Below are positions 1-64,000 of a stretch of 64,000 nucleotides of DNA, piece by piece; positions within the stretch are counted from its first letter, which is position 1; every line of letters starts with the position of its first letter. The stretch is from IMG/VR virus record IMGVR_UViG_3300031669_005479, positions 138,815 to 202,814 of that record. One strand, given 5' to 3'. This DNA comes from a virus (Duplodnaviria > Caudoviricetes). A program made the position numbers and the translations under genes. The notes below the pieces were generated by a model. That model ran no database searches. It saw only the letters and a program-made list of their open reading frames with translations, and was not told the origin of the DNA.

Positions 1-132
1 AAAAATATGAAGAATTTGAAGAAGCAGAATCCCAGGGAAAATTTTTTCACCAAAAGATAAATAATAATAAACAACATCCCATGCGTAAAGAATTTACACT
101 TTACCCTAACGAAATAAAGGAACTTAAACAAG

Positions 133-450
133 TTGTTGAAAATAATAAGCTTGAGGAAGAAGATGAATAGTATCGAAGAATATCAAAATCTTGTTAGTTT
201 GCTTGAACAGGCATTAAAATTTTATGCAAATAAGCAAAATTATGTTAGTAATACAAGCAGTAATTCGTTAATTGCTTCCGATGATTATGGTTCACAAGCA
301 CGTTTTGCATTGAGAAAAATTGAGGAATTGAATAATATCAATACTCAAATGGAAAACGATTTTATTAAACTATCTGAATCCACTGATGGTGATACAACAA
401 ATAGTGAATTGCTTAGGGCAATTAATGGTATTAATAATATTGGAAAATAA
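133..450 (+). CDS. hypothetical protein
   Basis: Open ORF in tandem with dUTPase; likely start is the Met at about 166; no motif recognised. Confidence 0.6.
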   Translation: MLKIISLRKKMNSIEEYQNLVSLLEQALKFYANKQNYVSNTSSNSLIASDDYGSQARFALRKIEELNNINTQMENDFIKLSESTDGDTTNSELLRAINGINNIGK

Positions 451-460
451 ATTTTAATAT

Positions 461-919
461 ATGAAGATTAAATTTAAAAAATTATCACCTAACGCCACTA
501 CGCCGTTAAAGTTAATTGATATTGATGCAGGATTTGATTTATTTGCTACATCAATGGTAGAAACAAATAGTTTTGTCGAGTATGGAACTGATATTTCGTT
601 TGAAATACCAGAAGGATTTGTTGGATTATTATTTCCACGTAGTTCAATCACAAAATATGATTTAATGTTGAAGAATTCAATTGGATTAATTGATGCATCA
701 TATCGAGGTGAAATTCGTTGTAGATTTTTTGGAACAAATAATACATACTATTCTGTTGGTAGTCAAAAAACAATTATATATAGTAAAAACAGCTATAAAG
801 TTGGTGACAGAATTGCACAAATCGTGTTCATGGAATTACCAAAAATTGAATTAGAAGAATCCGAAGAATTAAGTAATACCGAAAGAGGAACTGGTGGTTT
901 TGGACATACTGGTGAATAA
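461..919 (+). CDS. dut: trimeric dUTPase
   Basis: Motifs AGFDL, PRSS, GLIDASYRGEI, RIAQ, RGTGGFGHTG. Confidence 0.97.
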   Translation: MKIKFKKLSPNATTPLKLIDIDAGFDLFATSMVETNSFVEYGTDISFEIPEGFVGLLFPRSSITKYDLMLKNSIGLIDASYRGEIRCRFFGTNNTYYSVGSQKTIIYSKNSYKVGDRIAQIVFMELPKIELEESEELSNTERGTGGFGHTGE

Positions 920-943
920 ATAATATTAATTAAAATAAATAAT

Positions 944-1138
944 ATGAAAACAGGAGCAATTACTTCAAGAAGAGAAACAGCAAAAAAATTACTTGAAACT
1001 CAACTAAAAAGAGGGACAAAACCAGAAAAAATTGATGGTAAAACCACCAATAAAATGGTACAATTGAGTCCATCAGATATTACTCGAATTACCAAAGAAC
1101 TCGATAGACTAAATAATCCAAAGGGTAGTATAAAATAA
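944..1138 (+). CDS. hypothetical small basic protein
   Basis: 64-aa ORF between dut and thyA on the same strand. Confidence 0.6.
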   Translation: MKTGAITSRRETAKKLLETQLKRGTKPEKIDGKTTNKMVQLSPSDITRITKELDRLNNPKGSIK

Positions 1139-1158
1139 ACTTATTTTAATTATACATT

Positions 1159-2763
1159 ATGAAGCAATATTTAGAATTGTTAGAGAATATTCTTACCAAT
1201 GGTGTTGAAAAGGAAAGTGGTAGAATTAATATGCCAAATACTATTGGTATATCAAACGCCATGATTAAAATGGATTTAACAGAAGGTTTTCCATTACTTA
1301 CCACAAAAAAAATGTATTGGAAAGGTATTGTTCATGAATTGTTGTGGTTTCTGAGAGGTGAAACAAATATCAAATATTTGGTTGATAATAATGTAAATAT
1401 TTGGAATGACGATGCATTTAGATTTTTTCAAGAACGTCTTTGGTTATTGCCTAATATTAAAAATATAACAATGGAAGAATTTCTTAATAGAGTTAAGAAC
1501 GAACAATTCGAAGAAAAATTTCATTATAAATATGGTGATTTGGGTCCAGTTTATGGACATAATTGGAGAAATTATAATGGTAAAGTGAACTACTATCATA
1601 TTAGTAAAAAACCTAAGTTTGAATTGGATGATTCGTATGTGTTTGGTGTTGGGATCATTGAAACTTGGAGAGGCATTAAAAAACGTCCGTTATTTAATAC
1701 TTGGTATAATATGATTAGTAGATGTTATAACTACTATGATCCCAATTTTTCAGTATATGGTGGTAGGGGCGTATATGTTTCAGATGATTGGTTAAATTTT
1801 AAATTATTTGATGAAGAGGTAAAGACAATTTTAAATTATAGCAATAAATTAAACGATCCACATAAATATCAATTAGATAAAGATTATCTGGGTGGTAAAT
1901 GTTATTCAAAAGAAAATTGTATTTGGTTTAGTACTGAAAATAATTCAAGATTAACGACTAAAAATTTTGAATATATCATATCTAATGGTGAAAAAACAAT
2001 AACGACAACTAATATTCAAGGAACTGCAAATGAATTGGGAATCGAACCAACAAATTTGAATAGGGTTTGTAGTGGTGTTAGAAAAAGTGTTGGCGATTGG
2101 TATTTGGTAAGTAAAACAGATTTTAGAATTGGTGAAGACCAAATTGCTAATATTTTAAATCAATTGAAAGAAAATCCATATTCGAGATATCATATCTTGG
2201 ATGGTTGGAATCCAATACAAAGAAAAATAAGTGCACTTGCTCCATGTCATCTACTATATCAATTCATTGTAAGACCTTTGAGTTTTCATGAGAGAGAATC
2301 AATTGCAATGCAAAGAAATATTATTACTAAAGATGAGTATGGACATCTAGTTGGAGTTGATGTTGCAAATGCAGAATATGAAGAAAGAATACTTGGTGAA
2401 AATAATATTCCAAAATTTTATCTTGATTTAAATATGTATCAGAGGAGCGTTGATTCTGCACTTGGATTGGGATTTAATTTAGCTTCTATGTCATTATTGT
2501 TAATGCTATTTGCAAAGGTAAGTAATATGATTGCAGGTGTGGCAACATGGATTGGTGGTGATACACACATTTATGTTAATCATATTGATGGTATTAAAAA
2601 GCAACTGGAAAGAGAGCCATATCAATTACCTCAAATGATAATAGATAAAAAAATAAATTCACTGGATGACATTCTAGCATTAACCATTAATGATTTTGAA
2701 TTAGTTGATTATGTATCACACCCAAAAATTGATTTTGAATTATTTACTGGTTTGAAAAAATAG
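1159..2763 (+). CDS. thyA: thymidylate synthase with an in-frame HNH-like insertion
   Basis: FPLLTTKKMYWKGIVHELLWFLRG, DLGPVYG, LAPCH, YQRSVD, GDTHIYVNH; about 180 extra aa between GPVYGHNWRNYNG and DQI. Confidence 0.95.
   Translation: MKQYLELLENILTNGVEKESGRINMPNTIGISNAMIKMDLTEGFPLLTTKKMYWKGIVHELLWFLRGETNIKYLVDNNVNIWNDDAFRFFQERLWLLPNIKNITMEEFLNRVKNEQFEEKFHYKYGDLGPVYGHNWRNYNGKVNYYHISKKPKFELDDSYVFGVGIIETWRGIKKRPLFNTWYNMISRCYNYYDPNFSVYGGRGVYVSDDWLNFKLFDEEVKTILNYSNKLNDPHKYQLDKDYLGGKCYSKENCIWFSTENNSRLTTKNFEYIISNGEKTITTTNIQGTANELGIEPTNLNRVCSGVRKSVGDWYLVSKTDFRIGEDQIANILNQLKENPYSRYHILDGWNPIQRKISALAPCHLLYQFIVRPLSFHERESIAMQRNIITKDEYGHLVGVDVANAEYEERILGENNIPKFYLDLNMYQRSVDSALGLGFNLASMSLLLMLFAKVSNMIAGVATWIGGDTHIYVNHIDGIKKQLEREPYQLPQMIIDKKINSLDDILALTINDFELVDYVSHPKIDFELFTGLKK
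1582..2130 (+). mobile_element. HNH-type endonuclease plus HTH domain inserted in frame in thyA (boundaries approximate)
   Basis: TWYNMISRCY, YGGRGVYVSDDW, LDKD, YSKENCIW and a C-terminal HTH-like segment (ANELGIEPTNLNRVCSG); no intein terminal residues. Confidence 0.75.
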
Positions 2764-2767
2764 ATGA

Positions 2768-3013
2768 ATGATAATACTATACATATTAATAGTATTATTG
2801 GTGCTAATAATTTTGTTATTAGCACTGGCATTGTTTTATTTTTCGAAGAAAAGTGTATACTTTTCAAATAAAGAAAATGAATTCATTACATTTGTTATTG
2901 ACATATTTGAACAATATGGAGATGATTTAGGTATTCAGTCTAAAGAACAGCATGAAAAATTGACAAATGAACTCGATAAAATTAAAAAAAAACTAAATAA
3001 AAGAGGAGAGTAA
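2768..3013 (+). CDS. small membrane-anchored protein
   Basis: Hydrophobic N-terminal helix followed by a charged tail. Confidence 0.65.
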   Translation: MIILYILIVLLVLIILLLALALFYFSKKSVYFSNKENEFITFVIDIFEQYGDDLGIQSKEQHEKLTNELDKIKKKLNKRGE

Positions 3014-3030
3014 ATTACTCTCCCTTTTTT
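3003..3030. terminator. intrinsic terminator between convergent genes
   Basis: GGAGAG-taaatta-CTCTCC hairpin followed by a T-run. Confidence 0.7.
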
Positions 3031-3051
3031 ATTCATATAATACGTTTTAGT

Positions 3052-3756
3052 CTACAATGTATATATATCGTCTTCATTTGAATCAATATTGTACCAATTA
3101 TTATAATCATAAGGGTTAATTCCCTTTCTTTCCAAATATTTTCCAGTAACAATATTTACTAATTTAGGATTTATTTGCATGTCTCTAATATCATTAAAAA
3201 AGTAATGATTTTTATCTAAACGCAATTCTTCTGGGTCATATCCCTTATACTCCCAACCATTTACAATTTTGCCACCATTTTTTAGTATTGCAAAATGCGT
3301 ATATTTGGGATTAACATTAAACATTCGTCTAGTTTCATCCATAGGTTGTTCGTCATTAATGCCATCATATAAATTACTAACAATTAATTTGAATTCTTCT
3401 TTAGCTGGTTCAATATCGCTTTCATTGGTAATCCAATAGAAATCTTCATTTTGATTACCGTCATAATCCATTTGAATACCATTTTTTTTCAAATCTTGAA
3501 TGATTTCTTGTTTTAGACTATCGTTTCTACCAATCTTAGTGACACCATTTTTACTAAACAATTCATTATACATCGTATCTGTAATTTGTTTAATTTGTGT
3601 TGCTTCTTGTTTGCTCACATAAACTTTATTTGTTGGTTTATTATAATATCCACCATCAGAAGCAACTGCAAGTTCTTCATTAAGTTTTGGTTTAAAATCG
3701 GAATTAACTTTACTCATGACCTCAAAAAGCCTTTGTTTATTACTATTTTTCATCAT
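3052..3756 (-). CDS. hypothetical late protein with KQRLFEVM leader (putative virion-packaged)
   Basis: N-terminus nearly identical to 35239..35631; GTATTTAT motif just upstream. Confidence 0.7.
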   Translation of the reverse strand: MMKNSNKQRLFEVMSKVNSDFKPKLNEELAVASDGGYYNKPTNKVYVSKQEATQIKQITDTMYNELFSKNGVTKIGRNDSLKQEIIQDLKKNGIQMDYDGNQNEDFYWITNESDIEPAKEEFKLIVSNLYDGINDEQPMDETRRMFNVNPKYTHFAILKNGGKIVNGWEYKGYDPEELRLDKNHYFFNDIRDMQINPKLVNIVTGKYLERKGINPYDYNNWYNIDSNEDDIYTL

Positions 3757-3825
3757 ACTTAAATTTACTATAAATACATATTAATTTCTTTTTGTTTCAC
3801 TACCTATTACTATTTTTCATCATAT

Positions 3826-4386
3826 TTAAATATGAGAATCCCCCTTTTCACCATCATCAAAATTAAAAACATCAGATTTTACGGGAACACCAGTAATGCG
3901 TTTCCAGTATGACTTAAATCCACCAATGGTTTTGCTCGTTTCGTCTGTTACGTTGTTGGCACTTTCAACTTCATAATATCTATTTTTCTGACCACTCATG
4001 TTGTATTCAATTATATCACCTCTATCTATTTCTAAGTGTTTATCTTCAAGTTCTTTTAAATACACTCCAAATGATATGTTACCAGTGTCATCACGAGCAA
4101 TTCCACCTGGATTGTCACCATAATTTACTTGTTTACCTTCCTCAATATTAATCATCACACTGATTTTAACTGGCGACATAAATTTTTTATCTTTAGTTTT
4201 TGTTTGTCCATAAAGATTATGTGATTTTGTCTCAATTATATTTATTTTATGAATAATAACTTCTTGTGCATTGTCTGTTTGTAAGAAATTTCTACCATAC
4301 ATGACATCCAATTCAAATGAATTGTTTGTCATGAATAATCCCATTCTTTGACTTTCAATATCAATAATTTGTTTTTTCTTTTTCAT
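3826..4386 (-). CDS. neck / head-closure protein (T4 gp14-like)
   Basis: HNLYGQ motif, position downstream of a gp13-like gene, late motif upstream. Confidence 0.6.
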   Translation of the reverse strand: MKKKKQIIDIESQRMGLFMTNNSFELDVMYGRNFLQTDNAQEVIIHKINIIETKSHNLYGQTKTKDKKFMSPVKISVMINIEEGKQVNYGDNPGGIARDDTGNISFGVYLKELEDKHLEIDRGDIIEYNMSGQKNRYYEVESANNVTDETSKTIGGFKSYWKRITGVPVKSDVFNFDDGEKGDSHI

Positions 4387-4500
4387 TTATAAATAATGAT
4401 TTAATATAAATACTTTTTTTATTGAAATTTTTATTATCTTTACGACGATTTTGGTGAAACAGAATAGGATGTATGGGTATTTATAAAAAATTAAAATATT

Positions 4501-6255
4501 ATGAAGAGTGAAATTATTAATGATTTATCTATAGACAATAAATCTGGTAATAAAACTAGGGAAAATTATATTAAAAATCATTATTTGATTGATTATGAAA
4601 ATATCATAAAAATTAATTTTGTTAATAATTGGAACGAAAAATTGTATTGTTATGTTAATAACGTAAATGAAGTGCCCACATGTAGCAATAAAAATTGTAG
4701 TAATCACGTTAAATTTAAAAAATACTCTGAAGGATACCGTGATTATTGTTCAATTCAATGCAGAAATTCTGATTCAAAATTTAAATTATTTGGTGAAAGT
4801 AATCCAATGAAAATTAGTGAAAATGTTGTAAAAGCGAAACAAACAAAAAAAAATAGATATGATGATGAAAATTTTGTTAATTCAGATAAGGCGAAATTAA
4901 CAAAGAAAAAAAAATATTTGGATGAAAACTATAATAATCGAAATAAATTTAAACGTACTACCTTCGAAAAATATGGTGTCGAAGGATTTACTAATAGAGA
5001 GAAGGCAAAGAATACGTCGCTAATTAAATACAAGAATGAATTTTATAATAATAGAAAAAAACACGTTGAAACAAATTTAACCAAATATGGTGTTAAATAT
5101 TATAATAACAGAGAGAAGGCAAAAAATACGTGCCAAAATAAATATGGTTGTGAATCGTTTGTTTTGAGCAATGAGTATAGGCAGATAATTTTTAATAAAA
5201 CCAAAAAAAAATATGCGGATATTTTAAATATTGATGTTAATAATATTGATTATGATGGTGAAAATTTTACAATTAAAATGTATTGTAAAATACACGAAAT
5301 ATTTAAAATAAATCGATATATATTAAAAAATAGAATTGCATATGGAATTGAAGAGTTGTGCACTGCATGTAATCCAATTTCTGATAATTGTTCAATAAAA
5401 GAATTGGAGGTTAATAATTTTATTTCAAATGAATTAGGCATTGAGACAATAAAACATAAAATATCCAATAAAGAAATTGACATTTTTTTACCAAAATATA
5501 ATTTAGGTATTGAATTTGATGGATTGTATTGGCATTCTAGTTTAATGATTAAACCAAATCAGCATCAAATTAAAACTGATTTATGTGAAAAAAATGGTAT
5601 TCACCTATTACATATTTTTGAAAATGAGTGGATAATGAAAAAAAATATTGTTAAATCAATAATTAAATCTAAACTTGGAATTATTGATAATAAAATCTAT
5701 GCTAGAAAAACCGAAATAATGGAAATTTTTGATAATCAATTAGTCAAAAATTTTCTTAAAACAAATCATATTCAAGGATTTGTTGAAAGTAAAATAAAAA
5801 TTGGTTTATTTTATAATAATGAGTTAGTATCACTAATGACTTTTGGTAAAAAAAGATTATCTCTTGGAAATAGTATCAATAATAACGATGAGTATGAAAT
5901 GTTAAGATTTTGTAATAAACTTAATACAAGTGTTGTTGGGGGTGCAAGTAAAATGTTAAAATATTTTATAAAAAAATATCAACCTAATTCAATAATGACG
6001 TTTGCAGACAGAAGGTATTCACAAGGTAATTTATATAAACAACTTGGATTTCTTTTCATAAAAAATACAATACCAAATTATTGGTATTTTAAACCACACG
6101 AATATATGCTACAACATCGCTTCAAATTTAGAAAAGATGTGCTAATAAAAGAAGGTTTTGATCCTACCAAAACTGAACACCAAATAATGGCCGAAAGAGG
6201 TTATAGTCGAATTTATGATTCTGGCTCCATGAAATTTGAACTTAAATTGCGATAA
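4501..6255 (+). CDS. Hef-like free-standing homing endonuclease
   Basis: Zn-finger-like CSIQC, KYG repeats, EIDIFLPKYNLGIEFDGLYWHS nuclease motif, C-terminal NHIQG...RFCNKLN...VVGGASK...FADRRYSQG domain; lies antisense between the neck genes. Confidence 0.75.
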   Translation: MKSEIINDLSIDNKSGNKTRENYIKNHYLIDYENIIKINFVNNWNEKLYCYVNNVNEVPTCSNKNCSNHVKFKKYSEGYRDYCSIQCRNSDSKFKLFGESNPMKISENVVKAKQTKKNRYDDENFVNSDKAKLTKKKKYLDENYNNRNKFKRTTFEKYGVEGFTNREKAKNTSLIKYKNEFYNNRKKHVETNLTKYGVKYYNNREKAKNTCQNKYGCESFVLSNEYRQIIFNKTKKKYADILNIDVNNIDYDGENFTIKMYCKIHEIFKINRYILKNRIAYGIEELCTACNPISDNCSIKELEVNNFISNELGIETIKHKISNKEIDIFLPKYNLGIEFDGLYWHSSLMIKPNQHQIKTDLCEKNGIHLLHIFENEWIMKKNIVKSIIKSKLGIIDNKIYARKTEIMEIFDNQLVKNFLKTNHIQGFVESKIKIGLFYNNELVSLMTFGKKRLSLGNSINNNDEYEMLRFCNKLNTSVVGGASKMLKYFIKKYQPNSIMTFADRRYSQGNLYKQLGFLFIKNTIPNYWYFKPHEYMLQHRFKFRKDVLIKEGFDPTKTEHQIMAERGYSRIYDSGSMKFELKLR

Positions 6256-7360
6256 TTGGAAACATTGGTGGCTGAAATCCCCTCTCTTTATTAACATTTT
6301 CAGCAATTTTTGCTCGTTCCTCAGTTAGATTAACCTGACTTAATTTAGCAAGCTGTTCTAGTATTAATTTTTCCGTATCTTCTTTTAACTTTGTTCCTTC
6401 ATCAAGTAAATGACGATAATCCATTGTTAATTGTTTTTCAGTTACGCCTAATTCTCCACTATAAAATCCTCTAACTGTTCCCAAAACAATCTTAACTTGT
6501 GCAATTAATAAATTTCTGATTTGCTGCTGTGCTACATCATTCATATTACCCCATTGTAATACTTTTGTTGGTGGGTCTGATGGTAACTTAACAATATCAT
6601 TATTTTCTTCTAAGCATTTGTCTCTACCCGTTTTATTTGTATCATAATACCAATACCATACCTTTCTACCTGCATAGTGTTTGCCCCATGCGGGAGCAAT
6701 TTCATATCTATCGCTTGGTATTGGATATAAATGCAATACTTTTTCGCCACTAGCCAAACCAGTAATTCGATATGTTAATATTGATTGCAAAATTCTTTGT
6801 TTCATTCTTCGGTCCTGTGCAGAAAGTAGCGTTGAAAATGTTGGTTGAACATAAAGTGCGGGACGGCCTAGATATGACATTCCCATCATACCTGCACTCC
6901 AAGCATTCAATGCAAATGGGTCAACCAATCCACCATCAATTTCTGGTGGTGTTTCCCATAACACTTCATTTACTTCACGACCTGCAGGAATGATGTAATG
7001 TTGAGTATATTCTTCCGTTGTAATGAAGTCTCGTTTTAATTCCCAGCCAGTTGCTGCAGGTGCATTTGTTCCCAACCCAACTTGTTTTGAATAGGCGTAT
7101 GTAAATGATTCCATGTAACTATTTGGCTTAGTTGTAAATGCACTAAGAAAATCACTACTTTCTTTATTCAGTCCTTCCAATCCAATCCATTGCTGTTGAA
7201 TCAACCAATTGTTTAATAGCGAAGAATAATCCTCAATAACCATTTCTAAATAAGAATCCATCATTTCATCATTGATTTCAAATGGTCTTAATGGAAATCC
7301 TAGAGTATGCTTAACTTTAAGATATAATTTATTTTTATCTGCAGTTGTTATTAATGCCAT
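6242..7360 (-). CDS. neck protein (T4 gp13-like head-tail adaptor)
   Basis: LYLKVKHTLGFPLRPFEINDEMMDSY resembles the gp13 N-terminus; late motif at 7375-7383. Confidence 0.65.
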   Translation of the reverse strand: MALITTADKNKLYLKVKHTLGFPLRPFEINDEMMDSYLEMVIEDYSSLLNNWLIQQQWIGLEGLNKESSDFLSAFTTKPNSYMESFTYAYSKQVGLGTNAPAATGWELKRDFITTEEYTQHYIIPAGREVNEVLWETPPEIDGGLVDPFALNAWSAGMMGMSYLGRPALYVQPTFSTLLSAQDRRMKQRILQSILTYRITGLASGEKVLHLYPIPSDRYEIAPAWGKHYAGRKVWYWYYDTNKTGRDKCLEENNDIVKLPSDPPTKVLQWGNMNDVAQQQIRNLLIAQVKIVLGTVRGFYSGELGVTEKQLTMDYRHLLDEGTKLKEDTEKLILEQLAKLSQVNLTEERAKIAENVNKERGFQPPMFPIIAI

Positions 7361-7458
7361 AATAGCGTTTTGATATAAATACTAAAAATTTTTTTTAAAA
7401 AAACGATTTATTATCAAATAAATAGTTATATTTGCTGAAATAATGAATAACGATAATT

Positions 7459-7923
7459 ATGTATAACATAGATTACGATATATTATTAAATGAACAGGGT
7501 AGACCATATATACATTTACCTGACGATTATGAACAAAGACCCGAAGATAGGTTTTTTGTTGTTGAACTAACGAGATATATATTACAAAGTGTTTATAATG
7601 CGAAAAGTGTGGAATTCGATAAAAATGCCGCTAAAGTAATTGAATCTGGTATTAGCCTTTTAGGACAAGTTAGTGATGAAATCGCAGAAATTTTATGGAA
7701 TCAAATGAAAGTTATGGGTGATGTTGATCTTTTATTAGCAAAAAGATATCACATTACGCTCAACACTGTAGAGGAGATGAATATGTTGGACGATAAATAT
7801 ATTCATCATAATAATAAAATTTATACAAGACAAGAGGGATTGAGGGTTTTTATTATCGAAAACAATAGCATTTACGAATTAACTGGTGGAATTACCAATG
7901 ATTGTTGGACAAAAATTGAATAA
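7459..7923 (+). CDS. hypothetical protein
   Basis: 154-aa ORF downstream of a TATATTTG promoter element. Confidence 0.7.
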   Translation: MYNIDYDILLNEQGRPYIHLPDDYEQRPEDRFFVVELTRYILQSVYNAKSVEFDKNAAKVIESGISLLGQVSDEIAEILWNQMKVMGDVDLLLAKRYHITLNTVEEMNMLDDKYIHHNNKIYTRQEGLRVFIIENNSIYELTGGITNDCWTKIE

Positions 7924-8027
7924 TTTTTTTAGACATTTATTTCCAGTAGTTTTATTGTTATTACCATTTGGAACATTATTATTATTAATTCTGTTTATAA
8001 AACATCCAAAATTTTTAAAGAATAAAA

Positions 8028-10529
8028 ATGATTAATAAACCAACTTCTGAACAAGACCGAGTATTTCTTTTTACAAAAAAAAGACCCGAAAATATTTTAA
8101 TTAAGGCATTTGCAGGTGCTGGTAAATGTCTAGGTATTAATACACCAATATTGATGTATAATGGTGAAATTAAATCAGTTCAGAATATTAACATTGGTGA
8201 TTTATTAATGGGTGATGATTCTACACCAAGAAAAGTAATTAACGTTAACAATGGGACTGGTGAATTATATAAAATAATTCCAAACAAAGGAGAATCATGG
8301 ATTTGTAATGATGTTCATATGATGACATTATTTCATGAATATAAACATGAAATAATTGACATGCCGTTGAATGAAATCAATTATCCGAAATACAGTGGTG
8401 GTTGTTATAGATATGTTCGATTAATGAGAACTGGTGTTGATTTTGTTGAGAATGATGTAACAATAGACCCTTATTTGCTTGGTCTTTGGCTTGGTGATGG
8501 AAAAAAGGAAAATGGAGCACCCACAATATTTGTAAACAAAACAGAAAAACCAATATTAGAATATTTAAAAAATATTAATTATTCTAACATTACACCTAAA
8601 TTCAATGAATATCAAAAAAATTTAATTAATGTCGATTTAACTACTAAAAATTTTAATGGACGTAAAATTAATAATGTATTAAGGGATGAATTTAAACGAT
8701 GTTTAAATGCTGATGGTAGTTTCTCAATACCAAAAAATTATTTAATTAATTCAAAAGAGAATAGATTAAAATTATTGGCAGGTATTATTGATACTGATGG
8801 ATATTGTTATGATAAATGTTATGAGGTAACTACTAAATATAAATCATTTGCTGATGATTTATTATATTTGGGTAGAAGTTTAGGTTTCGCAACATATATA
8901 ACACCAATAAAAAAAGGTATAAAATCGATTAATTTTATTGGTGATTATTGGAAAATATCTATTTCTGGTTCGTTTGAAGATTTACCATGTTTATTAATCA
9001 GAAAACAATCTACATGTAGACTACAAATCAAATCTGTTCTGAGAACTGGATTTAAGAAAGAGTATCAAGGTATTGGTAATTATTATGGATTTACGTTAGA
9101 TGGTAATGGACGATTCTTACTAGGTGATTTTACTATTACACATAACACATCAACAATTGTTGAAGCAGTTAAACTATTACCCAACGATAAGTCAATCATG
9201 TTTTTGGCATTTAATAAGCATATTCAGGAAGAATTAAAAGCAAAATTACCTGAATATGTTAGATGTTATACTACCTATGGTTTAGGCGTTGCAGCAATTA
9301 AAAGAAAATATGGGGATAAAATTCAATTTGATGAATTTAAAGCAGATAAAATAATTCAAAAAAAGTCAAAATCTTGGGATTTACATGATGAACTAAAAAG
9401 TGAAGAAGAGATTAATTTTTATTTAGGTAATATAAAAAAATTGGTTAATTTATGTAGGTTAACACTTACATTAAAATCAGAATATATTCCATATATTTCT
9501 GAAAGATACGACATTCCATTAGGTAAACCCAAAGATATTAAACGGGTTCTGAAAGTTCTCGATGAAATGACCACAGATAGAAAGACATACGATTATACAG
9601 ATATGATATTTCTACCAGCAATTGATAGTAGTATATGGATGTTTCAGCAGGATTACGTATTTGTTGATGAAATACAAGATTTGAATAAGTGCCAAATAAG
9701 AATTATTGAAAAAATTCTGAAGAGAAACAAATCAACCAATAAATATACAGGTAGACTAATTGGTGTTGGTGATTTTTTTCAGGGAATTTATGGTTTTAAT
9801 GCTGCAGATGAAAAATCATTCGAGTGGTTTGAAAAGTTTCCTAACACTAAAGTATTACCACTTTCAACATCATTTAGATGTTCCAAGGCAGTAATTAGAA
9901 AAGCACAAGAAATTGTTCCAGATATTAAAGCACTTGATGATGCACCAGAGGGCGTTGTACGAGATGGAAGTGTATTAACTGAAGCACAAAGTGGTGATTT
10001 TGTATTGTGTCGAACTACGATGCCACTAGTTAAACTATTTTTTGAATTTCTAACGCAAAATAGAAAAGCAGTAATTAAGGGTTCTGATATTGGCCTACAT
10101 CTTATTGAATTAATTGGTAGTATTAATAATATTGATCTGTTGGTGAGTTTTTGGGATGGCGAATTGTTGAAATTTAGAAAAGATTTAAAATCAGAGGGAA
10201 TATTAAATCCTAGTGAACATAGTGGATATGCAGTACTTGAAGATAAGGTTACGACATTACTGTTTTTAGCAAGACTTTCAGAAAGTATTGTTGATTTAAA
10301 ATATAAAATAAAAACTATATTTACTGATGAGATTCAAGGAATCGTACTAAGCACAGTTCACAAAATAAAAGGATTGGAAGCCAATAGAGTTTTTATTATT
10401 AGACCAGACCTATTGCCCATGCAAAATGTAAAGCCTTGGCAATTTCTTCAAGAAAAAAACTTAGAGTATGTTGCAATAACAAGGGCAAAATTAGAATTAA
10501 TATATGACAGAGAATGGAAAGACGAATAA
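8028..10529 (+). CDS. UvrD/Rep-like superfamily I helicase containing an intein
   Basis: Walker A AFAGAGK/T split by the intein, VFVDEIQD, VGDFFQGIYGF, SFRCS, STVHKIKGLE, YVAITRAK. Confidence 0.92.
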   Translation: MINKPTSEQDRVFLFTKKRPENILIKAFAGAGKCLGINTPILMYNGEIKSVQNINIGDLLMGDDSTPRKVINVNNGTGELYKIIPNKGESWICNDVHMMTLFHEYKHEIIDMPLNEINYPKYSGGCYRYVRLMRTGVDFVENDVTIDPYLLGLWLGDGKKENGAPTIFVNKTEKPILEYLKNINYSNITPKFNEYQKNLINVDLTTKNFNGRKINNVLRDEFKRCLNADGSFSIPKNYLINSKENRLKLLAGIIDTDGYCYDKCYEVTTKYKSFADDLLYLGRSLGFATYITPIKKGIKSINFIGDYWKISISGSFEDLPCLLIRKQSTCRLQIKSVLRTGFKKEYQGIGNYYGFTLDGNGRFLLGDFTITHNTSTIVEAVKLLPNDKSIMFLAFNKHIQEELKAKLPEYVRCYTTYGLGVAAIKRKYGDKIQFDEFKADKIIQKKSKSWDLHDELKSEEEINFYLGNIKKLVNLCRLTLTLKSEYIPYISERYDIPLGKPKDIKRVLKVLDEMTTDRKTYDYTDMIFLPAIDSSIWMFQQDYVFVDEIQDLNKCQIRIIEKILKRNKSTNKYTGRLIGVGDFFQGIYGFNAADEKSFEWFEKFPNTKVLPLSTSFRCSKAVIRKAQEIVPDIKALDDAPEGVVRDGSVLTEAQSGDFVLCRTTMPLVKLFFEFLTQNRKAVIKGSDIGLHLIELIGSINNIDLLVSFWDGELLKFRKDLKSEGILNPSEHSGYAVLEDKVTTLLFLARLSESIVDLKYKIKTIFTDEIQGIVLSTVHKIKGLEANRVFIIRPDLLPMQNVKPWQFLQEKNLEYVAITRAKLELIYDREWKDE
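8127..9146 (+). mobile_element. LAGLIDADG intein (340 aa) in the helicase P-loop
   Basis: Starts CLGINT, ends ITHN followed by Thr; internal LGLWLGDG and LAGIIDTDG motifs. Confidence 0.93.
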
Positions 10530-10579
10530 AATATTGTATATTTGTCTTAAATAAATAACTATATTAAATACATAAATTT

Positions 10580-10861
10580 ATGAATGAAGGTAATACACAA
10601 ACAAGGACATTAATGAGTTCTTTGGAGATTTTAAATGAAAATGTAAGACAACTTGAAAAATTATTAAATTTAAGTGAAAAATTAGTCGATAAATTTGAAA
10701 GAACAGAAAATGATCTCAAAAAGGGATCAGCTGAAATTGATTCTGGTTATGAAAAGCAACAAAATATTGTTGGTTTATTTTATGGGGCAAATGAGCGCAT
10801 TGTTGTGCTGATGAATAAAATTGAAACTAATGTTGAAAAAGTTATTTCAATGATTGACTAA
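10580..10861 (+). CDS. hypothetical coiled-coil protein
   Basis: 93-aa ORF after a TATATTTG element. Confidence 0.65.
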   Translation: MNEGNTQTRTLMSSLEILNENVRQLEKLLNLSEKLVDKFERTENDLKKGSAEIDSGYEKQQNIVGLFYGANERIVVLMNKIETNVEKVISMID

Positions 10862-10949
10862 CATAATTATTTGGATAATGACATATGATGCAAAATAACT
10901 GAAAATTTGGGAGACAGATGAACCAGATATCGATTATTCACAAAGCAAA

Positions 10950-11426
10950 ATGCCATTAATTTTAGATGCATGTTGTGGTGGTCGTCAATTTTGGTTTGAT
11001 AAAGAAAATCCAGATGTATTATTTGCAGATAATCGTGTAATGCAACCTAAAATGGTTGGAAGTGGAAAAGATGGTCGTATTCGAAAATGTTTGCCAGATA
11101 GAGTTATGGATTTTCGAAATATGGACGTAGCAGATCAAACTTTTAAACTTGTTGTATTTGATCCACCACACCTATTTTTAGGTGAAAATAGTTATATGGC
11201 TCAAAGTTATGGCAGTTTAGATAGACAAACATGAAAAGAAGATATCACTAAGGGATTTTCAGAATGTTTTAGAGTAATTAAAGATGATGGCATTTTAATA
11301 TTTAAATGGAACGAATCTGATATTTTATTAAAAGAAATATTAAAATTAACTACATATAAGCCATTATTTGGTCATCCTTCAGGAAAAGCGCAAAAAACGC
11401 ATTGAGTATGTTTTATGAAACATTAG
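10950..11426 (+). pseudogene. SAM-dependent DNA methyltransferase with two in-frame TGA codons (pseudogene or UGA read-through)
   Basis: ILDACCGG motif I and VVFDPPH catalytic motif; the frame continues past TGA at 11232 and TGA at 11403 as KEDITKGFSECFRV...IFKWNE...KTH*VCFMKH to TAG at 11424. Confidence 0.8.
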
Positions 11427-11443
11427 TTTAAATATGTCTGATT

Positions 11444-11722
11444 ATGATATGGATAGTAAAAATAGAAAATAAAATAAATCAAAGAATTAAAGTGGTTTTT
11501 GACCCAATGTCTGAACAATTAACATTTACGGGTCAATTTAAACCACATAATGAAATGTGGACAGATTTTAGTGAAGAAACACATTCAATAAATATTGATT
11601 TAACAACAATCAGTAATTTATTATTTGATGTGCAGCAAAAAATGGAAGAAAGATTATCCACATACAAAAATGTTGAAGAAGTGTTTAGTAAAATAAAAAT
11701 TGTTGAGATTAATGGGAAATAA
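11444..11722 (+). CDS. hypothetical protein
   Basis: 92-aa ORF. Confidence 0.65.
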   Translation: MIWIVKIENKINQRIKVVFDPMSEQLTFTGQFKPHNEMWTDFSEETHSINIDLTTISNLLFDVQQKMEERLSTYKNVEEVFSKIKIVEINGK

Positions 11723-11751
11723 ATAGATTGGAGATAACATATCTCCAATTT

Positions 11752-13254
11752 TTAATACTTCCATCGAAAATTATTTACAATTTTTTCGTTTTTACACCAT
11801 CTTGATATTGTTGATTGATTTACATTTTCGTGTATACTTGCAATTTGTGTTGAATCGTATTCTATTATATTATTTGTTATAGTGTTAATCTTATATACTT
11901 TTTTACATAACACAGTTTTTTGTTTATCCGATAATCCAAGCAGTTTTTTTGTTTTACTTATTTTTTTCTTAGTGTCATCATCACGATTTTTTCCAAGCCA
12001 ATATTTTGGTGAGTTTGCGGATAAATATTCCCTTTCTTCTTCGGTTTTTATTTTACCATATTTTTTAGCTTCATCCGTACCCGATTTAGCAATTCTTCTG
12101 TCAATCCAAACATTAGTTTGTTTTATTCCAATATGTGACCTAGACATTCTCTCAAGTGTTTCTGTATTGGGAATCGCATTTCTACCTCCCAATTCAATAT
12201 TATAGCCGAATTCTTTTTGATTTGATTTATATTGTTGGATGTAATTAATTTCTTTTTCATTTAATTCATTTATATCTTTGGCAGTATCAATAACCTCAAA
12301 TTTAAAATTATAAAATTCATATTTTTTAAATGAATTATATAGATGTTGATTAGAATTGATATTATTATATAATAAAGATTTTTTGTATTCACCAATTCTT
12401 TTACTCAATTCTCTTGTTGTTTGGCCAATATAAACCTTGTTGTTTGTTAGATTAGTAATCTTATAAATAAAACCAAATATGACATGTTGTGTTGAATCAA
12501 GAAATAATTGATATTTATATTTCCCACAGTCCCAAATTCTAACGTATCCAAGTTCTTTAGCCAATTCAGATTCAGTCTTATTTTCATTAAAAATATTTGG
12601 AAATTTTAATTTAATTTGAGATTTACCTAAGTTAAATTTATGTAATAATTTACCGTTTTTATAGTAGAGATAGTCTTGTGGTAGTGTTTTTGTTAATTTA
12701 AAGCCATTTTTTGAATATATATTATCTTTACTTAACGTCCATCTTTTATTTGCAAATGTGGTAATTTTAGTTGGCTTATATTGAACAATAAATTTATTTA
12801 ACATCTTCGGGAAGATGCCAATAACAACATAATTATTGTCAGTTGCAAACCTAGATAATTCATACTCATTATCTATTTTCCCCCCATTAAAAGTTCTTTT
12901 ATCATCAAAAGTTAATACTGCAATTAATTTATTTTCATAATATGCACCATAACATATATTTGACCTATCAGTTCCTTGTATATGATTCAGATTTAAAAAT
13001 TTATTTTTATTTATATTATCTATTTCAGATATAATACATTTTCTGGCAAAGATTTTTTCGGAAATTTCATTATTATGATATTTAATCGATTTTTTTATAA
13101 TTTTCTTTTTTGATAATTCTGCTGAATAATAAACATATGTTTTTTTATTGTTCTCTTGTAAAATTTTAACTGATTTTCTATTGGAGAGAATGTTAATATC
13201 TTTTTCTTCATGAAGAAAAAGAAAAATTGAATCAAAAGTTTCTATCTTTTTCAT
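11752..13254 (-). CDS. Hef-like plus GIY-YIG fusion homing endonuclease
   Basis: N-terminal ARKC...NHIQG...ELSRFA...RIWDCG domain, then GFIYKITN...VYIGQT GIY-YIG and NUMOD-like C-terminal repeats. Confidence 0.85.
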   Translation of the reverse strand: MKKIETFDSIFLFLHEEKDINILSNRKSVKILQENNKKTYVYYSAELSKKKIIKKSIKYHNNEISEKIFARKCIISEIDNINKNKFLNLNHIQGTDRSNICYGAYYENKLIAVLTFDDKRTFNGGKIDNEYELSRFATDNNYVVIGIFPKMLNKFIVQYKPTKITTFANKRWTLSKDNIYSKNGFKLTKTLPQDYLYYKNGKLLHKFNLGKSQIKLKFPNIFNENKTESELAKELGYVRIWDCGKYKYQLFLDSTQHVIFGFIYKITNLTNNKVYIGQTTRELSKRIGEYKKSLLYNNINSNQHLYNSFKKYEFYNFKFEVIDTAKDINELNEKEINYIQQYKSNQKEFGYNIELGGRNAIPNTETLERMSRSHIGIKQTNVWIDRRIAKSGTDEAKKYGKIKTEEEREYLSANSPKYWLGKNRDDDTKKKISKTKKLLGLSDKQKTVLCKKVYKINTITNNIIEYDSTQIASIHENVNQSTISRWCKNEKIVNNFRWKY

Positions 13255-13293
13255 ATGGACATTATTTACTTATGTATAAATACGCACAAACAT

Positions 13294-13325
13294 AAAAAAA
13301 GGTTGCAATATTTGCAACCCTTTTT
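13294..13325 (-). terminator. terminator downstream of the major capsid gene
   Basis: AAAAAAAGGTTGCAA-tat-TTGCAACCCTTTT hairpin. Confidence 0.75.
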
Positions 13326-13349
13326 AAAATTATATTTCGATATTATCGA

Positions 13350-15053
13350 TTATTGTAAATCACCGATTCCGAAAGTCTGAAGACCGTCGCAATATACTCT
13401 ACCGTAATAACGGTTAAGAACCATTTTCTTTGCATACCTTGTCATAATACCACGAATTGGTGTAAAGTCAAAAGGATTGTACATGACTGGTGTTAATTGC
13501 ATTGGAACGTATGGAGCGTATATGTATCCGGTCTCTAAGATGCTAGTTCCCTTATGTCCAATAAGCATTGTGTTTGCTGGAGCATATGGGTCACGATAGA
13601 TTATGTAACGTCCACCAAGAGTACCGATTTTCTCAATACCCATGTTATACTTGTCCTGTTCTGGAGCAGCATTACTTACGTGGAAATATTCTAAGTCATC
13701 AAATACAGCAGAAATTTCAGGAGAAACTACTACCCATGATGCACCACCACGAAGGGTTGATTTATGGATTTGTGCAGAAATTTGGTTGATCTTTGTTAAC
13801 AAAGTCTGATTCCAGTCTTTCTGTACACCATAGTAAGTGTTAGTACCCTTACGTAGTCCATTATAGTCCCATCTTGCGGTCCAAGCTGCACCACGTCTAA
13901 GGTCACGAAGAATTTCACGGTCAATTTCTGCAGCCATTTGCTCAGAAAGTAGGGCAGTTAATTCAGCCTCAGCATCAATGTTATGGAAAGCACTTACGTC
14001 TTGTGCAAGTTCAGGTGTCCACATAGCACGCATTTTACGTGTTTCTACAGATACGGTAACTTGGTCAAGCACGAATGTAACTTCAGCCATTCTTGAATCT
14101 TCTTCAATATCACTGTAACTTCTGTAAGTTGCTGTGAAAGTAGTAGCACCAGTTGCACCACTAAGTGCCTGATAACCGTTAGCACCTGGATACTGTACGT
14201 CAACAACAAGAGTAATTTTACCTGTTGTATCTACAATACCTTGTCCATATTTCTGAACCTTTACGTTGAAAGGAATTACACTACCTGCGGTAATGGTTTC
14301 ACTTGCGTATGGTGCAGGAGCAGTCAAGTCTTTATTTGCGAAAATTTGTAAACCAGCAAGGAATGACTCGGTATCAATTTGAACACCTTGTGGGCCAATC
14401 AATTTACCATCATTAGTTGTGCTGAAACCAGTAAGACTAATTGTTGCAAATTTGTCAGTTCCTAAAGTAAATCCTGCAGCAGTTAAACCAGATACAGAGT
14501 GTGCTGTGATAGAACCTTTTGAACGGTCAAATAATGAAGTACCTTCAGTATTGTATTCAGATGCATAAAATGCGTCATACAATGAACGTGTTTCGAATTG
14601 AGTTTTTACGTTTGCAGCCTTAGTTGCAGCGTTTCCATATGCGCCATCTGGTGATGTTTGCATACCTGTCGAACCATCGGTCCCAACATTAGGATTAGCT
14701 GTATTATCAACAACTCTAACGCTAGTTTTTGGGTTGATAAAATACAATTTACCAATTGGTAAGTTAAGTGCCTGTACTGACACGATATCATTTGCTAAAA
14801 GTTTAGCAAATACTCTACGGATTACAGGGAATGCAACTGTTTCAAACTGTCCACTTGAAGAAGAATCTGACGACTCATTAATCATGTGTGATAGTTGGTT
14901 TTCAAATAACTGCGCACAGTTTTCTCTTACATTACCTTCCAAACCTTCTAGCAGACCAATTTTTTCCCATCTGTTAGTGGTTATTTCTCTTTGCTCACGA
15001 AGTTGTTTTAATCCAATATTACCAACTTCAGCAGATTCCATTAAAAATCCCAT
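13350..15053 (-). CDS. major capsid protein (T4 gp23-like)
   Basis: FPVIRRVF, VQALNLPIG, RKMRAMWTPELAQDVSAFHNIDAEAELT, EIDREI, YAPYVPM, GIMTRY. Confidence 0.97.
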   Translation of the reverse strand: MGFLMESAEVGNIGLKQLREQREITTNRWEKIGLLEGLEGNVRENCAQLFENQLSHMINESSDSSSSGQFETVAFPVIRRVFAKLLANDIVSVQALNLPIGKLYFINPKTSVRVVDNTANPNVGTDGSTGMQTSPDGAYGNAATKAANVKTQFETRSLYDAFYASEYNTEGTSLFDRSKGSITAHSVSGLTAAGFTLGTDKFATISLTGFSTTNDGKLIGPQGVQIDTESFLAGLQIFANKDLTAPAPYASETITAGSVIPFNVKVQKYGQGIVDTTGKITLVVDVQYPGANGYQALSGATGATTFTATYRSYSDIEEDSRMAEVTFVLDQVTVSVETRKMRAMWTPELAQDVSAFHNIDAEAELTALLSEQMAAEIDREILRDLRRGAAWTARWDYNGLRKGTNTYYGVQKDWNQTLLTKINQISAQIHKSTLRGGASWVVVSPEISAVFDDLEYFHVSNAAPEQDKYNMGIEKIGTLGGRYIIYRDPYAPANTMLIGHKGTSILETGYIYAPYVPMQLTPVMYNPFDFTPIRGIMTRYAKKMVLNRYYGRVYCDGLQTFGIGDLQ

Positions 15054-15078
15054 TTTATTGTTTTTATTATTTATTTAA

Positions 15079-16701
15079 TTATTTTTTTTTGCCCCTATTT
15101 TCTACGTAATTAATGACATTTTTCATTCTATTAAGATGTTCATTATTTGCGTATGCCGTTTTTTCAACAACCTCATCAAGTTTTTGCTTTGAGGATGGTT
15201 GTATTGAGGCAGATACTTTATTCTCAATATTTTCAGTTAAAGTTTTTTTACTACCTTTCATTTCTGTAAGGATTGTTTTATACTTTTTCTGTGATTCAGA
15301 AATGCTATCAACTCGTTTAAATTCGTTGATAATCCTAATCTTATCCTCTTGTGTTAAAGCAAGACTTTCATTCACCAATAGGTTATTAACATGTGCCAAA
15401 TTGGTGTTGAATGTGGCCATTTCTTTCAATTGATTGCGATACTTTTCAAGTGCAGATTTGTATTGTTCAATCAATGTGCTTGCTGATTGTTTGTATTTCT
15501 TGGTTTCATTTAATTTTTTTGTTAATTTTTTGTTCTCTTCAATTAAACTACCAATCTTCATGTTTGATTCTCTCATTTCTGGACGTTTCTTATTTACAGC
15601 ACCAGAAGGTTTATATTCATTACCTGGTATTTGTGCCGTTTGGTGTCTCATATTTGAAAGATTACTAGCAATAGTTTCGTCAACTGGTTGCTCACTTCCT
15701 AATACAGAATTAACGTCATCAATAGAAATTTCGTCATCATCTTCTTCATCAATCAGCGGATTTCCCTGATGTAACTTAGCAACTTGGTCATGTGAACCAA
15801 ATCTCTGTTCATCTCCCTTAGCATGCATTTCGTCCATGCCAATTTCATCAATTAATTTATTGTCAATATGTGGTGAACTGTCTGCGTGTTGTCTCGAAAT
15901 TTGACTTTTGGTTCCATATCTTTCACCACCAGCAGCATGCATTTCTTCCATGTTCATGCCATTAAGTATTTCATCTAGTTGATTTTTTAAACCAACAAGT
16001 TGATTAAATGCAATTCCTTTATTATCTTTTTCCATATATGATGGTGAATCTTGGTTAATATCTCTAAGTTCTTCCATTTCTGAAATTTCTTTTTCAATGT
16101 CTTCCATGCCAATTACGTCATCATCGCCATCATCGTCGATAAAAATTTCATCATCGTCCTCAACACCTTCTAATGCCATACCCGCATCATGTACGTTAAG
16201 TTCTGTTATGTCAAATTCTTCGGTCACCTTTTGAAGAGGTTTTTTAGTTTTTTCGTTAAATGGTTTGCCTTCACCTGCAGTTTCTTCTACCTTTTTATTA
16301 CCCTTTGCTTTTTCTGTAAATGGGTCTGGCTTACCAACAGTATCAGTGATTTTTACATCTTCTTCTACTTTTGCAACTTTTTGCGCTGCTTTTTCAAAGG
16401 GTTTGCCCTTTCCTGCAGTTTCTTCAACCTTCTTGGTCTCTTTTTCTTGATTTTTCATAACAGATTCTTCATTATTTAGGTTTGATTCATCTTCCTCAGA
16501 TTCTTCAACATTGTCCAATTTTTTATAGGACTCTTTTGTTTTTTTATTTTTATTTTGTAGTTCTTCCTTTAACAGACTATTAAATTTCTCTGGAAATTCG
16601 TCTGCCAATTTTTTTTTGGCATTTGCATCCGCAGCCTCTTTGATTGCGTTATAATCTGTTAATGCATCTTTTAGTATTGATGGTTTTTTATCGTCTTTCA
16701 T
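15079..16701 (-). CDS. prohead core scaffold protein (gp22-like)
   Basis: Very acidic coiled coil between protease and capsid genes; C-terminal NLAHVNNLLVNESL...FKRV segment. Confidence 0.8.
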   Translation of the reverse strand: MKDDKKPSILKDALTDYNAIKEAADANAKKKLADEFPEKFNSLLKEELQNKNKKTKESYKKLDNVEESEEDESNLNNEESVMKNQEKETKKVEETAGKGKPFEKAAQKVAKVEEDVKITDTVGKPDPFTEKAKGNKKVEETAGEGKPFNEKTKKPLQKVTEEFDITELNVHDAGMALEGVEDDDEIFIDDDGDDDVIGMEDIEKEISEMEELRDINQDSPSYMEKDNKGIAFNQLVGLKNQLDEILNGMNMEEMHAAGGERYGTKSQISRQHADSSPHIDNKLIDEIGMDEMHAKGDEQRFGSHDQVAKLHQGNPLIDEEDDDEISIDDVNSVLGSEQPVDETIASNLSNMRHQTAQIPGNEYKPSGAVNKKRPEMRESNMKIGSLIEENKKLTKKLNETKKYKQSASTLIEQYKSALEKYRNQLKEMATFNTNLAHVNNLLVNESLALTQEDKIRIINEFKRVDSISESQKKYKTILTEMKGSKKTLTENIENKVSASIQPSSKQKLDEVVEKTAYANNEHLNRMKNVINYVENRGKKK

Positions 16702-16822
16702 ATTATTAAATATCGTATCTAATACAATAATTTTTATATAAATACATTCTTATTATAAAAAAGTATTATTTAAACCCAAATTTATTGGTTCTTTGAAAAA
16801 TTATATTTATATTGCAAAACAC

Positions 16823-17536
16823 CTATAGTATGAATTTATCTAAAGCAGTTATTAACTTATTGTTATCTTCCCTAAGATAAATACCGTTTTTATTAACATA
16901 ATTCTCAGAAAAATTTGCATCATTATGCTTATCAAAGAATAAATAAGCACCAGGAGTACTAGGTGTTGCAACTAAGTCAAAACCAATTAATTCAAAATCA
17001 TTTTGAACTAGATTTTCCCCATTTACTTCCTTAAGTGTACCAACACCACGACTTGAAATACCTAACTTGATTTTGTTTTGTAGGTATAATACAATCTTAT
17101 CCCCAATCACTGAAACAATGCCATATTTAATGTAACCTGGACTGACAATTAATTTTAATTGACCATATAAAATATTTTCTTTATTACCCTCACCCCACCA
17201 CATTTTAGTAATCATATGTGAAATGTTTTGTAATGAGATAATGCTTGAATCTGGATGATCAGCTTCTGATACGGCACTATTTGTTTTTACCAATTCCTCG
17301 TATACTTGAACCTGTGGCACTAGAACATCTTTTGGATATATCCGACCATTTTTGTTTTTAACTCCCCATTTTTGCAAAATACAGTTAACTAAAACTGGTT
17401 CATTTGGTTTGAGTTCAAAGTTTTCATTGAGAATATCTCTATTAGTTTCTGAACTAATAAATCCAGCATCATGTTCAATTAAAATCATTTTCTCTCCAAA
17501 TCTATTTTCAGAATAGAAATCAATATATTTTGTCAT
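16823..17536 (-). CDS. prohead protease (T4 gp21-like)
   Basis: NKNGRIYP, SEADHPD, SHMITKMWW, GISSRGVG, FDLVATPSTPGA; start placed at the ATG just after the upstream HEG stop. Confidence 0.93.
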   Translation of the reverse strand: MTKYIDFYSENRFGEKMILIEHDAGFISSETNRDILNENFELKPNEPVLVNCILQKWGVKNKNGRIYPKDVLVPQVQVYEELVKTNSAVSEADHPDSSIISLQNISHMITKMWWGEGNKENILYGQLKLIVSPGYIKYGIVSVIGDKIVLYLQNKIKLGISSRGVGTLKEVNGENLVQNDFELIGFDLVATPSTPGAYLFFDKHNDANFSENYVNKNGIYLREDNNKLITALDKFIL

Positions 17537-17540
17537 AAGT

Positions 17541-18227
17541 TTATTCTTTATATTTCCATTTATATCCACCAGCAGTTTTTTTTCTATTATTACAAACATC
17601 TGTGATGGTACATCTATTAATTTTTAATTCTTTTGAGGCAACAACAATTCCTTTCCAAGTACTTATATAATTATCATATAAGTCATATTGAATTATACAT
17701 CTATAATGTTTAGAACTTTCAGGTCTTTTTTTACCATACATTGGGTTTCCAATACCAGTGCGATGAATTGATAAACTAATTCTACCTTCTAAACTAATTT
17801 TTCGCTGTTTAGCACTCGTTTTCATTTTTTCCTTACTTTCATTGGTGAAGGTTCTATTTTTTAATGCATCTGATATTTTTTTATTTATAATGGGTCCTTG
17901 ATTACCACCACGACCACCATTTGCAATATTGGTTAAATTAAATCCCCACATTTTCATTGTCTCAATCCAATAAGTTTCCCAAAAACCCCAATCATTATTA
18001 TTGACTTCATCAAGTACTTCAATAACTGGTTTTAAATTTTTAGATAATAACGATTTAATCCAATTGTTTTTATGTGTTTTAGCATATTTACATTTTCTTA
18101 TATGTTCACCTAATCTTAATTTTAAATTATCTGATTTACCAACATATCTAATTTCATTAGTAATTGGGTCAGATAGTGTATATATAAATGTTGTTTCAGT
18201 ATCACCTGCTTGTAATATTCTACTCAT
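17541..18227 (-). CDS. GIY-YIG homing endonuclease with NUMOD3/NUMOD1 domains
   Basis: FIYTLSDP...RYVGKS, NLTNIANGG, NPMYGK, KTAGGYKWKY. Confidence 0.9.
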   Translation of the reverse strand: MSRILQAGDTETTFIYTLSDPITNEIRYVGKSDNLKLRLGEHIRKCKYAKTHKNNWIKSLLSKNLKPVIEVLDEVNNNDWGFWETYWIETMKMWGFNLTNIANGGRGGNQGPIINKKISDALKNRTFTNESKEKMKTSAKQRKISLEGRISLSIHRTGIGNPMYGKKRPESSKHYRCIIQYDLYDNYISTWKGIVVASKELKINRCTITDVCNNRKKTAGGYKWKYKE

Positions 18228-18260
18228 TTTAAATATATTTTATATAAATAGTTTTAATTA

Positions 18261-18416
18261 CTATTTTGTCTCAGTAATTGGTTTTGGTTTTTCGTTGTTG
18301 ATAAATTTTTCATTAACGATATAGATATTTTCTATAAATGCCTTTGTTTCCAACTTATTGATTATGTTCACAAGTGTTGTGTTAACTTCTCTGAGTTTAT
18401 CGAGTTTTTTTGACAT
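18261..18416 (-). CDS. small hypothetical protein (51 aa, not in the ORF track)
   Basis: MSKKLDKLREVNTTLVNIINKLETKAFIENIYIVNEKFINNEKPKPITETK, in tandem with its neighbours. Confidence 0.5.
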   Translation of the reverse strand: MSKKLDKLREVNTTLVNIINKLETKAFIENIYIVNEKFINNEKPKPITETK

Positions 18417-18430
18417 AATTATTTTAATAA

Positions 18431-18913
18431 TTATTCGATCTTTGTTATTTTTTCAACCTTTGTTTGGATTTCATCAAGTTTCTTTAATATTTTTTCTGAT
18501 TCGACTCTTCCAATTTTTTCACTTAAATCTAATAGTGTTGAGACACCATTTAATACATGTAGAGTTTCCTTTTCTGATTCAATCCACTGACGGCTTCTTT
18601 CTTCTTCACGCTTTAGCATTTCCACTCTTATTTTTTCAAGTGTGTCTGAATGTTCTTTTCTAATAATATCAATCTTTGCTGAGTGTTGCTGCTGCATTGT
18701 CTTTATGCCATTATTTTTCCTTTTCAATTCTTTCATCATGATTGTTGTAATAATAATAATTACCAGAATAAGTGAGAGAAACAAATAGAAATATTCATTC
18801 TGCCACACAGGGTGCAAACTGTGTTGGATGGCTTGTTGTAGCTGTAATAATATTAGTTGAAATTGCATAATTTTTGGTTTACTAATAAATAGTATTAATA
18901 TGTCGATTATCAT
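18431..18913 (-). CDS. single-TM coiled-coil protein (holin-like possible)
   Basis: YFYLFLSLILVIIIITTI transmembrane segment followed by a charged coiled coil. Confidence 0.6.
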   Translation of the reverse strand: MIIDILILFISKPKIMQFQLILLQLQQAIQHSLHPVWQNEYFYLFLSLILVIIIITTIMMKELKRKNNGIKTMQQQHSAKIDIIRKEHSDTLEKIRVEMLKREEERSRQWIESEKETLHVLNGVSTLLDLSEKIGRVESEKILKKLDEIQTKVEKITKIE

Positions 18914-18966
18914 ATTAATAATTTATATTTTTTGTTATTTAGTATTTATGTGAAAATCAAATAAAA

Positions 18967-21900
18967 ATGTCAAGTCAACCTACGAATAAATATAGTTCAA
19001 CTGTCAGAAATGGTAATGTAATACTTGTTGAACCAAATTCAATAAATATTAATACAACAAATATTGGTAATATTCCATTTGTAAATGGTGTTCCAGAATA
19101 TCAGGATATGTATATATTCGCAGAATTAAGTGCTGAAAGTAGGGGCAGAACGCTTATTATTAATAATAATGGAAGCAGTAGCAATGGAACTAAGGTTAAT
19201 TTAATGGGTGTTAATCAAGACAGTAGTGTTGGAAATCCAGATTTGAATAAATTTACTACAAACTATTACGATGGTAGTATGGGCACTCGTGAAGTGCTTG
19301 AAAGTTTTGGTATTAGTAGTATTAAGGTCACAGTAAATTCATCTTATGTGCCACAAGTAAATATTCAATTTATTGACATTAGAGGTTTGTCATTTTTTAA
19401 TCAAGAAAAATCACCATATAGAATATTATTTGATTTTCCACCCCCAATATTTACACTAACAATTAAAGGTTATTATGGAAGGGCGTTAAGATATCAATTA
19501 CATTTGGTGAAATATACATCTGAATTTCAAGCCCATAGCGGTAATTTTGTGATTGATGCTGATTTTGTTGCAATGACATTTGCACCATTATCAGACATAC
19601 TATTTAGATATATTGTAAATGTGCCGTTAATTATTAGTCATGCTGCAAGTCCAAATCCTGCTTCTCCACCTGTAAACACAAATGATTTAATCATTAAATT
19701 ACGTGGATTGTATTCAAGAATACGTGATAAAATAAATACTCAAACAGAAACAAAATCATATGATGAAATACTCAACCAGCAAAAGACTATTGCAAATGTA
19801 TTGGATATAATCAATGGCTTTGGAAATAATAGTAGGTTAACGCAAGGTGGTGCAGTTCCATATATGATGGTAAAAACTGTTGAAACTAATGCGAATTGGA
19901 TTATAAAAAATTCCCCACCAACTCAACCAGATGAATATGCAGTATTACAGAGAATAAAAACAAGTAGTGATTATGACACAATAATTAAGCAGCAAGAAAC
20001 TGATGGTACGACAACAACTTTTGTAAATAGATTACTTATTGGATATGTTGCAGAAACAAACTTATCGTCGTCTGATACTGGTGATACAAAACCAACATTT
20101 CCTTCATATACTGGAAATACATTACATTTTAGTGATTTATCTGATAATTTAAATTACTACGCTAAACTATTAATGGATAATCAGCCAACTAGTAATAGAT
20201 TAACTGTTAATAGTGCTGATAAAAATATATACAACGGTAAAAATATTAGTAATGATGGTAACAGTAGAACTAGATATGTAGTAATTGATATTACTGATTA
20301 TTATAATGCAATATATAAAATAAGTGATAAGTTAGAGAAACAAAGGATTGAACTTGGTAATCAGATTAACGTAAAAGTTAATGCAATTACTATTGGGGAA
20401 TTAGGTATGTTGCCAACAATTTATAATGTATTTAAAATAATATTGGATGATGTTGATGACTTCTTTTCTCAACTCAGGACAGTATCGTTGAATGCAGAAA
20501 CAGAACATAATAAAAGTACAGCCAAGGCAATAATTTTAGGTGAAGATAAGAGTGTTAACCCCAAGGATAATTATGTATATTCATTTCCATTGATTGTTAG
20601 ACGTTCAGATAATGGCAGCGAAGAAAGAATAGCACCTGTTGAATTAAGTAAAAGAACTGCATTTCCCGAATTAGACTTTGTTCAAAATTTTATAGATACT
20701 TTTCAGCAACAACACGCATTAAATATTCAAAATGATTTAAGAAATCAACAAAACGCTGATGGCTCATTCAAATGGATTCCAATATCACCACTAGATTCAA
20801 CAATTGGTGGTGGAACAGCACAAAGTCCATATATTGGATTAGATACATCAGGTTCTTCCGACGATAAAATCACACAAGTATATAAAATATTGTTGAGAAG
20901 ATATTATATTCTAAGTCAGGCAATAATGCCAGATGAATTTGGTGGAATCGACGATAATGGAAAAAGAAGCGATGCATTTCGTACATTGTATGCAAATGCC
21001 GAGGCAAGTAATTTAGCAGAAGCACTTTCCGCATCACTAAACACAGATTTTTTGAGTAAAATGAAAGATGAATCGTTACAATATAATTCTGCAACTAAAA
21101 TTAGTAAGTTCTATAATAATATTAAAGATATAACCGATATTGATGCCCAAGGAAATACAATCAAATTAACTAATTTCCCAAATAATACAGTAAAAGGTTT
21201 TAAGTTAAATCCAAACGATGATATTATTTCATATGTTGATAAAGGTAATATTGATTTTCATGGTGTTAATTTAAATGTTGGACTTATTGAAATACGTGAT
21301 AAAACAAGTGATCCAAGTGAATCAACAGACCCTGTTGAAAAATTCTTTTCTGATGCTCAAGGTAGTTGGTGGAAAACAATATTTATTGGTGAACCAAATG
21401 TATATTGGTATGATTTTTCACTTCAGAATGTGTTTTATATTAGGGATGGACAAGATGAAGAAAGTAAAAAGGATTCTACTGTGGATGGAATTGTACTTAA
21501 GTCAATATATTTGGCATCACCTAATGTTATGTCAACTGTATATTATTATCAGGACTATTATAAAGCATTGGCTAAAGGTAATAATATATGGGAAAGTGCT
21601 GGTGCAAAAAGTAGTACAAATTTAAATAGTTCAACTGATATTACCAAAGTTTGGAGTTCATTTCTGGGTGATTTTGGTAGTATTGTGTATAGTGACATAA
21701 TTGCTCCTGACAATAGTGATGCATCAAAACTTTTGAGTGCAATGTATATTCTTTCTAATTTTGGTAATACATACGGACCATTCAATGTTGTTGGAAACGA
21801 TTTAAATTATAATGTATTTAGTCAACCCGCTGCAGTTGAAGTTCCAACATTTTTTCCTGCATATATTGGTGCACTCGTTCATGCACTTGAGGGAGATGGT

Positions 21901-23589
21901 GATATTCTACCTTGGGTTGACAATATTGCAATATTTTTTGATAAGTATGTCAACTCAGTGGCAGCGACAAACAGTAACATAAAATTTAATAATGGTAGTT
22001 TAATTGCTGCAGATTTGCATGACATTAAAAATTATATGTCGGTTAATGATAAGGAATTATTCAAAAAAGAGTTTATTAACTTTTATAGCGGTAGTGGTTC
22101 ATTTAACTATGCAAGTATCTTGGTGCAATTACAGGCAATGTGGAGTGATGCAACATCGCTTGCATCAAATACTTCTTTTAGTGGAACCTTAACTGATGCA
22201 ATTAATGCATATATTAATCCTAAAGCAGATTCAATTGAAAATGGCCCATCTACTTCAACATATTATAGTGAATTGATTAAACCATTAATTGAAAGAACTA
22301 ATATTCTGGTTTATAGTCAAATAACATTTAAAATGCCAAGCATTGACAAACCAAAAAATCCTACATATATGTCAGGTGGAACTGGCTGCTATAAATCAAT
22401 TGGGACGGGTAATGCAACAAGTAATGCATTTTTCTCGACATTTTTCTTAAAATTGGGTCAAAATATTACTGATAAAAATAAACAACTTAAGGATGAGCAG
22501 GATGCTCAGGATAAATTAAAGGGTGATATAGATATTTTAACACAAACATACTATTCGTTTAAAAATATTAACGATAAGTGGCTAACTGGTCCAACAACAA
22601 AAACAAATAATACTGGATATCCATTTAATCGTAAGGGTTCAAAATTAATTGATTCGTTTGCTTTTGTTGATAGGGCAATGAACCCTATTGGAGATACAAT
22701 AATTAATGCCGAACTATTATTACAAATATTTGACGATCCTAATATTTCGGTGTTCAGCGCATTATCACAATTGCTATCATCAAACGGATTTGAATTTTTT
22801 CCATTACAAAATTTTATGAATTTTGGACAAAAAACTGATGGGTCTGATGAAAAGGCATGGGAAGAATCATTTAAAATTGATATGAGCGGTCTAGTTAAAA
22901 GCGATACTGCCTTTGTGTGTATGTATATTGGTGGTGCATCAAGTTATCCGTCAGTATCTAGTAATGGATTTCAAAACGATGGTATAATAAATATTGCTGC
23001 TCCAGGAGTTGGTGGTTTTTCTACAAATAGTGATGCCATAGAAACACAAGAAACTAATTTTTCTGAATTTCCTTGGAAAGCAGTACGTGCGTTTAGAGTT
23101 AGATTTGGCGAACAAAATCAGAGCATGTTTACTGACGTTAAGATAGAAAGTAAAGAATATCCAGAAACTAATGAAAGCATTCAAATACTTTCAAGACTTG
23201 CTGGGGATAATAAAATAAATGCGCCGACACCTAAAGGTCAAAATTTATATAATTTATATGAAAATAGATCATACAATGCAACAGTCACTTCATTTGGAAA
23301 TGTAATGATTCAACCAACCCAATATTTTCAATTAGAAAATGTGCCAATGTATAATGGTGCATACATTATTTTAAGTGTTGAGCATAACATTACACCAAAT
23401 AAAATGACAACAACATTTAGTGGAACTAAAATGCTTAAATATCCTTCACCACGAGTATTGAGTCCTGTTGCATTTGTGGGTTTTTCTGATATATCTAACT
23501 TAAGTGCTGGTCAATTTACACAGGCAGCATTAACATCAAACATTGATAAAACAAAATTTAATTCAATGTATACATTTAAAATTGAATAA
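18967..23589 (+). CDS. 1540-aa putative virion structural protein (baseplate or tail associated)
   Basis: Very long ORF with a late motif at 18941, beta-rich ends, upstream of a muralytic enzyme; function inferred from context. Confidence 0.6.
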   Translation: MSSQPTNKYSSTVRNGNVILVEPNSININTTNIGNIPFVNGVPEYQDMYIFAELSAESRGRTLIINNNGSSSNGTKVNLMGVNQDSSVGNPDLNKFTTNYYDGSMGTREVLESFGISSIKVTVNSSYVPQVNIQFIDIRGLSFFNQEKSPYRILFDFPPPIFTLTIKGYYGRALRYQLHLVKYTSEFQAHSGNFVIDADFVAMTFAPLSDILFRYIVNVPLIISHAASPNPASPPVNTNDLIIKLRGLYSRIRDKINTQTETKSYDEILNQQKTIANVLDIINGFGNNSRLTQGGAVPYMMVKTVETNANWIIKNSPPTQPDEYAVLQRIKTSSDYDTIIKQQETDGTTTTFVNRLLIGYVAETNLSSSDTGDTKPTFPSYTGNTLHFSDLSDNLNYYAKLLMDNQPTSNRLTVNSADKNIYNGKNISNDGNSRTRYVVIDITDYYNAIYKISDKLEKQRIELGNQINVKVNAITIGELGMLPTIYNVFKIILDDVDDFFSQLRTVSLNAETEHNKSTAKAIILGEDKSVNPKDNYVYSFPLIVRRSDNGSEERIAPVELSKRTAFPELDFVQNFIDTFQQQHALNIQNDLRNQQNADGSFKWIPISPLDSTIGGGTAQSPYIGLDTSGSSDDKITQVYKILLRRYYILSQAIMPDEFGGIDDNGKRSDAFRTLYANAEASNLAEALSASLNTDFLSKMKDESLQYNSATKISKFYNNIKDITDIDAQGNTIKLTNFPNNTVKGFKLNPNDDIISYVDKGNIDFHGVNLNVGLIEIRDKTSDPSESTDPVEKFFSDAQGSWWKTIFIGEPNVYWYDFSLQNVFYIRDGQDEESKKDSTVDGIVLKSIYLASPNVMSTVYYYQDYYKALAKGNNIWESAGAKSSTNLNSSTDITKVWSSFLGDFGSIVYSDIIAPDNSDASKLLSAMYILSNFGNTYGPFNVVGNDLNYNVFSQPAAVEVPTFFPAYIGALVHALEGDGDILPWVDNIAIFFDKYVNSVAATNSNIKFNNGSLIAADLHDIKNYMSVNDKELFKKEFINFYSGSGSFNYASILVQLQAMWSDATSLASNTSFSGTLTDAINAYINPKADSIENGPSTSTYYSELIKPLIERTNILVYSQITFKMPSIDKPKNPTYMSGGTGCYKSIGTGNATSNAFFSTFFLKLGQNITDKNKQLKDEQDAQDKLKGDIDILTQTYYSFKNINDKWLTGPTTKTNNTGYPFNRKGSKLIDSFAFVDRAMNPIGDTIINAELLLQIFDDPNISVFSALSQLLSSNGFEFFPLQNFMNFGQKTDGSDEKAWEESFKIDMSGLVKSDTAFVCMYIGGASSYPSVSSNGFQNDGIINIAAPGVGGFSTNSDAIETQETNFSEFPWKAVRAFRVRFGEQNQSMFTDVKIESKEYPETNESIQILSRLAGDNKINAPTPKGQNLYNLYENRSYNATVTSFGNVMIQPTQYFQLENVPMYNGAYIILSVEHNITPNKMTTTFSGTKMLKYPSPRVLSPVAFVGFSDISNLSAGQFTQAALTSNIDKTKFNSMYTFKIE

Positions 23590-23590
23590 T

Positions 23591-24526
23591 ATGGCATATA
23601 CTGCAATAACACAAGAAGGCAAAAGTTTTATACTAAACGCTTGTAAAACGCCATCATCACGGGTATCAAAGTTAGGCTATGATGTGTTTCATGGCAAAAG
23701 TCCTGATAGAATAAACGACCCAAAAGATAGTAATTATAATACTGATGGTCATTTACCATATTGTAGTCCACAAATTAGTGGTGATAAAATTTGGTATTCT
23801 AGTCCAAAAGATGATGCAGGAAATTTGATTACAACAACAGATATGTTGGCAGAAAATTTAATTAAATGGTTTGACTTATACGCAAATCAATATCAAATTG
23901 ATGCGAATATTGTTGCAGCACAAGCGTATCAAGAATCTGGATATTTATTATGGAACTATCCATTAACTAGTACTGCATCTGGTATAAATCAATTTACTGC
24001 AGATACAATATTTGGTTTTTTTGGTAATGGTCAGCAATTTAGTTCAGAATTTACCGTAGGTGAAAGAAATTTAATTACTGCAAATTTATCTGGAAATCTC
24101 GGTATTAAAGATACGTTTAGTGTTTCAGCACAACTCGGTAAAGAAAATAGAGCAACATTGCATCAAAATATAATAAATAACCCCAAAGTGATGATTAAAG
24201 CACAATGCATCTACTTAAAATATATTTCAGGTAGATGTGGTGGTTTAGCAAGTAGTACGTTGTTTGGATATAGTAGAGGCCCAGGTCTTGCTAAATCATC
24301 CTACACAAAAAGTATACAGGCAGCCTCAACATCCAAATATGGTGCTAATTATTATTTAGAGGGTGTTAACTATGTGTATGGAATATTTAATTTTCTTGGA
24401 AATCCTAAGTATAGTAAATTAGGATATTTTGGATACGATAAAGAACCACACGATCTTAAACTAAATCAGCCATATGACACATATGCTGCAGAGGTTGAAG
24501 AAGGAAAACACATACTATCAAACTAA
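23591..24526 (+). CDS. SLT-type lytic transglycosylase
   Basis: DANIVAAQAYQESG catalytic Glu, ASGINQF; start moved to the ATG at 23591. Confidence 0.75.
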   Translation: MAYTAITQEGKSFILNACKTPSSRVSKLGYDVFHGKSPDRINDPKDSNYNTDGHLPYCSPQISGDKIWYSSPKDDAGNLITTTDMLAENLIKWFDLYANQYQIDANIVAAQAYQESGYLLWNYPLTSTASGINQFTADTIFGFFGNGQQFSSEFTVGERNLITANLSGNLGIKDTFSVSAQLGKENRATLHQNIINNPKVMIKAQCIYLKYISGRCGGLASSTLFGYSRGPGLAKSSYTKSIQAASTSKYGANYYLEGVNYVYGIFNFLGNPKYSKLGYFGYDKEPHDLKLNQPYDTYAAEVEEGKHILSN

Positions 24527-25305
24527 AGTAATTCCCTTTTTAGTTCATGTAAATTGATAATGTTGTCTTCAACATTATCAATTTTATATGCCATTTCCTT
24601 AATTTTCTGTATTGCAATTGCAACTTTATCTTTTGTATTTTCTTTGTTTATATTCTCTAGTATAGAGATTGTTTCAGATTTATATGATTCAAGTAATGAT
24701 TTTTTTTCTTCGTTGCTTGACTTAATGAGAATTTTTAATAGGTTCTTATCGTCCTCATTTAACATATCATATTTTTCATTAAATTTATCTACAGCAATTT
24801 CTATAACATCTTCATTTATGTCGTTAATATTAATGTCTTCAAGCATTACGCCTCGCTTTGGTTGTTTAATATGATTTAGAACAACTTCAAATGACTCATG
24901 AATACTATCCACATCAATTTCGTCATAATTTGTAAGTGATTCCATAATCAGATCATCGATTGCATTATATAGTTTCACCTTATTCTCATCGAGAGAAATA
25001 TTGTTTTCTGAAATTATTGATGCAACTCTTTTACGTTCTTCAATAATCTCATCTATTGTATATACTTCAAATAGTTTAATGTTATTATCAATATAACGAG
25101 TAGCAGCCAAATCGTTTTCAATATGCTTATTTTCCATATTATTAAACACTTTGAATTCCAATTGAAGTATTGGGGAATTTTTTATAATATCAAAAAAATT
25201 AAATGCTAATTTCTTGGATTCTTCTAGCAGTGCATCATTAAAATATGATTCCTTTAATCTATTGGAAATTATCAAATTAACAATTCCTATATTAGTGTTT
25301 TTCAT
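24523..25305 (-). CDS. hypothetical head-module protein
   Basis: Follows the portal gene; late motif upstream; several LxE/IxE sites. Confidence 0.7.
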   Translation of the reverse strand: MKNTNIGIVNLIISNRLKESYFNDALLEESKKLAFNFFDIIKNSPILQLEFKVFNNMENKHIENDLAATRYIDNNIKLFEVYTIDEIIEERKRVASIISENNISLDENKVKLYNAIDDLIMESLTNYDEIDVDSIHESFEVVLNHIKQPKRGVMLEDININDINEDVIEIAVDKFNEKYDMLNEDDKNLLKILIKSSNEEKKSLLESYKSETISILENINKENTKDKVAIAIQKIKEMAYKIDNVEDNIINLHELKRELL

Positions 25306-25386
25306 ATGGTATGTTTCGATTTAATATAAATACTATAATTAGTTATAAATGTTATCTTAATGTCATATTAATGTGCAATATATTAA

Positions 25387-28300
25387 CTATTCGTTTAACT
25401 CGAAGTTCTCAATATTCTCAATATCAATATCTTCTGACTCATCAATTTTTTGCAACATGTTGATACTTTTGTTGTTTTCTAAAAAACCACTAATTTCATT
25501 AATCATATCAAGTGCTTTATTGTTTAGTGAATCATTAATTTCAGTATTTTCTCGAATTATTTCTTTATGTCGAATTTCATTTTTTACGTCAGATTCGTTA
25601 CTGCTGCCATAAACTAATTGTTCCACATGTTGATTATATTCTTCAGCAGTTAACCTACGATTATTTTCCATCATTGGTTCACCACCAACGCCTCCAATAG
25701 GGGCATTTGTAGTGGTTGGACCACCCATTGGAGTACCTGCTCCACCAGTGGGTGCAGCACCTGCTTCGGGTGGCATTCCAGTTGCTGGAGTACCAGTTGC
25801 AGCACCTGCTTCAGGTGGCATTCCAGTTGCTTCGGTTCCACCACTAGATGGCATGTTGTTTGTAGGTTCACCAAATTTTTTATCGATATCAGCAAATAAT
25901 CCAGATTTTTTTATTGTGACTGGAGCATCTGCAAGTTCTTGCATAACAACCTTTTCCATTTTTTGTTGTTTCAAGTCTTCAACAATTTCCCTATCTGACA
26001 TATTGAATATCATGCGTTTTGCTGAAGTATGTGACATTGCAGCAATACCACCATCATTACGTGTTAATTCGGCATATGTTTGTGCCTTATCTCGCATTAA
26101 TTCTGATTTCAATAATTCTGCTTGTGTACTTGGATTCGTAAGTGTTAGCGTAAAACTATTAAGGTCTTCAGTATTATAGCCTAGCAAAAATAGGTGAACC
26201 ATTGCCATTTTATTTAATTCCTGAATTATTGCCTGTTGAATACGATTAATTTTTTTTGCAAATCTTATGTCGTATTGTGCCATATTTTTACCAGCACCTG
26301 CAGCATCTTGAAAACTTAAAAATGGTTTAGGGATACCTAATCCAATAAATAAATTATCTCTAAGATATTCAATATCTTGAATTGCATCCAAATTTGAATT
26401 ATATGTAAAAATACCATTTGTTAATGCAAACGTGTGATGATTATGTAATTTTTCTTGTCCATCAATAGTAATTGTACCCGTATCTTGTTTTTCTGTTAAA
26501 TGTTCAATAGACACAATCTTATGATTATAACAAGGAACTTTGTGTTTAAAGTCGTTCCAATTAGTATATCCAAAATGTTTTAATAATTTATCAATATTAT
26601 TTCGAGTAATTTCAGTCATTTTATTCAACTGTTTATTATTCGGATTTAATATGTTAAATTCATTTAGCCATTCAGAATTATCAGTATTTATTTTCTTTTC
26701 AAGAATTAAATCAATTCTGCCCAACTCATTATAATAATCAACAATTAAATCAAGTAGTTTTTCAGAATATTTAATTGATTGTTTTTCTTTAATAATGTTT
26801 CCCAAATTAGTATTTTTCCATTGTAATTTAGTGTTATTTGAATATCTTAACTTATTTTCTGGTTTATTTTTTGTTTCAGCAGATTTTAATCTAATATTTT
26901 CAATAATTACGTTTTTATTTGGATTATTACTAAAAGTATTTGCTGATTTAGTTCTTGATTTTAATGAATTATTAATGGCCGTTTTTCTTTTTATTGTAAG
27001 ATTTTCAACTGAAATATTATTCCAATATGTGTTAAGTCCCAGTTTTCTTAAATTTTTATGTAGAATTTTTGTATCATTATCATATAAATCATACATTTCT
27101 TTAGCAGTATTATTATGATAATAAAAATGATCCTTAGAATTCATAAAACATAAATTTTCTGGATTATTATTATGTCTATTATAATCTTTATGATGAATTG
27201 TTTGTAAATTATCTGTATTAATTTTATGTATTAAAATTTCATGTTTATTTTTTTCTTTCATATAATTGGCAACTACTCGATGCGTATATAACCAATCATT
27301 TATTGAATGATCATAAACCATTTCATAAGTATTTCTCACGCCAGAACCACCCTTTATAATATTTTCTTTTTTATTAAACGACCACATGGATTCACCAACT
27401 AACAAATCTTTAGCTTCCTTTTTACCGTTAAATTTTGTTGGGAATTTATGGTCAGGAGTACAAATAATTGATTTTCCACTATCTAATGTAATTTTAATAA
27501 CATCGGTATTTTTTCTTGTAATACCTGCCCACGTAATTTTACCTGGAACAATTGATCCAGTATTTGGATTAATAGAATATGTCCAAAGTTCTTTTCCATT
27601 ATTAAATTCATTAATTATTTCATTTAATTCTAAACTTCTACCATTAAGTAAATCAATCTTAGTATCTAAAGCTAAACATGCACCAGGTAGAGTATCAATT
27701 CCAGTTTGCGTATTTGCATTTCTTACTGGAAGAAAATAGTCTTCATCATTTCCAAGTATATTAAAACGATAGTCAATTTGGCCATCATTTGGATTTATTT
27801 GTGCAGTTTTTTTAAATTTTGTCGCTACCTTATAGATATATTCTTCAATATCGTCTTCATCAATATTTCCTACGTCAATTTTAAATACCTTCTTTTCACC
27901 TGCTCTAATTATACGATAGGTTAACATGGCATCTTCTGCCATTACTAATTGGCGAAATACTCTTCGTACCTTATTTAAAACCGAACTACCGTATGGAAGA
28001 TACTTATCGTCACCAAGTAGTCTAAAATGGGCAATTTCAAATACATTAAATTCGTCACCCGTCATCCTTTCTTTAAATTTAACTACTGGTTTACCGTTTT
28101 GAATTCTTTCATATCTTTCGATTTCATAATTAACCAATTGTTTTACGTGTGTTATACCCTTTTTACGCTCACCGTATAGTAAGACAAAATTATCACCATA
28201 CTTTACAGTATTTCTTACCCAAAATGGTAGATTAACATTAACATTTACAATATCATAAAAAAATTCTTCTAGCAACAACTTTATTCGTTCCTTGTTAGAA

Positions 28301-28689
28301 TAAATATTTAACATTTTGCCATTCAATCCAATTGTTGTTGCCTCTTCCATAAATAAATCCAATGCACTTGAAATGATTGGATAATATTCCATTCCTTCAT
28401 AATCAATATATGCTGGAAGCCTTGCTGCTTCATACTGTAATGCCTTTTGAAATCCCCTATCTGTTGTTCTAAAAAACTTGCTTTCTAGTTCACGTTTCTG
28501 TTCTAACTCTAAACCCTTCCTATGTATTTCTTCTGGACTATTACCCTTAATTATAATCTTTGCTTTTTCTTGTGTTGTTGTTGATTGTGAAACCAATGGT
28601 TGTGCATCCTGAAAACCAAACCCATCAAGATTTAGCATTTTATTTAATTGCTGATATATTGTCCCGTTTTTTTGTTCTTCGTTAGCCAT
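25387..28689 (-). CDS. portal protein (T4 gp20-like) containing an intein
   Basis: ISSALD, VKYGDNF, HFRLLG, YRIIRAGEKKVFKIDVGN, EDYFLPVR, TLPGA/SNL, LGIPK, FAKKINRIQ. Confidence 0.93.
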   Translation of the reverse strand: MANEEQKNGTIYQQLNKMLNLDGFGFQDAQPLVSQSTTTQEKAKIIIKGNSPEEIHRKGLELEQKRELESKFFRTTDRGFQKALQYEAARLPAYIDYEGMEYYPIISSALDLFMEEATTIGLNGKMLNIYSNKERIKLLLEEFFYDIVNVNVNLPFWVRNTVKYGDNFVLLYGERKKGITHVKQLVNYEIERYERIQNGKPVVKFKERMTGDEFNVFEIAHFRLLGDDKYLPYGSSVLNKVRRVFRQLVMAEDAMLTYRIIRAGEKKVFKIDVGNIDEDDIEEYIYKVATKFKKTAQINPNDGQIDYRFNILGNDEDYFLPVRNANTQTGIDTLPGACLALDTKIDLLNGRSLELNEIINEFNNGKELWTYSINPNTGSIVPGKITWAGITRKNTDVIKITLDSGKSIICTPDHKFPTKFNGKKEAKDLLVGESMWSFNKKENIIKGGSGVRNTYEMVYDHSINDWLYTHRVVANYMKEKNKHEILIHKINTDNLQTIHHKDYNRHNNNPENLCFMNSKDHFYYHNNTAKEMYDLYDNDTKILHKNLRKLGLNTYWNNISVENLTIKRKTAINNSLKSRTKSANTFSNNPNKNVIIENIRLKSAETKNKPENKLRYSNNTKLQWKNTNLGNIIKEKQSIKYSEKLLDLIVDYYNELGRIDLILEKKINTDNSEWLNEFNILNPNNKQLNKMTEITRNNIDKLLKHFGYTNWNDFKHKVPCYNHKIVSIEHLTEKQDTGTITIDGQEKLHNHHTFALTNGIFTYNSNLDAIQDIEYLRDNLFIGLGIPKPFLSFQDAAGAGKNMAQYDIRFAKKINRIQQAIIQELNKMAMVHLFLLGYNTEDLNSFTLTLTNPSTQAELLKSELMRDKAQTYAELTRNDGGIAAMSHTSAKRMIFNMSDREIVEDLKQQKMEKVVMQELADAPVTIKKSGLFADIDKKFGEPTNNMPSSGGTEATGMPPEAGAATGTPATGMPPEAGAAPTGGAGTPMGGPTTTNAPIGGVGGEPMMENNRRLTAEEYNQHVEQLVYGSSNESDVKNEIRHKEIIRENTEINDSLNNKALDMINEISGFLENNKSINMLQKIDESEDIDIENIENFELNE
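26398..27678 (-). mobile_element. HNH-containing intein (427 aa) in the portal
   Basis: Starts CLALDTKI, ends GIFTYN followed by Ser; internal THRVVA...IHHKDYNRHNNNPENL; removing it restores TLPGA-SNLDAIQD. Confidence 0.9.
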
Positions 28690-28766
28690 TTTTATAATTT
28701 TTTATATTTTTTTATAAATACTATTAATTTTTTGAAAAGTCTGTTAGATATAAATACAAATCAAAT

Positions 28767-30812
28767 CTACTTTCTTTCTTTTATCCCATTAAACAACCAT
28801 GCATTTACTCCGTATGGATTTAATGGCGATACGCTGTTGGGTGAAATCATTGGTCTATTATTTACATCATGTTTTTTTCCTATTTCACCAATATCATTAT
28901 TTGTTATGATTGCATTAAGCATTTTTTCTGTAATTCCCTTACTTTGCTTATATCTTGCCATATCAAAATTTAATACGTATAGGCCAATTGATAGTCCCAT
29001 AATACTATCATCGTGAAAACTACGTTTATGGTCTGCAACACGATTACCTGCTACAGTTACAAATGTTTTCAATTCATTTAATAACCTTATTGATCTAATA
29101 ATAACATCCTCTAAATGAATTGCTCTTTGCATTTCTAATACAACTGACGGTCGATTGTTGCCAATAAAAAATCCAGGAATTAAGTCTACATTTAATACTG
29201 CGCCATCTGGCATAATTTTTTGTCCTTTTTTTATGTAGCCTTGTAATCTATCACGACTTGGCTTATGAGTAACTTCTGCATAGTGAACATTTTCGTATCC
29301 GACTTCAAGTAATTTTTCAACAGTTTGTACACCATATCCACCTGTGATATCTACAACACCATATGCATTGTTATATCTTTTACCAAATTGATATGCAATT
29401 TCAGCAAGCATTTGGGGAGTTACCTTACCATAATATTCTGCAACTTGTTCAACTTTATGTCTCTTAATTTTAATTTTCTTGGTTTTATCACCCTTTTTTA
29501 TTATTTTTTCCTCAATAATTTCAACGGTTTTTAACATATTAAGTGTTGAATTGTCTTCACCGTGACCAGGGGATGCATCCAATGCCATTATATAGTCTTC
29601 TCCAGCAATAGGGTCTTCCCAAATCCACATGCCATTGTCAGTATATTCTTGACGTATTGGTGTCAATATTTCATTTTCTTCGATACGTTTAAGATATTCT
29701 TCTGCAATAAAATTGTCACCTGAACCTAAAAATGAACATAGTAATTCTTGAGCAATTTTACGCATATCACCATTGGCATTACGAACCTGCTCTTCAAACC
29801 ACGGAGAACTGGCTTCCCAGCCATCATCCATTAATTGAATTCTTTTCTCGCTATCCCAATTTTCATCAACAATTCTTATTTCGTTCTGCTTACCTTTATT
29901 TTTTAACCAAACCAATTCTTTATTATAGCGTGGGTCATTATACCACCATAGTTCAACCGCTTTAAAGTTATTTGTTTGGTTTCTTGCACCTTGGAATGTT
30001 TTATAGAATACTGCATCGAGACCAGATGGTGTACTTACCATAATTGCAGCACCACCTGTTTGTAATGTGGGTTGTGCAGAAGTCCAGAATTTGTCACCTT
30101 TCTCTGCCCATGCAGTTTCATCCCAAAATAGTAGTGTAGGTGTCATACCACGCAAACTCTTTGATGCAAATGCACCTAATTTTGAATCGTTATCATAGTA
30201 TTTTAATTTTTGGGTGTCTTTTAAATTTTTTTCTGTATCTCTACCCGTTTTGGGTTTAAGCCATGTTGGACAGTTTTCAATAAAATCAACAACATCGCTC
30301 ATCAATTCATCACGTGCTGTTTCAAGTTTATCTGCAACAATTGCTACCTGTCTATTTCTATTAAACATAACGTACCAAGCAATGTAGGCACATGTCGTTG
30401 TGGAAATACCTGCTTGACGATACTTGTTTGCAACAACAAATCGATTTCCGAGATATGCCCTAATTAATTCTTTTTGATATTCAAATAGTTTAAATGATAC
30501 AATTAAACCCGATTTACCTTGCGTTTGATCAAAAATTGTTAAATATGTTTCAATAAAATAAATTGGATTTGATGCACAACGTATAATTTCATCTTCTTGC
30601 TCTTCGTAATTTAGTTCACTTGCTCTTTTAACCCCATTCGATTTTGTAATAATAATGGCTTCAACACTACCAGATTTTTTACGTAACTCTTTTGCTAATT
30701 TTCTTTGTTCTTCCTTTTCTCTTTCTTTTTGCACATCAAATGGAACCACAGGAACGTGATCTGGAAATATTTCTTCTTCCTTATCATTTATTTTGTTAAT
30801 ATCTTCGGACAT
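28767..30812 (-). CDS. terminase large subunit (T4 gp17-like)
   Basis: NKYRQAGISTT Walker A, LLFWDETAW Walker B, VSTPSG, MALDASPG nuclease motif, HDDSIM. Confidence 0.95.
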   Translation of the reverse strand: MSEDINKINDKEEEIFPDHVPVVPFDVQKEREKEEQRKLAKELRKKSGSVEAIIITKSNGVKRASELNYEEQEDEIIRCASNPIYFIETYLTIFDQTQGKSGLIVSFKLFEYQKELIRAYLGNRFVVANKYRQAGISTTTCAYIAWYVMFNRNRQVAIVADKLETARDELMSDVVDFIENCPTWLKPKTGRDTEKNLKDTQKLKYYDNDSKLGAFASKSLRGMTPTLLFWDETAWAEKGDKFWTSAQPTLQTGGAAIMVSTPSGLDAVFYKTFQGARNQTNNFKAVELWWYNDPRYNKELVWLKNKGKQNEIRIVDENWDSEKRIQLMDDGWEASSPWFEEQVRNANGDMRKIAQELLCSFLGSGDNFIAEEYLKRIEENEILTPIRQEYTDNGMWIWEDPIAGEDYIMALDASPGHGEDNSTLNMLKTVEIIEEKIIKKGDKTKKIKIKRHKVEQVAEYYGKVTPQMLAEIAYQFGKRYNNAYGVVDITGGYGVQTVEKLLEVGYENVHYAEVTHKPSRDRLQGYIKKGQKIMPDGAVLNVDLIPGFFIGNNRPSVVLEMQRAIHLEDVIIRSIRLLNELKTFVTVAGNRVADHKRSFHDDSIMGLSIGLYVLNFDMARYKQSKGITEKMLNAIITNNDIGEIGKKHDVNNRPMISPNSVSPLNPYGVNAWLFNGIKERK

Positions 30813-30906
30813 TTATAAATATTTATAAATAAATACTATTCCATACAAAAAATAATAATGCACGTATAAAACTATACGTGCATTATTGTATATTGTATTG
30901 GTAGTA

Positions 30907-31392
30907 TTAAAATTTTATTGATGATGTTTCAACAAATTCATTGTTTTTTAGAATAATCTTTCTGGTATTTAACATGTCCATAACCTTTGTTAATGTCATA
31001 CCGTAATGAAACACTAATAATGGAATATCGTCATTTTCACTCTCAAACATTTTTTCATAATCACCAAAACCACCATTTTCATTTGATTGTTTTTCTGTCT
31101 CATATGCCAAGCAATGTATTGTATGATACCCGTGCATATATTCTCTATCAACGGATTCGTGTAAACAAAATAAATCAAATGAACTTGTTTTTAGATTATA
31201 TGTCGCATCAATGTAGTCTTCACTTGGTGGAAGTGCATTATCACAAGCAGGAGAAATGTCCCACATCCAACCTTCAACATCAATATTTGTTGAGTCTAAC
31301 GAAAAAATGAATTCGTATAGTCCATCACCCTTTGCATTATAGCCAATTTTATTAATGTATATTAATTTTAATTTATCTTCATCATTTTTCAT
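30907..31392 (-). CDS. hypothetical late protein
   Basis: 161-aa ORF with late motif upstream. Confidence 0.7.
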   Translation of the reverse strand: MKNDEDKLKLIYINKIGYNAKGDGLYEFIFSLDSTNIDVEGWMWDISPACDNALPPSEDYIDATYNLKTSSFDLFCLHESVDREYMHGYHTIHCLAYETEKQSNENGGFGDYEKMFESENDDIPLLVFHYGMTLTKVMDMLNTRKIILKNNEFVETSSIKF

Positions 31393-31426
31393 ATGAATAT
31401 GATTTTACAATAAATACTGTAAAAAT

Positions 31427-31452
31427 AAAAACCCGAATTTCTTCGGGTTTTT
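31427..31452. terminator. intrinsic terminator
   Basis: AAAAACCCGAA-tttc-TTCGGGTTTTT. Confidence 0.8.
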
Positions 31453-31461
31453 ATTTAATTA

Positions 31462-34089
31462 TTAATTAATTTTTTTTCGAATTACAGTTTCATATAAATT
31501 ATATTGCTTATCAATAATAGCATCAAGTTTTTTTAAATTTTCAGATTTCTTACTTTCAGTAAGAACTGGCTTTCTTAGACCTGCATGTTCTTCAAGCCTA
31601 TTGCGAATATATTTTCTTAGTTTTGCTTCACCTTCGGACATTTCCTTACCTTCATTCCAATGATTTTTTGCTCTTTTTGCAAAATTTAGTTGGTGTTCCT
31701 TTTTCTTTATGTCTTCAGGCACTTTTTCGCCCCTATCTTGAATTGCCTTACTTTTCTTTTCAATTCCGCTGAGTTCTTTATCTATTTGCCCAACACTTTT
31801 TTTTGAGTTTTCTCCAGTTTTATTGATTTTAACATTGCTATCCCATTTTTCTTCTACTTTTGCCTTTGCTTCACCTTTGGACATTTCCTTACCTTCATTC
31901 CAATGATTTTTTGCTCTTTTTGCAAAATTTAGTTGGTGCTCTTTCTTCTTCATATCTTCAGGCACCTTTTCACCCTTATTTTGAATCGCACTGCTTTTCT
32001 TTTCAATTCCGCTAAGTTCTTTATCTATTTGTCCAACAGATTTTTTTGAGTTTTCTCCAGTTTTATTGATTTTAACATTACCATCCCATTTTTCTTCTAC
32101 TTTTGCCTTTGTTGTTAATTTTGTTGAAATTTCATCAAGTGCTTCACGTAGTTTATTAACCACTTCATTTACTGCAATATTAATTGTTTTGTTCTCACCA
32201 TCAACGTTTATGTCAATGCCCGTTGTAGGAGCACCGTTTGGTTTTACAACTCCACCGCCCATAGATTGGCCTTCAGGTGCAAAATTAATTTCATCGTTTT
32301 CTTCTTCGTTACCATCACCTAATTCAACATTTTCATCGTCTTCAAATTCTTCCTCTTCTTTAATTGATTTCACGGGTACATTTGTTCCAAGTTTTTTACC
32401 AGTTTTTGGTTCAGGAATTGTAATTTCTTCGATAGGTTGTGTTTCAACATTTGCTGGGTCCATACTCTCTGCAGTTCGAAACTTATTTAAATTTGCAGCG
32501 TTACCGTTTTTGACTTGATTTGCAATTGTTTGCAATATACTTTGAACGTTAACTGGTTCCTGACCAGCCTTAACTGCATTAGCGTTTACCGCAGCAACTT
32601 GTTTGCCTAAATCAGATGCAAGTGTTTGGAGTTTTTGAATTGCAGCATTTTTTTCACCTGCATAATATCCTTGCTTAATATTCTGTGCTGCTTGACCAAC
32701 TGCATGTTTTACTTGACCAGCCTTTTCTACACCAGAATTGTATGCGTTCTGTGCTGTTCGGCCAAGTGCATTTGCACCATTTTTAATCGCACCACCCACT
32801 GCATTGCTTGCTTTCTTACCCAAATAGTTTAATCCACCGAATAATTCACTGATTTGTGTTTTAACATCTTCTTCAGTAGATTCATCCATTGAATTAACTT
32901 CTGGTTCTAGTTCATCTGCATATTCCTCATGTCCATATTCATTTCTTAAGATATCCAATACTTGTGGCATAAGTTTAATAAATAATGAAACAACTTCTTT
33001 ATCACCATCATTTTGCCCTTCGCTGTGTGCTGTTGCATAACCACCAATCAAATTCCCCATTTCTTCTTCACCACATTCCATTAATGATTCTGGTGTATAT
33101 CCTCTTGATTCAGCATATCTTGCAAAACCACCACATTCTGAGCATTCTTCTTCTAATCCATTATCATTATTTGTGTCTTCTGTTCCTGCAGTATCTTCAA
33201 CATTTTGGCCTAAATCTTGAATTTCTTCTGGTGACACAACATTAAGAATCATATCAGAAATTTCGTGTCTATCATCATCATCGATTTTTGCCATTTTATT
33301 TGCATTAGAATTTTCATCCTCATCTTTATTTGGTAAAAATCCCTTTACAAATGTTTTAAGTAGCCAAGTTAATTCACTGCCATCTAAGTTGGAATTTTTG
33401 ATTTCGCTTGCTAATTTACCAACTTTACTTTGCATGTCAGATAAAACTTCATCATCATCTCCGTTATCACCTTCTGCATCCATTTCATCATCAGCAGCCA
33501 TCTCATCATCACTTGCTGCATCCATTTCATCATCAGCGGCCATCTCATCATCACCTTCTGCACTCATTTCGTCATCAGCAGCAGCCATCTCATCATCACC
33601 CACAGTATTGCCCAAATCACCAGTTGGCATTGCTGGTGTTGCATCTGCAGCATCACTTGCAGCGTCCAAATCATCGAGTTTACTTTCGGCTTTATCTATT
33701 TCATCACTTGCCTTGTCTTCATTTAATTTCTTTTTTTTACTTCCAGTTAGACTTGGTTTAAATGTGTTTGCTTCATTAATTGTATGAAACATCATATTTC
33801 TTTGTTTATCTGCCTCGCCTAATGATTTATATTGAAATTCTGTAATATTTTCTAAACCACCAATATATGCAAAATCAGAAATGTTTGGGTCTTGTTTTAG
33901 TCCACTTTTTTTAATATAGTAGTTATGGTTTTCCTTAATTATACCATATGCAACACCATCTGCTGCTCTTTTATAGTCAATTAAAGTGCCAGCTGTACGA
34001 TTATTAGATTCTCTTATCGAATCCTTATTGGGATTTGCTAATGTTCTCATTCTTTCGTAGTATGCTGCTTCCGATGTACGTTTTTTCAT
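31462..34089 (-). CDS. large acidic low-complexity protein (putative head internal or scaffold-like)
   Basis: DEMAADDEM repeats, an 81-aa tandem duplication, many LxE sites, late motif upstream. Confidence 0.7.
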   Translation of the reverse strand: MKKRTSEAAYYERMRTLANPNKDSIRESNNRTAGTLIDYKRAADGVAYGIIKENHNYYIKKSGLKQDPNISDFAYIGGLENITEFQYKSLGEADKQRNMMFHTINEANTFKPSLTGSKKKKLNEDKASDEIDKAESKLDDLDAASDAADATPAMPTGDLGNTVGDDEMAAADDEMSAEGDDEMAADDEMDAASDDEMAADDEMDAEGDNGDDDEVLSDMQSKVGKLASEIKNSNLDGSELTWLLKTFVKGFLPNKDEDENSNANKMAKIDDDDRHEISDMILNVVSPEEIQDLGQNVEDTAGTEDTNNDNGLEEECSECGGFARYAESRGYTPESLMECGEEEMGNLIGGYATAHSEGQNDGDKEVVSLFIKLMPQVLDILRNEYGHEEYADELEPEVNSMDESTEEDVKTQISELFGGLNYLGKKASNAVGGAIKNGANALGRTAQNAYNSGVEKAGQVKHAVGQAAQNIKQGYYAGEKNAAIQKLQTLASDLGKQVAAVNANAVKAGQEPVNVQSILQTIANQVKNGNAANLNKFRTAESMDPANVETQPIEEITIPEPKTGKKLGTNVPVKSIKEEEEFEDDENVELGDGNEEENDEINFAPEGQSMGGGVVKPNGAPTTGIDINVDGENKTINIAVNEVVNKLREALDEISTKLTTKAKVEEKWDGNVKINKTGENSKKSVGQIDKELSGIEKKSSAIQNKGEKVPEDMKKKEHQLNFAKRAKNHWNEGKEMSKGEAKAKVEEKWDSNVKINKTGENSKKSVGQIDKELSGIEKKSKAIQDRGEKVPEDIKKKEHQLNFAKRAKNHWNEGKEMSEGEAKLRKYIRNRLEEHAGLRKPVLTESKKSENLKKLDAIIDKQYNLYETVIRKKIN
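31622..32107 (-). repeat. 243-bp tandem duplication in the coding sequence
   Basis: Two near-identical copies of KAKVEEKWD...NHWNEGKEMSxGEA. Confidence 0.9.
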
Positions 34090-34168
34090 TTGAATATGTT
34101 TTATATTGTGTATTATTTACGTTATATTTTTTTATAAATACTTAAATGTGAACAAAAAAATGAACATT

Positions 34169-34417
34169 TTAGATTATTTCATTTTTTTCATCAATGACTT
34201 TGTATTTAATAAGCATTTCATTTACTCTTGGTGTTATTAAATTTTTTCTTTTATAGTTATTAATAACAGATTGATTTGCCTTTTTTTGTGAAATCTCCTC
34301 ATTCAAAAATTTCACATTTTTGTGCAAACTCTCCAATATGTCATAAAAAATCTTTTCAGTTTTCTTTGTTTCGACATATTCAACTAACTGCTCTTTTGTT
34401 ACAACAATTCTTTTCAT
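34169..34417 (-). CDS. hypothetical protein
   Basis: 82-aa ORF in the late operon. Confidence 0.65.
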   Translation of the reverse strand: MKRIVVTKEQLVEYVETKKTEKIFYDILESLHKNVKFLNEEISQKKANQSVINNYKRKNLITPRVNEMLIKYKVIDEKNEII

Positions 34418-34420
34418 AAA

Positions 34421-35236
34421 CTATTTAATGAATTCATTTAGACTTAATTCTTTAGTCAAATAATCATTTTTACTTGTAATCATTTTTTCGAGATAACCAG
34501 TATTTCTTAAAATTTTAAATACCAAATTTTCTACAGAAAATTCACCACCAGCACTATCAAGTCCAGATTGTCTATATTTTTTTATTTTGTTCTTTAAGGC
34601 TTCATGTTTTTTTAGAAAATCTGCCTTATTTTTATTACTTTGTAAATCATCGATTGTATTCATAATATCTGCTGCTTTTAATTGTACATCAGCACTATCG
34701 ATATTTACAATTTTCTTTGTTGGTTTTCTAATCCATTCGTTATTTATTAATGAATATGTGCCTGATGAATGATGTGGTTCAGCACTATCTTGAAAATACA
34801 TTTCAACATCATGTCCTTTAACTTGAATAGGCAATTTATCTGCCCATAATTGTTTCTTTAATTTAAAATAGTCACCAACAAATTCTTTATTTTCTGAAAT
34901 TTGATTAAAATCGAGAATTATATGAACATCAAGATCAGAATTTTCATTATAATTATAATTTGCAAGACTACCAGTTAAAATAATGTCGTTAAATTTAAGA
35001 TTTTCAGCATCACAAAACTCGATAAATCTTTTAGCATTAAGTAATAATATTTTTCGAATATCTGGTTTTATTGTTTCCTCGTCTTTCCAAATAAAAGGAT
35101 TTAATGTATCGTGCATTTGTATAGACGATACATCAACACCATCTGGTTCAACAACTTCTTTTAATGTGTCAGAAATGTTATGACCTTTCCAGTATCTGCT
35201 AGACCAAGAACGTGGCGTTTTTTTTTCTTCAATCAT
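34421..35236 (-). CDS. Pol-beta superfamily nucleotidyltransferase
   Basis: ILTGSLANYNY...SDLDVHII (hGS and DxD) and a third carboxylate in DVEMY. Confidence 0.8.
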   Translation of the reverse strand: MIEEKKTPRSWSSRYWKGHNISDTLKEVVEPDGVDVSSIQMHDTLNPFIWKDEETIKPDIRKILLLNAKRFIEFCDAENLKFNDIILTGSLANYNYNENSDLDVHIILDFNQISENKEFVGDYFKLKKQLWADKLPIQVKGHDVEMYFQDSAEPHHSSGTYSLINNEWIRKPTKKIVNIDSADVQLKAADIMNTIDDLQSNKNKADFLKKHEALKNKIKKYRQSGLDSAGGEFSVENLVFKILRNTGYLEKMITSKNDYLTKELSLNEFIK

Positions 35237-35238
35237 GA

Positions 35239-35631
35239 TTATTTACCTACTTTTGCAATGGGTGTAATTCGAATATTATTGCTTTTATTTTCATAAACAT
35301 TTTCTTCAGGTTTATCGTCATCTTCATCATCTTCATCATCGTCGTCATCTTCATCTGTCTCACCTTCCAAATCTTCTTCTTTTTTTTCGAATTCCTCTTC
35401 TTCTTCTTCATTGCCATGAACCATAGCATATAGACTATCAATTTTTGCTGTCAATGCCGCAATTTTTTCATCTGGTGTTAATTCTTTTGGCTGTTCATCA
35501 TTTGTTTCTGTAGGTAGTTCATTGTCAGTTTCTGTCGATATTTCTTCAAAATCTTCATTTAATTTTGGTTTAAATGTTTTATCGAGTCTACCCATAACTT
35601 CGAAAAGTCTTTGCTTGTTGTCTTTTTTCAT
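35239..35631 (-). CDS. acidic protein with KQRLFEVM leader
   Basis: MKKDNKQRLFEVMGRLDKTFKPKLNE; D/E-rich; late motif upstream. Confidence 0.7.
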   Translation of the reverse strand: MKKDNKQRLFEVMGRLDKTFKPKLNEDFEEISTETDNELPTETNDEQPKELTPDEKIAALTAKIDSLYAMVHGNEEEEEEFEKKEEDLEGETDEDDDDDEDDEDDDKPEENVYENKSNNIRITPIAKVGK

Positions 35632-35811
35632 GTTTTTAATTTTTATATAAATACTACTGTTTATTCATTATGATAATAAAACATTATCAAACAAAAAAAT
35701 CACAAAATGTTATTTATGTCGATAATGAAAATTTCTTAATTTTATCATTTTTAATAAATACTTAATTATATTCAAATAGATTTAGTATTTATAATTAAAT
35801 TCCTCAGTAAA

Positions 35812-37881
35812 ATGAATTTAGAATGTTTAAATGATATAATCACTAACAACTTAGCAATTCACATCGATTTGACCGATTTGAAATCATGGAACTTAAACAC
35901 TGGTTTAACTGCATTCAGTTTAACTAAGTGGAATAATGCCATTTCTAATAACATAAATTTAGTTGATTTTGGATTAACTTCTTTTGATAATGGTAGAACA
36001 AATACTATGTGGAGTGGTATTACATTAATGCCAAGTGATACATTATTTTCAATGTATAGGGTTGGTTATAATGATGTATACAATCCAACTACTGGTGAAA
36101 CAAGTGGTATTACTACAATCACTCAATTTTTACCAATGAGTGCAACTTCAGCATCTGGTGGAAGTTTAAATTATTTTGACTTAAGTGGTGGATATTTACA
36201 AGGATTTTTTAAATTAGATGGATATGATTATGAATTATTACCTGCAAGGTATAATGATGGCATCACCATTGAAACACTATTATATTTATATCCAAATTCT
36301 TCAGGAATTTTCTACATGATGGGTGCACGTGCAGAAGATAAGTATAACACATATTTTAGTGGAGAAACAATGATTAATATACCTTCAGGTATAACGTCAA
36401 ATACAACAATTATTACCCCAACTGGTGTAACGAGTAGCCTTAATAATTTTTTAGATTCTATTACAGAAAAATTTATACCCAAAATGGGATTTAAATTACC
36501 TGAAGATATGATGAGAACGTCTTACTCGGAAACACAACCAATAAAAAATATTGAAAATAACGTAATTGCTTTTGAATTAACTCAGGATAGAAGATTAGCA
36601 TATAAATATGTTGATGCTAATGGTATGGTTATTACTAATGCATCACCAACAGTAGTTGCTGCAACTGGATTTACTATGATAGATATGGTATTTACACCAG
36701 ATGCTAAAATTGATGATCCCGATTTAATTGATTGTGCACCACAAAGATTAGGTAAATTAATTTTTTACGTTAATGGTCGTTCAGTTTGGATAATTAAAGA
36801 ATTTCCCGAATATTATTTCAAATCATTTGCAAATGATAAGGAAAAACAATTAGGTGTGCCTTATTCAATAAGTTGGGGTGGTGGTAGTTTTGGATTAGAG
36901 CATTCATATCATTATGATTACCAGACATATGTAATATATCACAATCAAGATAGTAGTTATATTAATTCTAAATTTATTGTTGAAGCAGACCCGATTTCAA
37001 CTGAATGTTATATTGCACCAACAGGTGATACTATTCTAGCAGGTTTTTCATTAAGTGCTAATAGCAATACGTTCAAATATTTGGATAATTGTGATTCAAA
37101 TATTGAGCATGCGTTAACGGTAATGCAGGTTGAATATACTGGTGGTACAGGTAATACGTATTTTTTAAAATTTAACCAACCAATTTCTGTTTTATCAAAT
37201 AGGGATTATGTTGCCAACTTATCGATATATGTTGATAACTTATTTAGTGGTGGAACTAATAATGTAGTTTCAATGTTAATGTATAGCGATATTACTGATG
37301 TTAATATTGTAAGCGATATTGAATATGTTAATCCAATAACTGAAAACTATATACTAAGTCATAGTAAAGGTTTATATCCTTGGGGATTTGGTGAAGAGTA
37401 TGAATATAGTTTAAATGGTGTATTATATTATGGTGTATCTGGATTGCCAGTTACGTTAGAAAATTCAAATGTTGTTGGTTATGATACATATAATCCATAT
37501 GGATTAAATTATGTTGTTACAGGTAATAATATTTGGCTACCAATAACTAGTAAATTCAGAACACCAGATAATAGTGGTCAAAATAACATATATTTAGGAT
37601 TATTGGTTAAAACTGATGGGGCATTTAATGTTGGTGGTAGAATATATGTTAAAAATTTCACATATACTGCTGAGGATATTTTAGTTATTGATGATAGAAA
37701 AAATAACCTAACCATTGAACAAAATTTTAAGCCTTCGTTTGTTGGAGGCATACAAAAACTTAGAATATATGATAGGGCATTTACATCTCCAGAAGTATTG
37801 CACAATGCATTAATTGAATCAATAAATCATCCAGAAATAAATCTTATTGTAAATAAGGGTGGTAGAATAATATATCGTTAA
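35812..37881 (+). CDS. putative structural protein with a LamG/concanavalin-like domain
   Basis: T/G/S-rich; GGIQKLRIYDRAFT resembles a LamG C-terminus; AGTATTTAT at 35784. Confidence 0.6.
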   Translation: MNLECLNDIITNNLAIHIDLTDLKSWNLNTGLTAFSLTKWNNAISNNINLVDFGLTSFDNGRTNTMWSGITLMPSDTLFSMYRVGYNDVYNPTTGETSGITTITQFLPMSATSASGGSLNYFDLSGGYLQGFFKLDGYDYELLPARYNDGITIETLLYLYPNSSGIFYMMGARAEDKYNTYFSGETMINIPSGITSNTTIITPTGVTSSLNNFLDSITEKFIPKMGFKLPEDMMRTSYSETQPIKNIENNVIAFELTQDRRLAYKYVDANGMVITNASPTVVAATGFTMIDMVFTPDAKIDDPDLIDCAPQRLGKLIFYVNGRSVWIIKEFPEYYFKSFANDKEKQLGVPYSISWGGGSFGLEHSYHYDYQTYVIYHNQDSSYINSKFIVEADPISTECYIAPTGDTILAGFSLSANSNTFKYLDNCDSNIEHALTVMQVEYTGGTGNTYFLKFNQPISVLSNRDYVANLSIYVDNLFSGGTNNVVSMLMYSDITDVNIVSDIEYVNPITENYILSHSKGLYPWGFGEEYEYSLNGVLYYGVSGLPVTLENSNVVGYDTYNPYGLNYVVTGNNIWLPITSKFRTPDNSGQNNIYLGLLVKTDGAFNVGGRIYVKNFTYTAEDILVIDDRKNNLTIEQNFKPSFVGGIQKLRIYDRAFTSPEVLHNALIESINHPEINLIVNKGGRIIYR

Positions 37882-37882
37882 T

Positions 37883-38086
37883 ATGAGTAAATTATCTGAA
37901 ATATATGATGGATGGAAAAATCTTACATTTCCAGACCAGAAAATTGAAATAGAGGCAAAACGTAGAATTGAAATCTGTATTAATTGCGATAGGCTGACAA
38001 AAAGAAATACTTGTAAAATATGTGGTTGCTATATGCCAGCAAAGGTAAGAAGTATCAAATCAATTTGCTCATTAAAGAAATGGTGA
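37883..38086 (+). CDS. small Cys-rich Zn-binding protein
   Basis: RIEICINC...CKICGCYM...CSLKKW. Confidence 0.7.
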   Translation: MSKLSEIYDGWKNLTFPDQKIEIEAKRRIEICINCDRLTKRNTCKICGCYMPAKVRSIKSICSLKKW

Positions 38087-38521
38087 ACTCGGTCTATTGT
38101 TTGTTGTAATTATATACGTGTTTTCAAGTGCCCTACCCTCAAAAAAATTTGTATTTAAGCATTTTTTTTGATTGCCAGTTATGACATAAACACTATTTTC
38201 AGTTTTTATTTCAATGCACCCATTTAGGCATAACACACAATTAATGTGTGATCTTTCCTTTAATTTGAAGTATGCTCCTTTAGGTAAATAATAAAATATA
38301 ATTATTTCATTACTATTATCAGTAACAACTTTTTTATATTTAATTTCTATATTATCGTTGCAGTTATCCCATTCAGCAAAAAAACGAATAATAATTCCAT
38401 CATCAACTTCATGAACTATGGGTAGTTGCTTTAATAGTTCTTTTTTTTTCTTTTCGATTAAACCATTAACTTTATCTAATATTTCTTTTTTTTCATTGGT
38501 CATTTTATTGAAATTTAGCAA
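38072..38521 (-). CDS. hypothetical protein (cupin-like beta fold possible)
   Basis: 149-aa ORF coupled to 38515..39138. Confidence 0.55.
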   Translation of the reverse strand: MLNFNKMTNEKKEILDKVNGLIEKKKKELLKQLPIVHEVDDGIIIRFFAEWDNCNDNIEIKYKKVVTDNSNEIIIFYYLPKGAYFKLKERSHINCVLCLNGCIEIKTENSVYVITGNQKKCLNTNFFEGRALENTYIITTNNRPSSPFL

Positions 38522-39138
38522 TATGGTGTATTCGCTACACTATCCCTCATTTCAGTAGTATTGATTTTCAATGTTTCCCCAACAATGAAATTTTCAGTAA
38601 ATGCCCTAATAAATAGTGCTCGTATTTTTTGTGGTGCTTTTTTAAATGCAATAAAATCAATCTCATCACCATTTTCTGTATATAGTGAAACATTAATGTC
38701 GTTCCATTGAAATGCATTAAACCATGTGTCTTCTGTTGGTTCAATATCAGTATCTGGAGTGCCACCAAGTCTTCCATAGTTACGCTTACCATCAACACTA
38801 ATTCCTATATTATCGCTGTCAAAATCAAGACCAAATTCAATTGGGTTTTTTTGCGAGTCGTATAGATATTTTACCTTAAGGTGATATTCGATTGTTAATC
38901 TATCTGCATCATCAAAATTATATTCATCCCAATTACCACCAATTTGTGAATCTAATATTTCAATAATTTTTATTTTGGAATTTATATTCAGTAGTGAATC
39001 ACAAATAAATTGCTTTTGTAAATCTTCGTTATTTAGTAATTCAATGGTTTCCTGTTCTTTGTTATATTCTTCGTTACCCAAAAAATCGAATTCTGAAATT
39101 ACCTCGTTAATGACTTTTATAATATTCTTATTTTTCAT
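38515..39138 (-). CDS. hypothetical late protein
   Basis: Starts MKNKNIIKVINE; late motif upstream. Confidence 0.7.
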   Translation of the reverse strand: MKNKNIIKVINEVISEFDFLGNEEYNKEQETIELLNNEDLQKQFICDSLLNINSKIKIIEILDSQIGGNWDEYNFDDADRLTIEYHLKVKYLYDSQKNPIEFGLDFDSDNIGISVDGKRNYGRLGGTPDTDIEPTEDTWFNAFQWNDINVSLYTENGDEIDFIAFKKAPQKIRALFIRAFTENFIVGETLKINTTEMRDSVANTPYC

Positions 39139-39424
39139 TAGACATATTTTACAATAAATACTAAAAATATTTTAATATTTACTTGCCCTAATCACAATAT
39201 TAACATTTTAAATATTAGTTCATAGTATTTATATTAGAAAAATCATTGCTTAGTATATGAATTAAGTTATGTTAAATTGGCAAAAATGATTTTTAAAATT
39301 TTATCTCCAGATAGTGGTTATGTAAAATTTTAATTGCTAATAAATAAAAAATTGCATCATAAGTTCTAATTACGGTGCAATTTTTTTTATGCTATAATTA
39401 AGTATTTATTTAAAAGATACTGAT

Positions 39425-39730
39425 ATGACAAATAACAAACATAGACTTTTTGAACTTATGGAAAAAGTTAACCCTAACTTCAAAAATGAAGATGTACTAC
39501 AAAAAACAACAGAACCAGTTCCTACAGATGTTGCAAATCTTGAAAAGGCAGTAAAATCTTCAAGTTCTGTTCAATATGCAGATTCTCGTATTGATACACC
39601 AAAGGAATTCGAATTTGCATTTAAGGATTGGTTGAGTGGTACGGGTTTTCATCCACAAAAAAATCCAATATCTATTTCTCAAGCGCAAAGTTTTGTTAAA
39701 AATGCAATGGAAAGTTTAGGATATAAATAA
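39425..39730 (+). CDS. hypothetical protein with KHRLFELM leader
   Basis: MTNNKHRLFELMEKVNPNFKNE; AGTATTTAT at 39401. Confidence 0.7.
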   Translation: MTNNKHRLFELMEKVNPNFKNEDVLQKTTEPVPTDVANLEKAVKSSSSVQYADSRIDTPKEFEFAFKDWLSGTGFHPQKNPISISQAQSFVKNAMESLGYK

Positions 39731-39745
39731 TTTTTTTAAAAAATG

Positions 39746-39776
39746 CTTGTATTTATAATTTTATTATATATCTTTG
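39746..39776 (+). promoter_or_regulatory. Bacteroidota-type primary-sigma promoter of tRNA cluster 1
   Basis: CTTG-N19-TATCTTTG matches the -33 TTTG / -7 TAnnTTTG consensus. Confidence 0.8.
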
Positions 39777-39814
39777 TATCGATTTTGTTTATACATAGTT
39801 TTAAAGTTTTAGTT

Positions 39815-39889
39815 ATGAAAAATTTAACACATACACAACCCCAACCGAAACAACAGCCACAAATTGTTGAATGGGGAAGTTATGCTTGA
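39815..39889 (+). CDS. attenuator leader peptide 1 (Gln/Pro/His-rich)
   Basis: MKNLTHTQPQPKQQPQIVEWGSYA; upstream of the Pro/Pro/His/Gln/Gln/Gln tRNAs; contains GAATGGGG complementary to the terminator 5' arm. Confidence 0.85.
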   Translation: MKNLTHTQPQPKQQPQIVEWGSYA

Positions 39890-39914
39890 ATTTTTCGAAA
39901 GATGATTTTAAGTG

Positions 39915-39950
39915 AAAAAAACCCCATTCTTAATTGAATGGGGTTTTTTT
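39915..39950 (+). terminator. attenuator terminator 1
   Basis: AAAAAAACCCCATTC-ttaatt-GAATGGGGTTTTTTT. Confidence 0.9.
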
Positions 39951-40007
39951 GTAACAAAAAAATTTTTATTTCGTACAATAGTTCATTGACATATTAATAT
40001 TTTATAT

Positions 40008-40082
40008 CTAGGTGTTCCGCAGATGGATATACGGGCGTGCCTTGGAAGCACGTGTTCGCAGGTTCGAATCCTGCTACCTAGA
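40008..40082 (+). tRNA. tRNA-Pro(TGG)
   Basis: CTAGGTG/TACCTAG acceptor, CGTGC-CTTGGAA-GCACG, GTTCGAATC. Confidence 0.93.
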
Positions 40083-40167
40083 GGTAATCAAATTAAACTA
40101 CCTGCACGTGGTGATTACTGCACGGTTGAATAAACCGACCAAATGTTTAATGTATAATATATATGGT

Positions 40168-40677
40168 ATGAGTAATATAAGCGATATACTTAAAGAAGCA
40201 AAAAGTAAAGGATATTATGCCGATGAATATGGTAAAATTTATTCAGCGAAGAAATTAATTTCATTACGAAATAGAGATAATCGGTTAAATTTTACCATAA
40301 GATATTATGGAAAAAGAGTTACAATTGCCGTACATAAGTATGTTGCATATTTAAAATATGGTGATAAAATTTTTGATGATGGTATTGAAGTAAGACATTT
40401 AAATGGAAATTCGCTAGATAATTCATATGAAAATATTTTAATTGGAACTCATAGCGATAATATGCTTGATATTCCAAAAAATGTTAGAATAAAAAAAGCA
40501 ATATCAGCATCAAGTAAAAATAGAAAATTTGGTGATGATATCATTAAGAATATTATGAATGATAAAAATAATGGTATGTCATATAGTAAATTATGTGAAA
40601 AATATAATACAAGTAAATCGACATTAAGTTATTTATTTAATAATGCGTATTATAGTGGTGCTAGAAATATAGAGTAG
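40168..40677 (+). CDS. HNH homing endonuclease between two tRNA-Pro genes
   Basis: VHKYVAY...VRHLNGNSLDNSYENI...GTHSDN and a C-terminal HTH; start could be 40150. Confidence 0.88.
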   Translation: MSNISDILKEAKSKGYYADEYGKIYSAKKLISLRNRDNRLNFTIRYYGKRVTIAVHKYVAYLKYGDKIFDDGIEVRHLNGNSLDNSYENILIGTHSDNMLDIPKNVRIKKAISASSKNRKFGDDIIKNIMNDKNNGMSYSKLCEKYNTSKSTLSYLFNNAYYSGARNIE

Positions 40678-40743
40678 TAGCGCAGTTGGAAGCGTACCGC
40701 ATTTGGGATGCGGGGGTCGTGAGTTCGAGTCTCACTTACTCTA
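40671..40743 (+). tRNA. tRNA-Pro(TGG), second divergent copy
   Basis: AGAGTAG/TTACTCT, CCGCA-TTTGGGA-TGCGG, GTTCGAGTC. Confidence 0.93.
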
Positions 40744-40750
40744 CTAAACA

Positions 40751-40824
40751 TGGTGATTGAAGCATTAAAGTGATGCGTCAGACTGTGAATCTGAAGAAGA
40801 CGGGTCAGTACCGTCCTTTCACCC
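40751..40824 (+). tRNA. tRNA-His(GTG) with an atypical T-loop
   Basis: TCAGA-CTGTGAA-TCTGA; T-arm GACGG-GTCAGTA-CCGTC. Confidence 0.85.
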
Positions 40825-40829
40825 AAATA

Positions 40830-40893
40830 TCGATTCTACAATCGATAAATATATATTATCGGTTGTAGAATCGATAAATATATATTTATCGAT
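40830..40893. repeat. nested inverted repeats / palindrome
   Basis: CGATTCTACAATCGATAA...TTATCGGTTGTAGAATCG overlapping ATCGATAAATATATATTTATCGAT. Confidence 0.8.
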
Positions 40894-41056
40894 GTGATAG
40901 ACGGCAAATGAGTTGGTGTTAAAGAAGACATAACCAAAGATAAGTTAAATAATCTTAGAGTAGATGTAATGCAGAAGATACGAAAAGATATTGTAGATGG
41001 TAAATGTCAATTATTTACATACGAAAGAAAATTTTATTAATTAATTAATATAATAC

Positions 41057-41130
41057 TGTCTCGTGGCGCAATCGGCTAACGCTCCTGACTCTGAATCAGA
41101 TGACTACGGGTTCGAATCCTGTCGAGACAA
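41057..41130 (+). tRNA. tRNA-Gln(CTG)
   Basis: TGTCTCG/CGAGACA, CTGA-CTCTGAA-TCAG, GGTTCGAATCC. Confidence 0.92.
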
Positions 41131-41192
41131 CAATAGTATTTTTTTGCAAAAAGTAGCATTTTTCGATACTTTCCGCAAAATATAACTAATAT

Positions 41193-41277
41193 TGACCTCT
41201 GGTGGAATTGGCTAAACACAACTGTCTTTGAAGCAGTCGTCCGTAAGGATTTGCAAGTTCGAGTCTTGCGAGGTCAA
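41193..41277 (+). tRNA. non-canonical tRNA(TTG), Gln anticodon with a long variable arm
   Basis: TGACCTC/GAGGTCA, ACTGT-CTTTGAA-GCAGT, V-arm TCC-GTAA-GGA, Leu-like D-arm GTGGAATTGGCTAAACAC. Confidence 0.85.
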
Positions 41278-41282
41278 CAAAA

Positions 41283-41405
41283 ATAGGGTAGAATGGTGAG
41301 ACAGCTTCCCCTCGGACTAAAGGCATCAGGATTTGACGATGCCGATGTGAAGCATAGGTCAAGCAATGCATTGACTTAGGTCGAACCAAGAAAATCGAGG
41401 TTATT
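41283..41405 (+). ncRNA. candidate structured non-coding RNA between tRNAs
   Basis: Helices CCTCG/CGAGG, GGCATC/GATGCC and AGGTCAA/TTGACTT; GC-richer than the background. Confidence 0.4.
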
Positions 41406-41408
41406 TAT

Positions 41409-41481
41409 TGCTATGTAGTGTAATGGTTTAGCACAAGTGACTTTGAATCACTTAGTTACAGTTCGAATCTGTACATAGCAA
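41409..41481 (+). tRNA. tRNA-Gln(TTG), canonical
   Basis: TGCTATG/CATAGCA, AGTGA-CTTTGAA-TCACT, GTTCGAATC. Confidence 0.93.
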
Positions 41482-41490
41482 CTATTTTTA

Positions 41491-41572
41491 ATGTGGAAGT
41501 TAAAAAAATTCATTATTTTTACAAAAACATTATGTGGAAGTTAAAAAAATTCATTATTTTTACAAAAACATT
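41491..41572 (+). repeat. perfect 41-bp tandem duplication
   Basis: ATGTGGAAGTTAAAAAAATTCATTATTTTTACAAAAACATT twice. Confidence 0.92.
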
Positions 41573-41575
41573 ATT

Positions 41576-41959
41576 ATGAAGTATAACCTATATCTTGATG
41601 ACTTCCGTGACCCCATAGATTCTGCATATTATCTTAATAATCCTATTTATGAAACACTTCAATGGATTGTTGTTAGAAATTATGATGAATTTATTAAGTG
41701 TGTTATAGAAAATAGTATTCCAGAAGTAATATCCTTCGATCATGACTTGGCAGCAACACATTATGACCATCAATCTAATATAGAATACGATGTATTTACA
41801 GAAAAAACTGGTTATGATTGTGCTAAATGGTTTATTGATTATGTGATTGATAATAAATCGAAACTACCAAAAACAATACTTATTCATTCGATGAATCCTG
41901 CTGGAAGTGCTAATATTAAATCGCTATTTGATAGTTATATTAAATCATTAAATCTGTAA
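41576..41959 (+). CDS. cyclic-phosphate-processing receiver-like domain protein
   Basis: LYLDDFRDP, VVRNYDEF, ISFDHDL, TGYDCAKW, IHSMNPAG. Confidence 0.8.
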   Translation: MKYNLYLDDFRDPIDSAYYLNNPIYETLQWIVVRNYDEFIKCVIENSIPEVISFDHDLAATHYDHQSNIEYDVFTEKTGYDCAKWFIDYVIDNKSKLPKTILIHSMNPAGSANIKSLFDSYIKSLNL

Positions 41960-42011
41960 CAAATTTTAAATGTTTTCGTATAATCAACATATTTATATAT
42001 AAATCGATATT

Positions 42012-42653
42012 ATGAAAAATGGATTAAATGAAAAACAAATACTATTCGAAATGATGGAAAAAATAAATCCAGATTTCAGATATAATACCGATGTCATTGA
42101 AGGTGTTGGAGATAAATTTTTATCTAATAAACATATAGTTCCCGATGAATTTGATGAATTCGATAAAACATATTCTGCAACACAGAATGATAAAAATGGT
42201 GTTGTTTATCAGGAAGGTAATTGGCAGATATTAAAAAATCCCCAATCATTAACGGGTTTTGGTGCATCAGTCAGAGGAATCATTATGGATAATGGTGATT
42301 TATATCTTGAATCTCATGCAAAAAAAATTCATAATGATATACTTAAGATTTTAACAGAAATTGGTGTATTTACACAAATGCCACAAATAAATTGGGGTAT
42401 GAGAATTCCCCAAGAGAGTGGGTTTTTAACCGTTCAGAGATATAAAAATTCTCCATATATTGCTATAGGTGAAAGTAATCGAATTATATATAAAATCGAT
42501 AACTACGATAAACTAAAAAAATATTATGATGAATATATTGATAAGGCAAAAATAAAAATGCCAAACATTGAATTTATCGATAAACTTGTTGGTTCAAAAA
42601 GTGTTGTAAATACAAGTGGTGCTAATATTATGAATGAAACCTATTTAAAATAG
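42012..42653 (+). CDS. hypothetical protein with KQILFEMM leader
   Basis: MKNGLNEKQILFEMMEKINPDF. Confidence 0.7.
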   Translation: MKNGLNEKQILFEMMEKINPDFRYNTDVIEGVGDKFLSNKHIVPDEFDEFDKTYSATQNDKNGVVYQEGNWQILKNPQSLTGFGASVRGIIMDNGDLYLESHAKKIHNDILKILTEIGVFTQMPQINWGMRIPQESGFLTVQRYKNSPYIAIGESNRIIYKIDNYDKLKKYYDEYIDKAKIKMPNIEFIDKLVGSKSVVNTSGANIMNETYLK

Positions 42654-42932
42654 TTATTTCATCATCTAATTTCCTAAGTATTTATCATTAAAGATATAAA
42701 CATATTTACAATATAACAGTTAGGACTGTTATGGTTTCGACCAAATTAGGGATGATAAACGTTCGCTACTATTATCATCCCTTTCTTTATTGTAAAAATT
42801 TATCCAAAATTATGCATTAATTATGTTGCTAATATTATTGGTAGATTGATAATAAGATATTTAAAATATTTTTTCTTGTTTTTATAATAATTAAATATTT
42901 CCTTTGCATTGAAAATTTAAACACACAAAACT

Positions 42933-43835
42933 ATGAAAATTACTATTGATTATCTTAAAAAAATTAGGGCTTGTGATGAAGCAATTGCTAGGTTTAACAA
43001 CACACCTGAACTACATTCAGTTAATATTGAAAAATCAACTGAAATTATTGTTGGTGATGTATCATTATTTAATGATATTAATTGGTTAGTTAATAAGTTA
43101 AAAGGTAAACTGCCTGTTAGAAAGTTAACCTATAAAGGTTCTGATGGTTATTGGTCAGAAATGACTTATGATGATAATGGAAATAAGTTAACATATAAAA
43201 ATTCTGATGGTTATTGGTTAGAATATACCTATGATGAAAATGGAAAATTGTTAACCACTAAAAATTCTGATGGTTATTGGTTAGAATATACCTATGATGA
43301 TAATGGAAAATTGTTAACCACTAAAAATTCTGATGGTTATTGGGAAGAAAACACCTATGATGATAATGGAAATAAGTTAACACATAAGAAATCTAATGGT
43401 AGTTGGGAAGAAAACACCTATGATGATAATGGAAATAAGTTAACATATAAAAATTCTGATGGTTATTGGGAAGAAAACACCTATGATGATAATGGAAATA
43501 AGTTAACATATAAAAATTCTAATGGTTATTGGGAAGAAAACACCTATGATGATAATGGAAATAAGTTAACATATAAGAATTCTGATGGTTATTGGGAAGA
43601 AAACACCTATGATGATAATGGAAATTTGTTAACCACTAAAGATTCTAAAGGTTATTCGTGTGAATATACCTATGATGAAAATGGAAATAAATTAACCTAT
43701 AAGGATTCTAAAGGTTATTCGTGTGAATATACGTATGATGAAAATGGAAATAAATTAACCAATAAGGATTCTAATGACAATATTACTGATTACCCTAAAT
43801 TAAAATATGATTTGACTATTTTTGAAATAAAATAA
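42933..43835 (+). CDS. YD-like 22-aa tandem-repeat protein
   Basis: About 10 copies of GYWEENTYDDNGNKLTYKNSD (66-bp unit). Confidence 0.85.
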   Translation: MKITIDYLKKIRACDEAIARFNNTPELHSVNIEKSTEIIVGDVSLFNDINWLVNKLKGKLPVRKLTYKGSDGYWSEMTYDDNGNKLTYKNSDGYWLEYTYDENGKLLTTKNSDGYWLEYTYDDNGKLLTTKNSDGYWEENTYDDNGNKLTHKKSNGSWEENTYDDNGNKLTYKNSDGYWEENTYDDNGNKLTYKNSNGYWEENTYDDNGNKLTYKNSDGYWEENTYDDNGNLLTTKDSKGYSCEYTYDENGNKLTYKDSKGYSCEYTYDENGNKLTNKDSNDNITDYPKLKYDLTIFEIK

Positions 43836-43896
43836 TTCTAATAACTAATTGAGAATTAAGTATTTGAGAAATATATTGAAAATATTTTAAAAATAG

Positions 43897-43934
43897 TTTG
43901 CAATTATTGTAACATTTTATACCTTTGCATCGTA
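43897..43934 (+). promoter_or_regulatory. overlapping primary-sigma and ECF-like promoters of tRNA cluster 2
   Basis: TTTG-N19-TACCTTTG overlapping TGTAAC-N17-CGTA; near-identical block at 63739-63776. Confidence 0.8.
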
Positions 43935-43975
43935 TTTAGATAGAAAGAAACAAAAACAATTTAAATTATAAAACA

Positions 43976-44065
43976 ATGAAAAATTTACTCGACATATTAA
44001 TGGCAACTTTGGTGGAAGTCCTATTATGGGCAGACGCAGAGGATAAATTACGCACAGTCGGGTAA
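43976..44065 (+). CDS. attenuator leader peptide 2 (Leu/Asp/Glu/Val/Ala/Trp/Met)
   Basis: MKNLLDILMATLVEVLLWADAEDKLRTVG; ends in GTCGGGT complementary to the terminator 5' arm. Confidence 0.85.
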   Translation: MKNLLDILMATLVEVLLWADAEDKLRTVG

Positions 44066-44094
44066 TGTATATTACACACTCCTTTCTTAATAAG

Positions 44095-44129
44095 AAAAAC
44101 CCGACAAACGAAAGTAAGTCGGGTTTTTT
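44095..44129 (+). terminator. attenuator terminator 2
   Basis: AAAAACCCGAC...GTCGGGTTTTTT. Confidence 0.9.
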
Positions 44130-44169
44130 GATTTTTAGGTTGGATGTTCTTTGACATGTTGGAAATTTT

Positions 44170-44246
44170 GGTGATGTAGTTCAGTTGGCTAGAATGGGGC
44201 ACTGTCTATGCTCAGGTCGAGGGTTCGAGTCCCTTCATCACCGCCA
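44170..44246 (+). tRNA. tRNA-Asp(GTC) with encoded CCA
   Basis: GGTGATG/CATCACC-G-CCA, GGGCA-CTGTCTA-TGCTC. Confidence 0.95.
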
Positions 44247-44262
44247 AATTATAATATTAAAT

Positions 44263-44346
44263 GCGGCGTTATACAAGTGGCTAAAGTGGCAAGACCTTCA
44301 ATCTTGTATCGAAAGATTTCGAGGGGTTCGAATCCCCCACGCCGTA
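44263..44346 (+). tRNA. non-canonical tRNA(TTC), Glu anticodon with a long variable arm and C33
   Basis: GCGGCGT/ACGCCGT, CAAGA-CCTTCAA-TCTTG, V-arm ATC-GAAA-GAT, GGTTCGAATCC. Confidence 0.75.
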
Positions 44347-44441
44347 CGAAGTTCAATATGAAATATAGTGGTTTCAGAGGTTTGTTCATATTGAGGTTTA
44401 GTAATTCCAAGGTCGATAATAATGACCAAAAATCTCGCCAT

Positions 44442-44513
44442 GCTCGATTCGTCTAACGATTAGGACAAATGGTTTTCGTCCATTAAATGAGGGTTTGATT
44501 CCCTCATCGAGTA
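44442..44513 (+). tRNA. tRNA-Glu(TTC), canonical size
   Basis: GCTCGAT/ATCGAGT, AATGG-TTTTCGT-CCATT, GAGGG-TTTGATT-CCCTC. Confidence 0.9.
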
Positions 44514-44522
44514 CAATAATTT

Positions 44523-44593
44523 GGGGAATTGATGTAATGGTAGCGTGTTTGGCCTACATCCAAAACGAAATAGTTCGATTCTATTATTCCCTA
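44523..44593 (+). tRNA. tRNA-Val(TAC) with C33
   Basis: GGGGAAT/ATTCCCT, TTTGG-CCTACAT-CCAAA. Confidence 0.87.
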
Positions 44594-44604
44594 CAAAATA
44601 AATT

Positions 44605-44679
44605 GCGAGTGTAGCCGAATGGTTAATAGGCAACTGTTTTAGAAACAGAAATTTGCGGGTTCGACTCCCGCCATTCGCA
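44605..44679 (+). tRNA. tRNA-Leu(TAG) lacking the long variable arm
   Basis: GCGAGTG/CATTCGC, CTGT-TTTAGAA-ACAG, short variable loop. Confidence 0.85.
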
Positions 44680-44702
44680 CAAAGGGTTAAAAACAAAACT
44701 AT

Positions 44703-44789
44703 GGGGATGTGATGAAATTGGCGATACATGCCAGACTTAGAATCTGGTGCTAATAAACTGGCGTGTGGGTTCGAATCCCACCATCCTCA
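44703..44789 (+). tRNA. tRNA-Leu(TAG), canonical class II
   Basis: GGGGATG/CATCCTC, CCAGA-CTTAGAA-TCTGG, long V-arm. Confidence 0.95.
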
Positions 44790-44902
44790 CGTTTAGACCG
44801 TTTAGAATTTTTATTAGTAATGAAAATGCTAGTAAACATAAAAGTTGTTCAATCACATTGGATGAATTATTGACGAGAATTAAAATGTGGAATGTGAAAT
44901 AT

Positions 44903-44977
44903 GGGGCGTTAACTCAGTCTGCCTAGAGTGCTGCACTTGCAATGCAGAGGTCATCGGTTGAAATCCGATACGTTCCA
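44903..44977 (+). tRNA. tRNA-Ala(TGC)
   Basis: GGGGCGT/ACGTTCC with G3:U70, CTGCA-CTTGCAA-TGCAG. Confidence 0.94.
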
Positions 44978-45034
44978 CGAGTAGACCGTTTTAGAATTTT
45001 TTATTGACTAAGAGTAACGTAGAAAAATTCATAT

Positions 45035-45108
45035 GGCTCTGTAGCCGAACTGGAATAGGCAACTGTTTTAAAATCAGAAATTTGTGGGTTCGAGTCCCAC
45101 CAGAGCTA
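45035..45108 (+). tRNA. tRNA-Leu(TAA) lacking the long variable arm
   Basis: GGCTCTG/CAGAGCT, loop TTTAAAA; paralogous to 44605..44679. Confidence 0.83.
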
Positions 45109-45267
45109 CAAATCGTCTGGAGATTCCAGACAAAGTTTTTATAGTAAAATTTATTATTGTTTAATGAATGAAATTGAGTTACATGTTATTGATACTACAG
45201 AACAAAAATGTTTTAAAAAATGTATCTCTGAAAAGTATTTAAATATGATTATTAATATCATTAATAC

Positions 45268-45350
45268 ACGTCCGTAGGCATTGGTAAGCCAAACAGTCTC
45301 CAAAACTGCAACCCGAAAGGGTCTTGCTCGTTCGAATCGAGCTGGACGTG
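45268..45350 (+). tRNA. non-canonical tRNA-Trp(CCA) with a long variable arm and 4-bp anticodon stem
   Basis: ACGTCCG/TGGACGT-G, aCAGT-CTCCAAA-ACTGc, V-arm ACCC-GAAA-GGGT. Confidence 0.87.
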
Positions 45351-45443
45351 CTAATTTTTATAAATTTTGTAACATTTTGAATAGAGTATACGTATCATAA
45401 GAATCATTTAGTATTTTATTAATTTTGTAAAATTTATAAAGTT

Positions 45444-46181
45444 ATGTATATTATTGCAAAGAAAAACGAAAAGGATTATTATGATGGTGTTGTTGGTACC
45501 GTAGGTATTGATAAAACAATTGTGTATGAACGTAATATTATTGATGTCGAAAACAATAAAATTCCACCATTATTTAAAGAAGCAACATTATCCAATTTCG
45601 ATAATATTAAAAATAATTACTTTCATCAACTACATGACTTCAGAATTGATAAAATCCATGAAAATAAATTTCCATACGATTCATACTTTATTGTAGGATT
45701 TTGTGGAAAACTATATGTGGGTTGGAAACTTTATAGTTTTAAAAACATCAATAACGATGTGCTTATTACAATTACGTATGATTTGGATTATATCTTTGAA
45801 CTTTTTGACGAAAAAAATCGATTTGGTAATAGTCTATATGATATTGTTAGTTATATTTTAAACTATGATGCCATCGATTTGTTTAGAGAATTAAATACAC
45901 CAATTTTCATATATGATTATGATAGTAATGTGAAAAATATTAGTGGTTATTGTCGTGAATATCATAATTCAAAATTCATTATAAATCCACTATTAAAAAA
46001 CTATGAATTTTATAAAAAATTTGATAGTTTTCAAACATTTCAAGAAATAAGTATGTTTATTGGTGGAGTGTTAGGTAGTAAAGAAAAGAAAATTATTGAA
46101 GTTGAGGACAAGTATAAAATTGCACAACATGGCTTTAATAAATGGAGTTTTAGAAAAGAACCTAAAGATAAATCGATATAA
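45444..46181 (+). CDS. hypothetical phage protein
   Basis: 245-aa ORF after TGTAAC-N17-CGTA at 45368-45394. Confidence 0.75.
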   Translation: MYIIAKKNEKDYYDGVVGTVGIDKTIVYERNIIDVENNKIPPLFKEATLSNFDNIKNNYFHQLHDFRIDKIHENKFPYDSYFIVGFCGKLYVGWKLYSFKNINNDVLITITYDLDYIFELFDEKNRFGNSLYDIVSYILNYDAIDLFRELNTPIFIYDYDSNVKNISGYCREYHNSKFIINPLLKNYEFYKKFDSFQTFQEISMFIGGVLGSKEKKIIEVEDKYKIAQHGFNKWSFRKEPKDKSI

Positions 46182-46287
46182 TTTCAATATACATGAATAC
46201 TGGTATTGTAAGGAAAAATTGTCGTTACTTTTGAAATGTTAAAATTTTGTTGTTTATTTGTAACCATAAATTAATAAATATTGTGCT

Positions 46288-46725
46288 ATGTTTAATCCAG
46301 AGAGAAAAAGGGAAGAATTTGAAATAGAATTACATAATTTTATTAATTCATCTGAAGGAGATGCTTACTTTGAGAATGAAAGAATCAAAGAAGAGTTAAA
46401 ACAAATTCGTTACAAACATTTTGAAAAATTTCTTGAATCAAACGATTTTGATAAACTCATGTATCGTTTAATTCTTGAACATGATGATGAGTGGAGAGAA
46501 AAATGTTGGCATAATGGATGTGAGCCATATCCAAATAATAAATTAGGATTTGTTATTGATTATGTTACAAATAATTTTGATACCATAGATGTTCCACAAC
46601 TTCAAAATTCTTTTAATACACAAATTTGGTTTTTTAAGGGATATTATTTTAGAATAACGTTTGGACAGGGAGTTGTCTTTGATTTGTATAACGGAGACGA
46701 TTTTAGTCATTTGTTACATGCATAA
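46288..46725 (+). CDS. hypothetical protein
   Basis: 145-aa ORF. Confidence 0.7.
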   Translation: MFNPERKREEFEIELHNFINSSEGDAYFENERIKEELKQIRYKHFEKFLESNDFDKLMYRLILEHDDEWREKCWHNGCEPYPNNKLGFVIDYVTNNFDTIDVPQLQNSFNTQIWFFKGYYFRITFGQGVVFDLYNGDDFSHLLHA

Positions 46726-46825
46726 TTATTTGGCGAAGTGATGAATTGGTGGGAGGTAGAACTTGGTGGAGTTAATAAAGGTGCAGAAAGATTACGTGCT
46801 AAAACAGAAATTAAAAAAGAATTAA

Positions 46826-47017
46826 ATGAGTTTACTTTTTAGAAATTGGCTCGATGAAGGTTATTATAAAGAAGATGGTTATGATGATTTAACTCGAATT
46901 GAAGACCGTGCAGATATTCTTCGTGCGCAAAAGGAAAACACACTATATCAAAATGATGGTATGACTACCACAAAAGTAAATGATGGTGAAAATATTGAAT
47001 TATGGCAAAAGCAATAA
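46826..47017 (+). CDS. hypothetical protein
   Basis: 63-aa ORF overlapping two smaller ORFs in tandem. Confidence 0.5.
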   Translation: MSLLFRNWLDEGYYKEDGYDDLTRIEDRADILRAQKENTLYQNDGMTTTKVNDGENIELWQKQ

Positions 47018-47127
47018 AAAACAATAAATCTATACCCAAAGAGGATGATTGTAAATGTGGTAAATCTGTTAAAATAACACAAAGAAAAAATATTGGATAT
47101 AAAAAAACAATTAAAAAAAGAATATAG

Positions 47128-47202
47128 CCCCTAGTGACGTAACTTGGCAAACGTGTTCGGCTCAAACCCGAAATTTTGTGGGTTCGAATCCCACTTAGGG
47201 GA
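47128..47202 (+). tRNA. tRNA-Leu(CAA) lacking the long variable arm
   Basis: CCCCTAG/TTAGGGG, TTCGG-CTCAAAC-CCGAA, 5-nt variable loop. Confidence 0.85.
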
Positions 47203-47277
47203 CAACTAATTTAAATTTAATGTTATGAAAAAAATGTATGAAGTTTTGTAAATTGCTCTAATGCAATTGCAAAACAA

Positions 47278-47559
47278 ATGAAAAGTAAAAAAATCGTGGA
47301 CACTACCACAAATCGTGGCGAATTCAATCGTGCTTATAAATCGTATCTTGAACATGATGGTAAAATTCGTTGCACTTATTGTTCATATCATCGTGGCGAA
47401 AATAAAACCACTCATATGTATTGGGGTGATGATGAGCATATTAAATACCCTAACTGGAAATTAGTTTCAAAGTATTCTAAACGGTGGATGAAAAAACCGA
47501 TGAGAATGATTGAACGCACCAATCGATGGGGTAATAATTACGTTGAGATTAAATTTTAG
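47278..47559 (+). CDS. hypothetical basic protein (CxxC/H)
   Basis: IRCTYCSYHRGEN. Confidence 0.65.
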   Translation: MKSKKIVDTTTNRGEFNRAYKSYLEHDGKIRCTYCSYHRGENKTTHMYWGDDEHIKYPNWKLVSKYSKRWMKKPMRMIERTNRWGNNYVEIKF

Positions 47560-47568
47560 ATGCTCTTT

Positions 47569-47639
47569 GGCGACATGGTATAAAGGTAGAACACCTCTCT
47601 CATAAGGAGTTGATACGGGTTCGATTCCCGTTGTCGCTA
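47569..47639 (+). tRNA. tRNA(CAT): Met or lysidine-Ile2
   Basis: GGCGACA/TGTCGCT, loop CTCATAA, GGTTCGATTCC. Confidence 0.87.
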
Positions 47640-47680
47640 CAATCCCCTCGAATTCGAGGGGATTATAATTTCCAACATGG

Positions 47681-47932
47681 TTATTTTTTAATAAACCATT
47701 TCCATCCTGCATATGCTATGGATGTAAATATCCAAAGTCCTAAAAGAATGTTGGCGAGTCCAACACCATCTTTATTGTAAACATTATTGTAAGATAAAAC
47801 AATTACAATATAGTTTACAACAATAAACCAATTTTTTTTAAGCCATGATAATGGCTTTGTAATAAACCATGTTTTTATTGCAGTCCATTTAACAAATAGC
47901 CATGCTACAATTTTGTTCCAGAGATTTTTCAT
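47681..47932 (-). CDS. small membrane protein
   Basis: Trp-rich amphipathic N-terminus and two hydrophobic segments. Confidence 0.6.
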   Translation of the reverse strand: MKNLWNKIVAWLFVKWTAIKTWFITKPLSWLKKNWFIVVNYIVIVLSYNNVYNKDGVGLANILLGLWIFTSIAYAGWKWFIKK

Positions 47933-47950
47933 AATTATATTTAGATTATA

Positions 47951-48418
47951 TTATTTGTTGAAATTTAATGTGCAGGTATTTGTGCTAAAATCAAATTCTA
48001 AATCCTTAACAAATAAACCGCTACCATACATAAGTGCAATATCCTCTGGAACCTTAAATTTCCATTGAAAATCACCTATTTGTTTCACACTACCATTTGA
48101 TTCTGGAACAACCGCATCGCTTTGTTTATCACGAAATTCTAGCAAATATTGACCTTCGACACTTTCTCCAACAACAATAAAATTTTCAATACCTGCATTA
48201 TTAATTCTAAATCCTGCTTTCCACGTTATTGTGATTTCAGCATTAATTATGTCGGCATCATAATCGCTAGAAAAATTTTCATAGTTATAGAAAAAAACGT
48301 TTGGGTGTAATATTGTTTGTTTAAATGTGAAATGATTGCTATCATTTGTTGTATTTTGATTTAAAAAATTTTGTACCTCTTCTGTTACAATATTTTTTGT
48401 TTTAAATTTATTTATCAT
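47951..48418 (-). CDS. hypothetical late protein
   Basis: AGTATTTAT upstream on the sense strand. Confidence 0.7.
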   Translation of the reverse strand: MINKFKTKNIVTEEVQNFLNQNTTNDSNHFTFKQTILHPNVFFYNYENFSSDYDADIINAEITITWKAGFRINNAGIENFIVVGESVEGQYLLEFRDKQSDAVVPESNGSVKQIGDFQWKFKVPEDIALMYGSGLFVKDLEFDFSTNTCTLNFNK

Positions 48419-48484
48419 ATTTGTGATTTTTCATAAATACTATATTCTATTCAAATTGTTTTGTATATTTGTAAAAAAAAGTAA

Positions 48485-49021
48485 ATGCATAACATTATTG
48501 AACAGGAATATAGTTCAGCAAAAACATCAATAAAACAAATTCCAGCTGGTGTTAATATTATTGATAAATATTTTGGTTGGAAGCCCAATACAATTAATTT
48601 GGATATTGGTGGTGGAAAATATGAGTTAATGACAGAGAATTTACATGAGAAGCATGTTTTGAATTTAGTTTATGATCCCTATAATAGAAGCATTGCACAC
48701 AATCAAATGGTTTTAACGGCATGTAAATCACTTGTAATAGATACTGTAACCATATTTAATGTGCTGAATGTTATTAAGGAGCGTGAAATTCAAATAGAGG
48801 TGATTAATCTTGCATTAGCGATGCTTAAAATGAACGGTATGTTATTTGTCAGGTCAACATATATGAATAAAAATAAGGTGTCTGGCGTAACAAAATTGGG
48901 CACATTTCAGCATCACATGAAGCAATCAGAGTATCTTAAGATAGTTCAGAATGTTTTTCCAAATGCTGAGTTAAATCATGGAATAATCTTTGCAAAAAAG
49001 TTATCCAACATAGTAACATAA
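48485..49021 (+). CDS. class I SAM-dependent methyltransferase-like protein
   Basis: NLDIGGGKY, VYDPYN, DTVTIFNVLNVI. Confidence 0.7.
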   Translation: MHNIIEQEYSSAKTSIKQIPAGVNIIDKYFGWKPNTINLDIGGGKYELMTENLHEKHVLNLVYDPYNRSIAHNQMVLTACKSLVIDTVTIFNVLNVIKEREIQIEVINLALAMLKMNGMLFVRSTYMNKNKVSGVTKLGTFQHHMKQSEYLKIVQNVFPNAELNHGIIFAKKLSNIVT

Positions 49022-49065
49022 AGTAAAAATATTCGTATAATTAGTAAATTATAATTCTTACTATA

Positions 49066-50151
49066 ATGGAAATGTTAAAAAAGGTTGATTGGAATTTGTT
49101 GAATACTTATATTGATAATAGTCATATTGTAGCAAATAAACACCCACAATATGATATTTGGATATTGAACTATTCACCAAAGGCACAATCTAATAAATTT
49201 TGGGATATATATACCCTATCTTGTCGTGGATTGGTGATTGATGTCGATGGTAATATATTAGCACGTCCATTTCAAAAATTTAAAAATTATGAAGAGCATA
49301 ATCCATCAGAAATCGATATGTCACAAGAATTTGATATTTTCGAAAAAATGGACGGTTCGTTAATCATAGTATTTTACTATGTGCCACGTATGGAATGGAT
49401 TGTCGCTTCAAGAGGTTCATTCATTTCTGAACAGTGTATGGAAGCAAAGAAAATGATTGATGTAAATATTTACAATAAACTTAAAACTGATTGTACATAT
49501 TTATTTGAAGTAATATATCCAGAAAATAGAATTGTTCTTGACTATGGAAATAGAAGAGAATTGGTATTGCTTACAAGGATTAAAACTGAATCTGGTATGG
49601 AAATGTACTATGATGATTTAGTTGCAACATATTCAAAATACTTTACTGTTGTAAAGAAATACATACTAAATGATATTCATGACCTAAATGATTTAAAAGC
49701 AATTGAAGAGGAAAACAAAGAAGGATTTGTTGTTAGATTCTTAAGTGGATTTAGAGTTAAGGTGAAATTTAGCGAATACATTAGATTGCATGGTATTTTA
49801 ACAAATGTTTCTAATCTAACTGTTTGGGAACACTTAAAAAATAATTATGATTTCGATGATTTGTTGGATAGAGTTCCAGATGAATTCTACAGTTGGCTGA
49901 AAAGAACAGTAAGGATATTACAAGGAGAATTCAATGAAATTGAAAGATTGGCGTTGAAGGATTTTGTAAGAATTTACTATACTAATGGAGTCACAGAACG
50001 CAAAGAATTTGCAATGGAAGCAATTAAAACTGAACATCGTTCAATACTGTTTAGATTGTACGATAAAAGAGGTTATGATGAAATTATTTGGAAACTGGTG
50101 AGACCAATATATTCAAAGCCATTTTCTAAAAATTTTGAAAATATTTCATAA
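49066..50151 (+). CDS. RNA ligase (T4 Rnl1/RnlA-like)
   Basis: CRGLV, RPFQKFKNY, EKMDGS (motif I), ASRGSF, YLFEVI, EGFVV, RVKVK. Confidence 0.9.
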   Translation: MEMLKKVDWNLLNTYIDNSHIVANKHPQYDIWILNYSPKAQSNKFWDIYTLSCRGLVIDVDGNILARPFQKFKNYEEHNPSEIDMSQEFDIFEKMDGSLIIVFYYVPRMEWIVASRGSFISEQCMEAKKMIDVNIYNKLKTDCTYLFEVIYPENRIVLDYGNRRELVLLTRIKTESGMEMYYDDLVATYSKYFTVVKKYILNDIHDLNDLKAIEEENKEGFVVRFLSGFRVKVKFSEYIRLHGILTNVSNLTVWEHLKNNYDFDDLLDRVPDEFYSWLKRTVRILQGEFNEIERLALKDFVRIYYTNGVTERKEFAMEAIKTEHRSILFRLYDKRGYDEIIWKLVRPIYSKPFSKNFENIS

Positions 50152-50162
50152 AAAATTAAATT

Positions 50163-50396
50163 ATGGGTGGAATATTAGAAAAGAAAGAAAATGGATGGTA
50201 TGTTAGATGGTCAGACCTACATTCATTTATCAATGGAACGCATTGGATGTGCACACCATTACATCCAACAGAAATTGTTGATGAAACAAAATATAGTGAT
50301 GGTGATGAAGTAGAATTTGAAATGGTTGTTACTACTGGTTACGATGTAGAAAATTTCATTCCATTTAGATATGTTAAACTCTTAAAACAAAAATAA
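50163..50396 (+). CDS. hypothetical protein
   Basis: 77-aa ORF. Confidence 0.6.
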   Translation: MGGILEKKENGWYVRWSDLHSFINGTHWMCTPLHPTEIVDETKYSDGDEVEFEMVVTTGYDVENFIPFRYVKLLKQK

Positions 50397-50440
50397 TATT
50401 TTATTTGTGGTAGTACTAGTATTTTTAATTAAATAATTAT

Positions 50441-50632
50441 ATGATGAAAGAAAGATATATGATTGTGAGAATAGTGAATATTCTTGCAGAAATGAAAGAT
50501 AATGGTTCGATGATAACTGAACCATGTTATCAAATAGTTGATAAAGATTATGAGACACCAGATTCTGCTTATAATGTTAAAGAAAATTATAGAGAACCGA
50601 AACACTATATCGTTGTACAATATTGGTGCTAA
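50441..50632 (+). CDS. cassette 1 hypothetical protein
   Basis: Stop codon TAA lies inside the GCTAAC box. Confidence 0.6.
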   Translation: MMKERYMIVRIVNILAEMKDNGSMITEPCYQIVDKDYETPDSAYNVKENYREPKHYIVVQYWC

Positions 50633-50758
50633 CGTCAAATGTATGGTTAGTGGCGAATTAGAAACCACAAACCTATCAAACTGAACAAAAGTAAGTAGAT
50701 AAAACAAATGTTAAACCACACACAAAACCGCCATTAACTATACATATTGTTAGGCGTA
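50627..50758. repeat. attC-like site 1
   Basis: TGCTAAC...ATGTATGGTTAGTGGCG / CGCCATTAACTATACAT...GTTAGGCGTA. Confidence 0.8.
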
Positions 50759-50780
50759 TGTGCTTTAAAATCATAAAAAT

Positions 50781-51200
50781 ATGAAATACGAATTAAGACA
50801 TCATTCATATAAACCAACTTTAGGAGGTAAAAGTGTTCTGTCGAATAAAACAATAAACGACCTTGGTGAAAGTGCATTATATTACGTAGGAACATTTAGT
50901 GAGTATAATCCATTGTATTTGGGAAACAATTCATTATTATATATAAGAAAAAACTGGACAACAGATGGGAATATACTGCACAAGATTAACTTAAAAGGAT
51001 TAAAATTTAAAGGCGGAATTAATCATTCTGGTTCTGGTATTTGCACTCATGGAGGATTCCAATTAACTAAACAAGATTTATTAAGAATTGCTAATGCTAT
51101 GGATGAAACAGATACCCTTGTTTTATCTGAAATCATACAAAAGACAGAGGAAGGAATTAAAATGTTCAAAGATGGACTAATAGAGGTTGTAGGTTCTTAG
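50781..51200 (+). CDS. cassette 2 hypothetical protein
   Basis: Flanked by GTTAGGCGTA and TACGCCTAAC. Confidence 0.7.
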   Translation: MKYELRHHSYKPTLGGKSVLSNKTINDLGESALYYVGTFSEYNPLYLGNNSLLYIRKNWTTDGNILHKINLKGLKFKGGINHSGSGICTHGGFQLTKQDLLRIANAMDETDTLVLSEIIQKTEEGIKMFKDGLIEVVGS

Positions 51201-51203
51201 CAT

Positions 51204-51301
51204 TACGCCTAACGATTGGGTATATACGAAGTACCCTAACTACAAACTTAAAAATTAGTACAAACCTTAATAGGGTATTTCGTATATACCTTGTTAGCAA
51301 A
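51204..51301. repeat. attC-like site 2
   Basis: GCCTAAC...GGTATATACGAAGTACCCTA / TAGGGTATTTCGTATATACC...GTTAGCAAA. Confidence 0.82.
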
Positions 51302-51312
51302 TCGTAAAAATT

Positions 51313-51453
51313 ATGCCAAGAGAACCACTACCATTAAAAAGAGAACATAAAGGCGATGTAACAATAAACATCGCAGATATATTTAGAAATCCTGAAATGC
51401 AAAAAGAAGCTATAAAAGGTTGCAAAAAACTTAAACCACGTAAACGTAAATAA
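51313..51453 (+). CDS. cassette 3 small protein (46 aa)
   Basis: MPREPLPLKREHKGDVTINIADIF...; flanked by GTTAGCAAA and TTTGCTAAC. Confidence 0.55.
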   Translation: MPREPLPLKREHKGDVTINIADIFRNPEMQKEAIKGCKKLKPRKRK

Positions 51454-51461
51454 TTTATATG

Positions 51462-51592
51462 TTTGCTAACGGTTTTAATATAAAACGTTGCAACATAAAG
51501 GTAAATACATGTAACAAAACTTGAAATTAAACGTATAATATAATAGAAACCACAACAGCAATGTTTTATATTTGTTGTTATAAACAGTTTCA
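51462..51592. repeat. attC-like site 3 (contains an ECF-like promoter)
   Basis: TGCTAAC...ATATAAAACGTTGC / GCAATGTTTTATAT...GTTATAAAC; TGTAAC-N16-CGTA at 51510-51535. Confidence 0.8.
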
Positions 51593-51610
51593 TCATTTAA
51601 TTTTTTTATT

Positions 51611-51775
51611 ATGAAAGAAGATAAAGTAATAAAAGCAATTGAAATATACATAAGAGAAACGGGTAATAAGTATGGTATAAGTTTAATTAAAAAATTAAAT
51701 GATTACATATACCAAATAAATGACCGAGAAATAAATATAAACACAAACTCTATTGGATACACAGATATTGAGTGA
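51611..51775 (+). CDS. cassette 4 small protein (54 aa)
   Basis: MKEDKVIKAIEIY...; flanked by GTTATAAACAGTTTCA and TGAAATTGTTTATAAC. Confidence 0.55.
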   Translation: MKEDKVIKAIEIYIRETGNKYGISLIKKLNDYIYQINDREININTNSIGYTDIE

Positions 51776-51910
51776 AATTGTTTATAACGTTGATTGTATG
51801 GCACGTTGCCACTACTAAGTTTAATTTGAAAAACAAAATATTATGATTACAGAAATAGAAAAATTGAAAAAACTACAGCAATGTGCTATACAATGTGTTA
51901 TGGCACGTAC
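51773..51910. repeat. attC-like site 4 (right arm is translated)
   Basis: TTATAAC...ATTGTATGGCACGTTGC / GCAATGTGCTATACAAT...GTTATGGCAC. Confidence 0.8.
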
Positions 51911-52151
51911 TTCTGATGCTGAATTAGCTACAAGAGCGACACGAGTTGGAGAGCTTCATTGTTTGCACATAGCAGCAACTATGAATATAGAAGAAACTGC
52001 CAAAAGCTTAACACAAATACTTGAATACAAACAAGAACTCGCAAAAGAGATGCTGCGGTGTTCGGACGAAAAAGCAACCGACCAATTAGCGGATGCAATT
52101 ACATATAGTGACGAAATGATTAAAAAGGTGCTTGGTATGTATGTGCCATAA
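51843..52151 (+). CDS. cassette 5 hypothetical protein
   Basis: Start lies inside the loop of site 4; stop in the CCATAAC box. Confidence 0.6.
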   Translation: MITEIEKLKKLQQCAIQCVMARTSDAELATRATRVGELHCLHIAATMNIEETAKSLTQILEYKQELAKEMLRCSDEKATDQLADAITYSDEMIKKVLGMYVP

Positions 52152-52435
52152 CGGCTGGCGGTATGGTGTCGGTTGCCGTTGAATAACCCACCGACTTTGA
52201 TTAAATGAACAAATGTTGAATAACTTAAATAGTGAGCGATTATGAAACAAGCGGAAATAGTAAAACAAAGATTAAATTACCACTTTAGAAAAACAGATGG
52301 TGGATGGTTAATACCAGAAAATATGCCATTTATGAATGAGTTTTTAAACGAGGTAAGTAAATTATGTGAATTAGCGAACGGTGCTGAACAAAGAGAAAGC
52401 AACTGCAATATACCGCTTGTTAGCACACGTTATTT
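52139..52435. repeat. attC-like site 5 with an expanded coding loop
   Basis: GCCATAAC...GCGGTAT...GGTTGC / GCAACT...ATACCGC..GTTAGCACAC; arms more than 200 nt apart. Confidence 0.7.
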
Positions 52436-52580
52436 TGCTAAAATTAAATACTACCCTTGCACGGGTGGAGAACCAATATGGACTGTTGATGAAGTAGATG
52501 CAACAAGTATCGAGCACGCTACCGAATTGTTTAATGATATATGGCACATGAACGCAGAAGTTAAATGCGTGTATAAATAA
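52242..52580 (+). CDS. cassette 6 hypothetical protein
   Basis: Reads through the right arm of site 5 (ESNCNIPLVSTR). Confidence 0.6.
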   Translation: MKQAEIVKQRLNYHFRKTDGGWLIPENMPFMNEFLNEVSKLCELANGAEQRESNCNIPLVSTRYFAKIKYYPCTGGEPIWTVDEVDATSIEHATELFNDIWHMNAEVKCVYK

Positions 52581-52680
52581 TGTGTGCTAACGGTTGGGTG
52601 TATGAGAAGGTTTGCTTAGATGAACTTTCAAATTACTACTAAACTTTATAGCAAACTTTCTTATACACCTTGTTATGCTC
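52575..52680. repeat. attC-like site 6
   Basis: GTGCTAAC...GGTGTATGAGAAGGTTTGCT / AGCAAACTTTCTTATACACC..GTTATGCTC. Confidence 0.82.
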
Positions 52681-52792
52681 TCGTGCCGACTTATTAACCA
52701 CAAATCTTAATTTGAAACACGAAATAAAAACAAAAAGAATTTTAGGGTGGATTTTTTAAAATTGAATATTTATATATATAAAACAAAAACCT

Positions 52793-53260
52793 ATGAGTGA
52801 AGATATACGTAAAATGATTGATAAGGTGAAAAACTTTAAGCAGTTTGTTAATGAGAATGTTGATAATTATTACACATTATATCATGGAACAAGTAGTGGT
52901 AGATTAGATTTTATTAAATCAAAACCAACCAAATTATTTTTAACTGATAGTGAAGATGTTGCAACATATTATGCTGCAAAAGGTGGTGAAGATTATTTTA
53001 TGACTAAAGAAATTGAATTTGAAAAACAATATGGCGAAACACCAGATGATTATTTTAACACACAAGAAAATGGCGAACTACCTATGTTTAAAGCATTATA
53101 TCCTAAAAATGAAACCCCAATTGTTATAAAATTTCAAATACCTAAAAGTTTAATTAAAAACATTAATGATTTTATTGGATATAAAGGTGGTGAATTATTA
53201 GTTGAACCAAATTATATTTCAGAAATTATTAGTATTGATTTTGATGATTTAGATTATTAA
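52793..53260 (+). CDS. cassette 7 protein, putative ADP-ribosyltransferase-fold with late-type leader
   Basis: MSEDIRKMIDKVKNFKQFVNE leader, LYHGTS...LFLTDSEDVATYYA; own TATTTATA motif. Confidence 0.55.
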   Translation: MSEDIRKMIDKVKNFKQFVNENVDNYYTLYHGTSSGRLDFIKSKPTKLFLTDSEDVATYYAAKGGEDYFMTKEIEFEKQYGETPDDYFNTQENGELPMFKALYPKNETPIVIKFQIPKSLIKNINDFIGYKGGELLVEPNYISEIISIDFDDLDY

Positions 53261-53329
53261 AAAGTGCGTAGGGAAATTCTTTTTGTTTTTCATCACGAAA
53301 CTCAAATTGAAACACAGAACTAAGGCATG

Positions 53330-53461
53330 GAGCATAACGGCTGCGTGTATGAAACGTTGCCATCACAGAAGTAAATAGAATGAATAAAATTATAAATTTA
53401 GTATAAACTTAAAAAAGACCACGAAAGGCAATGTTTTATACACGTTGTTATGTGGCGTTAA
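53330..53461. repeat. attC-like site 7
   Basis: GAGCATAAC...CGTGTATGAAACGTTGCC / GGCAATGTTTTATACACG..GTTATGTGGC. Confidence 0.82.
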
Positions 53462-53466
53462 TTATT

Positions 53467-53700
53467 ATGACACCAAAAAAAATTGAAACGTATGTAGATT
53501 TACCTGAATATGGTAAGTATGTACTTGTAAGTGGAATTGACAAACGAATGTATGATACTCGTAGATGGCACGTTTGTGAAATGAATGATTTGGAAGATGG
53601 ATTAGATTATCGTGATAAAGGTCAATTTTTTTGGCTTACCGAGAACGGAACTAAAATTGAAGAAGTAACACATTGGTGCGAGTTACCACCTCTTCTTTAA
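53467..53700 (+). CDS. cassette 8 hypothetical protein (DUF551-like)
   Basis: DLPEYGKYVLV...VTHWCELP; flanked by GTTATGTGGCGTTAA and TTAATGCCACATAAC. Confidence 0.65.
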   Translation: MTPKKIETYVDLPEYGKYVLVSGIDKRMYDTRRWHVCEMNDLEDGLDYRDKGQFFWLTENGTKIEEVTHWCELPPLL

Positions 53701-53771
53701 TGCCACATAACTCGTTTATATATGCACCTATTTACTAAGTAAGTGTCTGATAATCATTAAATAAATTAGTA

Positions 53772-54005
53772 ATGGCTAATGAAATAATTGGTATGTGGAT
53801 ACTTAGATATGATGATTGGTATTTAATCATTACATCTGATAAGAAAGTGTTTGACGTTAAAACAAAAAAACAACTTATTGAGTATTGGAATAATGGAACC
53901 ATTGCGTATAGATTACCATGTTCAACCAAGAAAATAGGAATTAAAACAATCAATAAGTATTGCATAAAAAGTACGGTTGTATTGCAAGAATTTTGCCCAT
54001 TTTAA
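53772..54005 (+). CDS. hypothetical protein
   Basis: 77-aa ORF. Confidence 0.55.
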   Translation: MANEIIGMWILRYDDWYLIITSDKKVFDVKTKKQLIEYWNNGTIAYRLPCSTKKIGIKTINKYCIKSTVVLQEFCPF

Positions 54006-54022
54006 AAATAATTACAAATTTT

Positions 54023-54064
54023 TGTAACATTTTGTTGTTTATTACGTATTTATACTTATATTTG
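54023..54064 (+). promoter_or_regulatory. stacked promoters of tRNA cluster 3
   Basis: TGTAAC-N16-CGTA, GTATTTAT and GTTG-N19-TATATTTG all overlap here. Confidence 0.75.
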
Positions 54065-54101
54065 TAATCTGAAAAACAAACAAAATTAAAACAATAGAAC
54101 A

Positions 54102-54194
54102 ATGAGAACTTTTGGTAAATATTATTTTAGTAAAAAATCATATAAGAAACAACTTATAGGAATCGGGAATAGTATGTCCAAAAGAAAATCATAA
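54102..54194 (+). CDS. attenuator leader peptide 3 (Lys/Tyr-rich)
   Basis: MRTFGKYYFSKKSYKKQLIGIGNSMSKRKS; AATCGGG complementary to the terminator 5' arm. Confidence 0.83.
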   Translation: MRTFGKYYFSKKSYKKQLIGIGNSMSKRKS

Positions 54195-54214
54195 TGATTT
54201 TGGAATTAAACCAT

Positions 54215-54245
54215 AAAAACCCGATTCGAAAGTTTCGGGTTTTTT
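54215..54245 (+). terminator. attenuator terminator 3
   Basis: AAAAACCCGA-ttcgaaagtt-TCGGGTTTTTT. Confidence 0.9.
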
Positions 54246-54263
54246 ATTTTTTAAAAGTGAAAT

Positions 54264-54350
54264 GTACCTATGGCTCAATTGGTAGAGCAACTGGCTTTTA
54301 ACCAGTGGGGTTGCTAACGCACGTTGAGGGTTCGAGTCCCTCTGGGTACA
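54264..54350 (+). tRNA. non-canonical tRNA-Lys(TTT) with a 19-nt variable region
   Basis: GTACCTA/TGGGTAC, ACTGG-CTTTTAA-CCAGT, variable region GGGGTTGCTAACGCACGTT. Confidence 0.88.
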
Positions 54351-54355
54351 CAAAT

Positions 54356-54428
54356 ATCTCAGTAGCTTAGTTGGTAGAGTAGGTGTCTCTTAAACATCGG
54401 GTCATGGGTTCGAATCCCATCTGAGGTA
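54356..54428 (+). tRNA. tRNA-Lys(CTT)
   Basis: ATCTCAG/CTGAGGT, GGTGT-CTCTTAA-ACATC. Confidence 0.92.
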
Positions 54429-54434
54429 CAATTT

Positions 54435-54503
54435 GGGAGTAATTCTTTGGAGAAACCAGCTCTGTAAAAGCTCACATAGTGGGTTCGATGCCCTCTACTC
54501 CCA
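54435..54503 (+). tRNA. minimal tRNA-Tyr(GTA) with no long V-arm and a 4-nt D-loop
   Basis: GGGAGTA/TACTCCC, TTCT-TTGG-AGAA, AGCT-CTGTAAA-AGCT, GGTTCGATGCC. Confidence 0.75.
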
Positions 54504-54797
54504 CTTATTTTAGTATCAATAGTTTCCAACACCTTTAATGGATTCTAGTTTAATCGAATGCACAAAAGGGGCAATTGTTTAAAAACGATTGCCTTTTTTA
54601 TTTTCGAATGTATTTCAATGTAACGTTTTGCCATTTCCATTTCAAATATTCAGTACGATTGAGGTCTTGAATTTCTTCACGAATTATCGAAATCACACTA
54701 CTCATGATTAAATTTTTTTATTCTAAATAACCTTGCACTTTAATTAAAAATGAATTATCTTTGTGCAAAATAACTTTATGCTTAAATAATTTAATAA

Positions 54798-55544
54798 ATG
54801 GCAGAGAAGAAAAAGAAGGTAACCACTACTGTTACCACTACAGTTACCGAAGAAATCATCGGTAATTCAATTAACGAAAAAACACAAATTATTTGTATTC
54901 TTGATAGAAGTGGTTCAATGTCAAGTATTATGAGTGATAGTATTGGTGGATTCAATACGTTTCTAAAACAGCAAAAAGAACTACCTGATGATGCAGCACT
55001 AACAGTTGCGTTGTTTGACGATAAATACGAATTGCTTTATGATAACATTGACATTAAAAAGGTCAAAGAACTAACAAAAAAAGAATGGTTTCCTCGTGGC
55101 ACAACTGCATTGTATGATGCAATTGGTAAAACAATCAATACTGTCAGAACAAATCGTGAGCATTTGGGTGATGAAAAACCAACCAAAGTATTGGTATGTA
55201 TTGTAACAGATGGTCTTGAAAATGCAAGCAAGGAATACAGAATTTCCGAAATTAAGGAACTCATAAAAAATTGTGAAAAAGATGACTGGAATTTTATATA
55301 TCTTGCTGCAAATCAAGATGCATTTGATATTGGTAGTTCATTTGGTATAAGTGGTAGCAATACGTATACATATACTGCTTCGGCAGCGGGTGTGTATAAT
55401 ATGTCAAACACATTAAATGCTTCTGCATCCACATATCGAAGCATGAGCATGTTTGATGCAGATTTTGATAAAAAATCAAAATCTTTGATAAATGATTATA
55501 GTGGAAGCGCAATACCCACTATTCTTACTAAAGATACGAAATAA
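54798..55544 (+). CDS. von Willebrand factor A domain protein
   Basis: ILDRSGSM (DxSxS MIDAS), GTTALYDA, IVTDGLENAS. Confidence 0.9.
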   Translation: MAEKKKKVTTTVTTTVTEEIIGNSINEKTQIICILDRSGSMSSIMSDSIGGFNTFLKQQKELPDDAALTVALFDDKYELLYDNIDIKKVKELTKKEWFPRGTTALYDAIGKTINTVRTNREHLGDEKPTKVLVCIVTDGLENASKEYRISEIKELIKNCEKDDWNFIYLAANQDAFDIGSSFGISGSNTYTYTASAAGVYNMSNTLNASASTYRSMSMFDADFDKKSKSLINDYSGSAIPTILTKDTK

Positions 55545-55745
55545 TTTTCCTTTTTTTTATTATATTTTTTTCTTTATTTATGGGAGCAAATTGCTCCCAT
55601 TTTTTATTAAAAGTTTGTGAATGAATTTGTTGAAAAATTTTCAAAAATATAACATTTTTTCATAATAAAAATCAATAATACCTTGTATTTATGATGGACA
55701 AACAATATATTTGTAAACATAATTTTTATAAAAAATTTTTAATTT

Positions 55746-58700
55746 ATGACAAATAATATTCTTAAAAGTTTTCCCAAACAAGAGGTGGAAAAAGCAGCAT
55801 TACAATACTTTAAAGGTGATGAGTTAGCAGCAGACGTTTGGATTAAAAAATACTGTTTAAAGGATGAAAATAACTTTTATGAATTGACTCCCGATGACAT
55901 GCATCGAAGAATTGCAAAAGAAATTGCAAGAATTGAAGCAAAATATATAAATCCGCTTTCCGAAGACCAGATTTACGAAACACTAAAAAATTTTAAAAGA
56001 ATTGTGCCACAAGGCAGTCCAATGTCAGGAATTGGTAATAATTTTCAGGTAGTTTCGCTAGGAAATTGTTTTGTTGTTGGTAATGATGCTGATTCATATG
56101 GTGGAATTATTCGAATTGATGAGGAGCAAACACAATTAATGAAGCGTAGAGGTGGTGTTGGTCATGATTTGTCGATGATCAGACCAAATATGACACCAGT
56201 AAAAAACAGTGCAATTACTTCTACAGGTATCGTTCCCTTCATGGAAAGATATTCGAATAGCACAAAAGAGGTTGCACAGGATGGACGACGTGGTGCATTA
56301 ATGTTATCCGTGTCAATAAAACATCCTGATGCAGAATCGTTTATTGATGCAAAATTATTACAGGGAAAAATATCTGGTGCAAATATTTCGGTAAGAATTG
56401 ATGATGAGTTCATGAATTCGGCATTAAATGAAAAATCATATAATCAACAATATCCAATTGATGGTATCGCCAAGTATCAAAAAGAAATTGATGCATCAAA
56501 ACTTTGGAAAAAAATTGTTCACAATGCTTGGAAATCTGCCGAACCTGGTATTCTTTTTTGGGATAAAATTCTAAATGAATCAATACCTTCATGCTATGGT
56601 AAAAAATGGGTTGAAAAAAGCACAAATCCATGTGTCAGTGAAGATACATTAATATTGACAGATGATGGATATCTACCGATCAAAGAATTGGTTGGTAAAA
56701 AGGTTAATGTTTGGAACGGTGAAGAGTTTTCCGAAACCATTCCAGCAATAACTGGATATAATCAAAAAATGATTAAAATAAAATTTTCTGATGGTAGTGA
56801 ATTAAAATGTACACCATATCATAAATTCTACACTTGGAAAGGTTTTGAACGTGATGGAAAGGTAATAAAAAAGAACGGAAATGAACTTATTGTTGGTGAT
56901 AAGTTGGAAAAATATAAATTTCCAAAATTAAAACGAGATTTGAGCACTGGCCATCATATTTACATATCGACTGATAATATTGGCAATGGCTACATAACAA
57001 ATAAGGAATTTTATACTGCAGGTTTTTTTGCTGGTGACGGACATATTAAAAGAAATGATGAGTATATGATTTCATTATATGGAGTAAAAAAAGAATTAAT
57101 ACCATATTTGGAAATTATTGGTAATGAATCTGAGGATATTGCTAACGATAAAATTACGGTAAGAATAAATTTACCAGAATATTTTAAATTTAGTCCTCAA
57201 AACATACCAATTAAAAAAATAATACCAATCTATGAAAAGGGGATGCCTGAATTAGATGTGTTGAATTGGTTGGCTGGTTTAATCGATTCTGACGGTTCAC
57301 GTAATTCTGATAAAGGGTCAATATCAATTTCTTCAATAGATAAAAACTTCTTAATGCAAATTAAACTAAATATATTAAATACGTTTGGTATTAATGGAAG
57401 TGTTATTGATGAAAAGAATGGCGGTATTAAGAAAATTAAGGGAATTGAATATGAAACAAATAAATCATATAGACTAATAATTAGCGCACATAATGTTAAA
57501 AAATTATATGATTTAGGTTTAAGAACACATAGAGTTAAAATCGATGATGTTAATCCAAATCGTGATGCATCTCGATTTATAACTGTTGAATCAATTGAAT
57601 CTATCGATGATGCAGACGTTGTATATTGTTTTACTGAAGAAAAACGTGGGAGAGGTTGCTTTAATGGCGTGGTTACTGGACAATGTGGCGAATTGCCGTT
57701 GCCACCATATGATTCATGTAGATTGGTGTGCATGAATTTATATGGTTACGTTGTAAATCCTTTTACAGTAAATGCGTATTTTGATGAGGAAGCATTTAGT
57801 AGAGATGTACAGATTGCTATGAGGTATATGGATGATATTGTAGACCTAGAAGTTGAAAAAATCGATACTATTTTATTGAAAATTCAATCCGACCCAGAAT
57901 CAGACGAAATTAAGTTAGTTGAAAAGAATTTATGGGAAAAAATTCGTGGTATGGCACTTGAAGGTAGGAGAACTGGCTTAGGCGTTACTGCAGAAGGAGA
58001 TATGCTTGCCGCACTTGGCTTACGATATGGTACAGAAGAGGCGACAATATTCAGTGAAAATGTGCATAAGGGACTTAAATTAAACGCATATCGCTCATCA
58101 GTTACAATGGCTAAAGAACGTGGTGCTTTTCCAATTTATAATCATAATTTAGAATCAAGCAATCCGTTTATATTAAGAATTTTAGAAGAAGACCCACAAT
58201 TACATTACGATATGTGGACTTATGGTCGTAGAAATATTGCACTGCTAACTATTGCACCAACTGGTAGTGCAAGCTTAATGACACAAACAACATCAGGCAT
58301 TGAACCAGCATTTTTACCTGTTTATATGCGTAGACGTAAGATTAATCCACAAGAAAAGGATGTTCGTGTGGATTTTATTGATGATGAGGGTATTTCATGG
58401 ATGCAATATCCAGTATTTCATCATAAGTTTGAAATATGGTTAGAAGTTGAGGGATATGATGTTAATGTTGTTAAAACCATGAGCAAAGAACAACTTGACG
58501 AAATTGTGAAGAAATCACCCTATTATAAAGCAACATCAAATGACGTTGATTGGGTGATGAAAGTTATAATGCAAGGTAAAATACAAAAACATATTGACCA
58601 TAGCATTTCTGTTACGGTTAATCTTCCAGAATCGGTGAGTGAAGAAACTGTTGCAAAAGTATATGAAACTGGTTGGAAATCTGGTTGCAAAGGCATTACT

Positions 58701-59354
58701 GTTTATCGTGATGGTAGTAGAAATGGTGTACTTGTTGGTGCAGAAGATAATAAAAAAGAAAATTTTCACGAGAATCACACACCCAAAAGACCAAAAAGAT
58801 TGAAGGGTGAAATTCACAAATTTCAAAATAATTTGGAAAAATGGATTGCCGTTGTTGGCCTACGTGATGGTAGACCATATGAAATTTTCACTGGAAGACT
58901 TGAAAATGGATTAAGTAAATTACCTCCAAACATTAAAGACTGTGAAGTTGTTAAACAAATATTTGAAGTAGAGGAAATGGATGAGGATGGTAAAATGATT
59001 AAAGTTAGAAAAAAAAGATACGATATTGAATATATTGATAGTAATGGCGAAAAACAAATACATACTGGTTTAAACCACGCATTTAATCCTGAATATTGGA
59101 ACTATGCAAAACTTTTTTCAGGTGTACTTCGACATGGTATGCCAATTATTTATGTCTATCAACTAATTAATTCTATGAATCTAAATAGTGATCATTTGAA
59201 TACGTGGAAAAATGGCGTTGCACGTACAATAAAAAAGTACATTAAGGACGGTGAAAAAATTGAAGGTAAATGTCCTGAATGTGGTAGTGAACATTTAGAA
59301 TTTAAAGAGGGATGTTTAATCTGTATGTCCTGTGGTAGTTCAAAATGTAACTAA
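55746..59354 (+). CDS. nrdJ: class II (adenosylcobalamin-dependent) ribonucleotide reductase with intein
   Basis: SLGNCFV, RRGGVG, TNP/CGE active site split by the intein, RRTGLG, TIAPTG, KGITVYRDGS, C-terminal CPECG...CMSCG. Confidence 0.92.
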   Translation: MTNNILKSFPKQEVEKAALQYFKGDELAADVWIKKYCLKDENNFYELTPDDMHRRIAKEIARIEAKYINPLSEDQIYETLKNFKRIVPQGSPMSGIGNNFQVVSLGNCFVVGNDADSYGGIIRIDEEQTQLMKRRGGVGHDLSMIRPNMTPVKNSAITSTGIVPFMERYSNSTKEVAQDGRRGALMLSVSIKHPDAESFIDAKLLQGKISGANISVRIDDEFMNSALNEKSYNQQYPIDGIAKYQKEIDASKLWKKIVHNAWKSAEPGILFWDKILNESIPSCYGKKWVEKSTNPCVSEDTLILTDDGYLPIKELVGKKVNVWNGEEFSETIPAITGYNQKMIKIKFSDGSELKCTPYHKFYTWKGFERDGKVIKKNGNELIVGDKLEKYKFPKLKRDLSTGHHIYISTDNIGNGYITNKEFYTAGFFAGDGHIKRNDEYMISLYGVKKELIPYLEIIGNESEDIANDKITVRINLPEYFKFSPQNIPIKKIIPIYEKGMPELDVLNWLAGLIDSDGSRNSDKGSISISSIDKNFLMQIKLNILNTFGINGSVIDEKNGGIKKIKGIEYETNKSYRLIISAHNVKKLYDLGLRTHRVKIDDVNPNRDASRFITVESIESIDDADVVYCFTEEKRGRGCFNGVVTGQCGELPLPPYDSCRLVCMNLYGYVVNPFTVNAYFDEEAFSRDVQIAMRYMDDIVDLEVEKIDTILLKIQSDPESDEIKLVEKNLWEKIRGMALEGRRTGLGVTAEGDMLAALGLRYGTEEATIFSENVHKGLKLNAYRSSVTMAKERGAFPIYNHNLESSNPFILRILEEDPQLHYDMWTYGRRNIALLTIAPTGSASLMTQTTSGIEPAFLPVYMRRRKINPQEKDVRVDFIDDEGISWMQYPVFHHKFEIWLEVEGYDVNVVKTMSKEQLDEIVKKSPYYKATSNDVDWVMKVIMQGKIQKHIDHSISVTVNLPESVSEETVAKVYETGWKSGCKGITVYRDGSRNGVLVGAEDNKKENFHENHTPKRPKRLKGEIHKFQNNLEKWIAVVGLRDGRPYEIFTGRLENGLSKLPPNIKDCEVVKQIFEVEEMDEDGKMIKVRKKRYDIEYIDSNGEKQIHTGLNHAFNPEYWNYAKLFSGVLRHGMPIIYVYQLINSMNLNSDHLNTWKNGVARTIKKYIKDGEKIEGKCPECGSEHLEFKEGCLICMSCGSSKCN
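56631..57683 (+). mobile_element. Gln-terminal LAGLIDADG intein (351 aa) at the RNR active-site Cys
   Basis: Starts CVSEDT, ends GVVTGQ followed by Cys; motifs AGFFAGDG and LAGLIDSDG. Confidence 0.92.
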
Positions 59355-59560
59355 GATAATCCGCATCTAACACATTTTAAACATCCTCAATATGTATAAC
59401 AATTATTGAGGATGTTTTATTTTATTTTACTGAAATGTGAAATATCACAAGTATTTTTCAAAATACTTGTAAATTAAAAATTTTGTAGTATTTTTGTCAC
59501 GATTTAGTTATTATAAGTTTAATTGAATCGTAAAAATAATTTTATTTAATATACAATAAA

Positions 59561-59731
59561 ATGACTAAAAAAGTAATTATTAATACATTGTACGAAAAAA
59601 GAGGCAAAGCAATTCCTACAATAGAGAATACAAGCATATCAACAATAACAAATAATAATTCCGAAACAAATAATAATTCCGAAACAAATAATAATACTCA
59701 AACTAACGATAATTCAACAAAAGATGAATGA
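59561..59731 (+). CDS. small Asn/Thr-rich protein with an 18-bp tandem repeat
   Basis: 56-aa ORF after a CTTG...TATTTTTG promoter; its TGA stop overlaps the next gene. Confidence 0.45.
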   Translation: MTKKVIINTLYEKRGKAIPTIENTSISTITNNNSETNNNSETNNNTQTNDNSTKDE

Positions 59732-60113
59732 TGATGAAAAAATGGAACGTGCGTTAAATGTATATGATAAACTTAATGAATTTCATGACAATTTAGTTAC
59801 TAAATTTATTTATGGATTATCAATTGTTGCAATTATTGCAGTTCCTTCGTTTATTAATAAAAAATTCCAATTTAATGCTGCTCAAGAAATATTGGTAAGG
59901 TTTTATTTGATATTAACTTCAATCAATATAATACTTTTGATTTTATCTACATTTCTTAGTAATGTTGCATCATTTAAAAATTGTGAAAAAAGGTTAGATG
60001 TCTGTTCCCATAAAGTTTTTAATTGGTTTATTAAATTTTTTAATGGTTTTTATACATTTGGAACTATTGCTGACATAATATTATTATGTTTCATTATATT
60101 AACGTTATTATAA
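59724..60113 (+). CDS. membrane protein (3 predicted TM segments)
   Basis: Three hydrophobic stretches. Confidence 0.65.
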   Translation: MNDDEKMERALNVYDKLNEFHDNLVTKFIYGLSIVAIIAVPSFINKKFQFNAAQEILVRFYLILTSINIILLILSTFLSNVASFKNCEKRLDVCSHKVFNWFIKFFNGFYTFGTIADIILLCFIILTLL

Positions 60114-60212
60114 TATATGAATATTTATATTCACAGAAACGTAACATTTATTATTACCATTCGTATAACTAATATTGAAAATCAAATAACTGTAAAAATA
60201 AATTGAATTGAA

Positions 60213-62480
60213 ATGAAAAAAAGTGTAAAACTTAGTGAAAATTATTATCTTACTACACAGGAAGTTAATAGTAATGCAGCAGTAAGTGTTGCAAAGAGGA
60301 CAAATCATATTTTTGTGGTTGATGTGTCGGGTTCCATGTCATATGAACTCCCTTTAATTAGAACACAGTTGAAGAATAAACTTTCCAATCTAATGAAGGA
60401 TGGAGATACAATTTCAATTGTATGGTTTTCTGGTGGTAGAGATGCTGGAATCCTAAAAGAAGAGGTTGAAGTAAAATCATTAAAAACCCTTAGTGACCTA
60501 AACGATGCTATTGATAAATGGCTACGTCCAGTTGGATTAACTGCGTTTTTAAAGCCACTTCAATTGGTTAAAGAACTGGTTGATAGAATTCAAAAAAATA
60601 GACCAGATTCTGTATTCTCCATGATTTTCTTAACAGATGGTTATAACAATGACTGTCCTTGGAATGAGGTTATTTCTACGCTAAAAACTCTGGAAAATGA
60701 TATCGCTTCTTCAACATTTGTTGAATATGGTTATTATGCGGATTCCAGAAAATTGACTGAAATGGCAAGTGTTCTCGGTGGTGAAAAAATTAGTTGTGAT
60801 GGCTTTGATGAATTCGAACCAATGTTTGATGCTAAGATATCAACAAGTGCACATGGTGGAAAAAAGTCTGTTGTTGAAATCGAAGATAAGTATCTCTATG
60901 ACTTTGCGTTCTCTGCAAGTAATGGTTCAGTATTGCTATATAACATTGTTGATGGCAAAATCCTAGTTGGTGCAGACGTAAATGAAATTCATTTCTTTTC
61001 TTCAAGTGCCATTGGTAGTGATGCAGGAAATGCTGCAACCGATACAAGTCTTTATGCAGCAATTTATGTGCTTTCTGATAAGCTATTAAATGATGATGCC
61101 GAAAAGGTCTTTTATGCGCTAGGTGATCAGCATTATTATCAAATGCTTGTTAATGCATTTGGAAAGCAAAAACTCAATGCATTTAAATCAGCAATTAAGG
61201 AATGTGTTGGTGATGTATCTAAGAGATTCCCTACTGGTGGCCGTAGCCAAATTAAAGCGGTTCCAGATGATGCATATTGCCTTATGAACCTTATTGAAGA
61301 TTTAGGAAATAGTGAGAGTTGTCTGTTTTACCCAAATCATTCAGAATTTGTTTACAATAGAATTGGTAGGAAAAAACTTGCTGCAGCAACAGTTCTCACG
61401 GAAACTGAGAAAAAAAGAATTGCGGAAGCAAAAAATCTTGACGAGATTAATAAAATTACTGCAGAACTTGCAGAAAGTAAAGTTGATGTTAAGTTCGTTA
61501 ATAGTAATCCAGATAGAGGTTATCCACTTACTGATTTAGTATGGAATAAAAGTCGTGCAAATCTTAGCATTCGCATCTATATTGAAGGCGATGCAATTCT
61601 TCCTAAGAATAAATTCAATATCGATAAGGTAAGTTCTTTCAAGTATAATACATTTACCTTAATAAAAGACGGTATTGTTAATGTTAGTAAACTTCCAGTA
61701 TCATATTCATTGGAATTGATTGATTTGTTAAACGCCAAAAATGTAAAGTATAGCATTTATAAAGGCACTACAGATAATGACCCTTTCGATAATACAATTG
61801 TCATAGACCTCGCCAGTTTACCAATCGTAAATAGGAGTATGGTGAAAGCAGTTTCTGCCAATGCTTTAGCAAAACAGGAGCAAGAACTTCTGGTAATACA
61901 AGCCAATAAGAAGGTATATGACTATTATAAAAAACAATTTTATCCTAAAACTAGTAAGTCATTTGTTGATATGCTTGGTCAGGAAGTTGCAGATTGGTTA
62001 AAAGAAATCGGCATCACGGATTTCAATGGTTTCGCACCAAAAGTAATTTCGGAAGAATCGACAGACTTTTATATGTCAGTTAACCTTATGACTAAAATAA
62101 GAGGTTTATCTTCATTACCAAAAGTAGAGGATGTTGTTGCTAAAATAAAAAGTGGGGTGTCGTTAAAATTAAATGAATGGATTATGTCTGATGCAATAAT
62201 TAAATATATTGCACAAACCGAAGGGGAAATGTTTCAATCGCTATCGAAAGACCAACAAGATGCAATGCTTAAAACTTATTTGGAAACAAAATCAAATATT
62301 TTGGATAAACAAAGAAGAAAAATCATGCAAGCAATCGCAGAAATAAAATTCAGTCTCATACTTTCAAAAAGATGGTTTAAAGAATTTAAATCATTTGATG
62401 AAAATAAATTAACTTTAAATATTGATGGACGTGATTTTGAATTTTCGTTTGAACTTAACGAAGAACAGGAATTAGTATAG
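60213..62480 (+). CDS. large vWA domain protein
   Basis: FVVDVSGSM MIDAS, IFLTDGYNN. Confidence 0.85.
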   Translation: MKKSVKLSENYYLTTQEVNSNAAVSVAKRTNHIFVVDVSGSMSYELPLIRTQLKNKLSNLMKDGDTISIVWFSGGRDAGILKEEVEVKSLKTLSDLNDAIDKWLRPVGLTAFLKPLQLVKELVDRIQKNRPDSVFSMIFLTDGYNNDCPWNEVISTLKTLENDIASSTFVEYGYYADSRKLTEMASVLGGEKISCDGFDEFEPMFDAKISTSAHGGKKSVVEIEDKYLYDFAFSASNGSVLLYNIVDGKILVGADVNEIHFFSSSAIGSDAGNAATDTSLYAAIYVLSDKLLNDDAEKVFYALGDQHYYQMLVNAFGKQKLNAFKSAIKECVGDVSKRFPTGGRSQIKAVPDDAYCLMNLIEDLGNSESCLFYPNHSEFVYNRIGRKKLAAATVLTETEKKRIAEAKNLDEINKITAELAESKVDVKFVNSNPDRGYPLTDLVWNKSRANLSIRIYIEGDAILPKNKFNIDKVSSFKYNTFTLIKDGIVNVSKLPVSYSLELIDLLNAKNVKYSIYKGTTDNDPFDNTIVIDLASLPIVNRSMVKAVSANALAKQEQELLVIQANKKVYDYYKKQFYPKTSKSFVDMLGQEVADWLKEIGITDFNGFAPKVISEESTDFYMSVNLMTKIRGLSSLPKVEDVVAKIKSGVSLKLNEWIMSDAIIKYIAQTEGEMFQSLSKDQQDAMLKTYLETKSNILDKQRRKIMQAIAEIKFSLILSKRWFKEFKSFDENKLTLNIDGRDFEFSFELNEEQELV

Positions 62481-62591
62481 TATTCTTATCATCATAAAAA
62501 ATTCTCAGAATTTCTGAGAATTTTTTATGTAAATTTTACACATTTTTAAACTTATTTGGACATTTAACGTATTTATAATAAATGTTTATTT

Positions 62592-62777
62592 ATGGAACTA
62601 ATATCGATTAGTAAAGCAAGTAAAATCTTAGGTGTCACGCAAAAAACATTAAGAGTTTGGGAAAGGGATGGTGATATTATAGCATTTTACACACCTAAAG
62701 GTCATAGAAGATATAACTATGATTACATTATTGATTTAAGTAAAAATGGAAAAAAATCAGCGCAATCATTGGACTAA
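62592..62777 (+). CDS. MerR-type HTH (IS607 TnpA N-terminus-like)
   Basis: ISKASKILGVTQKTLRVWER...TPKGHRRY. Confidence 0.8.
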   Translation: MELISISKASKILGVTQKTLRVWERDGDIIAFYTPKGHRRYNYDYIIDLSKNGKKSAQSLD

Positions 62778-63672
62778 AGAACGCTGTGCTATTGAGGCGT
62801 TGAAATATAGTACCAGAAGTGATTTTTGGAAATATTCTAAATCAGCATATAATGCATCAATTAGAAATAAGTGGTTAAACGAAATTTCTTATCACATGCA
62901 CAGTAAATTAGTTGTATGGGATAGAGAAAATTGTCACCAAGAAGCATTGAAATACAAAACAAGAAGTGAATTTAATAGGTATTCATTAAATGCATATCGT
63001 TATGCATTGAAAGAACATCTTCTTGATGAAATATGTTCTCACATGATAGTTATTGGTAATAAAAAGAAAAGATGTATTTACGTATTTGAATTTGGTGACA
63101 ATTTTGCTTATGTTGGATTGACATACAATACCAATAAGCGAATCGTTGAACATTTAAGTACCAGAAATTCACAAGTATATAAACACGTTCAAACCACTAA
63201 TTTAACACCAGTATTTAAACAATTAACAGATTATCTTGATGTTAGTGATGCGATGATAAAAGAAAATGATTATTTAACACAATATGAGAATAATGGATGG
63301 AAATTATTAAATAAAGCAAAAACTGGAGCATTGGGTGGTAATGAAGTTTATTGGACTATTAAAAAATGTCATGAAGAGGCGTTAAAATACGAAAAAAAAT
63401 ATGAATTTATGAAGGGCACTCCAGCAGCATACAGTGCTGCATATAAAAACGGATGGCTGGTTGAAATTTGTGAACATATGATTGAATCATATAAGCCAGA
63501 TGGATATTGGAATATTGATAAATGTCATGAAGATGCATTAAAATATGATAAAAGAAATATCTATCAACATAAATCAAAATCTTCATACAATACCGCATTA
63601 AGGAACGGTTGGCTCGATGAAATCTGTCAACACATGCCAATACGCAGTAAAAAACATAAAAATGATAAATAA
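62746..63672 (+). CDS. GIY-YIG endonuclease flanked by repeated helical modules
   Basis: CIYVFEF...AYVGLT; repeated WTKERC..EALKY..R..F...Y..A...WL.EIC.HM modules. Confidence 0.83.
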   Translation: MEKNQRNHWTKERCAIEALKYSTRSDFWKYSKSAYNASIRNKWLNEISYHMHSKLVVWDRENCHQEALKYKTRSEFNRYSLNAYRYALKEHLLDEICSHMIVIGNKKKRCIYVFEFGDNFAYVGLTYNTNKRIVEHLSTRNSQVYKHVQTTNLTPVFKQLTDYLDVSDAMIKENDYLTQYENNGWKLLNKAKTGALGGNEVYWTIKKCHEEALKYEKKYEFMKGTPAAYSAAYKNGWLVEICEHMIESYKPDGYWNIDKCHEDALKYDKRNIYQHKSKSSYNTALRNGWLDEICQHMPIRSKKHKNDK

Positions 63673-63738
63673 TTTCAATTTTTTAAATTATTGGTTTTCA
63701 ACCAACTAAAAATTATTTTTATTTTTTTTTAAAAATAG

Positions 63739-63776
63739 TTTGCAATTATTGTAACATTTTATACCTTTGCAACGTA
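63739..63776 (+). promoter_or_regulatory. overlapping primary-sigma and ECF-like promoters of leader 4
   Basis: TTTG-N19-TACCTTTG plus TGTAAC-N17-CGTA; near copy of 43897-43934. Confidence 0.8.
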
Positions 63777-63821
63777 TTTAGATGAAAGTAGATTTGAATT
63801 ATAACTTTTAATTTTAAAAAA

Positions 63822-63944
63822 ATGAAAACACGAACAACAAATATTACCATTAGCACATCGATTATTAGTCGTAATGGAAGTTCTATATTCTGTTCAAATT
63901 TTACAGGCAGAAATATTGATGTTATCGGGTTATGGTTTTCATAA
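63822..63944 (+). CDS. attenuator leader peptide 4 (Thr/Ile/Ser/Arg/Asn/Gly/Phe/Cys)
   Basis: MKTRTTNITISTSIISRNGSSIFCSNFTGRNIDVIGLWFS; ATCGGGTT complementary to the terminator 5' arm. Confidence 0.8.
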   Translation: MKTRTTNITISTSIISRNGSSIFCSNFTGRNIDVIGLWFS

Positions 63945-63968
63945 AAGTAAAAGAAAACTAATAAAGTC

Positions 63969-64000
63969 AAAAACCCGATTCGAAAGATTCGGGTTTTTTT
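63969..64000 (+). terminator. attenuator terminator 4
   Basis: AAAAACCCGA-ttcgaaagat-TCGGGTTTTTTT. Confidence 0.9.

Follow-up and report, generated by a model that had tools for sequence, protein, structure and literature searches.

The stretch analysed here (64,000 nt, referred to as the window) is the final 64 kb of a 202.8-kb IMG/VR virus contig with a G+C content of about 30%, derived from an uncultured phage. Directly 3′ of a gene for a 300-aa protein of tandem RHS/YD repeats (Pfam RHS_repeat; 42933–43835), it carries a putative promoter region, a short reading frame, an intrinsic terminator and a tRNA cluster, with two further tRNA genes at a distance. We refer to the leader segment and the cluster behind it as unit 2 and cluster 2; the features are as follows:

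43897–43938, plus strand: putative promoter region of leader 2, in which TTTG-N19-TACCTTTG (43897–43927) is overlapped by TGTAACA (43908–43914)-N16-CGTATTTA (43931–43938)
43976–44065, plus strand: leader ORF 2, 29 codons and a TAA stop, read from the first ATG after an in-frame stop
43985–43993, plus strand: region 1, TTACTCGAC, codons 4–6 of the leader, which pairs with region 2 in folds without a ribosome (MFE fold, RNAalifold)
44021–44044, plus strand: eight consecutive codons read by the cluster (codons 16–23, CTA TTA TGG GCA GAC GCA GAG GAT), nearly invariant including synonymous sites
44057–44065, plus strand: region 2, the putative anti-terminator, in which GTCGGGT copies the 3′ arm of the terminator; it overlaps the last two codons and the stop
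44079–44090, plus strand: conserved spacer CTCCTTTCTTAA, predicted from the folds to form a small hairpin in the anti-terminator loop or, when the terminator is formed, to pair with the AGAAAG in the 5′ UTR
44094–44129, plus strand: intrinsic terminator (regions 3 and 4) with a 12-bp stem, a 12-nt loop and a T run (MFE fold, nine-genome comparison)
44146–44164, plus strand: 19-nt motif GTTCTTTGACATGTTGGAA, 5 nt 5′ of tRNA-Asp
44170–45351, plus strand: tRNA cluster 2, the proposed target of regulation, with Asp, Glu, Glu, Val, Leu-UAG, Leu-UAG, Ala, Leu-UAA and Trp genes (ARAGORN, Rfam)
45368–45398, plus strand: promoter-like box TGTAACA-N16-CGTATCAT, directly after tRNA-Trp and ahead of a 245-aa ORF
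47128–47203, plus strand: distal tRNA with a Leu-CAA anticodon, a candidate member only (ARAGORN, Rfam)
47569–47640, plus strand: distal CAU tRNA (Met or Ile2), likewise a candidate member only (ARAGORN, Rfam)

Relatives were gathered with the protein encoded 3′ of the cluster, with two DNA patterns and by searches inside the matched records, and were fetched whole. This gave eight related phage contigs, among them a complete 349-kb genome (G001). As a query, the pattern TATTATGGGCAGAYNNNGA matched mainly unrelated sequences and contributed a single new genuine homologue, L040. Among 50,697 deposited phage records, queries with the region and with a neighbouring 689-aa protein returned tRNA-to-tRNA matches or none, and neither found a cultured relative. 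Public sequencing runs containing the phage are DNA or probably DNA, including three wastewater runs labelled “RNA-Seq”; one contig from the public runs starts 5′ of the leader promoter. Because the nine genomes (the window and its eight relatives) are kin, counts across them are not independent, and what counts as independent is the match of four leader classes to four clusters.

Whole-contig comparison showed that four tRNA clusters in identical order are common to the eight relatives: Pro, His and Gln; then Asp, Glu, Val, Leu, Ala and Trp; Lys and Tyr; and finally Thr, Cys, Ile, Ser, Phe, Gly, Asn and Arg. Cluster 2 occupies the same place in all eight, in most of them with Leu-CAA and CAU tRNA genes at a distance behind it. 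In the window, ARAGORN and Rfam assign its anticodons as Asp-GUC, Glu-UUC (two genes), Val-UAC, Leu-UAG (two genes), Ala-UGC, Leu-UAA and Trp-CCA. In cluster 1, the tRNA-His gene (40753–40823) was missed by ARAGORN and detected by Rfam, and its anticodon loop contains GUG. An ORF for an HNH endonuclease (Pfam HNH_3; 40012–40677) lies between the two tRNA-Pro genes, and similar ORFs interrupt the clusters of relatives.

The terminator of unit 2 (arms 44094–44105 and 44118–44129) is separated from the leader frame by a 28-nt spacer and from tRNA-Asp by 40 nt. Its helix is 99% paired in the nine genomes, with compensatory change at two pairs. The first-pass annotation had placed a segment, GTCGGGT, at 44057–44063 that pairs with ACCCGAC of the terminator; these coordinates were confirmed, the partner lying at 44099–44105. 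Pairing of the frame end with the 5′ arm of the terminator beats 198 of 200 dinucleotide shuffles, and the GTCGGGT/ACCCGAC helix (2:3) has a predicted dG of -13.4 to -13.7 kcal/mol. In the nine-genome alignment, helix 2:3 of leader 2 is 98% paired with two compensatory pairs. When this helix and the terminator were slid as controls, pairing fell to 24–69%. The covariation was traced to G006, where all three copies in leader 2 read GTCGAG/CTCGAC, as opposed to GTCGGG/CCCGAC elsewhere. Inside leader 2, the 2:3 covariation thus amounts to essentially one lineage; most of the covariation as a whole lies between paralogous classes.

A second helix, 1:2, is predicted to join 43985–43993 to 44057–44065. 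In the nine genomes 89% of its cells are paired and no compensatory change was seen; in G003 it is broken. RNAalifold recovered both helix 1:2 and the terminator unaided.

The leader frame itself is conserved: its ATG and reading frame are present in nine genomes, and three of the four alignment gaps within it are 3 bases long, the fourth being a single base near the 3′ end, where G006 diverges. The earlier description of residues 4–23 as 18 of 20 L, D, M, A, V, E or W is accurate, the exceptions being I7 and T11. Of the 28 residues after Met1, 19 are amino acids that the cluster serves (six in all), where 8.7 would be expected (p = 6.5e-5). At the codon level, and with conservative wobble, the proximal tRNAs read 15 of codons 4–23, compared with a background of 25% (p = 4e-6). 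The match is densest in codons 16–23, which correspond in an unbroken run to Leu-UAG, Leu-UAA, Trp, Ala, Asp, Ala, Glu and Asp. A sensor of specific codons would need the near-invariance seen here, and a constraint on RNA structure could yield the same conservation. In the variable codons 9–15, the order of the residues is shuffled among genomes while the amino-acid set is retained, with about 78% of residues within it. Four leader codons, CTC and three GTC, have no conservative-wobble decoder in the window’s cluster 2, and a direct decoder of CTC was not found anywhere in the window. The suggestion that the Leu codons TTA, CTA and TTG answer to Leu-UAA, Leu-UAG and Leu-CAA, respectively, holds in part: the cluster reads TTA and CTA, but TTG is already readable by Leu-UAA and does not call for the distal gene.

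The position of these codons relative to region 2 fits a stalling ribosome. Since a ribosome with codon n in its A site covers about 12–13 nt downstream, region 2 would stay free for stalls up to codon 23; the run at 44021–44044 ends 13 nt 5′ of region 2 and would be the last stall position that frees it. Matching residues are concentrated accordingly: in non-identical leader-2 units they make up 76% of the sensor zone and 38% of the tail, and in the window’s leader 2 they number 17 of 22 and 2 of 6, respectively. The same contrast was found in the other three leader classes. In six of nine leader-2 units, the stop codon abuts region 2. We also folded the leader with the footprint of a ribosome held single-stranded. 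The fold without a ribosome contained helix 1:2 and the terminator; with the A site at codon 5, 8, 12, 16, 20 or 23, helix 2:3 formed; and with the ribosome at the stop codon, the terminator returned.

Taken together, these data make it quite probable that 43897–44129 is a ribosome-mediated (leader-peptide) transcription attenuator gating the nine-tRNA cluster at 44170–45351. In this model, transcription would begin near 43897–43938 and a ribosome would load onto the 29-codon leader. With fast decoding of the Leu, Asp, Ala, Val, Glu and Trp codons, it would reach the stop codon and mask GTCGGGT, so that the hairpin at 44094–44129 could form and RNA polymerase would halt 5′ of the tRNA genes. 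If no ribosome were present, region 1 (43985–43993) would sequester region 2, and the terminator would form as well. When charged tRNAs are scarce, a stall at any of codons 4–23 would leave region 2 free as region 3 (ACCCGAC) emerges; the two would pair, preventing the terminator and allowing transcription of the tRNA genes. Fresh tRNAs would then accelerate leader translation and turn the unit off, so that decoding capacity would be under negative feedback. The comparison itself shows the anatomy of the unit and its conservation, the covariation of helices 2:3 and 3:4, their restriction to tRNA clusters and the match of codons to tRNAs; translation of the leader, termination, read-through in vivo and the physiological signal are predictions. 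Candidate signals are a host tRNA pool that falls short of the codon usage of the phage, depletion of tRNAs by a host defence, and amino-acid starvation.

The window contains four units built alike, unit 2 among them, with leaders that start at 39816, 43976, 54102 and 63823. The other three are:

39816–39950, unit 1: leader 39816–39890 and terminator 39917–39950, 5′ of the Pro/Pro/His/Gln cluster
54102–54194, unit 3: leader, 5′ of the Lys cluster
63823–64000, unit 4: leader 63823–63945 and a terminator reaching up to 64000, at the cut end of the contig

Across the nine genomes we counted 30 such units, each consisting of an ATG frame of 18–42 codons and a strong terminator 12–180 nt 5′ of the first tRNA. 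The anti-terminator copy, a segment of 7–10 nt, is significant against dinucleotide shuffles in 27 of them; three leader-4 units (G002, G007 and G008) have a weak complement or none. Wherever the terminator differs among the nine genomes, the copy is altered in step. Thus, leader 1 of G003 has the stem CCGTTCA/TGAACGG and a corresponding copy, and in leader 3 of G002, where CCGGTCTTA pairs with TAAGACTGG, the copy matches too. As a specificity control, about 70 terminator-like hairpins in two genomes were scored, with both strands read. Upstream complements at the strong end of the range (dG -12 or lower, z -3.5 or lower) occurred only at terminators preceding tRNA clusters, and the identical hairpins on the opposite strand scored at background. 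Two of the eight tRNA-cluster terminators scored lower because the script had shortened their arm.

Each leader is enriched 1.5- to 6.5-fold in the amino acids of its own cluster and depleted in those of the other clusters. The true pairing of leaders with clusters ranks first among all permutations in nine of nine genomes (1/24 in the complete genome). Leader 4 is cut off from its cluster by the contig end. It abounds in T, I, S, N, R, F, C and G residues, and in six relatives the homologous leader precedes tRNAs for Thr, Cys, Ile, Ser, Phe, Gly, Asn and Arg. In this out-of-sample test, which held, the make-up of leader 4 gave a correct forecast of the tRNAs behind its homologues. In addition, cluster 1 of G005 contains one more tRNA, Arg-ACG, and leader 1 of the same genome one more CGC codon, a case of co-evolution in a single lineage. 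In the window, leader 3 (54102–54194) keeps three Tyr codons and no Tyr tRNA was found in cluster 3 (54264–54429); Tyr-GUA adjoins Lys in every relative that has this cluster.

Together, the four leaders cover all 20 amino acids. They could accordingly constitute a four-channel sensor of decoding capacity, in which each channel switches on its own tRNA block when the matching decoders run short; we see this broader proposal as evenly poised between true and false. Shortage could arise from cleavage or depletion of host tRNAs by an anti-phage defence or from phage codon usage exceeding the host pool, and each block would be a direct negative feedback loop whose tRNA product is the very thing that its sensor measures.

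The leader could instead respond to something other than the supply of cognate tRNAs, for example through arrest by the nascent peptide at the invariant LLWAD, through the general translation state of the infected cell, or through a phage or host protein bound to the RNA blocks. The block CCTATTATGGGCAGA, invariant even at synonymous sites and able to form a small hairpin, would fit such a signal, as would two further conserved blocks without a role in the attenuator model, CTCCTTTCTTAA and the 19-nt motif. However, a different signal leaves unexplained why each of four leaders of different composition fits its own cluster, why the leader-4 prediction was borne out, why an Arg codon and an Arg tRNA were gained jointly, and why composition stays constant at variable codons despite their shuffled order. 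We consider a real switch with such an input improbable. As a separate observation, the spacer CTCCTTTCTTAA (CACCTCCTTTCTT in G001) is similar to the 3′ end of 16S rRNA.

By its consensus, 43897–43938 is a candidate promoter: TTTG-N19-TACCTTTG follows what we take to be the -33/-7 pattern of the Bacteroidota type. The region is 82% identical to the leader-4 promoter (63739–63769), is conserved in eight relatives and is separated from the leader-2 ATG by an A-rich untranslated stretch. Scans of the whole window added little, as a sigma-70 search gave an uninformative 108 sites against 107 expected and the full TTTG-N18-21-TAnnTTTG pattern was not enriched (7 versus 4.9 expected). A further promoter-like box, TGTAACA-N16-CGTATAAT, distinct from the TTTG-N19-TAnnTTTG pattern, recurs at 39950–39979, 41955–41984, 45368–45398 and 51510–51539 and also within the leader promoters (43908–43938 and 63750–63780). 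The copy at 39950–39979, between the leader-1 terminator and tRNA-Pro, may be a bypass promoter.

Near-exact copies of the 19-nt motif GTTCTTTGACATGTTGGAA occur in the nine genomes only 4–8 nt 5′ of tRNA-Asp and tRNA-Cys. The motif is also present at 39981–39999 in the window and in the relatives G001, G002, G004, G006, G007 and G008. It resembles region 1 of the leader (TTACTCGACATATTG). Read as the -35 box of a sigma-70 promoter, it lacks a correctly spaced -10 box and the start would lie within the tRNA, and we rejected this assignment. Two to three sites per genome are too few for a general promoter; possible roles of the motif are a processing site and a dedicated start signal.

These elements bear on a plainer explanation, namely that leader 2 is an ordinary small gene with its own terminator and that the tRNAs are transcribed from a separate promoter 3′ of 44129, the codon match and the arm copy being functionless. 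The conserved motif 5 nt 5′ of tRNA-Asp would suit such a promoter, as would the TGTAACA-type boxes in the terminator–tRNA gap of the window’s unit 1 (39950–39979) and of unit 2 in G001 and G006, and the leader-2 peptide, hydrophobic and acidic, could be a small protein. On the other hand, no promoter box was seen between 44130 and 44169 of the window, the rarity of the motif speaks against it, and a Pfam search with the leader-2 peptide returned no family. Moreover, several lineages and classes show the arm copy changing in concert with the terminator, and other terminators lack such a copy; the four leader peptides share the match to their clusters but no physicochemical character. For an ordinary gene we see very little probability. 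A type-I-toxin-like small hydrophobic peptide was likewise considered and discarded, since the three sister leaders encode polar or basic peptides. Nevertheless, the 19-nt motif and the promoter-like boxes in some of the gaps mean that the attenuator may not be the sole route to tRNA expression.

How far a transcript controlled by the attenuator would extend is a separate matter. The first-pass annotation had matched an internal ATG or ATA codon of the leader to the CAU tRNA at 47569 and suggested that the controlled transcript runs for about 3.5 kb, which would include the four intervening ORFs (none between Trp and the distal tRNAs has a Pfam family), Leu-CAA (47128) and the CAU tRNA. That argument does not support the extension: a stretch of 28 codons would contain one or more ATG or ATA codons by chance with p = 0.71. 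With TTG readable by Leu-UAA, the distal tRNAs explain one extra codon only, the ATG, and TTG occurs in just five of nine leaders. Several features of the gene arrangement would fit a long transcript. Every gene from 43897 to 47665 has the same orientation; a search of 44130–47640 gave no strong intrinsic terminator, only a weak hairpin at 45115–45131; and a palindromic hairpin at 47644–47661 ends the block before convergent genes. In most relatives Leu-CAA and the CAU tRNA stand behind cluster 2, in none do they have a leader unit of their own, and in G002 Leu-CAA is inside cluster 2. Against this, the distance from Trp to Leu-CAA ranges from 0 to 11 kb among relatives, and the box at 45368–45398 has equivalents ahead of the homologous ORF in L004 and L005. 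Because this box lies right after tRNA-Trp and is conserved in two relatives, the distal genes may own a promoter and be driven from it independently. We regard control of one 3.5-kb transcript as doubtful. The first-pass reading of an attenuator is hence retained for the leader matched to Asp/Glu/Val/Leu/Ala/Trp and for the GTCGGGT anti-terminator, where comparative evidence strongly supports it, and not for the distal extension, which leader composition does not support. The CAU tRNA itself has a G1–U72 wobble pair in the acceptor stem, without the C1×A72 mismatch of initiators, and groups with the distal CAU tRNAs of G006 and G007.

Rfam searches found no leader family at the gathering score, and at E values up to 10 returned only tRNAs and chance-level matches; the best leader match, Trp_leader, reached 14.3 bits against a gathering score of 41 (E = 2.8). 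The T-box model gave no match to 43880–44175 even at E up to 10. The multivalent leader-peptide attenuators of E. coli include thrL, ilvL/ivbL, leuL, hisL and trpL (Rfam Thr_leader, Leu_leader, His_leader and Trp_leader). Like these, unit 2 combines a putative promoter, a short frame rich in regulatory codons and an intrinsic terminator 5′ of the genes to be regulated. As in amino-acid operon leaders, the stop codon is placed for masking of region 2, and helices 2:3 and 3:4 exclude one another, with 1:2 as a predicted third; as in thrL and ilvL, one leader would sense several amino acids. Unlike these systems, it precedes tRNA genes rather than enzymes, so that the product would feed back directly on the sensor; leader 2 would sense six amino acids together; and the unit is phage-borne, belonging to a set of four leaders that jointly cover all 20 amino acids. 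It also has no sequence or structure match to the Rfam leader models. Unit 2 thus appears to have the structure of a leader-peptide attenuator outside the curated families, one that would regulate tRNAs and not enzymes.

Other systems couple translation to its own apparatus. The leader peptide pheM attenuates the E. coli pheST operon for phenylalanyl-tRNA synthetase, and, as proposed for unit 2, a component of the translation apparatus is controlled by decoding of its cognate codons; yet pheM serves a cellular synthetase operon and a single amino acid, whereas here the targets would be the tRNAs themselves, in a phage. In Firmicutes, the T-box senses uncharged tRNA by direct binding, for which it uses a specifier codon and the T-box sequence, and needs no translation. 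It likewise uses a choice between terminator and anti-terminator to couple tRNA status to genes of translation and aminoacylation, but unit 2 has a conserved translatable frame and no T-box match. In layout, the clusters resemble those of T4, T5 and jumbo phages, which are co-oriented tRNA arrays mixed with small ORFs and homing-endonuclease genes. We know of no report of leader-peptide attenuators ahead of those clusters, and a full-text literature search found no published account of tRNA genes under leader-peptide control. Phage tRNAs are commonly regarded as constitutive cargo, and the regulation of phages’ own tRNA genes is, to our knowledge, largely unknown.

If the model is correct, unit 2 would, as far as the literature search shows, be the first case in which tRNA synthesis is governed by the decoding speed of those tRNAs’ own codons, and would act as a simple homeostat of translation capacity during infection. 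The leader would then also serve as a readable genomic label of the tRNAs intended from a cluster, as in the leader-4 prediction, and would provide a testable link to tRNA-depleting host defences. At about 230 nt, the units are compact and are potential sensors of codon-specific decoding.

Several tRNA genes in and around these clusters depart from the usual form. Bacterial tRNA-Leu has a long variable arm. Three tRNAs with Leu anticodons are only 75–76 nt long (UAG 44605–44680, UAA 45035–45109 and CAA 47128–47203) and lack this arm; they keep the long D loop and, where checked (44605–44680), A73. A normal 88-nt Leu-UAG at 44703–44790 adjoins them. Conversely, tRNAs for Gln, Glu, Trp and Lys, normally about 75 nt, are encoded by genes of 84–88 nt (Gln 41193–41278, Glu 44263–44347, Trp 45268–45351 and Lys 54264–54351), which may carry insertions or small introns; the long Glu gene scores just 36.6 bits in Rfam. 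Further along the window, a 1202-aa ribonucleotide-reductase-like ORF (55746–59354) appears on visual inspection to contain an interrupting intein-like insert. In the complete genome G001, a tRNA with a CUA anticodon, of the amber suppressor type, lies a few kb past cluster 4 (268386–268463; L074:8386–8463).

What the first reader, a model, noticed from the sequence alone, without database searches (positions are those of the whole stretch)
50408..53711. Integron-like cassette array in a jumbo phage
Seen: seven TAAC...GTTA imperfect hairpins separate short co-oriented genes. Each cassette's left box is the reverse complement of its own right box: GTTAGGCGTA/TACGCCTAAC (10/10), GTTAGCAAA/TTTGCTAAC (9/9), GTTATAAACAGTTTCA/TGAAATTGTTTATAAC (15/16), GTTATGGCACGTAC/GTATGTGCCATAAC (13/14), GTTAGCACACGTTATTT/AAATAATGTGTGCTAAC (16/17), GTTATGCTC/GAGCATAAC (9/9) and GTTATGTGGCGTTAA/TTAATGCCACATAAC (14/15). 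Established: this is the signature of circular cassettes inserted at G/TT in integron attC arrays. The matches here extend beyond the usual 7 bp. A degenerate first box near 50409 and a half site at 53697 close the array. No integrase is in the window.
Basis: partly seen in the sequence, partly recalled or inferred. Interest (0 to 1): 0.88.

Follow-up and report, generated by a model that had tools for sequence, protein, structure and literature searches.

The report
Integron-like gene cassette array, jumbo phage
A giant phage of Bacteroidota carries a row of seven small genes, each attached to a folded DNA hairpin site and able to move as a unit. The layout works like a bacterial integron, but the site geometry is mirrored, and related phages pair it with a short Xer-type enzyme that this genome record lacks.

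Summary
Window 50630-53724 holds seven TAAC...GTTA hairpin sites and a terminal half site. Each gene's left box pairs with its own right box (mean run 9.3 nt, against 0.8 for any other partner).

A covariance model built only from other contigs finds six of the seven sites, seven more in a second array at the start of the record, and nothing else in 202 kb.

Mobility is shown by comparison. A near-identical phage contig has exactly one extra 511-nt unit inserted at the TAAC of the first site. The unit 52586-53338 occurs at 99.6% identity, cut exactly at its two TAAC cores, in four other assemblies with unrelated flanks.

The hairpin travels with the downstream gene, so the exchange point is the 5' TAAC, not G/TT.

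In relatives, a 265-270-aa Xer-like tyrosine recombinase without the integron-integrase insertion sits just downstream of such arrays (51 of 59 loci). None is present in this record, nor in two near-complete huge phages that also carry arrays.

The sites abound in Bacteroidota genomes.

Verdict: a real orphan array of an integron-like system, a new variant of a known kind. Earlier notes of this scan report the same family in other genomes. Qi et al. 2023 described attC clusters in phages.

The parts
50630..50752 (+). Hairpin site B1 (123 nt): TAAC, 5-nt spacer, 17-bp stem with G.T wobbles, loop, stem, GTTA. It is the first site of the array.
   Evidence: R1 model 80.5 bits, E 6e-15. In the near-identical contig L341 an extra 511-nt unit is inserted exactly at this TAAC.
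50781..51200 (+). Gene of unit 1 (139 aa, no family). Boxes are GTTAGGCGTA and TACGCCTAAC.
51210..51296 (+). Hairpin site B2 (87 nt).
   Evidence: R1 87.6 bits. DNA fold -17.6 kcal/mol on + against -15.3 on -, z -4.8.
51313..51453 (+). Gene of unit 2 (46 aa, basic, no family).
51467..51580 (+). Hairpin site B3 (114 nt, A+T-rich stem).
   Evidence: R1 61.1 bits. The hairpin is not the minimum-energy fold of either strand.
51611..51775 (+). Gene of unit 3 (54 aa, no family).
51785..51900 (+). Hairpin site B4 (116 nt). The ORF of unit 4 starts inside its loop.
   Evidence: R1 66.7 bits. Fold -13.7 on + against -8.7 on -.
51843..52151 (+). Gene of unit 4 (102 aa). It starts in the loop of B4, reads through the 3' arm and GTTA box, and its stop codon TAA lies in the next TAAC core.
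52149..52422 (+). Hairpin site B5, atypical (274 nt, long loop that holds the start of the next ORF).
   Evidence: Stem and boxes seen in the sequence. Not found by R1. Its two ends are conserved in L046.
52242..52580 (+). Gene of unit 5 (112 aa, no family), starting in the loop of B5.
52588..52675 (+). Hairpin site B6 (88 nt), of a hairpin type that recurs in many contigs.
   Evidence: R1 85.9 bits. Fold -15.1 on + against -11.9 on -, z -5.0.
52586..53338 (+). Whole mobile unit 6 (B6 hairpin, 117-nt leader, 155-aa gene, right box, TAAC), as delimited by comparison.
   Evidence: 99.6% identical over exactly this span in L342, L345, L346 and L347, with unrelated flanks.
52793..53260 (+). Gene of unit 6 (155 aa). 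The first 22-30 residues are conserved in many contigs and the rest is variable.
53335..53450 (+). Hairpin site B7 (116 nt).
   Evidence: R1 95 bits, E 4e-18. 89% identical to a site in the huge phage LR756500.1.
53467..53700 (+). Gene of unit 7 (77 aa, or 89 aa from the ATG at 53431). DUF551 at threshold.
53697..53724 (+). Right box of unit 7, the last TAAC (53708-53711) and the terminal site TAACTCGTTTATATATG. This closes the array. There is no hairpin after it.
   Evidence: The same 16-20-nt site ends arrays in L004, L062 and L125 with unrelated DNA behind it. A related TAAC-N-TATATA site lies 30-60 nt before the recombinase start in relatives.
50441..50632 (+). ORF (63 aa) upstream of the first site. 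Not shown to be a cassette.
   Evidence: No left box was found for it.

Best explanation
Window 50630-53724 is an orphan array of an integron-like gene-cassette system of Bacteroidota phages.

Each mobile unit is a hairpin site followed by its gene. On the + strand a unit runs from one TAAC core to the next. In the free circular form the unit's two private boxes would pair. They would extend the TAAC/GTTA helix to 9-17 bp beside a 5-nt/2-nt asymmetric internal loop and a 17-21-bp stem with two fixed G.T wobbles.

A tyrosine recombinase most likely cuts and rejoins at the 5' TAAC(G) of the folded + strand. Units are then excised between two sites and inserted at a site or at the terminal TAAC-TATATA site.

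The cognate enzyme is most likely the 265-270-aa Xer-like recombinase that sits right behind the terminal site in related arrays. This record has none, so here the enzyme would have to act in trans, from a co-infecting phage or the host, or from the roughly one third of the genome that is not assembled.

Shown: site structure, private boxes, unit-precise gain, loss and transfer, position of the exchange point, and recombinase-array linkage in relatives.

Inferred: catalysis by that recombinase, single-stranded folded substrate, circular intermediate, and supply in trans.
For: - Private box pairing: run 9.3 nt for own partners against 0.84 for others. Only the true partner assignment reaches the observed sum. 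Across the family, 102 distinct units have a mean run of 5.8 against 1.1 with random partners.
- Structure under selection: 18 of 24 pairs show compensatory changes in 70 sites from other contigs, and two G.T wobbles are kept in 49 and 67 of 70.
- Specificity: model R1, built without this genome, finds 13 sites in two arrays and nothing else in 202 kb. It is strand-specific.
- Unit indel: L341 is 100% identical over 5.6 kb but has one extra 511-nt hairpin-plus-gene unit, with its own boxes, between ...TAAC and G of B1.
- Unit transfer: 52586-53338 is 99.6% identical in four other assemblies, bounded at both TAAC cores, beside MFS-transporter and NfeD genes.
- Exchange point: among 254 pairs of similar hairpins in different loci, 62 share only the downstream box and 2 only the upstream box (12 against 2 hairpin clusters). 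The ORFs of units 4 and 5 start inside the loop and read through GTTA.
- Enzyme: of 59 loci of the recombinase clade with at least 1 kb upstream, 51 have hairpins upstream on the same strand (mean 3.24, against 0.02 downstream and 0.02 on the opposite strand). 43 have the terminal site.
- The + strand folds better than the - strand.
- The hairpin motif occurs in at least 120 genome contigs, nearly all Bacteroidota.
Against: - No recombinase of any tested kind is in the 202-kb record. Two near-complete huge phages with 16-22 sites (96% and 100% complete), and LR756500.1 with 17, also have no Phage_integrase match. Activity in these genomes is therefore unproven.
- No circular junction was seen. 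The joints in public contigs are ambiguous.
- The recombinase lacks the insertion that integron integrases use to handle folded attC sites. Its ability to act on hairpins is an inference.
- Many similar hairpins carry different boxes on both sides (186 of 254 pairs). Identical hairpin-plus-box frames also hold different ORFs. A simple cut-and-paste model does not explain either.
- Site B5 is atypical, and B3 does not fold as the minimum-energy structure.
Confidence: 0.8

Rival explanations
1. It is an ordinary CALIN, a cluster of classical attC sites captured from a bacterial integron. The sites would be substrates of a canonical host IntI integrase, and the Xer-like gene in relatives would be an unrelated phage integrase for lysogeny.
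For: Qi et al. 2023 (PMC9892861) found attC clusters in phages with integron tools. They showed that one site of Polaribacter phage P12002L is recombined by IntI1. P12002L carries weak members of the present site family (20-44 bits). Bartlau et al. read the Freya and Ingeline enzymes as lysogeny integrases.
Against: The recombinase clade is tied to the arrays in position, strand and distance (51 of 59 loci). The hairpin is linked to the downstream gene, the mirror image of classical cassettes. The R' boxes often break GTTRRRY, for example GTTAGCA and GTTATAA. No IntI was seen next to any array that I inspected.
Confidence: 0.1
2. The hairpins are regulatory RNA or DNA elements (transcript stabilisers, processing sites or promoter-associated stem-loops, like the PeSL elements of T4-type phages). 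Genes would be shuffled by homologous recombination between them, with no dedicated site-specific enzyme.
For: The hairpins lie in the 5' leaders of co-oriented genes. Their fixed G.T positions would be G.U pairs in RNA of the coding strand. Hairpin types recur with different boxes and different ORFs.
Against: Homologous exchange inside hairpins would not create private complementary boxes across each gene. It would not place the breakpoints exactly at TAAC. It would not tie the arrays to a recombinase and a terminal half site. No T-run follows any site, and no terminator-like hit falls on a site. No Rfam family matches.
Confidence: 0.07
3. The units are miniature transposons or REP-like elements moved by a single-strand HUH (Y1) transposase or a serine recombinase.
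For: The sites are imperfect hairpins next to a fixed tetranucleotide, as at IS200/IS605 ends (from general knowledge).
Against: No Y1_Tnp or Resolvase match is in the record. The gene that recurs beside arrays is a tyrosine recombinase. Each unit has a single hairpin plus private inverted boxes, not two distinct end hairpins.
Confidence: 0.03

Closest known systems
Integrons and CALINs (IntI, attI, attC cassette arrays), including the homogeneous ~120-nt repeats of sedentary chromosomal integrons of Vibrio
   Same: Arrays of single promoter-poor genes are separated by 60-130-nt imperfect hairpins with AAC/GTT cores. Each cassette's two ends are complementary because they were one helix in a circle. 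A tyrosine recombinase gene lies next to a distinct terminal insertion site. Orphan arrays without the enzyme exist. Sites within a community are similar to each other.
   Different: - The adjacent enzyme is a short Xer/XerA-like protein with 33 residues where VchIntIA has 80, so the integron-specific insertion is missing.
- The hairpin precedes its gene, and the exchange point is the 5' TAAC of the coding strand.
- Fixed G.T wobbles and a 5/2-nt internal loop take the place of the classical extrahelical bases.
- The recombinase is co-oriented with the cassettes and lies downstream of them.
- The carriers are phages, including huge phages, and Bacteroidota.
attC clusters reported in phage genomes (Qi et al. 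2023, PMC9892861), in particular Polaribacter phage P12002L
   Same: These are phage-borne clusters of attC-like sites without an integrase. P12002L has weak members of this site family among its methyltransferase genes.
   Different: That study predicted only two sites in P12002L with integron tools. It treated them as classical attC sites and did not describe the Xer-like recombinase, the terminal site or the reversed geometry. This is as far as the sections I read show.
Xer-dependent pdif modules of Acinetobacter plasmids (PMC7399989, seen; details from general knowledge)
   Same: Discrete gene modules are bounded by inverted recombination sites for a Xer-type tyrosine recombinase.
   Different: pdif sites are 28-bp double-stranded dif-like sites used by the host XerC/XerD. 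Here the sites are 85-130-nt hairpins with covarying stems and a dedicated phage-borne recombinase.
PeSL mobile regulatory cassettes of T4-type phages (Arbiol et al. 2010, recalled from memory, not read here)
   Same: In large phages, small accessory genes in hyperplastic regions are bracketed by repeated stem-loop elements and shuffled as modules.
   Different: PeSLs are promoter-plus-stem-loop repeats thought to recombine by homology. They have no private complementary boxes, no AAC/GTT core and no associated tyrosine recombinase.

Membership tests
Classical integron | IntI integrase with the integron-specific additional domain next to the array | tested here: not met
   No Phage_integrase match is in the 202-kb record. 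The recombinase beside related arrays scores below every curated cut-off (XerA 168 against 220 bits; integron integrase 153 against 265 bits). It aligns to VchIntIA residues 16-180 and 261-316 with 33 residues in place of 80.
Classical integron | attC architecture: R''-L''-variable loop-L'-R' imperfect hairpin with AAC and GTT cores | tested here: met
   TAACG and GTTA are invariant in 70 of 70 sites. There are 24 consensus pairs, 18 with compensatory changes. Seven such sites are in the window.
Classical integron | Extrahelical bases and unpaired central spacer that mark the recombined strand | tested here: inconclusive
   There is an asymmetric 5-nt/2-nt spacer, and two fixed G.T wobbles that become A.C mismatches on the other strand. 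No bulged bases of the classical kind were seen. Their role in strand choice is untested.
Classical integron | Cassette is an ORF followed by its own attC, with the crossover at G/TT of R' | tested here: not met
   The hairpin is linked to the downstream box and gene (62 pairs against 2). The unit boundaries in L341 and L342 lie at the 5' TAAC. Two ORFs read through GTTA.
Classical integron | Ends of each cassette complementary to each other rather than to the neighbouring cassette | tested here: met
   window; 102 units of the family.
Classical integron | attI insertion site beside the integrase, with a Pc promoter driving the cassettes | tested here: inconclusive
   A terminal TAAC-N-TATATA half site closes the arrays. 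It lies 30-60 nt before the recombinase start in relatives. Because the genes point towards it, it cannot hold an outward promoter for them. Promoters were not resolved.
CALIN (cluster of attC sites lacking an integrase) | Two or more attC sites called by the IntegronFinder attC model, with no integrase within 4 kb | not testable with these tools
   IntegronFinder and its attC model are not available here. With the family-specific model R1 the array qualifies, and no recombinase is in the record.
   Six of seven sites score 61-95 bits on + against 15-33 bits on -. The same family is in G001, G002, G003 and LR756500.1.
   Absent here. A 77-aa ORF of no known family and two tRNA-Lys genes follow the terminal site. 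It is present in 51 of 59 related recombinase loci.
Intrinsic terminators or known RNA families | G+C-rich stem followed by a T-run, or a match to an Rfam family | tested here: not met
   No terminator-like hit falls on any site. No Rfam match is near the gathering score.

The most novel reading that the evidence does not exclude
A second kind of integron may exist. In it, a short Xer-like tyrosine recombinase without the integron-specific insertion recombines folded hairpin sites on the coding strand. This would give phages of Bacteroidota, giant ones included, a shared pool of single-gene units that also reaches bacterial chromosomes. Arrays without the enzyme, like this one, would be serviced in trans during co-infection.
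Probability: 0.55. Interest if true: 0.9.

Novelty: new variant of a known kind. Interest (0 to 1): 0.8.

Why it matters
Integrons are regarded as bacterial (and recently archaeal) devices that depend on a specialised integrase domain to handle folded single-stranded sites.

Here the same logic appears in lytic-looking giant phages and across Bacteroidota: a hairpin site, private complementary ends, a terminal insertion site and unit-precise gain and loss. It is tied to a simpler Xer-like enzyme and has the site on the other side of the gene.

If the enzyme works as inferred, three things follow:
- Hairpin recombination would not need the integron-specific insertion.
- Accessory genes in phage hypervariable regions would have a defined exchange mechanism.
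- An 'integrase' in flavobacterial phages would no longer be a reliable sign of lysogeny.

Cultured Polaribacter and Cellulophaga phages carry related enzymes and sites, so the question can be tested at the bench.

Tried and rejected
- **First co-travel test.** Homologous units between loci by blastn and tblastx gave only duplicates of one contig. I replaced it with the box-linkage test.
- **Relatives of the unit-1 protein** in viral contigs: none.
- **Pfam and PHROGs on all array ORFs:** nothing except DUF551 at threshold.
- **Hairpin B6 against named phages** by blastn: no match.
- **Fold of the unit-6 protein** from a single sequence: pLDDT 32, unusable, so no fold search was run.
- **Atlas features for the unit-6 protein:** they hint at Arr/PARP-type ADP-ribosyltransferases only at a chance-prone level.
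- **Joints in public contigs** (for example 50768>51194, 51588>52588, 50785>53708, and 51301>50747 'goes back 555'). They have 20-45-nt sides and unknown letters between, and they may come from other carriers in the sample. I do not count them as excision or circles.
- **Synteny of the flanks** with the recombinase-bearing record G003: none, only hairpins and cassette ends are shared.
- **Promoters.** Sigma-70-type promoter matches are not enriched. The Bacteroidota -7 motif TAnnTTTG occurs only twice on + inside the array. How the units are transcribed stays open.
- **A left box for a 'cassette 0':** not found.
- **Other enzymes.** Resolvase, Y1 transposase and a profile of the Xer-like clade are all absent from the record.


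Full report
**What the window is.** The window is bases 138815-202814 of a 202,814-base IMG/VR virus record, estimated 66% complete. It is a phage. It has a large terminase, 18 tRNA genes in the part scanned, a T4-type RNA ligase just upstream of the finding, and an intein-bearing ribonucleotide reductase just downstream. At more than 200 kb it counts as a jumbo phage.

**The observation.**
- Seven TAAC...GTTA sites lie on the + strand at 50630-50752, 51210-51296, 51467-51580, 51785-51900, 52149-52422, 52588-52675 and 53335-53450. A last TAAC lies at 53708.
- All sites share one plan: a variable box, TAAC, a 5-nt spacer (consensus GGYTG), a 17-21-nt arm, a loop of 30-240 nt, the complementary arm, TT, GTTA, and a second variable box.
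- Counted outward from the core with G.T allowed, the box after GTTA pairs with the box before the next TAAC for 6-13 nt (mean 9.3). The mean is 1.1 for the two boxes of one hairpin and 0.84 for all other combinations. Only the true partner assignment reaches the observed total.
- Beyond the first 5-6 nt most pairs continue through a G.T position, sometimes after one bulged T. The helix of a circular unit would therefore be 9-17 bp.
- The proposed degenerate first box near 50409 is not there. The array starts at the first hairpin.

**A family with selected structure.**
- A 20-nt pattern from the 3' arm retrieved many IMG/VR contigs that hold arrays of such sites.
- I aligned 70 sites, none from this genome. 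TAACG and GTTA are invariant, and 18 of 24 consensus pairs show compensatory double changes. Two positions are kept as G.T in 49 and 67 of 70 sites.
- The covariance model R1 built from that alignment finds 13 sites in the record. Six are in this array, seven are in a second array on the minus strand at the very start of the record (36-2610), and there are none elsewhere.
- With filters off on the whole window, only the six sites score: 61-95 bits on +, against 15-33 bits on -.
- The fifth site is missed. It has a 274-nt span whose loop holds the start of the next ORF.
- As single-stranded DNA the + strand folds better than the - strand wherever the hairpin forms (for example -17.1 against -10.9 kcal/mol for B7). 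The G.T positions become A.C on the other strand.
- No site is followed by a T-run or called as a terminator. No Rfam family fits.

**Direct evidence that units move.**
- *One-unit indel.* The exact protein of unit 6 is on seven public contigs. L341 is an 87.8-kb contig of another assembly. It is 100% identical to window 50630-56260 and 98% identical to 50304-50660. Between these two stretches it carries one extra 511-nt segment: a hairpin, a 111-aa ORF and its own complementary boxes. The segment is inserted between ...GGTGCTAAC and GTCAAATG..., at the TAAC of the first site. It is a one-unit insertion or deletion whose junctions share only TAACGT.
- *Unit transfer.* Four other contigs from different projects (L342, L345, L346, L347) hold window 52586-53338 at 99.6% identity and nothing else of the phage. 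The match starts at the TAAC of B6 and ends at the C of the TAAC of B7.
  - The left flank is unrelated.
  - The right flank begins TCGTTTATAAC, close to the terminal site of this array.
  - The neighbours on L342 are an MFS transporter and an NfeD/serine-protease gene, which looks bacterial.
  - The same contig appeared when public contigs were laid on the window (tables 7 and 8).

**Which side of the hairpin is exchanged.**
- I took 254 pairs of similar hairpins (at least 85% identity) from different loci. Of these, 62 share the 12-nt box downstream of GTTA but not the one upstream of TAAC. Only 2 show the reverse. By hairpin cluster the count is 12 against 2.
- For the box family of unit 6, the upstream hairpin is of one type in 7 of 9 contexts, while the downstream hairpin differs in all 9.
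- The ORFs of units 4 and 5 begin inside the loop and read through the 3' arm and GTTA. A cut at GTTA would split them.
- Together with the two junction sets above, this places the exchange point within the 5' TAAC(G) and makes the unit 'hairpin then gene'.
- Read on the + strand, this corresponds to the AA/C cleavage on the recombined (bottom) strand of a classical attC. Here that strand is the coding strand, so the genes face the other way than in integrons.

**The enzyme.**
- The record has no Phage_integrase, Resolvase or Y1 transposase match, and no match to a profile of the clade described below.
- Two near-complete huge phages (429 kb at 96%, 324 kb at 100%) and LR756500.1 carry 16-22 sites each and also lack a Phage_integrase match.
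- A fourth record (G003) has ten sites followed at once by a 269-aa tyrosine recombinase.
  - Its best matches are XerA, XerC-like and integron-integrase models, all below their curated cut-offs.
  - It has the catalytic Arg, His-x-x-Arg, His and Tyr motifs.
  - It aligns to the Vibrio integron integrase over residues 16-180 and 261-316, with 33 residues where that enzyme has 80. The integron-specific insertion is therefore absent.
- A profile of four such proteins found 283 viral loci. I fetched the best 80. Of the 59 with at least 1 kb upstream, 51 have hairpin sites upstream on the same strand (mean 3.24 within 4 kb). The means are 0.02 downstream and 0.02 on the other strand. In 43 of them a half site TAAC-N2-5-TATA[TG]A lies within 200 nt of the start codon. 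Twenty-one further loci break off within 1 kb upstream, as expected if assemblies fail in repeated arrays.
- The array in the window ends in the same kind of half site (TAACTCGTTTATATATG). That 16-20-nt sequence also closes arrays in L004, L062 and L125, with unrelated DNA behind it.
- Here a 77-aa ORF of no known family and two tRNA-Lys genes follow it.

**Hosts and cultured relatives.**
- The 20-nt hairpin motif occurs in at least 120 contigs of bacterial genomes. Nearly all are Bacteroidota: Flavobacteriaceae such as Maribacter, Polaribacter, Tenacibaculum and Cellulophaga, plus Bacteroidales MAGs. Some of these carry the recombinase too.
- Among named phages, Polaribacter phages Freya_1-10 and Leef, and Cellulophaga phage Ingeline, encode a homologue at 38-41% identity.
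- Freya_10 has hairpin sites and a terminal TAAC before this gene.
- The ten Freya isolates differ in the DNA just upstream of the gene. The 100%-identity matches begin right after or at AAC cores, at query positions 903 and 4098.
- The paper that describes these phages reads the gene as a sign of lysogeny and does not mention cassettes.

**Relation to the literature.**
- Qi et al. 2023 reported clusters of attC sites in phage genomes and showed IntI1-dependent recombination of one site of Polaribacter phage P12002L. Model R1 gives weak hits (20-44 bits) among the methyltransferase genes of that phage. Part of this family has therefore already been seen through integron tools.
- My searches of the held library found no description of the Xer-like recombinase, the terminal site, the reversed unit geometry or the presence in huge phages. 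That is not proof that none exists.
- Earlier notes of this scan report the same family in other genomes, with similar readings.

**What remains unexplained.**
- Many similar hairpins carry different boxes on both sides (186 of 254 pairs).
- Identical hairpin-plus-box frames enclose different ORFs. The unit-6 frame holds proteins that share only the first 22-30 residues. The unit-7 frame holds an unrelated ORF in L009.
- How new units are made, how they are transcribed, which strand is used, and who supplies the enzyme to arrays without one are all open.

**Verdict.** The finding is real and its integron-like reading is supported. This window holds an orphan, recombinase-less array of a widespread hairpin-cassette system of Bacteroidota phages. 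I rate it a new variant of a known kind.

Noticed in passing
G000 bases 36-2610, minus strand (outside the window; locus L258): A second array of seven model-positive sites lies at the very start of the record. The contig breaks inside it. The short contig L351 bridges from it into L004, where the array goes on and ends in the same terminal site TAACTCGTTTATATA.
   Followed up: partly
window 52793-53260: The first 22-30 residues of the unit-6 protein (MSEDIRKMIDKVKNF...) are 90-96% conserved in about 20 viral contigs, while the rest of each protein differs. This looks like a shared leader or targeting peptide on variable cargo. Motifs (YHGTS, YYAAKG) and weak Atlas hits hint at an Arr/PARP-type ADP-ribosyltransferase.
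   Followed up: partly
window 51843-52151 and 52242-52580: Two ORFs start inside hairpin loops and read through the 3' arm. The stop codon of the first is the TAA of the next TAAC core. The hairpin 52149-52422 has an unusually long 274-nt span.
   Followed up: partly
window 51301 > 50747 in run X1 (table 5): One public contig (depth 17) joins 51301 back to 50747 ('goes back 555'). This could be a circle or tandem junction of one unit, or simply another carrier's cassette order. Letters between the two sides are unknown.
   Followed up: no
window 51074-51775 and 52478-52945 in run X1: Summed contig depth over hairpins and over units 2, 3 and 6 is about three times that of the rest of the phage (280-310 against 80-100). 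A divergent copy of unit 2 has depth 386. Other, more abundant genomes in the same soil sample carry related units.
   Followed up: no
L342 (JGI 3300001784 contig, 4.2 kb): A single copy of unit 6 sits between an MFS sugar-transporter gene and two terminator-like hairpins, in a bacterial-looking contig. Its target reads like a lone terminal site (TAAC TCGTTTATAAC).
   Followed up: partly
window 55746-59354: The ribonucleotide reductase large subunit is interrupted by an intein with a LAGLIDADG homing endonuclease. A GIY-YIG protein lies at 62746-63672.
   Followed up: no
L339 (Polaribacter phage Freya_10, 1-4200): Ten near-identical cultured isolates differ by up to about 4 kb just upstream of their 'integrase'. 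Danklef phages share parts of that stretch at another genome position without an integrase under the match.
   Followed up: partly

Follow-up and report, generated by a model that had tools for sequence, protein, structure and literature searches.

Leader-peptide attenuation belongs to the textbook repertoire of gene regulation and has been described for amino-acid biosynthesis and for a few synthetase genes. In the Enterobacterial leaders trpL, hisL, pheL, leuL, thrL, and ilvL, a short ORF carries the regulatory codons, pairing of region 1 with region 2 competes with pairing of region 2 with region 3, and region 3 is the 5' arm of the terminator. The same plan, with moderate support for the 1:2 pairing, is seen in the phage locus described here, called leader 3, and the model proposed for it below shares with the trpL-type attenuators a stalled ribosome that selects the antiterminator. 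It also shares with thrL (Thr and Ile) and ilvL (Ile, Leu, and Val) the property of being multivalent, with more than one amino acid sensed. A component of the decoding apparatus can be regulated in this way too, as the pheM leader subjects pheST, which encodes the phenylalanyl-tRNA synthetase of E. coli, to leader-peptide attenuation. T-box riboswitches resemble leader 3 in that the choice between antiterminator and terminator is made by the state of a specific tRNA and in that the genes controlled belong to the translation apparatus. No published report of leader-peptide attenuation of tRNA genes, or of its use in any virus, was found in the full-text literature, subscription journals lying outside the coverage of that search. 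Phage T5 provides a functional parallel, as its tRNA-Lys counters PARIS (PMC11464382), its tRNA-Tyr counters retron-Eco7, and tRNA-Lys counters PrrC (PMC11555353).

Leader 3 lies on an IMG/VR viral contig of 202.8 kb and about 30% GC, with a completeness estimate of 66%. The final 64 kb of this contig, which contain leader 3, are referred to below as the window. Genes for a T4-type major head protein, a portal, and a large terminase are present in the window, together with 18 to 20 tRNA genes grouped in blocks. The nearest cultured relatives of the capsid protein belong to Flavobacterium phages (immuto), with 41% identity over 42% of the query. TAnnTTTG promoter-like boxes, together with missing Shine-Dalgarno sites, point to a Bacteroidota host, and the phage is probably a giant, T4-like phage of such a host. 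A Megablast search of 21 kb against INPHARED returned a sole match of 113 nt, to an uncultured huge phage, and a distant search of public phages for leader 3 gave chance-level matches only. Leaders of this design are absent from Flavobacterium phage immuto, chosen via its capsid protein, and from Tenacibaculum phage pT24, chosen via a chance DNA match, each of which carries 3 to 4 tRNAs; no cultured model phage with the device was found in these two nearest cultured relatives.

The window also contains an HNH endonuclease ORF (Pfam HNH_3, 40012-40677) that sits between two tRNA-Pro genes, its start overlapping the first of them, and that is probably a homing endonuclease within the tRNA block. 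A ribonucleotide reductase large subunit has an intein carrying a LAGLIDADG endonuclease (55746-59354), and a thymidylate synthase is split by an HNH endonuclease domain (1159-2763). Immediately 3' of the Gln tRNA block, a unit of about 45 nt (GTGGAAGTTAAAAAAATTCATTATTTTTACAAAAACATTAT) is tandemly duplicated at 41493-41580.

In our judgement, leader 3 is most likely a transcription attenuator of the ribosome-mediated, leader-peptide type, controlling an operon of three tRNA genes in which the tRNA product itself is the sensed molecule. Its elements follow one another in the order promoter-like motif, ORF, antiterminator, terminator, and tRNAs, and are found at the following positions of the window.

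54021..54064, + strand: putative promoter region, made up of TTTGTAAC-N16-CGTATTTAT (54021-53) and a Bacteroidota-type -7 box, TAtaTTTG (54057-64)
54102..54194, + strand: leader 3 ORF of 30 codons, predicted product MRTFGKYYFSKKSYKKQLIGIGNSMSKRKS, stop codon at 54192-94, A-rich upstream
54109..54115, + strand: 5' strand of helix P1, CUUUUGG, pairing with CCAAAAG at 54178-84 in the termination state
54117..54149, + strand: regulatory codon run KYYFSKKSYKK (residues 6-16), 8 of 11 Lys or Tyr, which also provides the 5' strands of P2 and P3 (region 1)
54160..54167, + strand: region 2, the antiterminator strand GAAUCGGG (DNA GAATCGGG; codons G-I-G), complementary to 54220-27
54178..54203, + strand: CCAAAAG (3' strand of P1) and a downstream UUUUGG copy, a read-through hairpin enclosing the stop codon
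54215..54245, + strand: regions 3 and 4, the intrinsic terminator AAAAACCCGA-loop-UCGGGUUUUU with its U-run, -13.5 kcal/mol
54264..54351, + strand: tRNA-Lys(UUU), 88 nt, 65.5 bits, with a 15-nt insertion in the variable region
54356..54429, + strand: tRNA-Lys(CUU), 62.2 bits
54435..54504, + strand: probable tRNA-Tyr(GUA), weak, 70 nt, 23.2 bits in Rfam (gathering score 29), with a short variable loop and a 3-bp D stem
54564..54599, + strand: strong hairpin and U-run closing the leader-tRNA operon, -17.4 kcal/mol, z -6.2

An initial annotation of this DNA had proposed a KYYFSKKSYKK leader in front of Lys-UUU, Lys-CUU, and Tyr tRNAs, and every one of these elements is present. The Tyr gene is the weak one, being detected by ARAGORN only at a relaxed threshold, unlike the clear tRNA-Tyr genes of homologous loci. 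The eight Lys and Tyr residues counted in positions 6 to 16, with both AAA and AAG in use, were also confirmed; over the whole leader, Lys is encoded by six AAA codons and one AAG (54144-46), and Tyr by three TAT codons. The ORF has no Shine-Dalgarno site upstream. The complementarity noted between AATCGGG (54161-67) and the terminator's CCCGATT (54220-26) proved to be part of a perfect 8-bp complement between GAATCGGG at 54160-67 and CCCGATTC at 54220-27, the latter spanning the G/C core of the terminator 5' arm and the first loop bases. The terminator hairpin (54215-54244; z -3.55) runs into six T residues at 54240-45, an A, and a further six T residues at 54247-52. The distance from the first T-run to tRNA-Lys(UUU) is 18 nt, into which no separate tRNA promoter fits. 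Searches of 53900-54800 with an E limit of 10, and of the whole window at the gathering score, matched none of the Rfam leader families (Trp_leader, His_leader, Leu_leader, Thr_leader, etc.). The T-box riboswitch (RF00230) was also considered for 53900-54800 and rejected, with no match at E up to 10.

Several of the tRNAs in the window are of unusual shape. The variable region is 10 to 15 nt longer in the Lys(UUU), Gln(UUG), Glu(UUC), and Trp tRNAs (54264-54351, 41193-41278, 44263-44347, and 45268-45351), and three Leu tRNAs and the Tyr tRNA (54435-54504) are without the long arm that would be expected in class II tRNAs of bacteria.

The gene upstream of leader 3 ends at 54005, and the promoter-like motif sits between there and the ORF. 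Within the window, TTTGTAAC-N16-CGTATTTAT is found at this single place, compared with 0 of 100 shuffles, and the same motif with a TAnnTTTG box is found upstream of homologous leaders. When IMG/VR was scanned for TTTGTAAC-N12-17-CGTATTTAT, a tRNA was present no more than 700 nt downstream in 46 of 121 matches. It is possible that the motif is an UP-like element or, alternatively, a phage-specific promoter. In one motif subgroup (IMG/VR loci L009-L124), the motif is followed by a second Bacteroidota-type promoter and then by a tRNA-Met without a leader ORF. A simple promoter/terminator scan, whose loop rule and sigma-70 consensus are ill-suited to this locus, called neither terminator (54215-54245 or 54564-54599) and no + strand sigma-70 promoter. 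The hairpin at 54215-54244 was missed probably because its loop falls outside the 3 to 8 nt that the scan allows; the fold and U-tract of 54215-54245 are unambiguous.

Leader 3 is one of four such units, the others being the following.

39817-39951: leader 1, Pro/Gln/His, MKNLTHTQPQPKQQPQIVEWGSYA, upstream of Pro, Pro, His, and three Gln tRNAs
43976-44130: leader 2, Leu/Asp/Glu/Val/Ala/Trp, MKNLLDILMATLVEVLLWADAEDKLRTVG, upstream of Asp, Glu, Val, Leu, Ala, and Trp tRNAs
63823-64000, the contig's very end: leader 4, MKTRTTNITISTSIISRNGSSIFCSNFTGRNIDVIGLWFS followed by a stop codon, with antiterminator TTATCGGG and terminator AAAAACCCGATTCGAAAGATTCGGGTTTTTTT

The grouping of the leader 4 unit is Thr/Ser/Cys/Asn/Ile/Phe/Gly/Arg, and in complete relatives (L116/L132, L129, and L089) the homologue of this leader lies upstream of Thr/Cys/Asn/Ile/Ser/Phe/Gly tRNAs. 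The promoter region of leader 4 is nearly identical to that of leader 2. When the leaders of four genomes were compared with all tRNA clusters in a matrix, significance was confined to the diagonal, each leader being enriched for the amino acids of its own cluster, and leader 3 showed no enrichment for those of other clusters. Leader composition tracks the identity of the downstream tRNAs across at least seven amino-acid groupings. In other phages, SYEAYEYEYE is found upstream of Glu, Tyr, and Glu tRNAs, LRQILRQLR upstream of Leu, Arg, Met, and Gln, FSSYLLSLSLLS upstream of Ser, Leu, Phe, and Tyr, and SYEYSYEYSEFMSFERSF upstream of Glu, Phe, Tyr, and Ser, the last at 50% GC and with a sigma-70-like promoter and a Shine-Dalgarno site. 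GGGAGA upstream of Gly and Ala is a weak case, with an antiterminator complement of just 6 nt (shuffle p 0.51). In an unbiased IMG/VR sample of tRNA clusters, a codon-matched ORF (p<0.01) was present at 9 of 52 terminator-tRNA junctions, compared with 3.0 in permutations (p = 0.007); the excess in this sample is not significant at stricter cut-offs (p<1e-3: 2 junctions compared with 1.0 in permutations). The recurrence of the rule across phage GC contents and translation-initiation styles suggests a widespread and overlooked principle.

Two loci from this survey deserve separate mention. At L136:4871-5350 (genome G004, 50% GC), a small HTH (XRE-like) ORF separates a Ser/Tyr/Glu/Phe leader and the terminator of that leader from the Glu/Phe/Tyr/Ser tRNAs downstream, and this attenuator may gate a regulator gene as well. 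At L027:1266-1500, a clear leader 2 homologue ending in KLLDILVVLVCGILLWNDAKLLFYVG before its stop codon shows none of the codons ATG, GTG, and TTG where the start aligns; its frame begins with ATA, and it may have a non-canonical start or be a decayed leader.

The match between leader codons and downstream tRNAs bears on what the device senses. It is possible to keep the same attenuator hardware and suppose that the signal under selection is not tRNA abundance but starvation for amino acids (uncharged tRNA) or a general translational slowdown, so that the unit times or throttles tRNA synthesis with host physiology. As established for the trp and his attenuators, a ribosome senses only the aminoacyl-tRNA ternary complex, to which charging and abundance look the same, and a leader for every amino acid with a tRNA block does resemble a general translational gauge. 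We nevertheless think this unlikely, since extra tRNA is no remedy for amino-acid starvation and a starvation response would be futile, and since the precise match of leader codons to downstream tRNAs, regrouped among phages, fits product feedback best.

Fifteen distinct homologues of leader 3 were recovered from IMG/VR contigs, through the homologues of a neighbouring vWA-like gene and through the promoter-motif scan, and all lie upstream of Lys/Tyr tRNAs. The ATG is invariant in the 15, and within the first 22 codons they contain no stop in frame 0, compared with 24 in frame +1 and 43 in frame +2. Lys and Tyr account for 6 to 11 of the first 17 codons after the start in each homologue, with AAA and AAG, and TAT and TAC, swapped synonymously. 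The invariant ATG, the open frame, and the synonymous exchange together argue that leader 3 is a translated frame in which codon identity is under selection. A terminator is found in all 15. Taken by itself, leader 3 has 10 Lys and Tyr codons in 29, compared with a genome background of 13% (binomial p = 0.003), a modest enrichment that is suggestive only, as AAA and TAT are favoured by 30% GC. We regard the comparative evidence as the decisive support for leader 3.

The antiterminator helix (54160-67/54220-27) was returned by unguided RNAalifold on an alignment of the 15 sequences (A1). Here, 97.5% of cells are paired and four of the eight pairs have changed on both sides; slid controls reach at most 58% and 0 of 500 shuffles match, although the homologues are mutually related and shuffle controls overstate their independence. 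Individual lineages have their own antiterminator/terminator pairs, TAAGACTGG/CCGGTCTTA and CTGGATCAGG/CCTGATTCAG, as well as the shifted pair TGGGAATT/GATTCCCA in L003. These come from a per-sequence analysis, which was used because terminator covariation on the MAFFT alignment is uninformative, divergent members being mis-registered in the 3' arm.

For the whole leader, the minimum free energy (MFE) fold is the 1:2-plus-terminator state, at -33.1 kcal/mol (z -4.2). It contains three helices in addition to the terminator.

P1, + strand: 54109-15 with 54178-84
P2, + strand: 54119-28 with 54166-75
P3, + strand: 54138-46 with 54153-61

Together these helices connect the stretch of Lys/Tyr codons with the sequences flanking region 2, an arrangement like that of a classical 1:2 element. 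On A1, P1 to P3 are 75.9% paired compared with 40 to 51% for slid controls, and 11 pairs have changed on both sides (1 of 500 shuffles); as the structure was taken from the window's own, AU-rich sequence, its score against the slid controls is inflated. Five of the seven P1 pairs have changes on both sides. This gives moderate support to the proposal that 1:2 helices sequester the Lys/Tyr codons and the antiterminator strand. Folding of the nascent RNA up to region 3 gives the antiterminator fold, at -18.7 kcal/mol. In the read-through conformer (fold of 54150-54231), CCAAAAG and the downstream UUUUGG pair around the stop codon and close the loop between region 2 and region 3. A stop-codon hairpin is seen in most homologues with differing sequences, a less rigorous test. 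In equilibrium folds with a ribosome mask on the Lys/Tyr codons, the terminator state is still preferred, and the predicted switch must therefore be kinetic.

A leader with this much structure might instead be an untranslated RNA switch, either a T-box-like element that binds tRNA or one that binds a protein, with the ORF as a by-product of RNA conservation. The z of -4.2 and the overlap of helix strands with much of what is conserved in the 'peptide' would be expected on such a reading. It leaves unaccounted for the invariant ATG, the frame that stays open in all 15 homologues next to two frames with 24 and 43 stops, and the synonymous exchange of Lys and Tyr codons. Rfam cis-regulatory families, T-box included, gave no match at E up to 10, chance-level sRNA hits aside, and the one feature common to the unrelated leaders of other phages is that their codons match the downstream tRNAs. 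An untranslated switch is on these grounds highly improbable. Short Lys-, Tyr-, Asn-, and Ile-rich ORFs are frequent in AT-rich DNA, intergenic terminators are common, and the single-leader p is only 0.003, yet it is scarcely credible that the ORF is a chance or independent small gene, the hairpin an ordinary terminator of upstream transcription, and the tRNAs expressed by constitutive leak-through or from an unrecognised promoter, given that the upstream gene stops before a conserved promoter-like motif that precedes the leader, that the tRNA begins just 18 nt after the first T-run, that covariation of the antiterminator would have no role, and that chance is disfavoured both by a codon/tRNA match confined to the diagonal in four genomes and by the excess over permutations in the unbiased sample.

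The reading of the initial annotation, that leader 3 is an attenuator matched to the Lys, Lys, and Tyr tRNAs that follow it, is thus supported by the conserved ORF, the Lys/Tyr run, the terminator, the antiterminator covariation, and the tracking of downstream tRNAs by leader composition. The attenuator that we favour would work as follows. Transcription would start about 30 to 40 nt upstream of the leader 3 ORF. When Lys and Tyr aminoacyl-tRNAs are plentiful, the ribosome would pass the Lys/Tyr run and GAAUCGGG, reach the stop codon, and sit between regions 2 and 3. Alternatively, if the ribosome has gone or was never loaded, region 2 would be locked in P1 to P3 with the Lys/Tyr codon stretch. 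In both cases the terminator would form, and RNA polymerase would halt 18 nt short of the first tRNA. When Lys or Tyr tRNAs are scarce, the ribosome would stall on the Lys/Tyr codons with P1 to P3 melted, and the freed GAAUCGGG would pair with the emerging CCCGAUUC before region 4 is made, leaving no terminator. The resulting read-through would transcribe the Lys(UUU), Lys(CUU), and Tyr(GUA) genes, and the new tRNAs would relieve the stall, closing a negative feedback loop. The leader 3 peptide itself is expected to be without function. A look through sequencing runs listed no RNA run containing this DNA, a result that counts neither for nor against the model.

The position of the stop codon constrains this scheme. 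An antiterminator about 25 nt before the stop codon, in a geometry different from that of leaders 1 and 2, had been pointed out from the outset, and by count the antiterminator strand and the stop codon are 24 nt apart. The gap is 18 to 37 nt in 14 of 15 Lys/Tyr class leaders and 6 nt in L003. Leaders of the Pro/Gln/His class have gaps of 10 to 14 nt, and in the Leu/Asp/Glu class the gap is 0 nt for four of six leaders, among them the one in the window. With gaps of 10 nt and 0 nt, leaders 1 and 2 have the classical geometry, in which a ribosome at the stop codon masks region 2 as in trp; leader 3 does not allow this masking, which is a feature of the trp model and not of the whole attenuator class. 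Given the 24-nt gap, termination in the fluent case would have to use a ribosome between regions 2 and 3 or a rapid refolding of the 1:2 element.

A further possibility, which we put forward tentatively and consider doubtful as it stands, is that the four leaders together make up a counter-defence circuit that can be induced. A PrrC-, PARIS-, or retron-Eco7-type nuclease, or phage-induced tRNA decay, would deplete host tRNA-Lys and tRNA-Tyr, the leader would stall, and the phage isoacceptors would be switched on only then. The odd tRNA shapes, such as the 15-nt insertion of Lys-UUU and the Tyr tRNA without a long arm, might confer nuclease resistance, and the terminated leader RNA could act in trans. 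The idea is attractive since PARIS, PrrC, and retron-Eco7 have been documented to target tRNA-Lys and tRNA-Tyr, with phage tRNAs serving as the antidote (PMC11464382; PMC11555353). That Lys-UUU is the PrrC target, as the initial annotation noted, is true as background (abstract of PMC11555353) and is no evidence for leader 3. As all four tRNA blocks have such leaders, no nuclease is singled out as the trigger.

If the proposed feedback is correct, tRNA-rich phages would gauge decoding capacity per codon family and top it up on demand, rather than simply flooding the cell with additional tRNAs. This bears on the long-standing question of why and when phages need tRNAs, whether for codon-usage compensation or in response to host tRNA decay or defence nucleases. 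The leaders would also offer a sequence-only read-out of the tRNAs that a phage treats as one regulatory unit, and they could serve as compact, modular codon-specific sensors in synthetic biology.

Compared with known systems, the Lys/Tyr cluster resembles the counter-defence tRNAs of T5 in that phage Lys and Tyr tRNAs would replace depleted host tRNAs. It differs in that expression of those counter-defence tRNAs is reported as strong or constitutive, a strong promoter being named in a section heading of PMC11555353, with no demand-sensing switch described there. T-box riboswitches work independently of the ribosome, using a specifier codon and the T-box sequence to bind uncharged tRNA directly, whereas the predicted sensor of leader 3 is a conserved ORF. 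In pheST, leader-peptide attenuation acts on a synthetase protein and a single amino acid from a chromosomal gene, whereas leader 3 would regulate tRNA genes. In the trpL-type attenuators, the stop codon lies just before or inside region 2 and not 24 nt beyond it as in leader 3. Unlike them, leader 3 is phage-encoded and would regulate tRNAs rather than enzymes, so that the product itself is sensed, and its phage carries four units that partition the amino acids within one genome.

Follow-up and report, generated by a model that had tools for sequence, protein, structure and literature searches.

A short open reading frame, placed between a promoter-like block and an intrinsic terminator, lies at the very end of a linear virus record. 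The DNA analysed here, which we call the window, is a stretch of 64,000 nucleotides (positions 138,815 to 202,814) of the IMG/VR record IMGVR_UViG_3300031669_005479, a linear contig of 202,814 bp with an estimated completeness of 66%. The end of the window is the 3′ terminus of that contig, so that the sequence beyond the terminator is absent from the record. On the + strand, leader ORF 4 (63822-63944) begins with ATG behind an A-rich stretch and comprises 40 codons followed by TAA. It encodes the peptide MKTRTTNITISTSIISRNGSSIFCSNFTGRNIDVIGLWFS. Codons 3 to 32 (63828-63917), which we name the sampler region, belong exclusively to Thr, Arg, Asn, Ile, Ser, Gly, Phe and Cys. An earlier note on this DNA had drawn attention to this restriction, and the count is right: 30 residues out of 30 are in the set. 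Taking the record's 134 long ORFs as background, these eight amino acids account for a share of 0.454 of residues, so that the chance of such a run is approximately 0.454^30 = 5e-11.

The frame carries a coding signature. It is kept in 12 or more relatives (described below), where most variation falls at third codon positions. In an alignment of 12 leaders of this family, column entropy reaches 0.96 at the third position against 0.61 and 0.71 at the first and second. In the conserved core, SRNGxSIFCSNF.GRN, the corresponding values are 0.67 against 0.34 and 0.44. Insertions and deletions in the sampler come as multiples of three. Its N-terminal part cannot be aligned across lineages, yet it stays within the set of eight: what is conserved there is a composition, not a sequence. 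A gene on the minus strand over leader 4 was also considered and discarded: stop-free stretches of 45-78 codons do exist in the relatives, in frames that vary, and substitutions favour the sense frame. None of the four leader peptides of this phage matched a Pfam or NCBIfam family at E-values up to 1, and an exact-pattern scan of viral contigs, leaving aside the window's own record, yielded no match for the opening of leader 4.

The 3′ part of the ORF and the spacer behind it contain complementary strands that could make up a switch. Strand A (ATCGGGTT, 63924-63931) sits inside codons 35-37 and can pair with strand B (AACCCGAT, 63972-63979) in an antiterminator of -12.0 kcal/mol. Strand B, made of the 5′ arm of the terminator and its A-flank, is common to the antiterminator and the terminator. 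The latter is a GC-rich hairpin, CCCGATTC-GAAA-GATTCGGG (63974-63993), the 3′ arm of which we call strand C; it is followed by a run of seven T (63994-64000). That the window ends in this T-run had been seen before, and the same bases also end the contig. The terminator had further been described as a near copy of the terminator of the third unit, and CCCGATTCGAAAGATTCGGG with its T7 indeed agrees with it at 97% over 31 nt. Between strands A and B, folding predicts a small internal hairpin (GGTTTTC / GAAAACT, 63934-63959) that encloses the stop codon (63942-63944), and which a ribosome standing at this codon might melt.

On the 5′ side, the ORF starts 52 nt after a promoter-like block, TTTG-N19-TACCTTTG (63739-63769, + strand), which has the -33/-7 look of Bacteroidota promoters and is identical to 43897-43927, in front of leader 2. 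The resemblance between the two blocks, already remarked upon, extends to 84% identity over about 100 nt around a 31-nt core, TTTGCAATTATTGTAACATTTTATACCTTTG, that is the same in both. Because the Bacteroidota pattern TTTG-N17-21-TANNTTTG is not in itself enriched in the window (7 occurrences found for 6.2 expected), we only infer a promoter function, from the conserved copy and from its position. Four wastewater runs labelled RNA-Seq, looked at over 39600-54600, were not retained as evidence of transcription: they are probably DNA, their short contigs including promoter DNA. A look for RNA data sets containing 60000-64000 or 43880-45360 turned up none.

All four leader units of the window share this layout of promoter-like block, short ORF and terminator, and every one of them carries, in the 3′ part of its ORF, a copy of the 3′ arm of its terminator – strand A – able to pair with strand B. 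Leader unit 1 (39815-39950, + strand, as are all the units and blocks listed here) has the ORF MKNLTHTQPQPKQQPQIVEWGSYA, strand A GAATGGGG at 39869-39876 and a terminator at 39922-39943 with its T-run. It stands before tRNA block 1 (40007-41482), with two tRNA genes for Pro, one for His and three for Gln. Leader unit 2 (43976-44130) has the ORF MKNLLDILMATLVEVLLWADAEDKLRTVG, a hydrophobic peptide, with a strand A, GTCGGG, that overlaps the stop codon, and a terminator at 44100-44123, again with a T-run. Block 2 (44170-47640) follows, with Asp, two Glu, Val, three Leu, Ala and Trp up to 45351, then Leu-CAA at 47128 and Met-CAT at 47569. Leader unit 3 (54102-54245) has the ORF MRTFGKYYFSKKSYKKQLIGIGNSMSKRKS, strand A GAATCGGG at 54160-54167 and a terminator at 54220-54239 with T-run; in block 3 (54264-54504) come Lys-TTT, Lys-CTT and a weak candidate for Tyr-GTA. 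From T-run to first tRNA the distances are short, 57, 40 and 19 nt in units 1 to 3 and 25-60 nt in most relatives, which argues for co-transcription of leader and tRNA genes.

Two details of these units deserve mention in their own right. The Lys-TTT tRNA (54264-54351), 88 nt long, has a long variable arm of class-II appearance, and Lys-TTT tRNAs of 83-86 nt recur in the related loci L006, L013 and L017. In unit 2, the spacer between stop codon and terminator (44075-44090) contains a conserved motif, ACACTCCTTTCTT, found at the same place in eight relatives, with a partner AAGAAA a few bases after it; this motif resembles the anti-Shine-Dalgarno region, at the 3′ end of 16S rRNA.

The earlier note had held that exactly eight amino acids are left without a tRNA gene in the first three blocks, provided that the CAU tRNA is Met, and that the four leaders partition the twenty amino acids. 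With default settings ARAGORN leaves ten amino acids uncovered, block 1 being then restricted to two Pro and three Gln. A His-GTG gene at 40753-40824 is recovered by Rfam (36.3 bits for a threshold of 29), as well as by ARAGORN at a lowered threshold, and this part of the count stands. The Tyr part depends on a weak call, the Tyr-GTA candidate at 54435-54504, which has a poor D arm and is returned by ARAGORN only under relaxed conditions (-ps90); clear Tyr tRNAs are present in block 3 of relatives. Together with the fourth block described in the next paragraph, the tRNA blocks partition the twenty amino acids into {P,H,Q}, {D,E,V,L,A,W,M}, {K,Y} and {T,C,N,I,S,F,G,R}. For the leaders themselves, the partition is clean in leader 4 and approximate in leaders 2 and 3, where out-of-set residues (I, T and K in the former; F, G, S and T in the latter) lie in or near the sampler.

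What lies beyond the terminator of unit 4 could be read in an independent assembly. A metagenomic contig of 87.8 kb (ENA ERZ27256847:k141_781582, hereafter L043) was found because it encodes, letter for letter, the protein of a GIY-YIG ORF located at 62746-63669 of the window. Over window positions 52728-64000 the alignment shows a single 18-nt indel and not one mismatch, and the contig continues for 9.7 kb past the end of the window. Since it reproduces the final 4,336 nt (59665-64000) without any difference, L043 is the same phage. Searching the sequence directly past 64000 with ARAGORN, as had been proposed, reveals 16 tRNA genes with 14 anticodons, spread from 252 nt to 4 kb past the terminator. 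They are, in order, Cys-GCA, Asn-GTT, Ile-GAT, Ser-TGA, Ser-GCT, Phe-GAA twice, Gly-TCC, Ile-TAT, Asn-GTT, Thr-TGT, Arg-TCT, Arg-CCT, Arg-TCG, Arg-ACG and Gly-GCC, that is, one Cys, two each of Asn, Ile, Ser, Phe and Gly, one Thr and four Arg. The prediction that leader 4 announces a tRNA cluster for its own eight amino acids is thus borne out in full: eight of the eight are covered, and no tRNA falls outside the set. Every gene in this stretch is on the + strand, and no terminator-like hairpin was detected on that strand between the tRNAs, save one inside a tRNA gene.

The match goes down to the anticodons. Leader 4 samples 13 of the 14 downstream anticodons at least once; the one missed is that of Arg-CCT, whose codon AGG is also read by Arg-TCT. 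With strict wobble rules, 28 of the 30 sampler codons are readable by the tRNAs of block 4, and the two others, ACC and TCT, match Thr-GGT and Ser-GGA tRNAs present in relatives. Several relatives have their Thr-GGT gene in the interval that separates the terminator from the first tRNA (Cys), an interval which in this phage consists of 252 nt without detectable tRNA (L043:11256-11506). Leader 4 has kept one ACC codon, which under strict wobble only a tRNA of the Thr-GGT type would read.

Further along L043, 1.8 kb after block 4 and behind nine small ORFs, stands the only other tRNA of this stretch, at 17062-17134 (about 5.8 kb past the end of the window). Its anticodon is CTA, as in amber suppressors, and ARAGORN labels it Pyl. 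A CTA tRNA also follows block 4 in most of the complete relatives, at the same relative place in G001-G004. Recoding of TAG was considered as an explanation and gave no signal: TAG ends 30 of the 149 long ORFs of the 203-kb record, and ORFs are lengthened less by taking TAG as sense than by taking TGA as sense.

Relatives were sought with the VWA-domain protein encoded 1.3 kb upstream of leader 4. This retrieved 20 IMG/VR loci, with 63-78% amino-acid identity, several of them from complete genomes of 325-365 kb. Among cultured phages, the best tblastn matches were at most 32% identical (50,697 phage records), so that none of them is close enough to serve as a model. In the relatives the VWA gene is separated from leader 4 by a few hundred bases. 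In this phage alone, a MerR-like small ORF and the GIY-YIG endonuclease-like ORF are lodged between the two (62592-63672). Because the relatives run directly from VWA gene to leader, this insert looks like a mobile insertion; used as a query, the GIY-YIG protein found no relatives, and its gene is absent from the related loci.

Past the syntenic VWA gene of 14 non-duplicate loci, 171 of 180 tRNA calls belong to the set of eight. Most of the exceptions have a CAT anticodon and may be Ile2; the others are one Pro, one CTA and two with odd anticodon loops. Where the region could be extended, in ten relatives, the same four blocks come in the same order, {Pro, His, Gln}, {Asp, Glu, Val, Leu, Ala, Trp, then Leu and Met}, {Lys, Tyr} and {Thr ... 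Gly}. A homologous leader stands before each block, the four leader families being kept in up to 15 genomes. Their consensus sequences are MKNL.H.QPQPQQHPQ..EWG.Y. for family 1, MKK.LDIL....V.LLWADAED.L..VG for family 2, M.TFGTYYYGKKSYKK... for family 3 and MKT...(T/S/I/N-rich)...SRNGNSIFCSNF.GRN... for family 4. In 41 curated leaders, amino acids from the set of the block behind account for a fraction of 0.39, 0.71, 0.33 and 0.83 of the residues in leaders 1 to 4, for backgrounds of 0.08, 0.34, 0.13 and 0.45. The diagonal dominates this four-by-four matrix of leaders and blocks, and off-diagonal fractions are at or below background, except for leader 3 against set 4 (0.50 vs 0.45).

Codon choice adds to amino-acid composition in one genome. 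G002, the relative richest in tRNAs (65, many of them for GC-rich codons), has leaders that sample 18 of 19, 15 of 16 and 7 of 7 anticodons, above what synonymous recoding with the codon usage of the phage gives (P = 0.004, 0.013 and 0.041). G002 is the only genome where the choice of codons beats recoding; the others are indistinguishable from it. In G005 (L024, IMGVR_UViG_3300037424_001372), block 4 has lost its Phe and Arg tRNAs and contains Pro-TGG and two CAT tRNAs. Despite this new content its leader 4 is unchanged, still with F and R codons and without P. No other antiterminator is as weak as that of G005 (-8.6 kcal/mol), and the block-4 regulon of this genome may be decaying.

We now come to the RNA. 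In 40 of the 41 leaders the duplex of strands A and B has an energy between -10 and -22 kcal/mol, similar to the energies of the terminators themselves, and 33 of 41 rank among the strongest 2% when compared with windows drawn at random from the same DNA. Strands A and B taken from the same genome form stabler pairs than swapped ones (P = 0.013 for family 2, 0.036 for family 3, < 0.0002 for family 4 and < 0.0002 when pooled). Covariation was scored on an unfitted MAFFT alignment of the 41 leaders, with 500 shuffles and slid controls. The terminator is paired in 94% of cells and scores 0.154 against 0.064 in shuffles, none of the 500 being as high. The antiterminator also scores 0.154, against 0.072 in shuffles, again with none of 500 as high and with all slid controls lower. 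Five of its eight pairs have double-sided changes, and 27 cells are changed on both sides for 11.7 in the comparison; its cells are paired in 66% of cases, a figure lowered by a one-column misregister of some rows. An example is leader 1 of G002, where the terminator reads CCCCG...CGGGG in place of CCCCA...TGGGG, strand A GAACGGGG in place of GAATGGGG, and the tail of the peptide has Arg for Trp. The two structures exclude each other in the predicted folds: the minimum free energy structure of the leader-4 transcript cut before strand C is A:B, and that of the full transcript is the terminator.

A first way to account for these elements without regulation would be a constitutive terminator or insulator, which ends transcription coming from upstream, the tRNA block having its own promoter and the short ORF no regulatory role. 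The 252-nt gap after the terminator of unit 4 could hold such a promoter, in this phage. Against this reading, T-run and first tRNA are only 19-60 nt apart in the three other units and in most relatives. The ORF, with its composition and strand A, has been conserved and changes together with the terminator, and strand A is missing from ordinary terminators of the same genome. Indeed, among the 26 terminator-like hairpins of the 203-kb record, the four that have the strongest upstream anti-terminator complement are those of the four tRNA leaders (-12.0 to -14.6, for a next best of -9.1 and a median of -4.0). A separate terminator scan, limited to loops of 3-8, overlooks the leader hairpins if their loop is counted as 10 nt. 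Finally, an ORF deprived of function would not have allowed one to predict the set of tRNAs downstream. We regard a constitutive terminator as improbable.

The switch might also be real and work without a ribosome, its helices being set by an uncharged tRNA, in the manner of T-boxes, or by a protein of the phage or its host, with the ORF being incidental. T-boxes are a precedent for an RNA that reads tRNA status directly, and alternative helices are not by themselves proof that a ribosome is involved. Against this, a single short RNA would need to read 14 different tRNAs. No T-box nor any other Rfam regulatory family was found in 39000-64000 at E-values up to 0.1. In the same search the T-box covariance model and the trp, his, thr, leu, ilv and phe leader families gave no match, the hits being of tRNA type or due to chance. 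The open frame, with its sampler indels in multiples of three and its variation at third positions, as well as an N-terminal part conserved in composition and not in sequence, fit decoding and not an RNA binding site. We give this possibility the same low credence as the preceding one. Lastly, that the short ORFs make functional small peptides, membrane or regulatory ones for instance, with a composition unrelated to tRNAs, has in its favour the hydrophobic leader 2 and the conserved sequence of the leader 4 core, and is nevertheless very hard to believe when four unrelated peptides without any family match each fit the amino-acid set of the block behind, when their N-terminal halves diverge freely inside that set, and when their C-terminal tails follow an RNA helix, as in the W to R change of G002 leader 1 that goes with CCCCA to CCCCG.

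We favour ribosome-mediated attenuation. Leader 4 has the structural features of the attenuators that use a leader peptide – a short ORF with an ATG start, codons matched to the genes behind, a terminator and a mutually exclusive antiterminator – and it is probably the sensor of a transcription attenuator that precedes the fourth tRNA operon. The giant phage that carries it is uncultured and probably infects a member of the Bacteroidota. This mechanism is well supported by comparative evidence at the level of sequence. It would work as follows. RNA polymerase would start from the promoter-like block, and ribosomes would translate the ORF of 40 codons. A ribosome that goes through codons 3-32 undelayed would cover strand A and melt the stop-codon hairpin at the time when the polymerase makes strands B and C; B would then pair with C, and the terminator would halt transcription before the tRNA genes. 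A ribosome delayed at a Thr, Arg, Asn, Ile, Ser, Gly, Phe or Cys codon, from codon 3 to about codon 29, would leave strand A free. The A:B duplex, formed first, would exclude the terminator, and the polymerase would continue into the 16 tRNA genes for these eight amino acids. The outcome would be negative feedback on the supply of usable block-4 tRNAs. The sister units would follow the same logic for {P,H,Q}, {D,E,V,L,A,W(,M)} and {K,Y}.

What the sequences show is the layout and its conservation, the coding signature, the agreement of codons with anticodons, the covariation of both helices and the identity of the genes behind. The promoter, translation of the ORF, co-transcription of the tRNA genes, the direction in which the switch works and its kinetics, and whether it answers to scarce tRNAs or to scarce amino acids, are the conditional parts of this scheme. 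Starvation for an amino acid would trip the switch as well as loss of a tRNA would. In family 3, about 24 nt lie between the end of strand A and the stop codon, so that it is less evident how a terminating ribosome would cover this strand. In the full-length fold of leader 4, strand A pairs weakly with AU-rich sequence at the 5′ side and no conserved partner equivalent to a strand 1 is seen; a leader that is not translated would therefore be expected to read through, making ON the default state. Also, with its 252-nt gap, unit 4 of this phage could have room for a second promoter.

Attenuators with a leader peptide are classical in enterobacteria, where they are represented by the leaders of ilvGMEDA (Ile/Leu/Val) and by thrL (Thr/Ile), trpL, hisL, pheL and leuL. 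A stall for lack of charged cognate tRNA results there in read-through. The phage units resemble ilvGMEDA and thrL in having a short leader rich in regulatory codons between a promoter – here a putative one – and an intrinsic terminator, and in the mutual exclusion of terminator and antiterminator, which overlaps the end of the ORF. They differ in that they precede tRNA genes and not biosynthetic enzymes, in that one leader tests as many as eight amino acids and some 14 isoacceptors, mostly through single or scattered codons and not runs, and in their three strands (A, B and C) with no evident strand 1. They are, besides, borne by a phage, in a host group where initiation is not led by Shine-Dalgarno sequences. 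A parallel in function is the pheM leader of Escherichia coli pheST, which encodes phenylalanyl-tRNA synthetase: there, attenuation applies to a gene of the translation apparatus, and the speed of decoding feeds back on its capacity. The phage units would likewise attenuate a translation component; unlike pheM, restricted to one synthetase and one amino acid, they would control tRNAs themselves, for many amino acids at once. T-box riboswitches, which also sense tRNA status and place an antiterminator/terminator switch before translation-related genes, bind a single uncharged tRNA through a specifier codon and the T-box sequence, without a ribosome. They are 200-300 nt long and are found mainly in Firmicutes. 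As for the genes controlled, their clustering is as in the tRNA region of T4, and clustered phage tRNA genes of this kind are thought to replace or supplement those of the host. Phage tRNAs can counter a host defence that cleaves tRNAs, namely AriB of the PARIS system (PMC12409363). Our search of the full-text literature retrieved no description of a leader peptide, or of any other demand-sensing control, for tRNA genes or clusters.

Phage tRNA genes are widely discussed as helpers of codon usage or as a counter to tRNA-targeting immunity, and the control of their expression is largely unknown. A codon-matched leader before each block would constitute a direct feedback from decoding speed to tRNA synthesis, extending classical attenuation from the supply of amino acids to that of tRNAs. 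If the scheme is true, these would be the first known tRNA genes under leader-peptide attenuation, and the first single leader to report on up to eight amino acids and some 14 isoacceptors. A still broader proposal, which we put forward tentatively and with somewhat more doubt than belief, is that this clade of giant phages carries a complete, self-regulating tRNA supply: four regulons, each switched on by its own multi-codon test peptide, and only at times when the matching tRNAs are scarce. Translation of the phage would then be independent of the tRNA pool of the host, and the phage would dispose of a block-by-block answer to tRNA-cleaving defences, or to its own degradation of host tRNAs. 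In practice, the rule that ties leader to block has predictive value, as it named the eight amino acids of a cluster of 16 genes that had not been seen. It could serve to annotate tRNA regulons and tRNA identities (the CAT tRNAs of block 4 as Ile2, for example), and to detect comparable units elsewhere among phages. The cassettes of leader and terminator, for their part, could be used as compact sensors of isoacceptor-specific decoding speed.

Two further features of the window, outside the leader units, may be recorded here. An intein that includes a LAGLIDADG homing endonuclease domain splits the large subunit of ribonucleotide reductase (55746-59354). Between 50400 and 53700, where short ORFs are separated by hairpins, the depth of contigs is very uneven and skipping joints are many (runs X10-X13), a pattern that fits a cassette content varying between strains.
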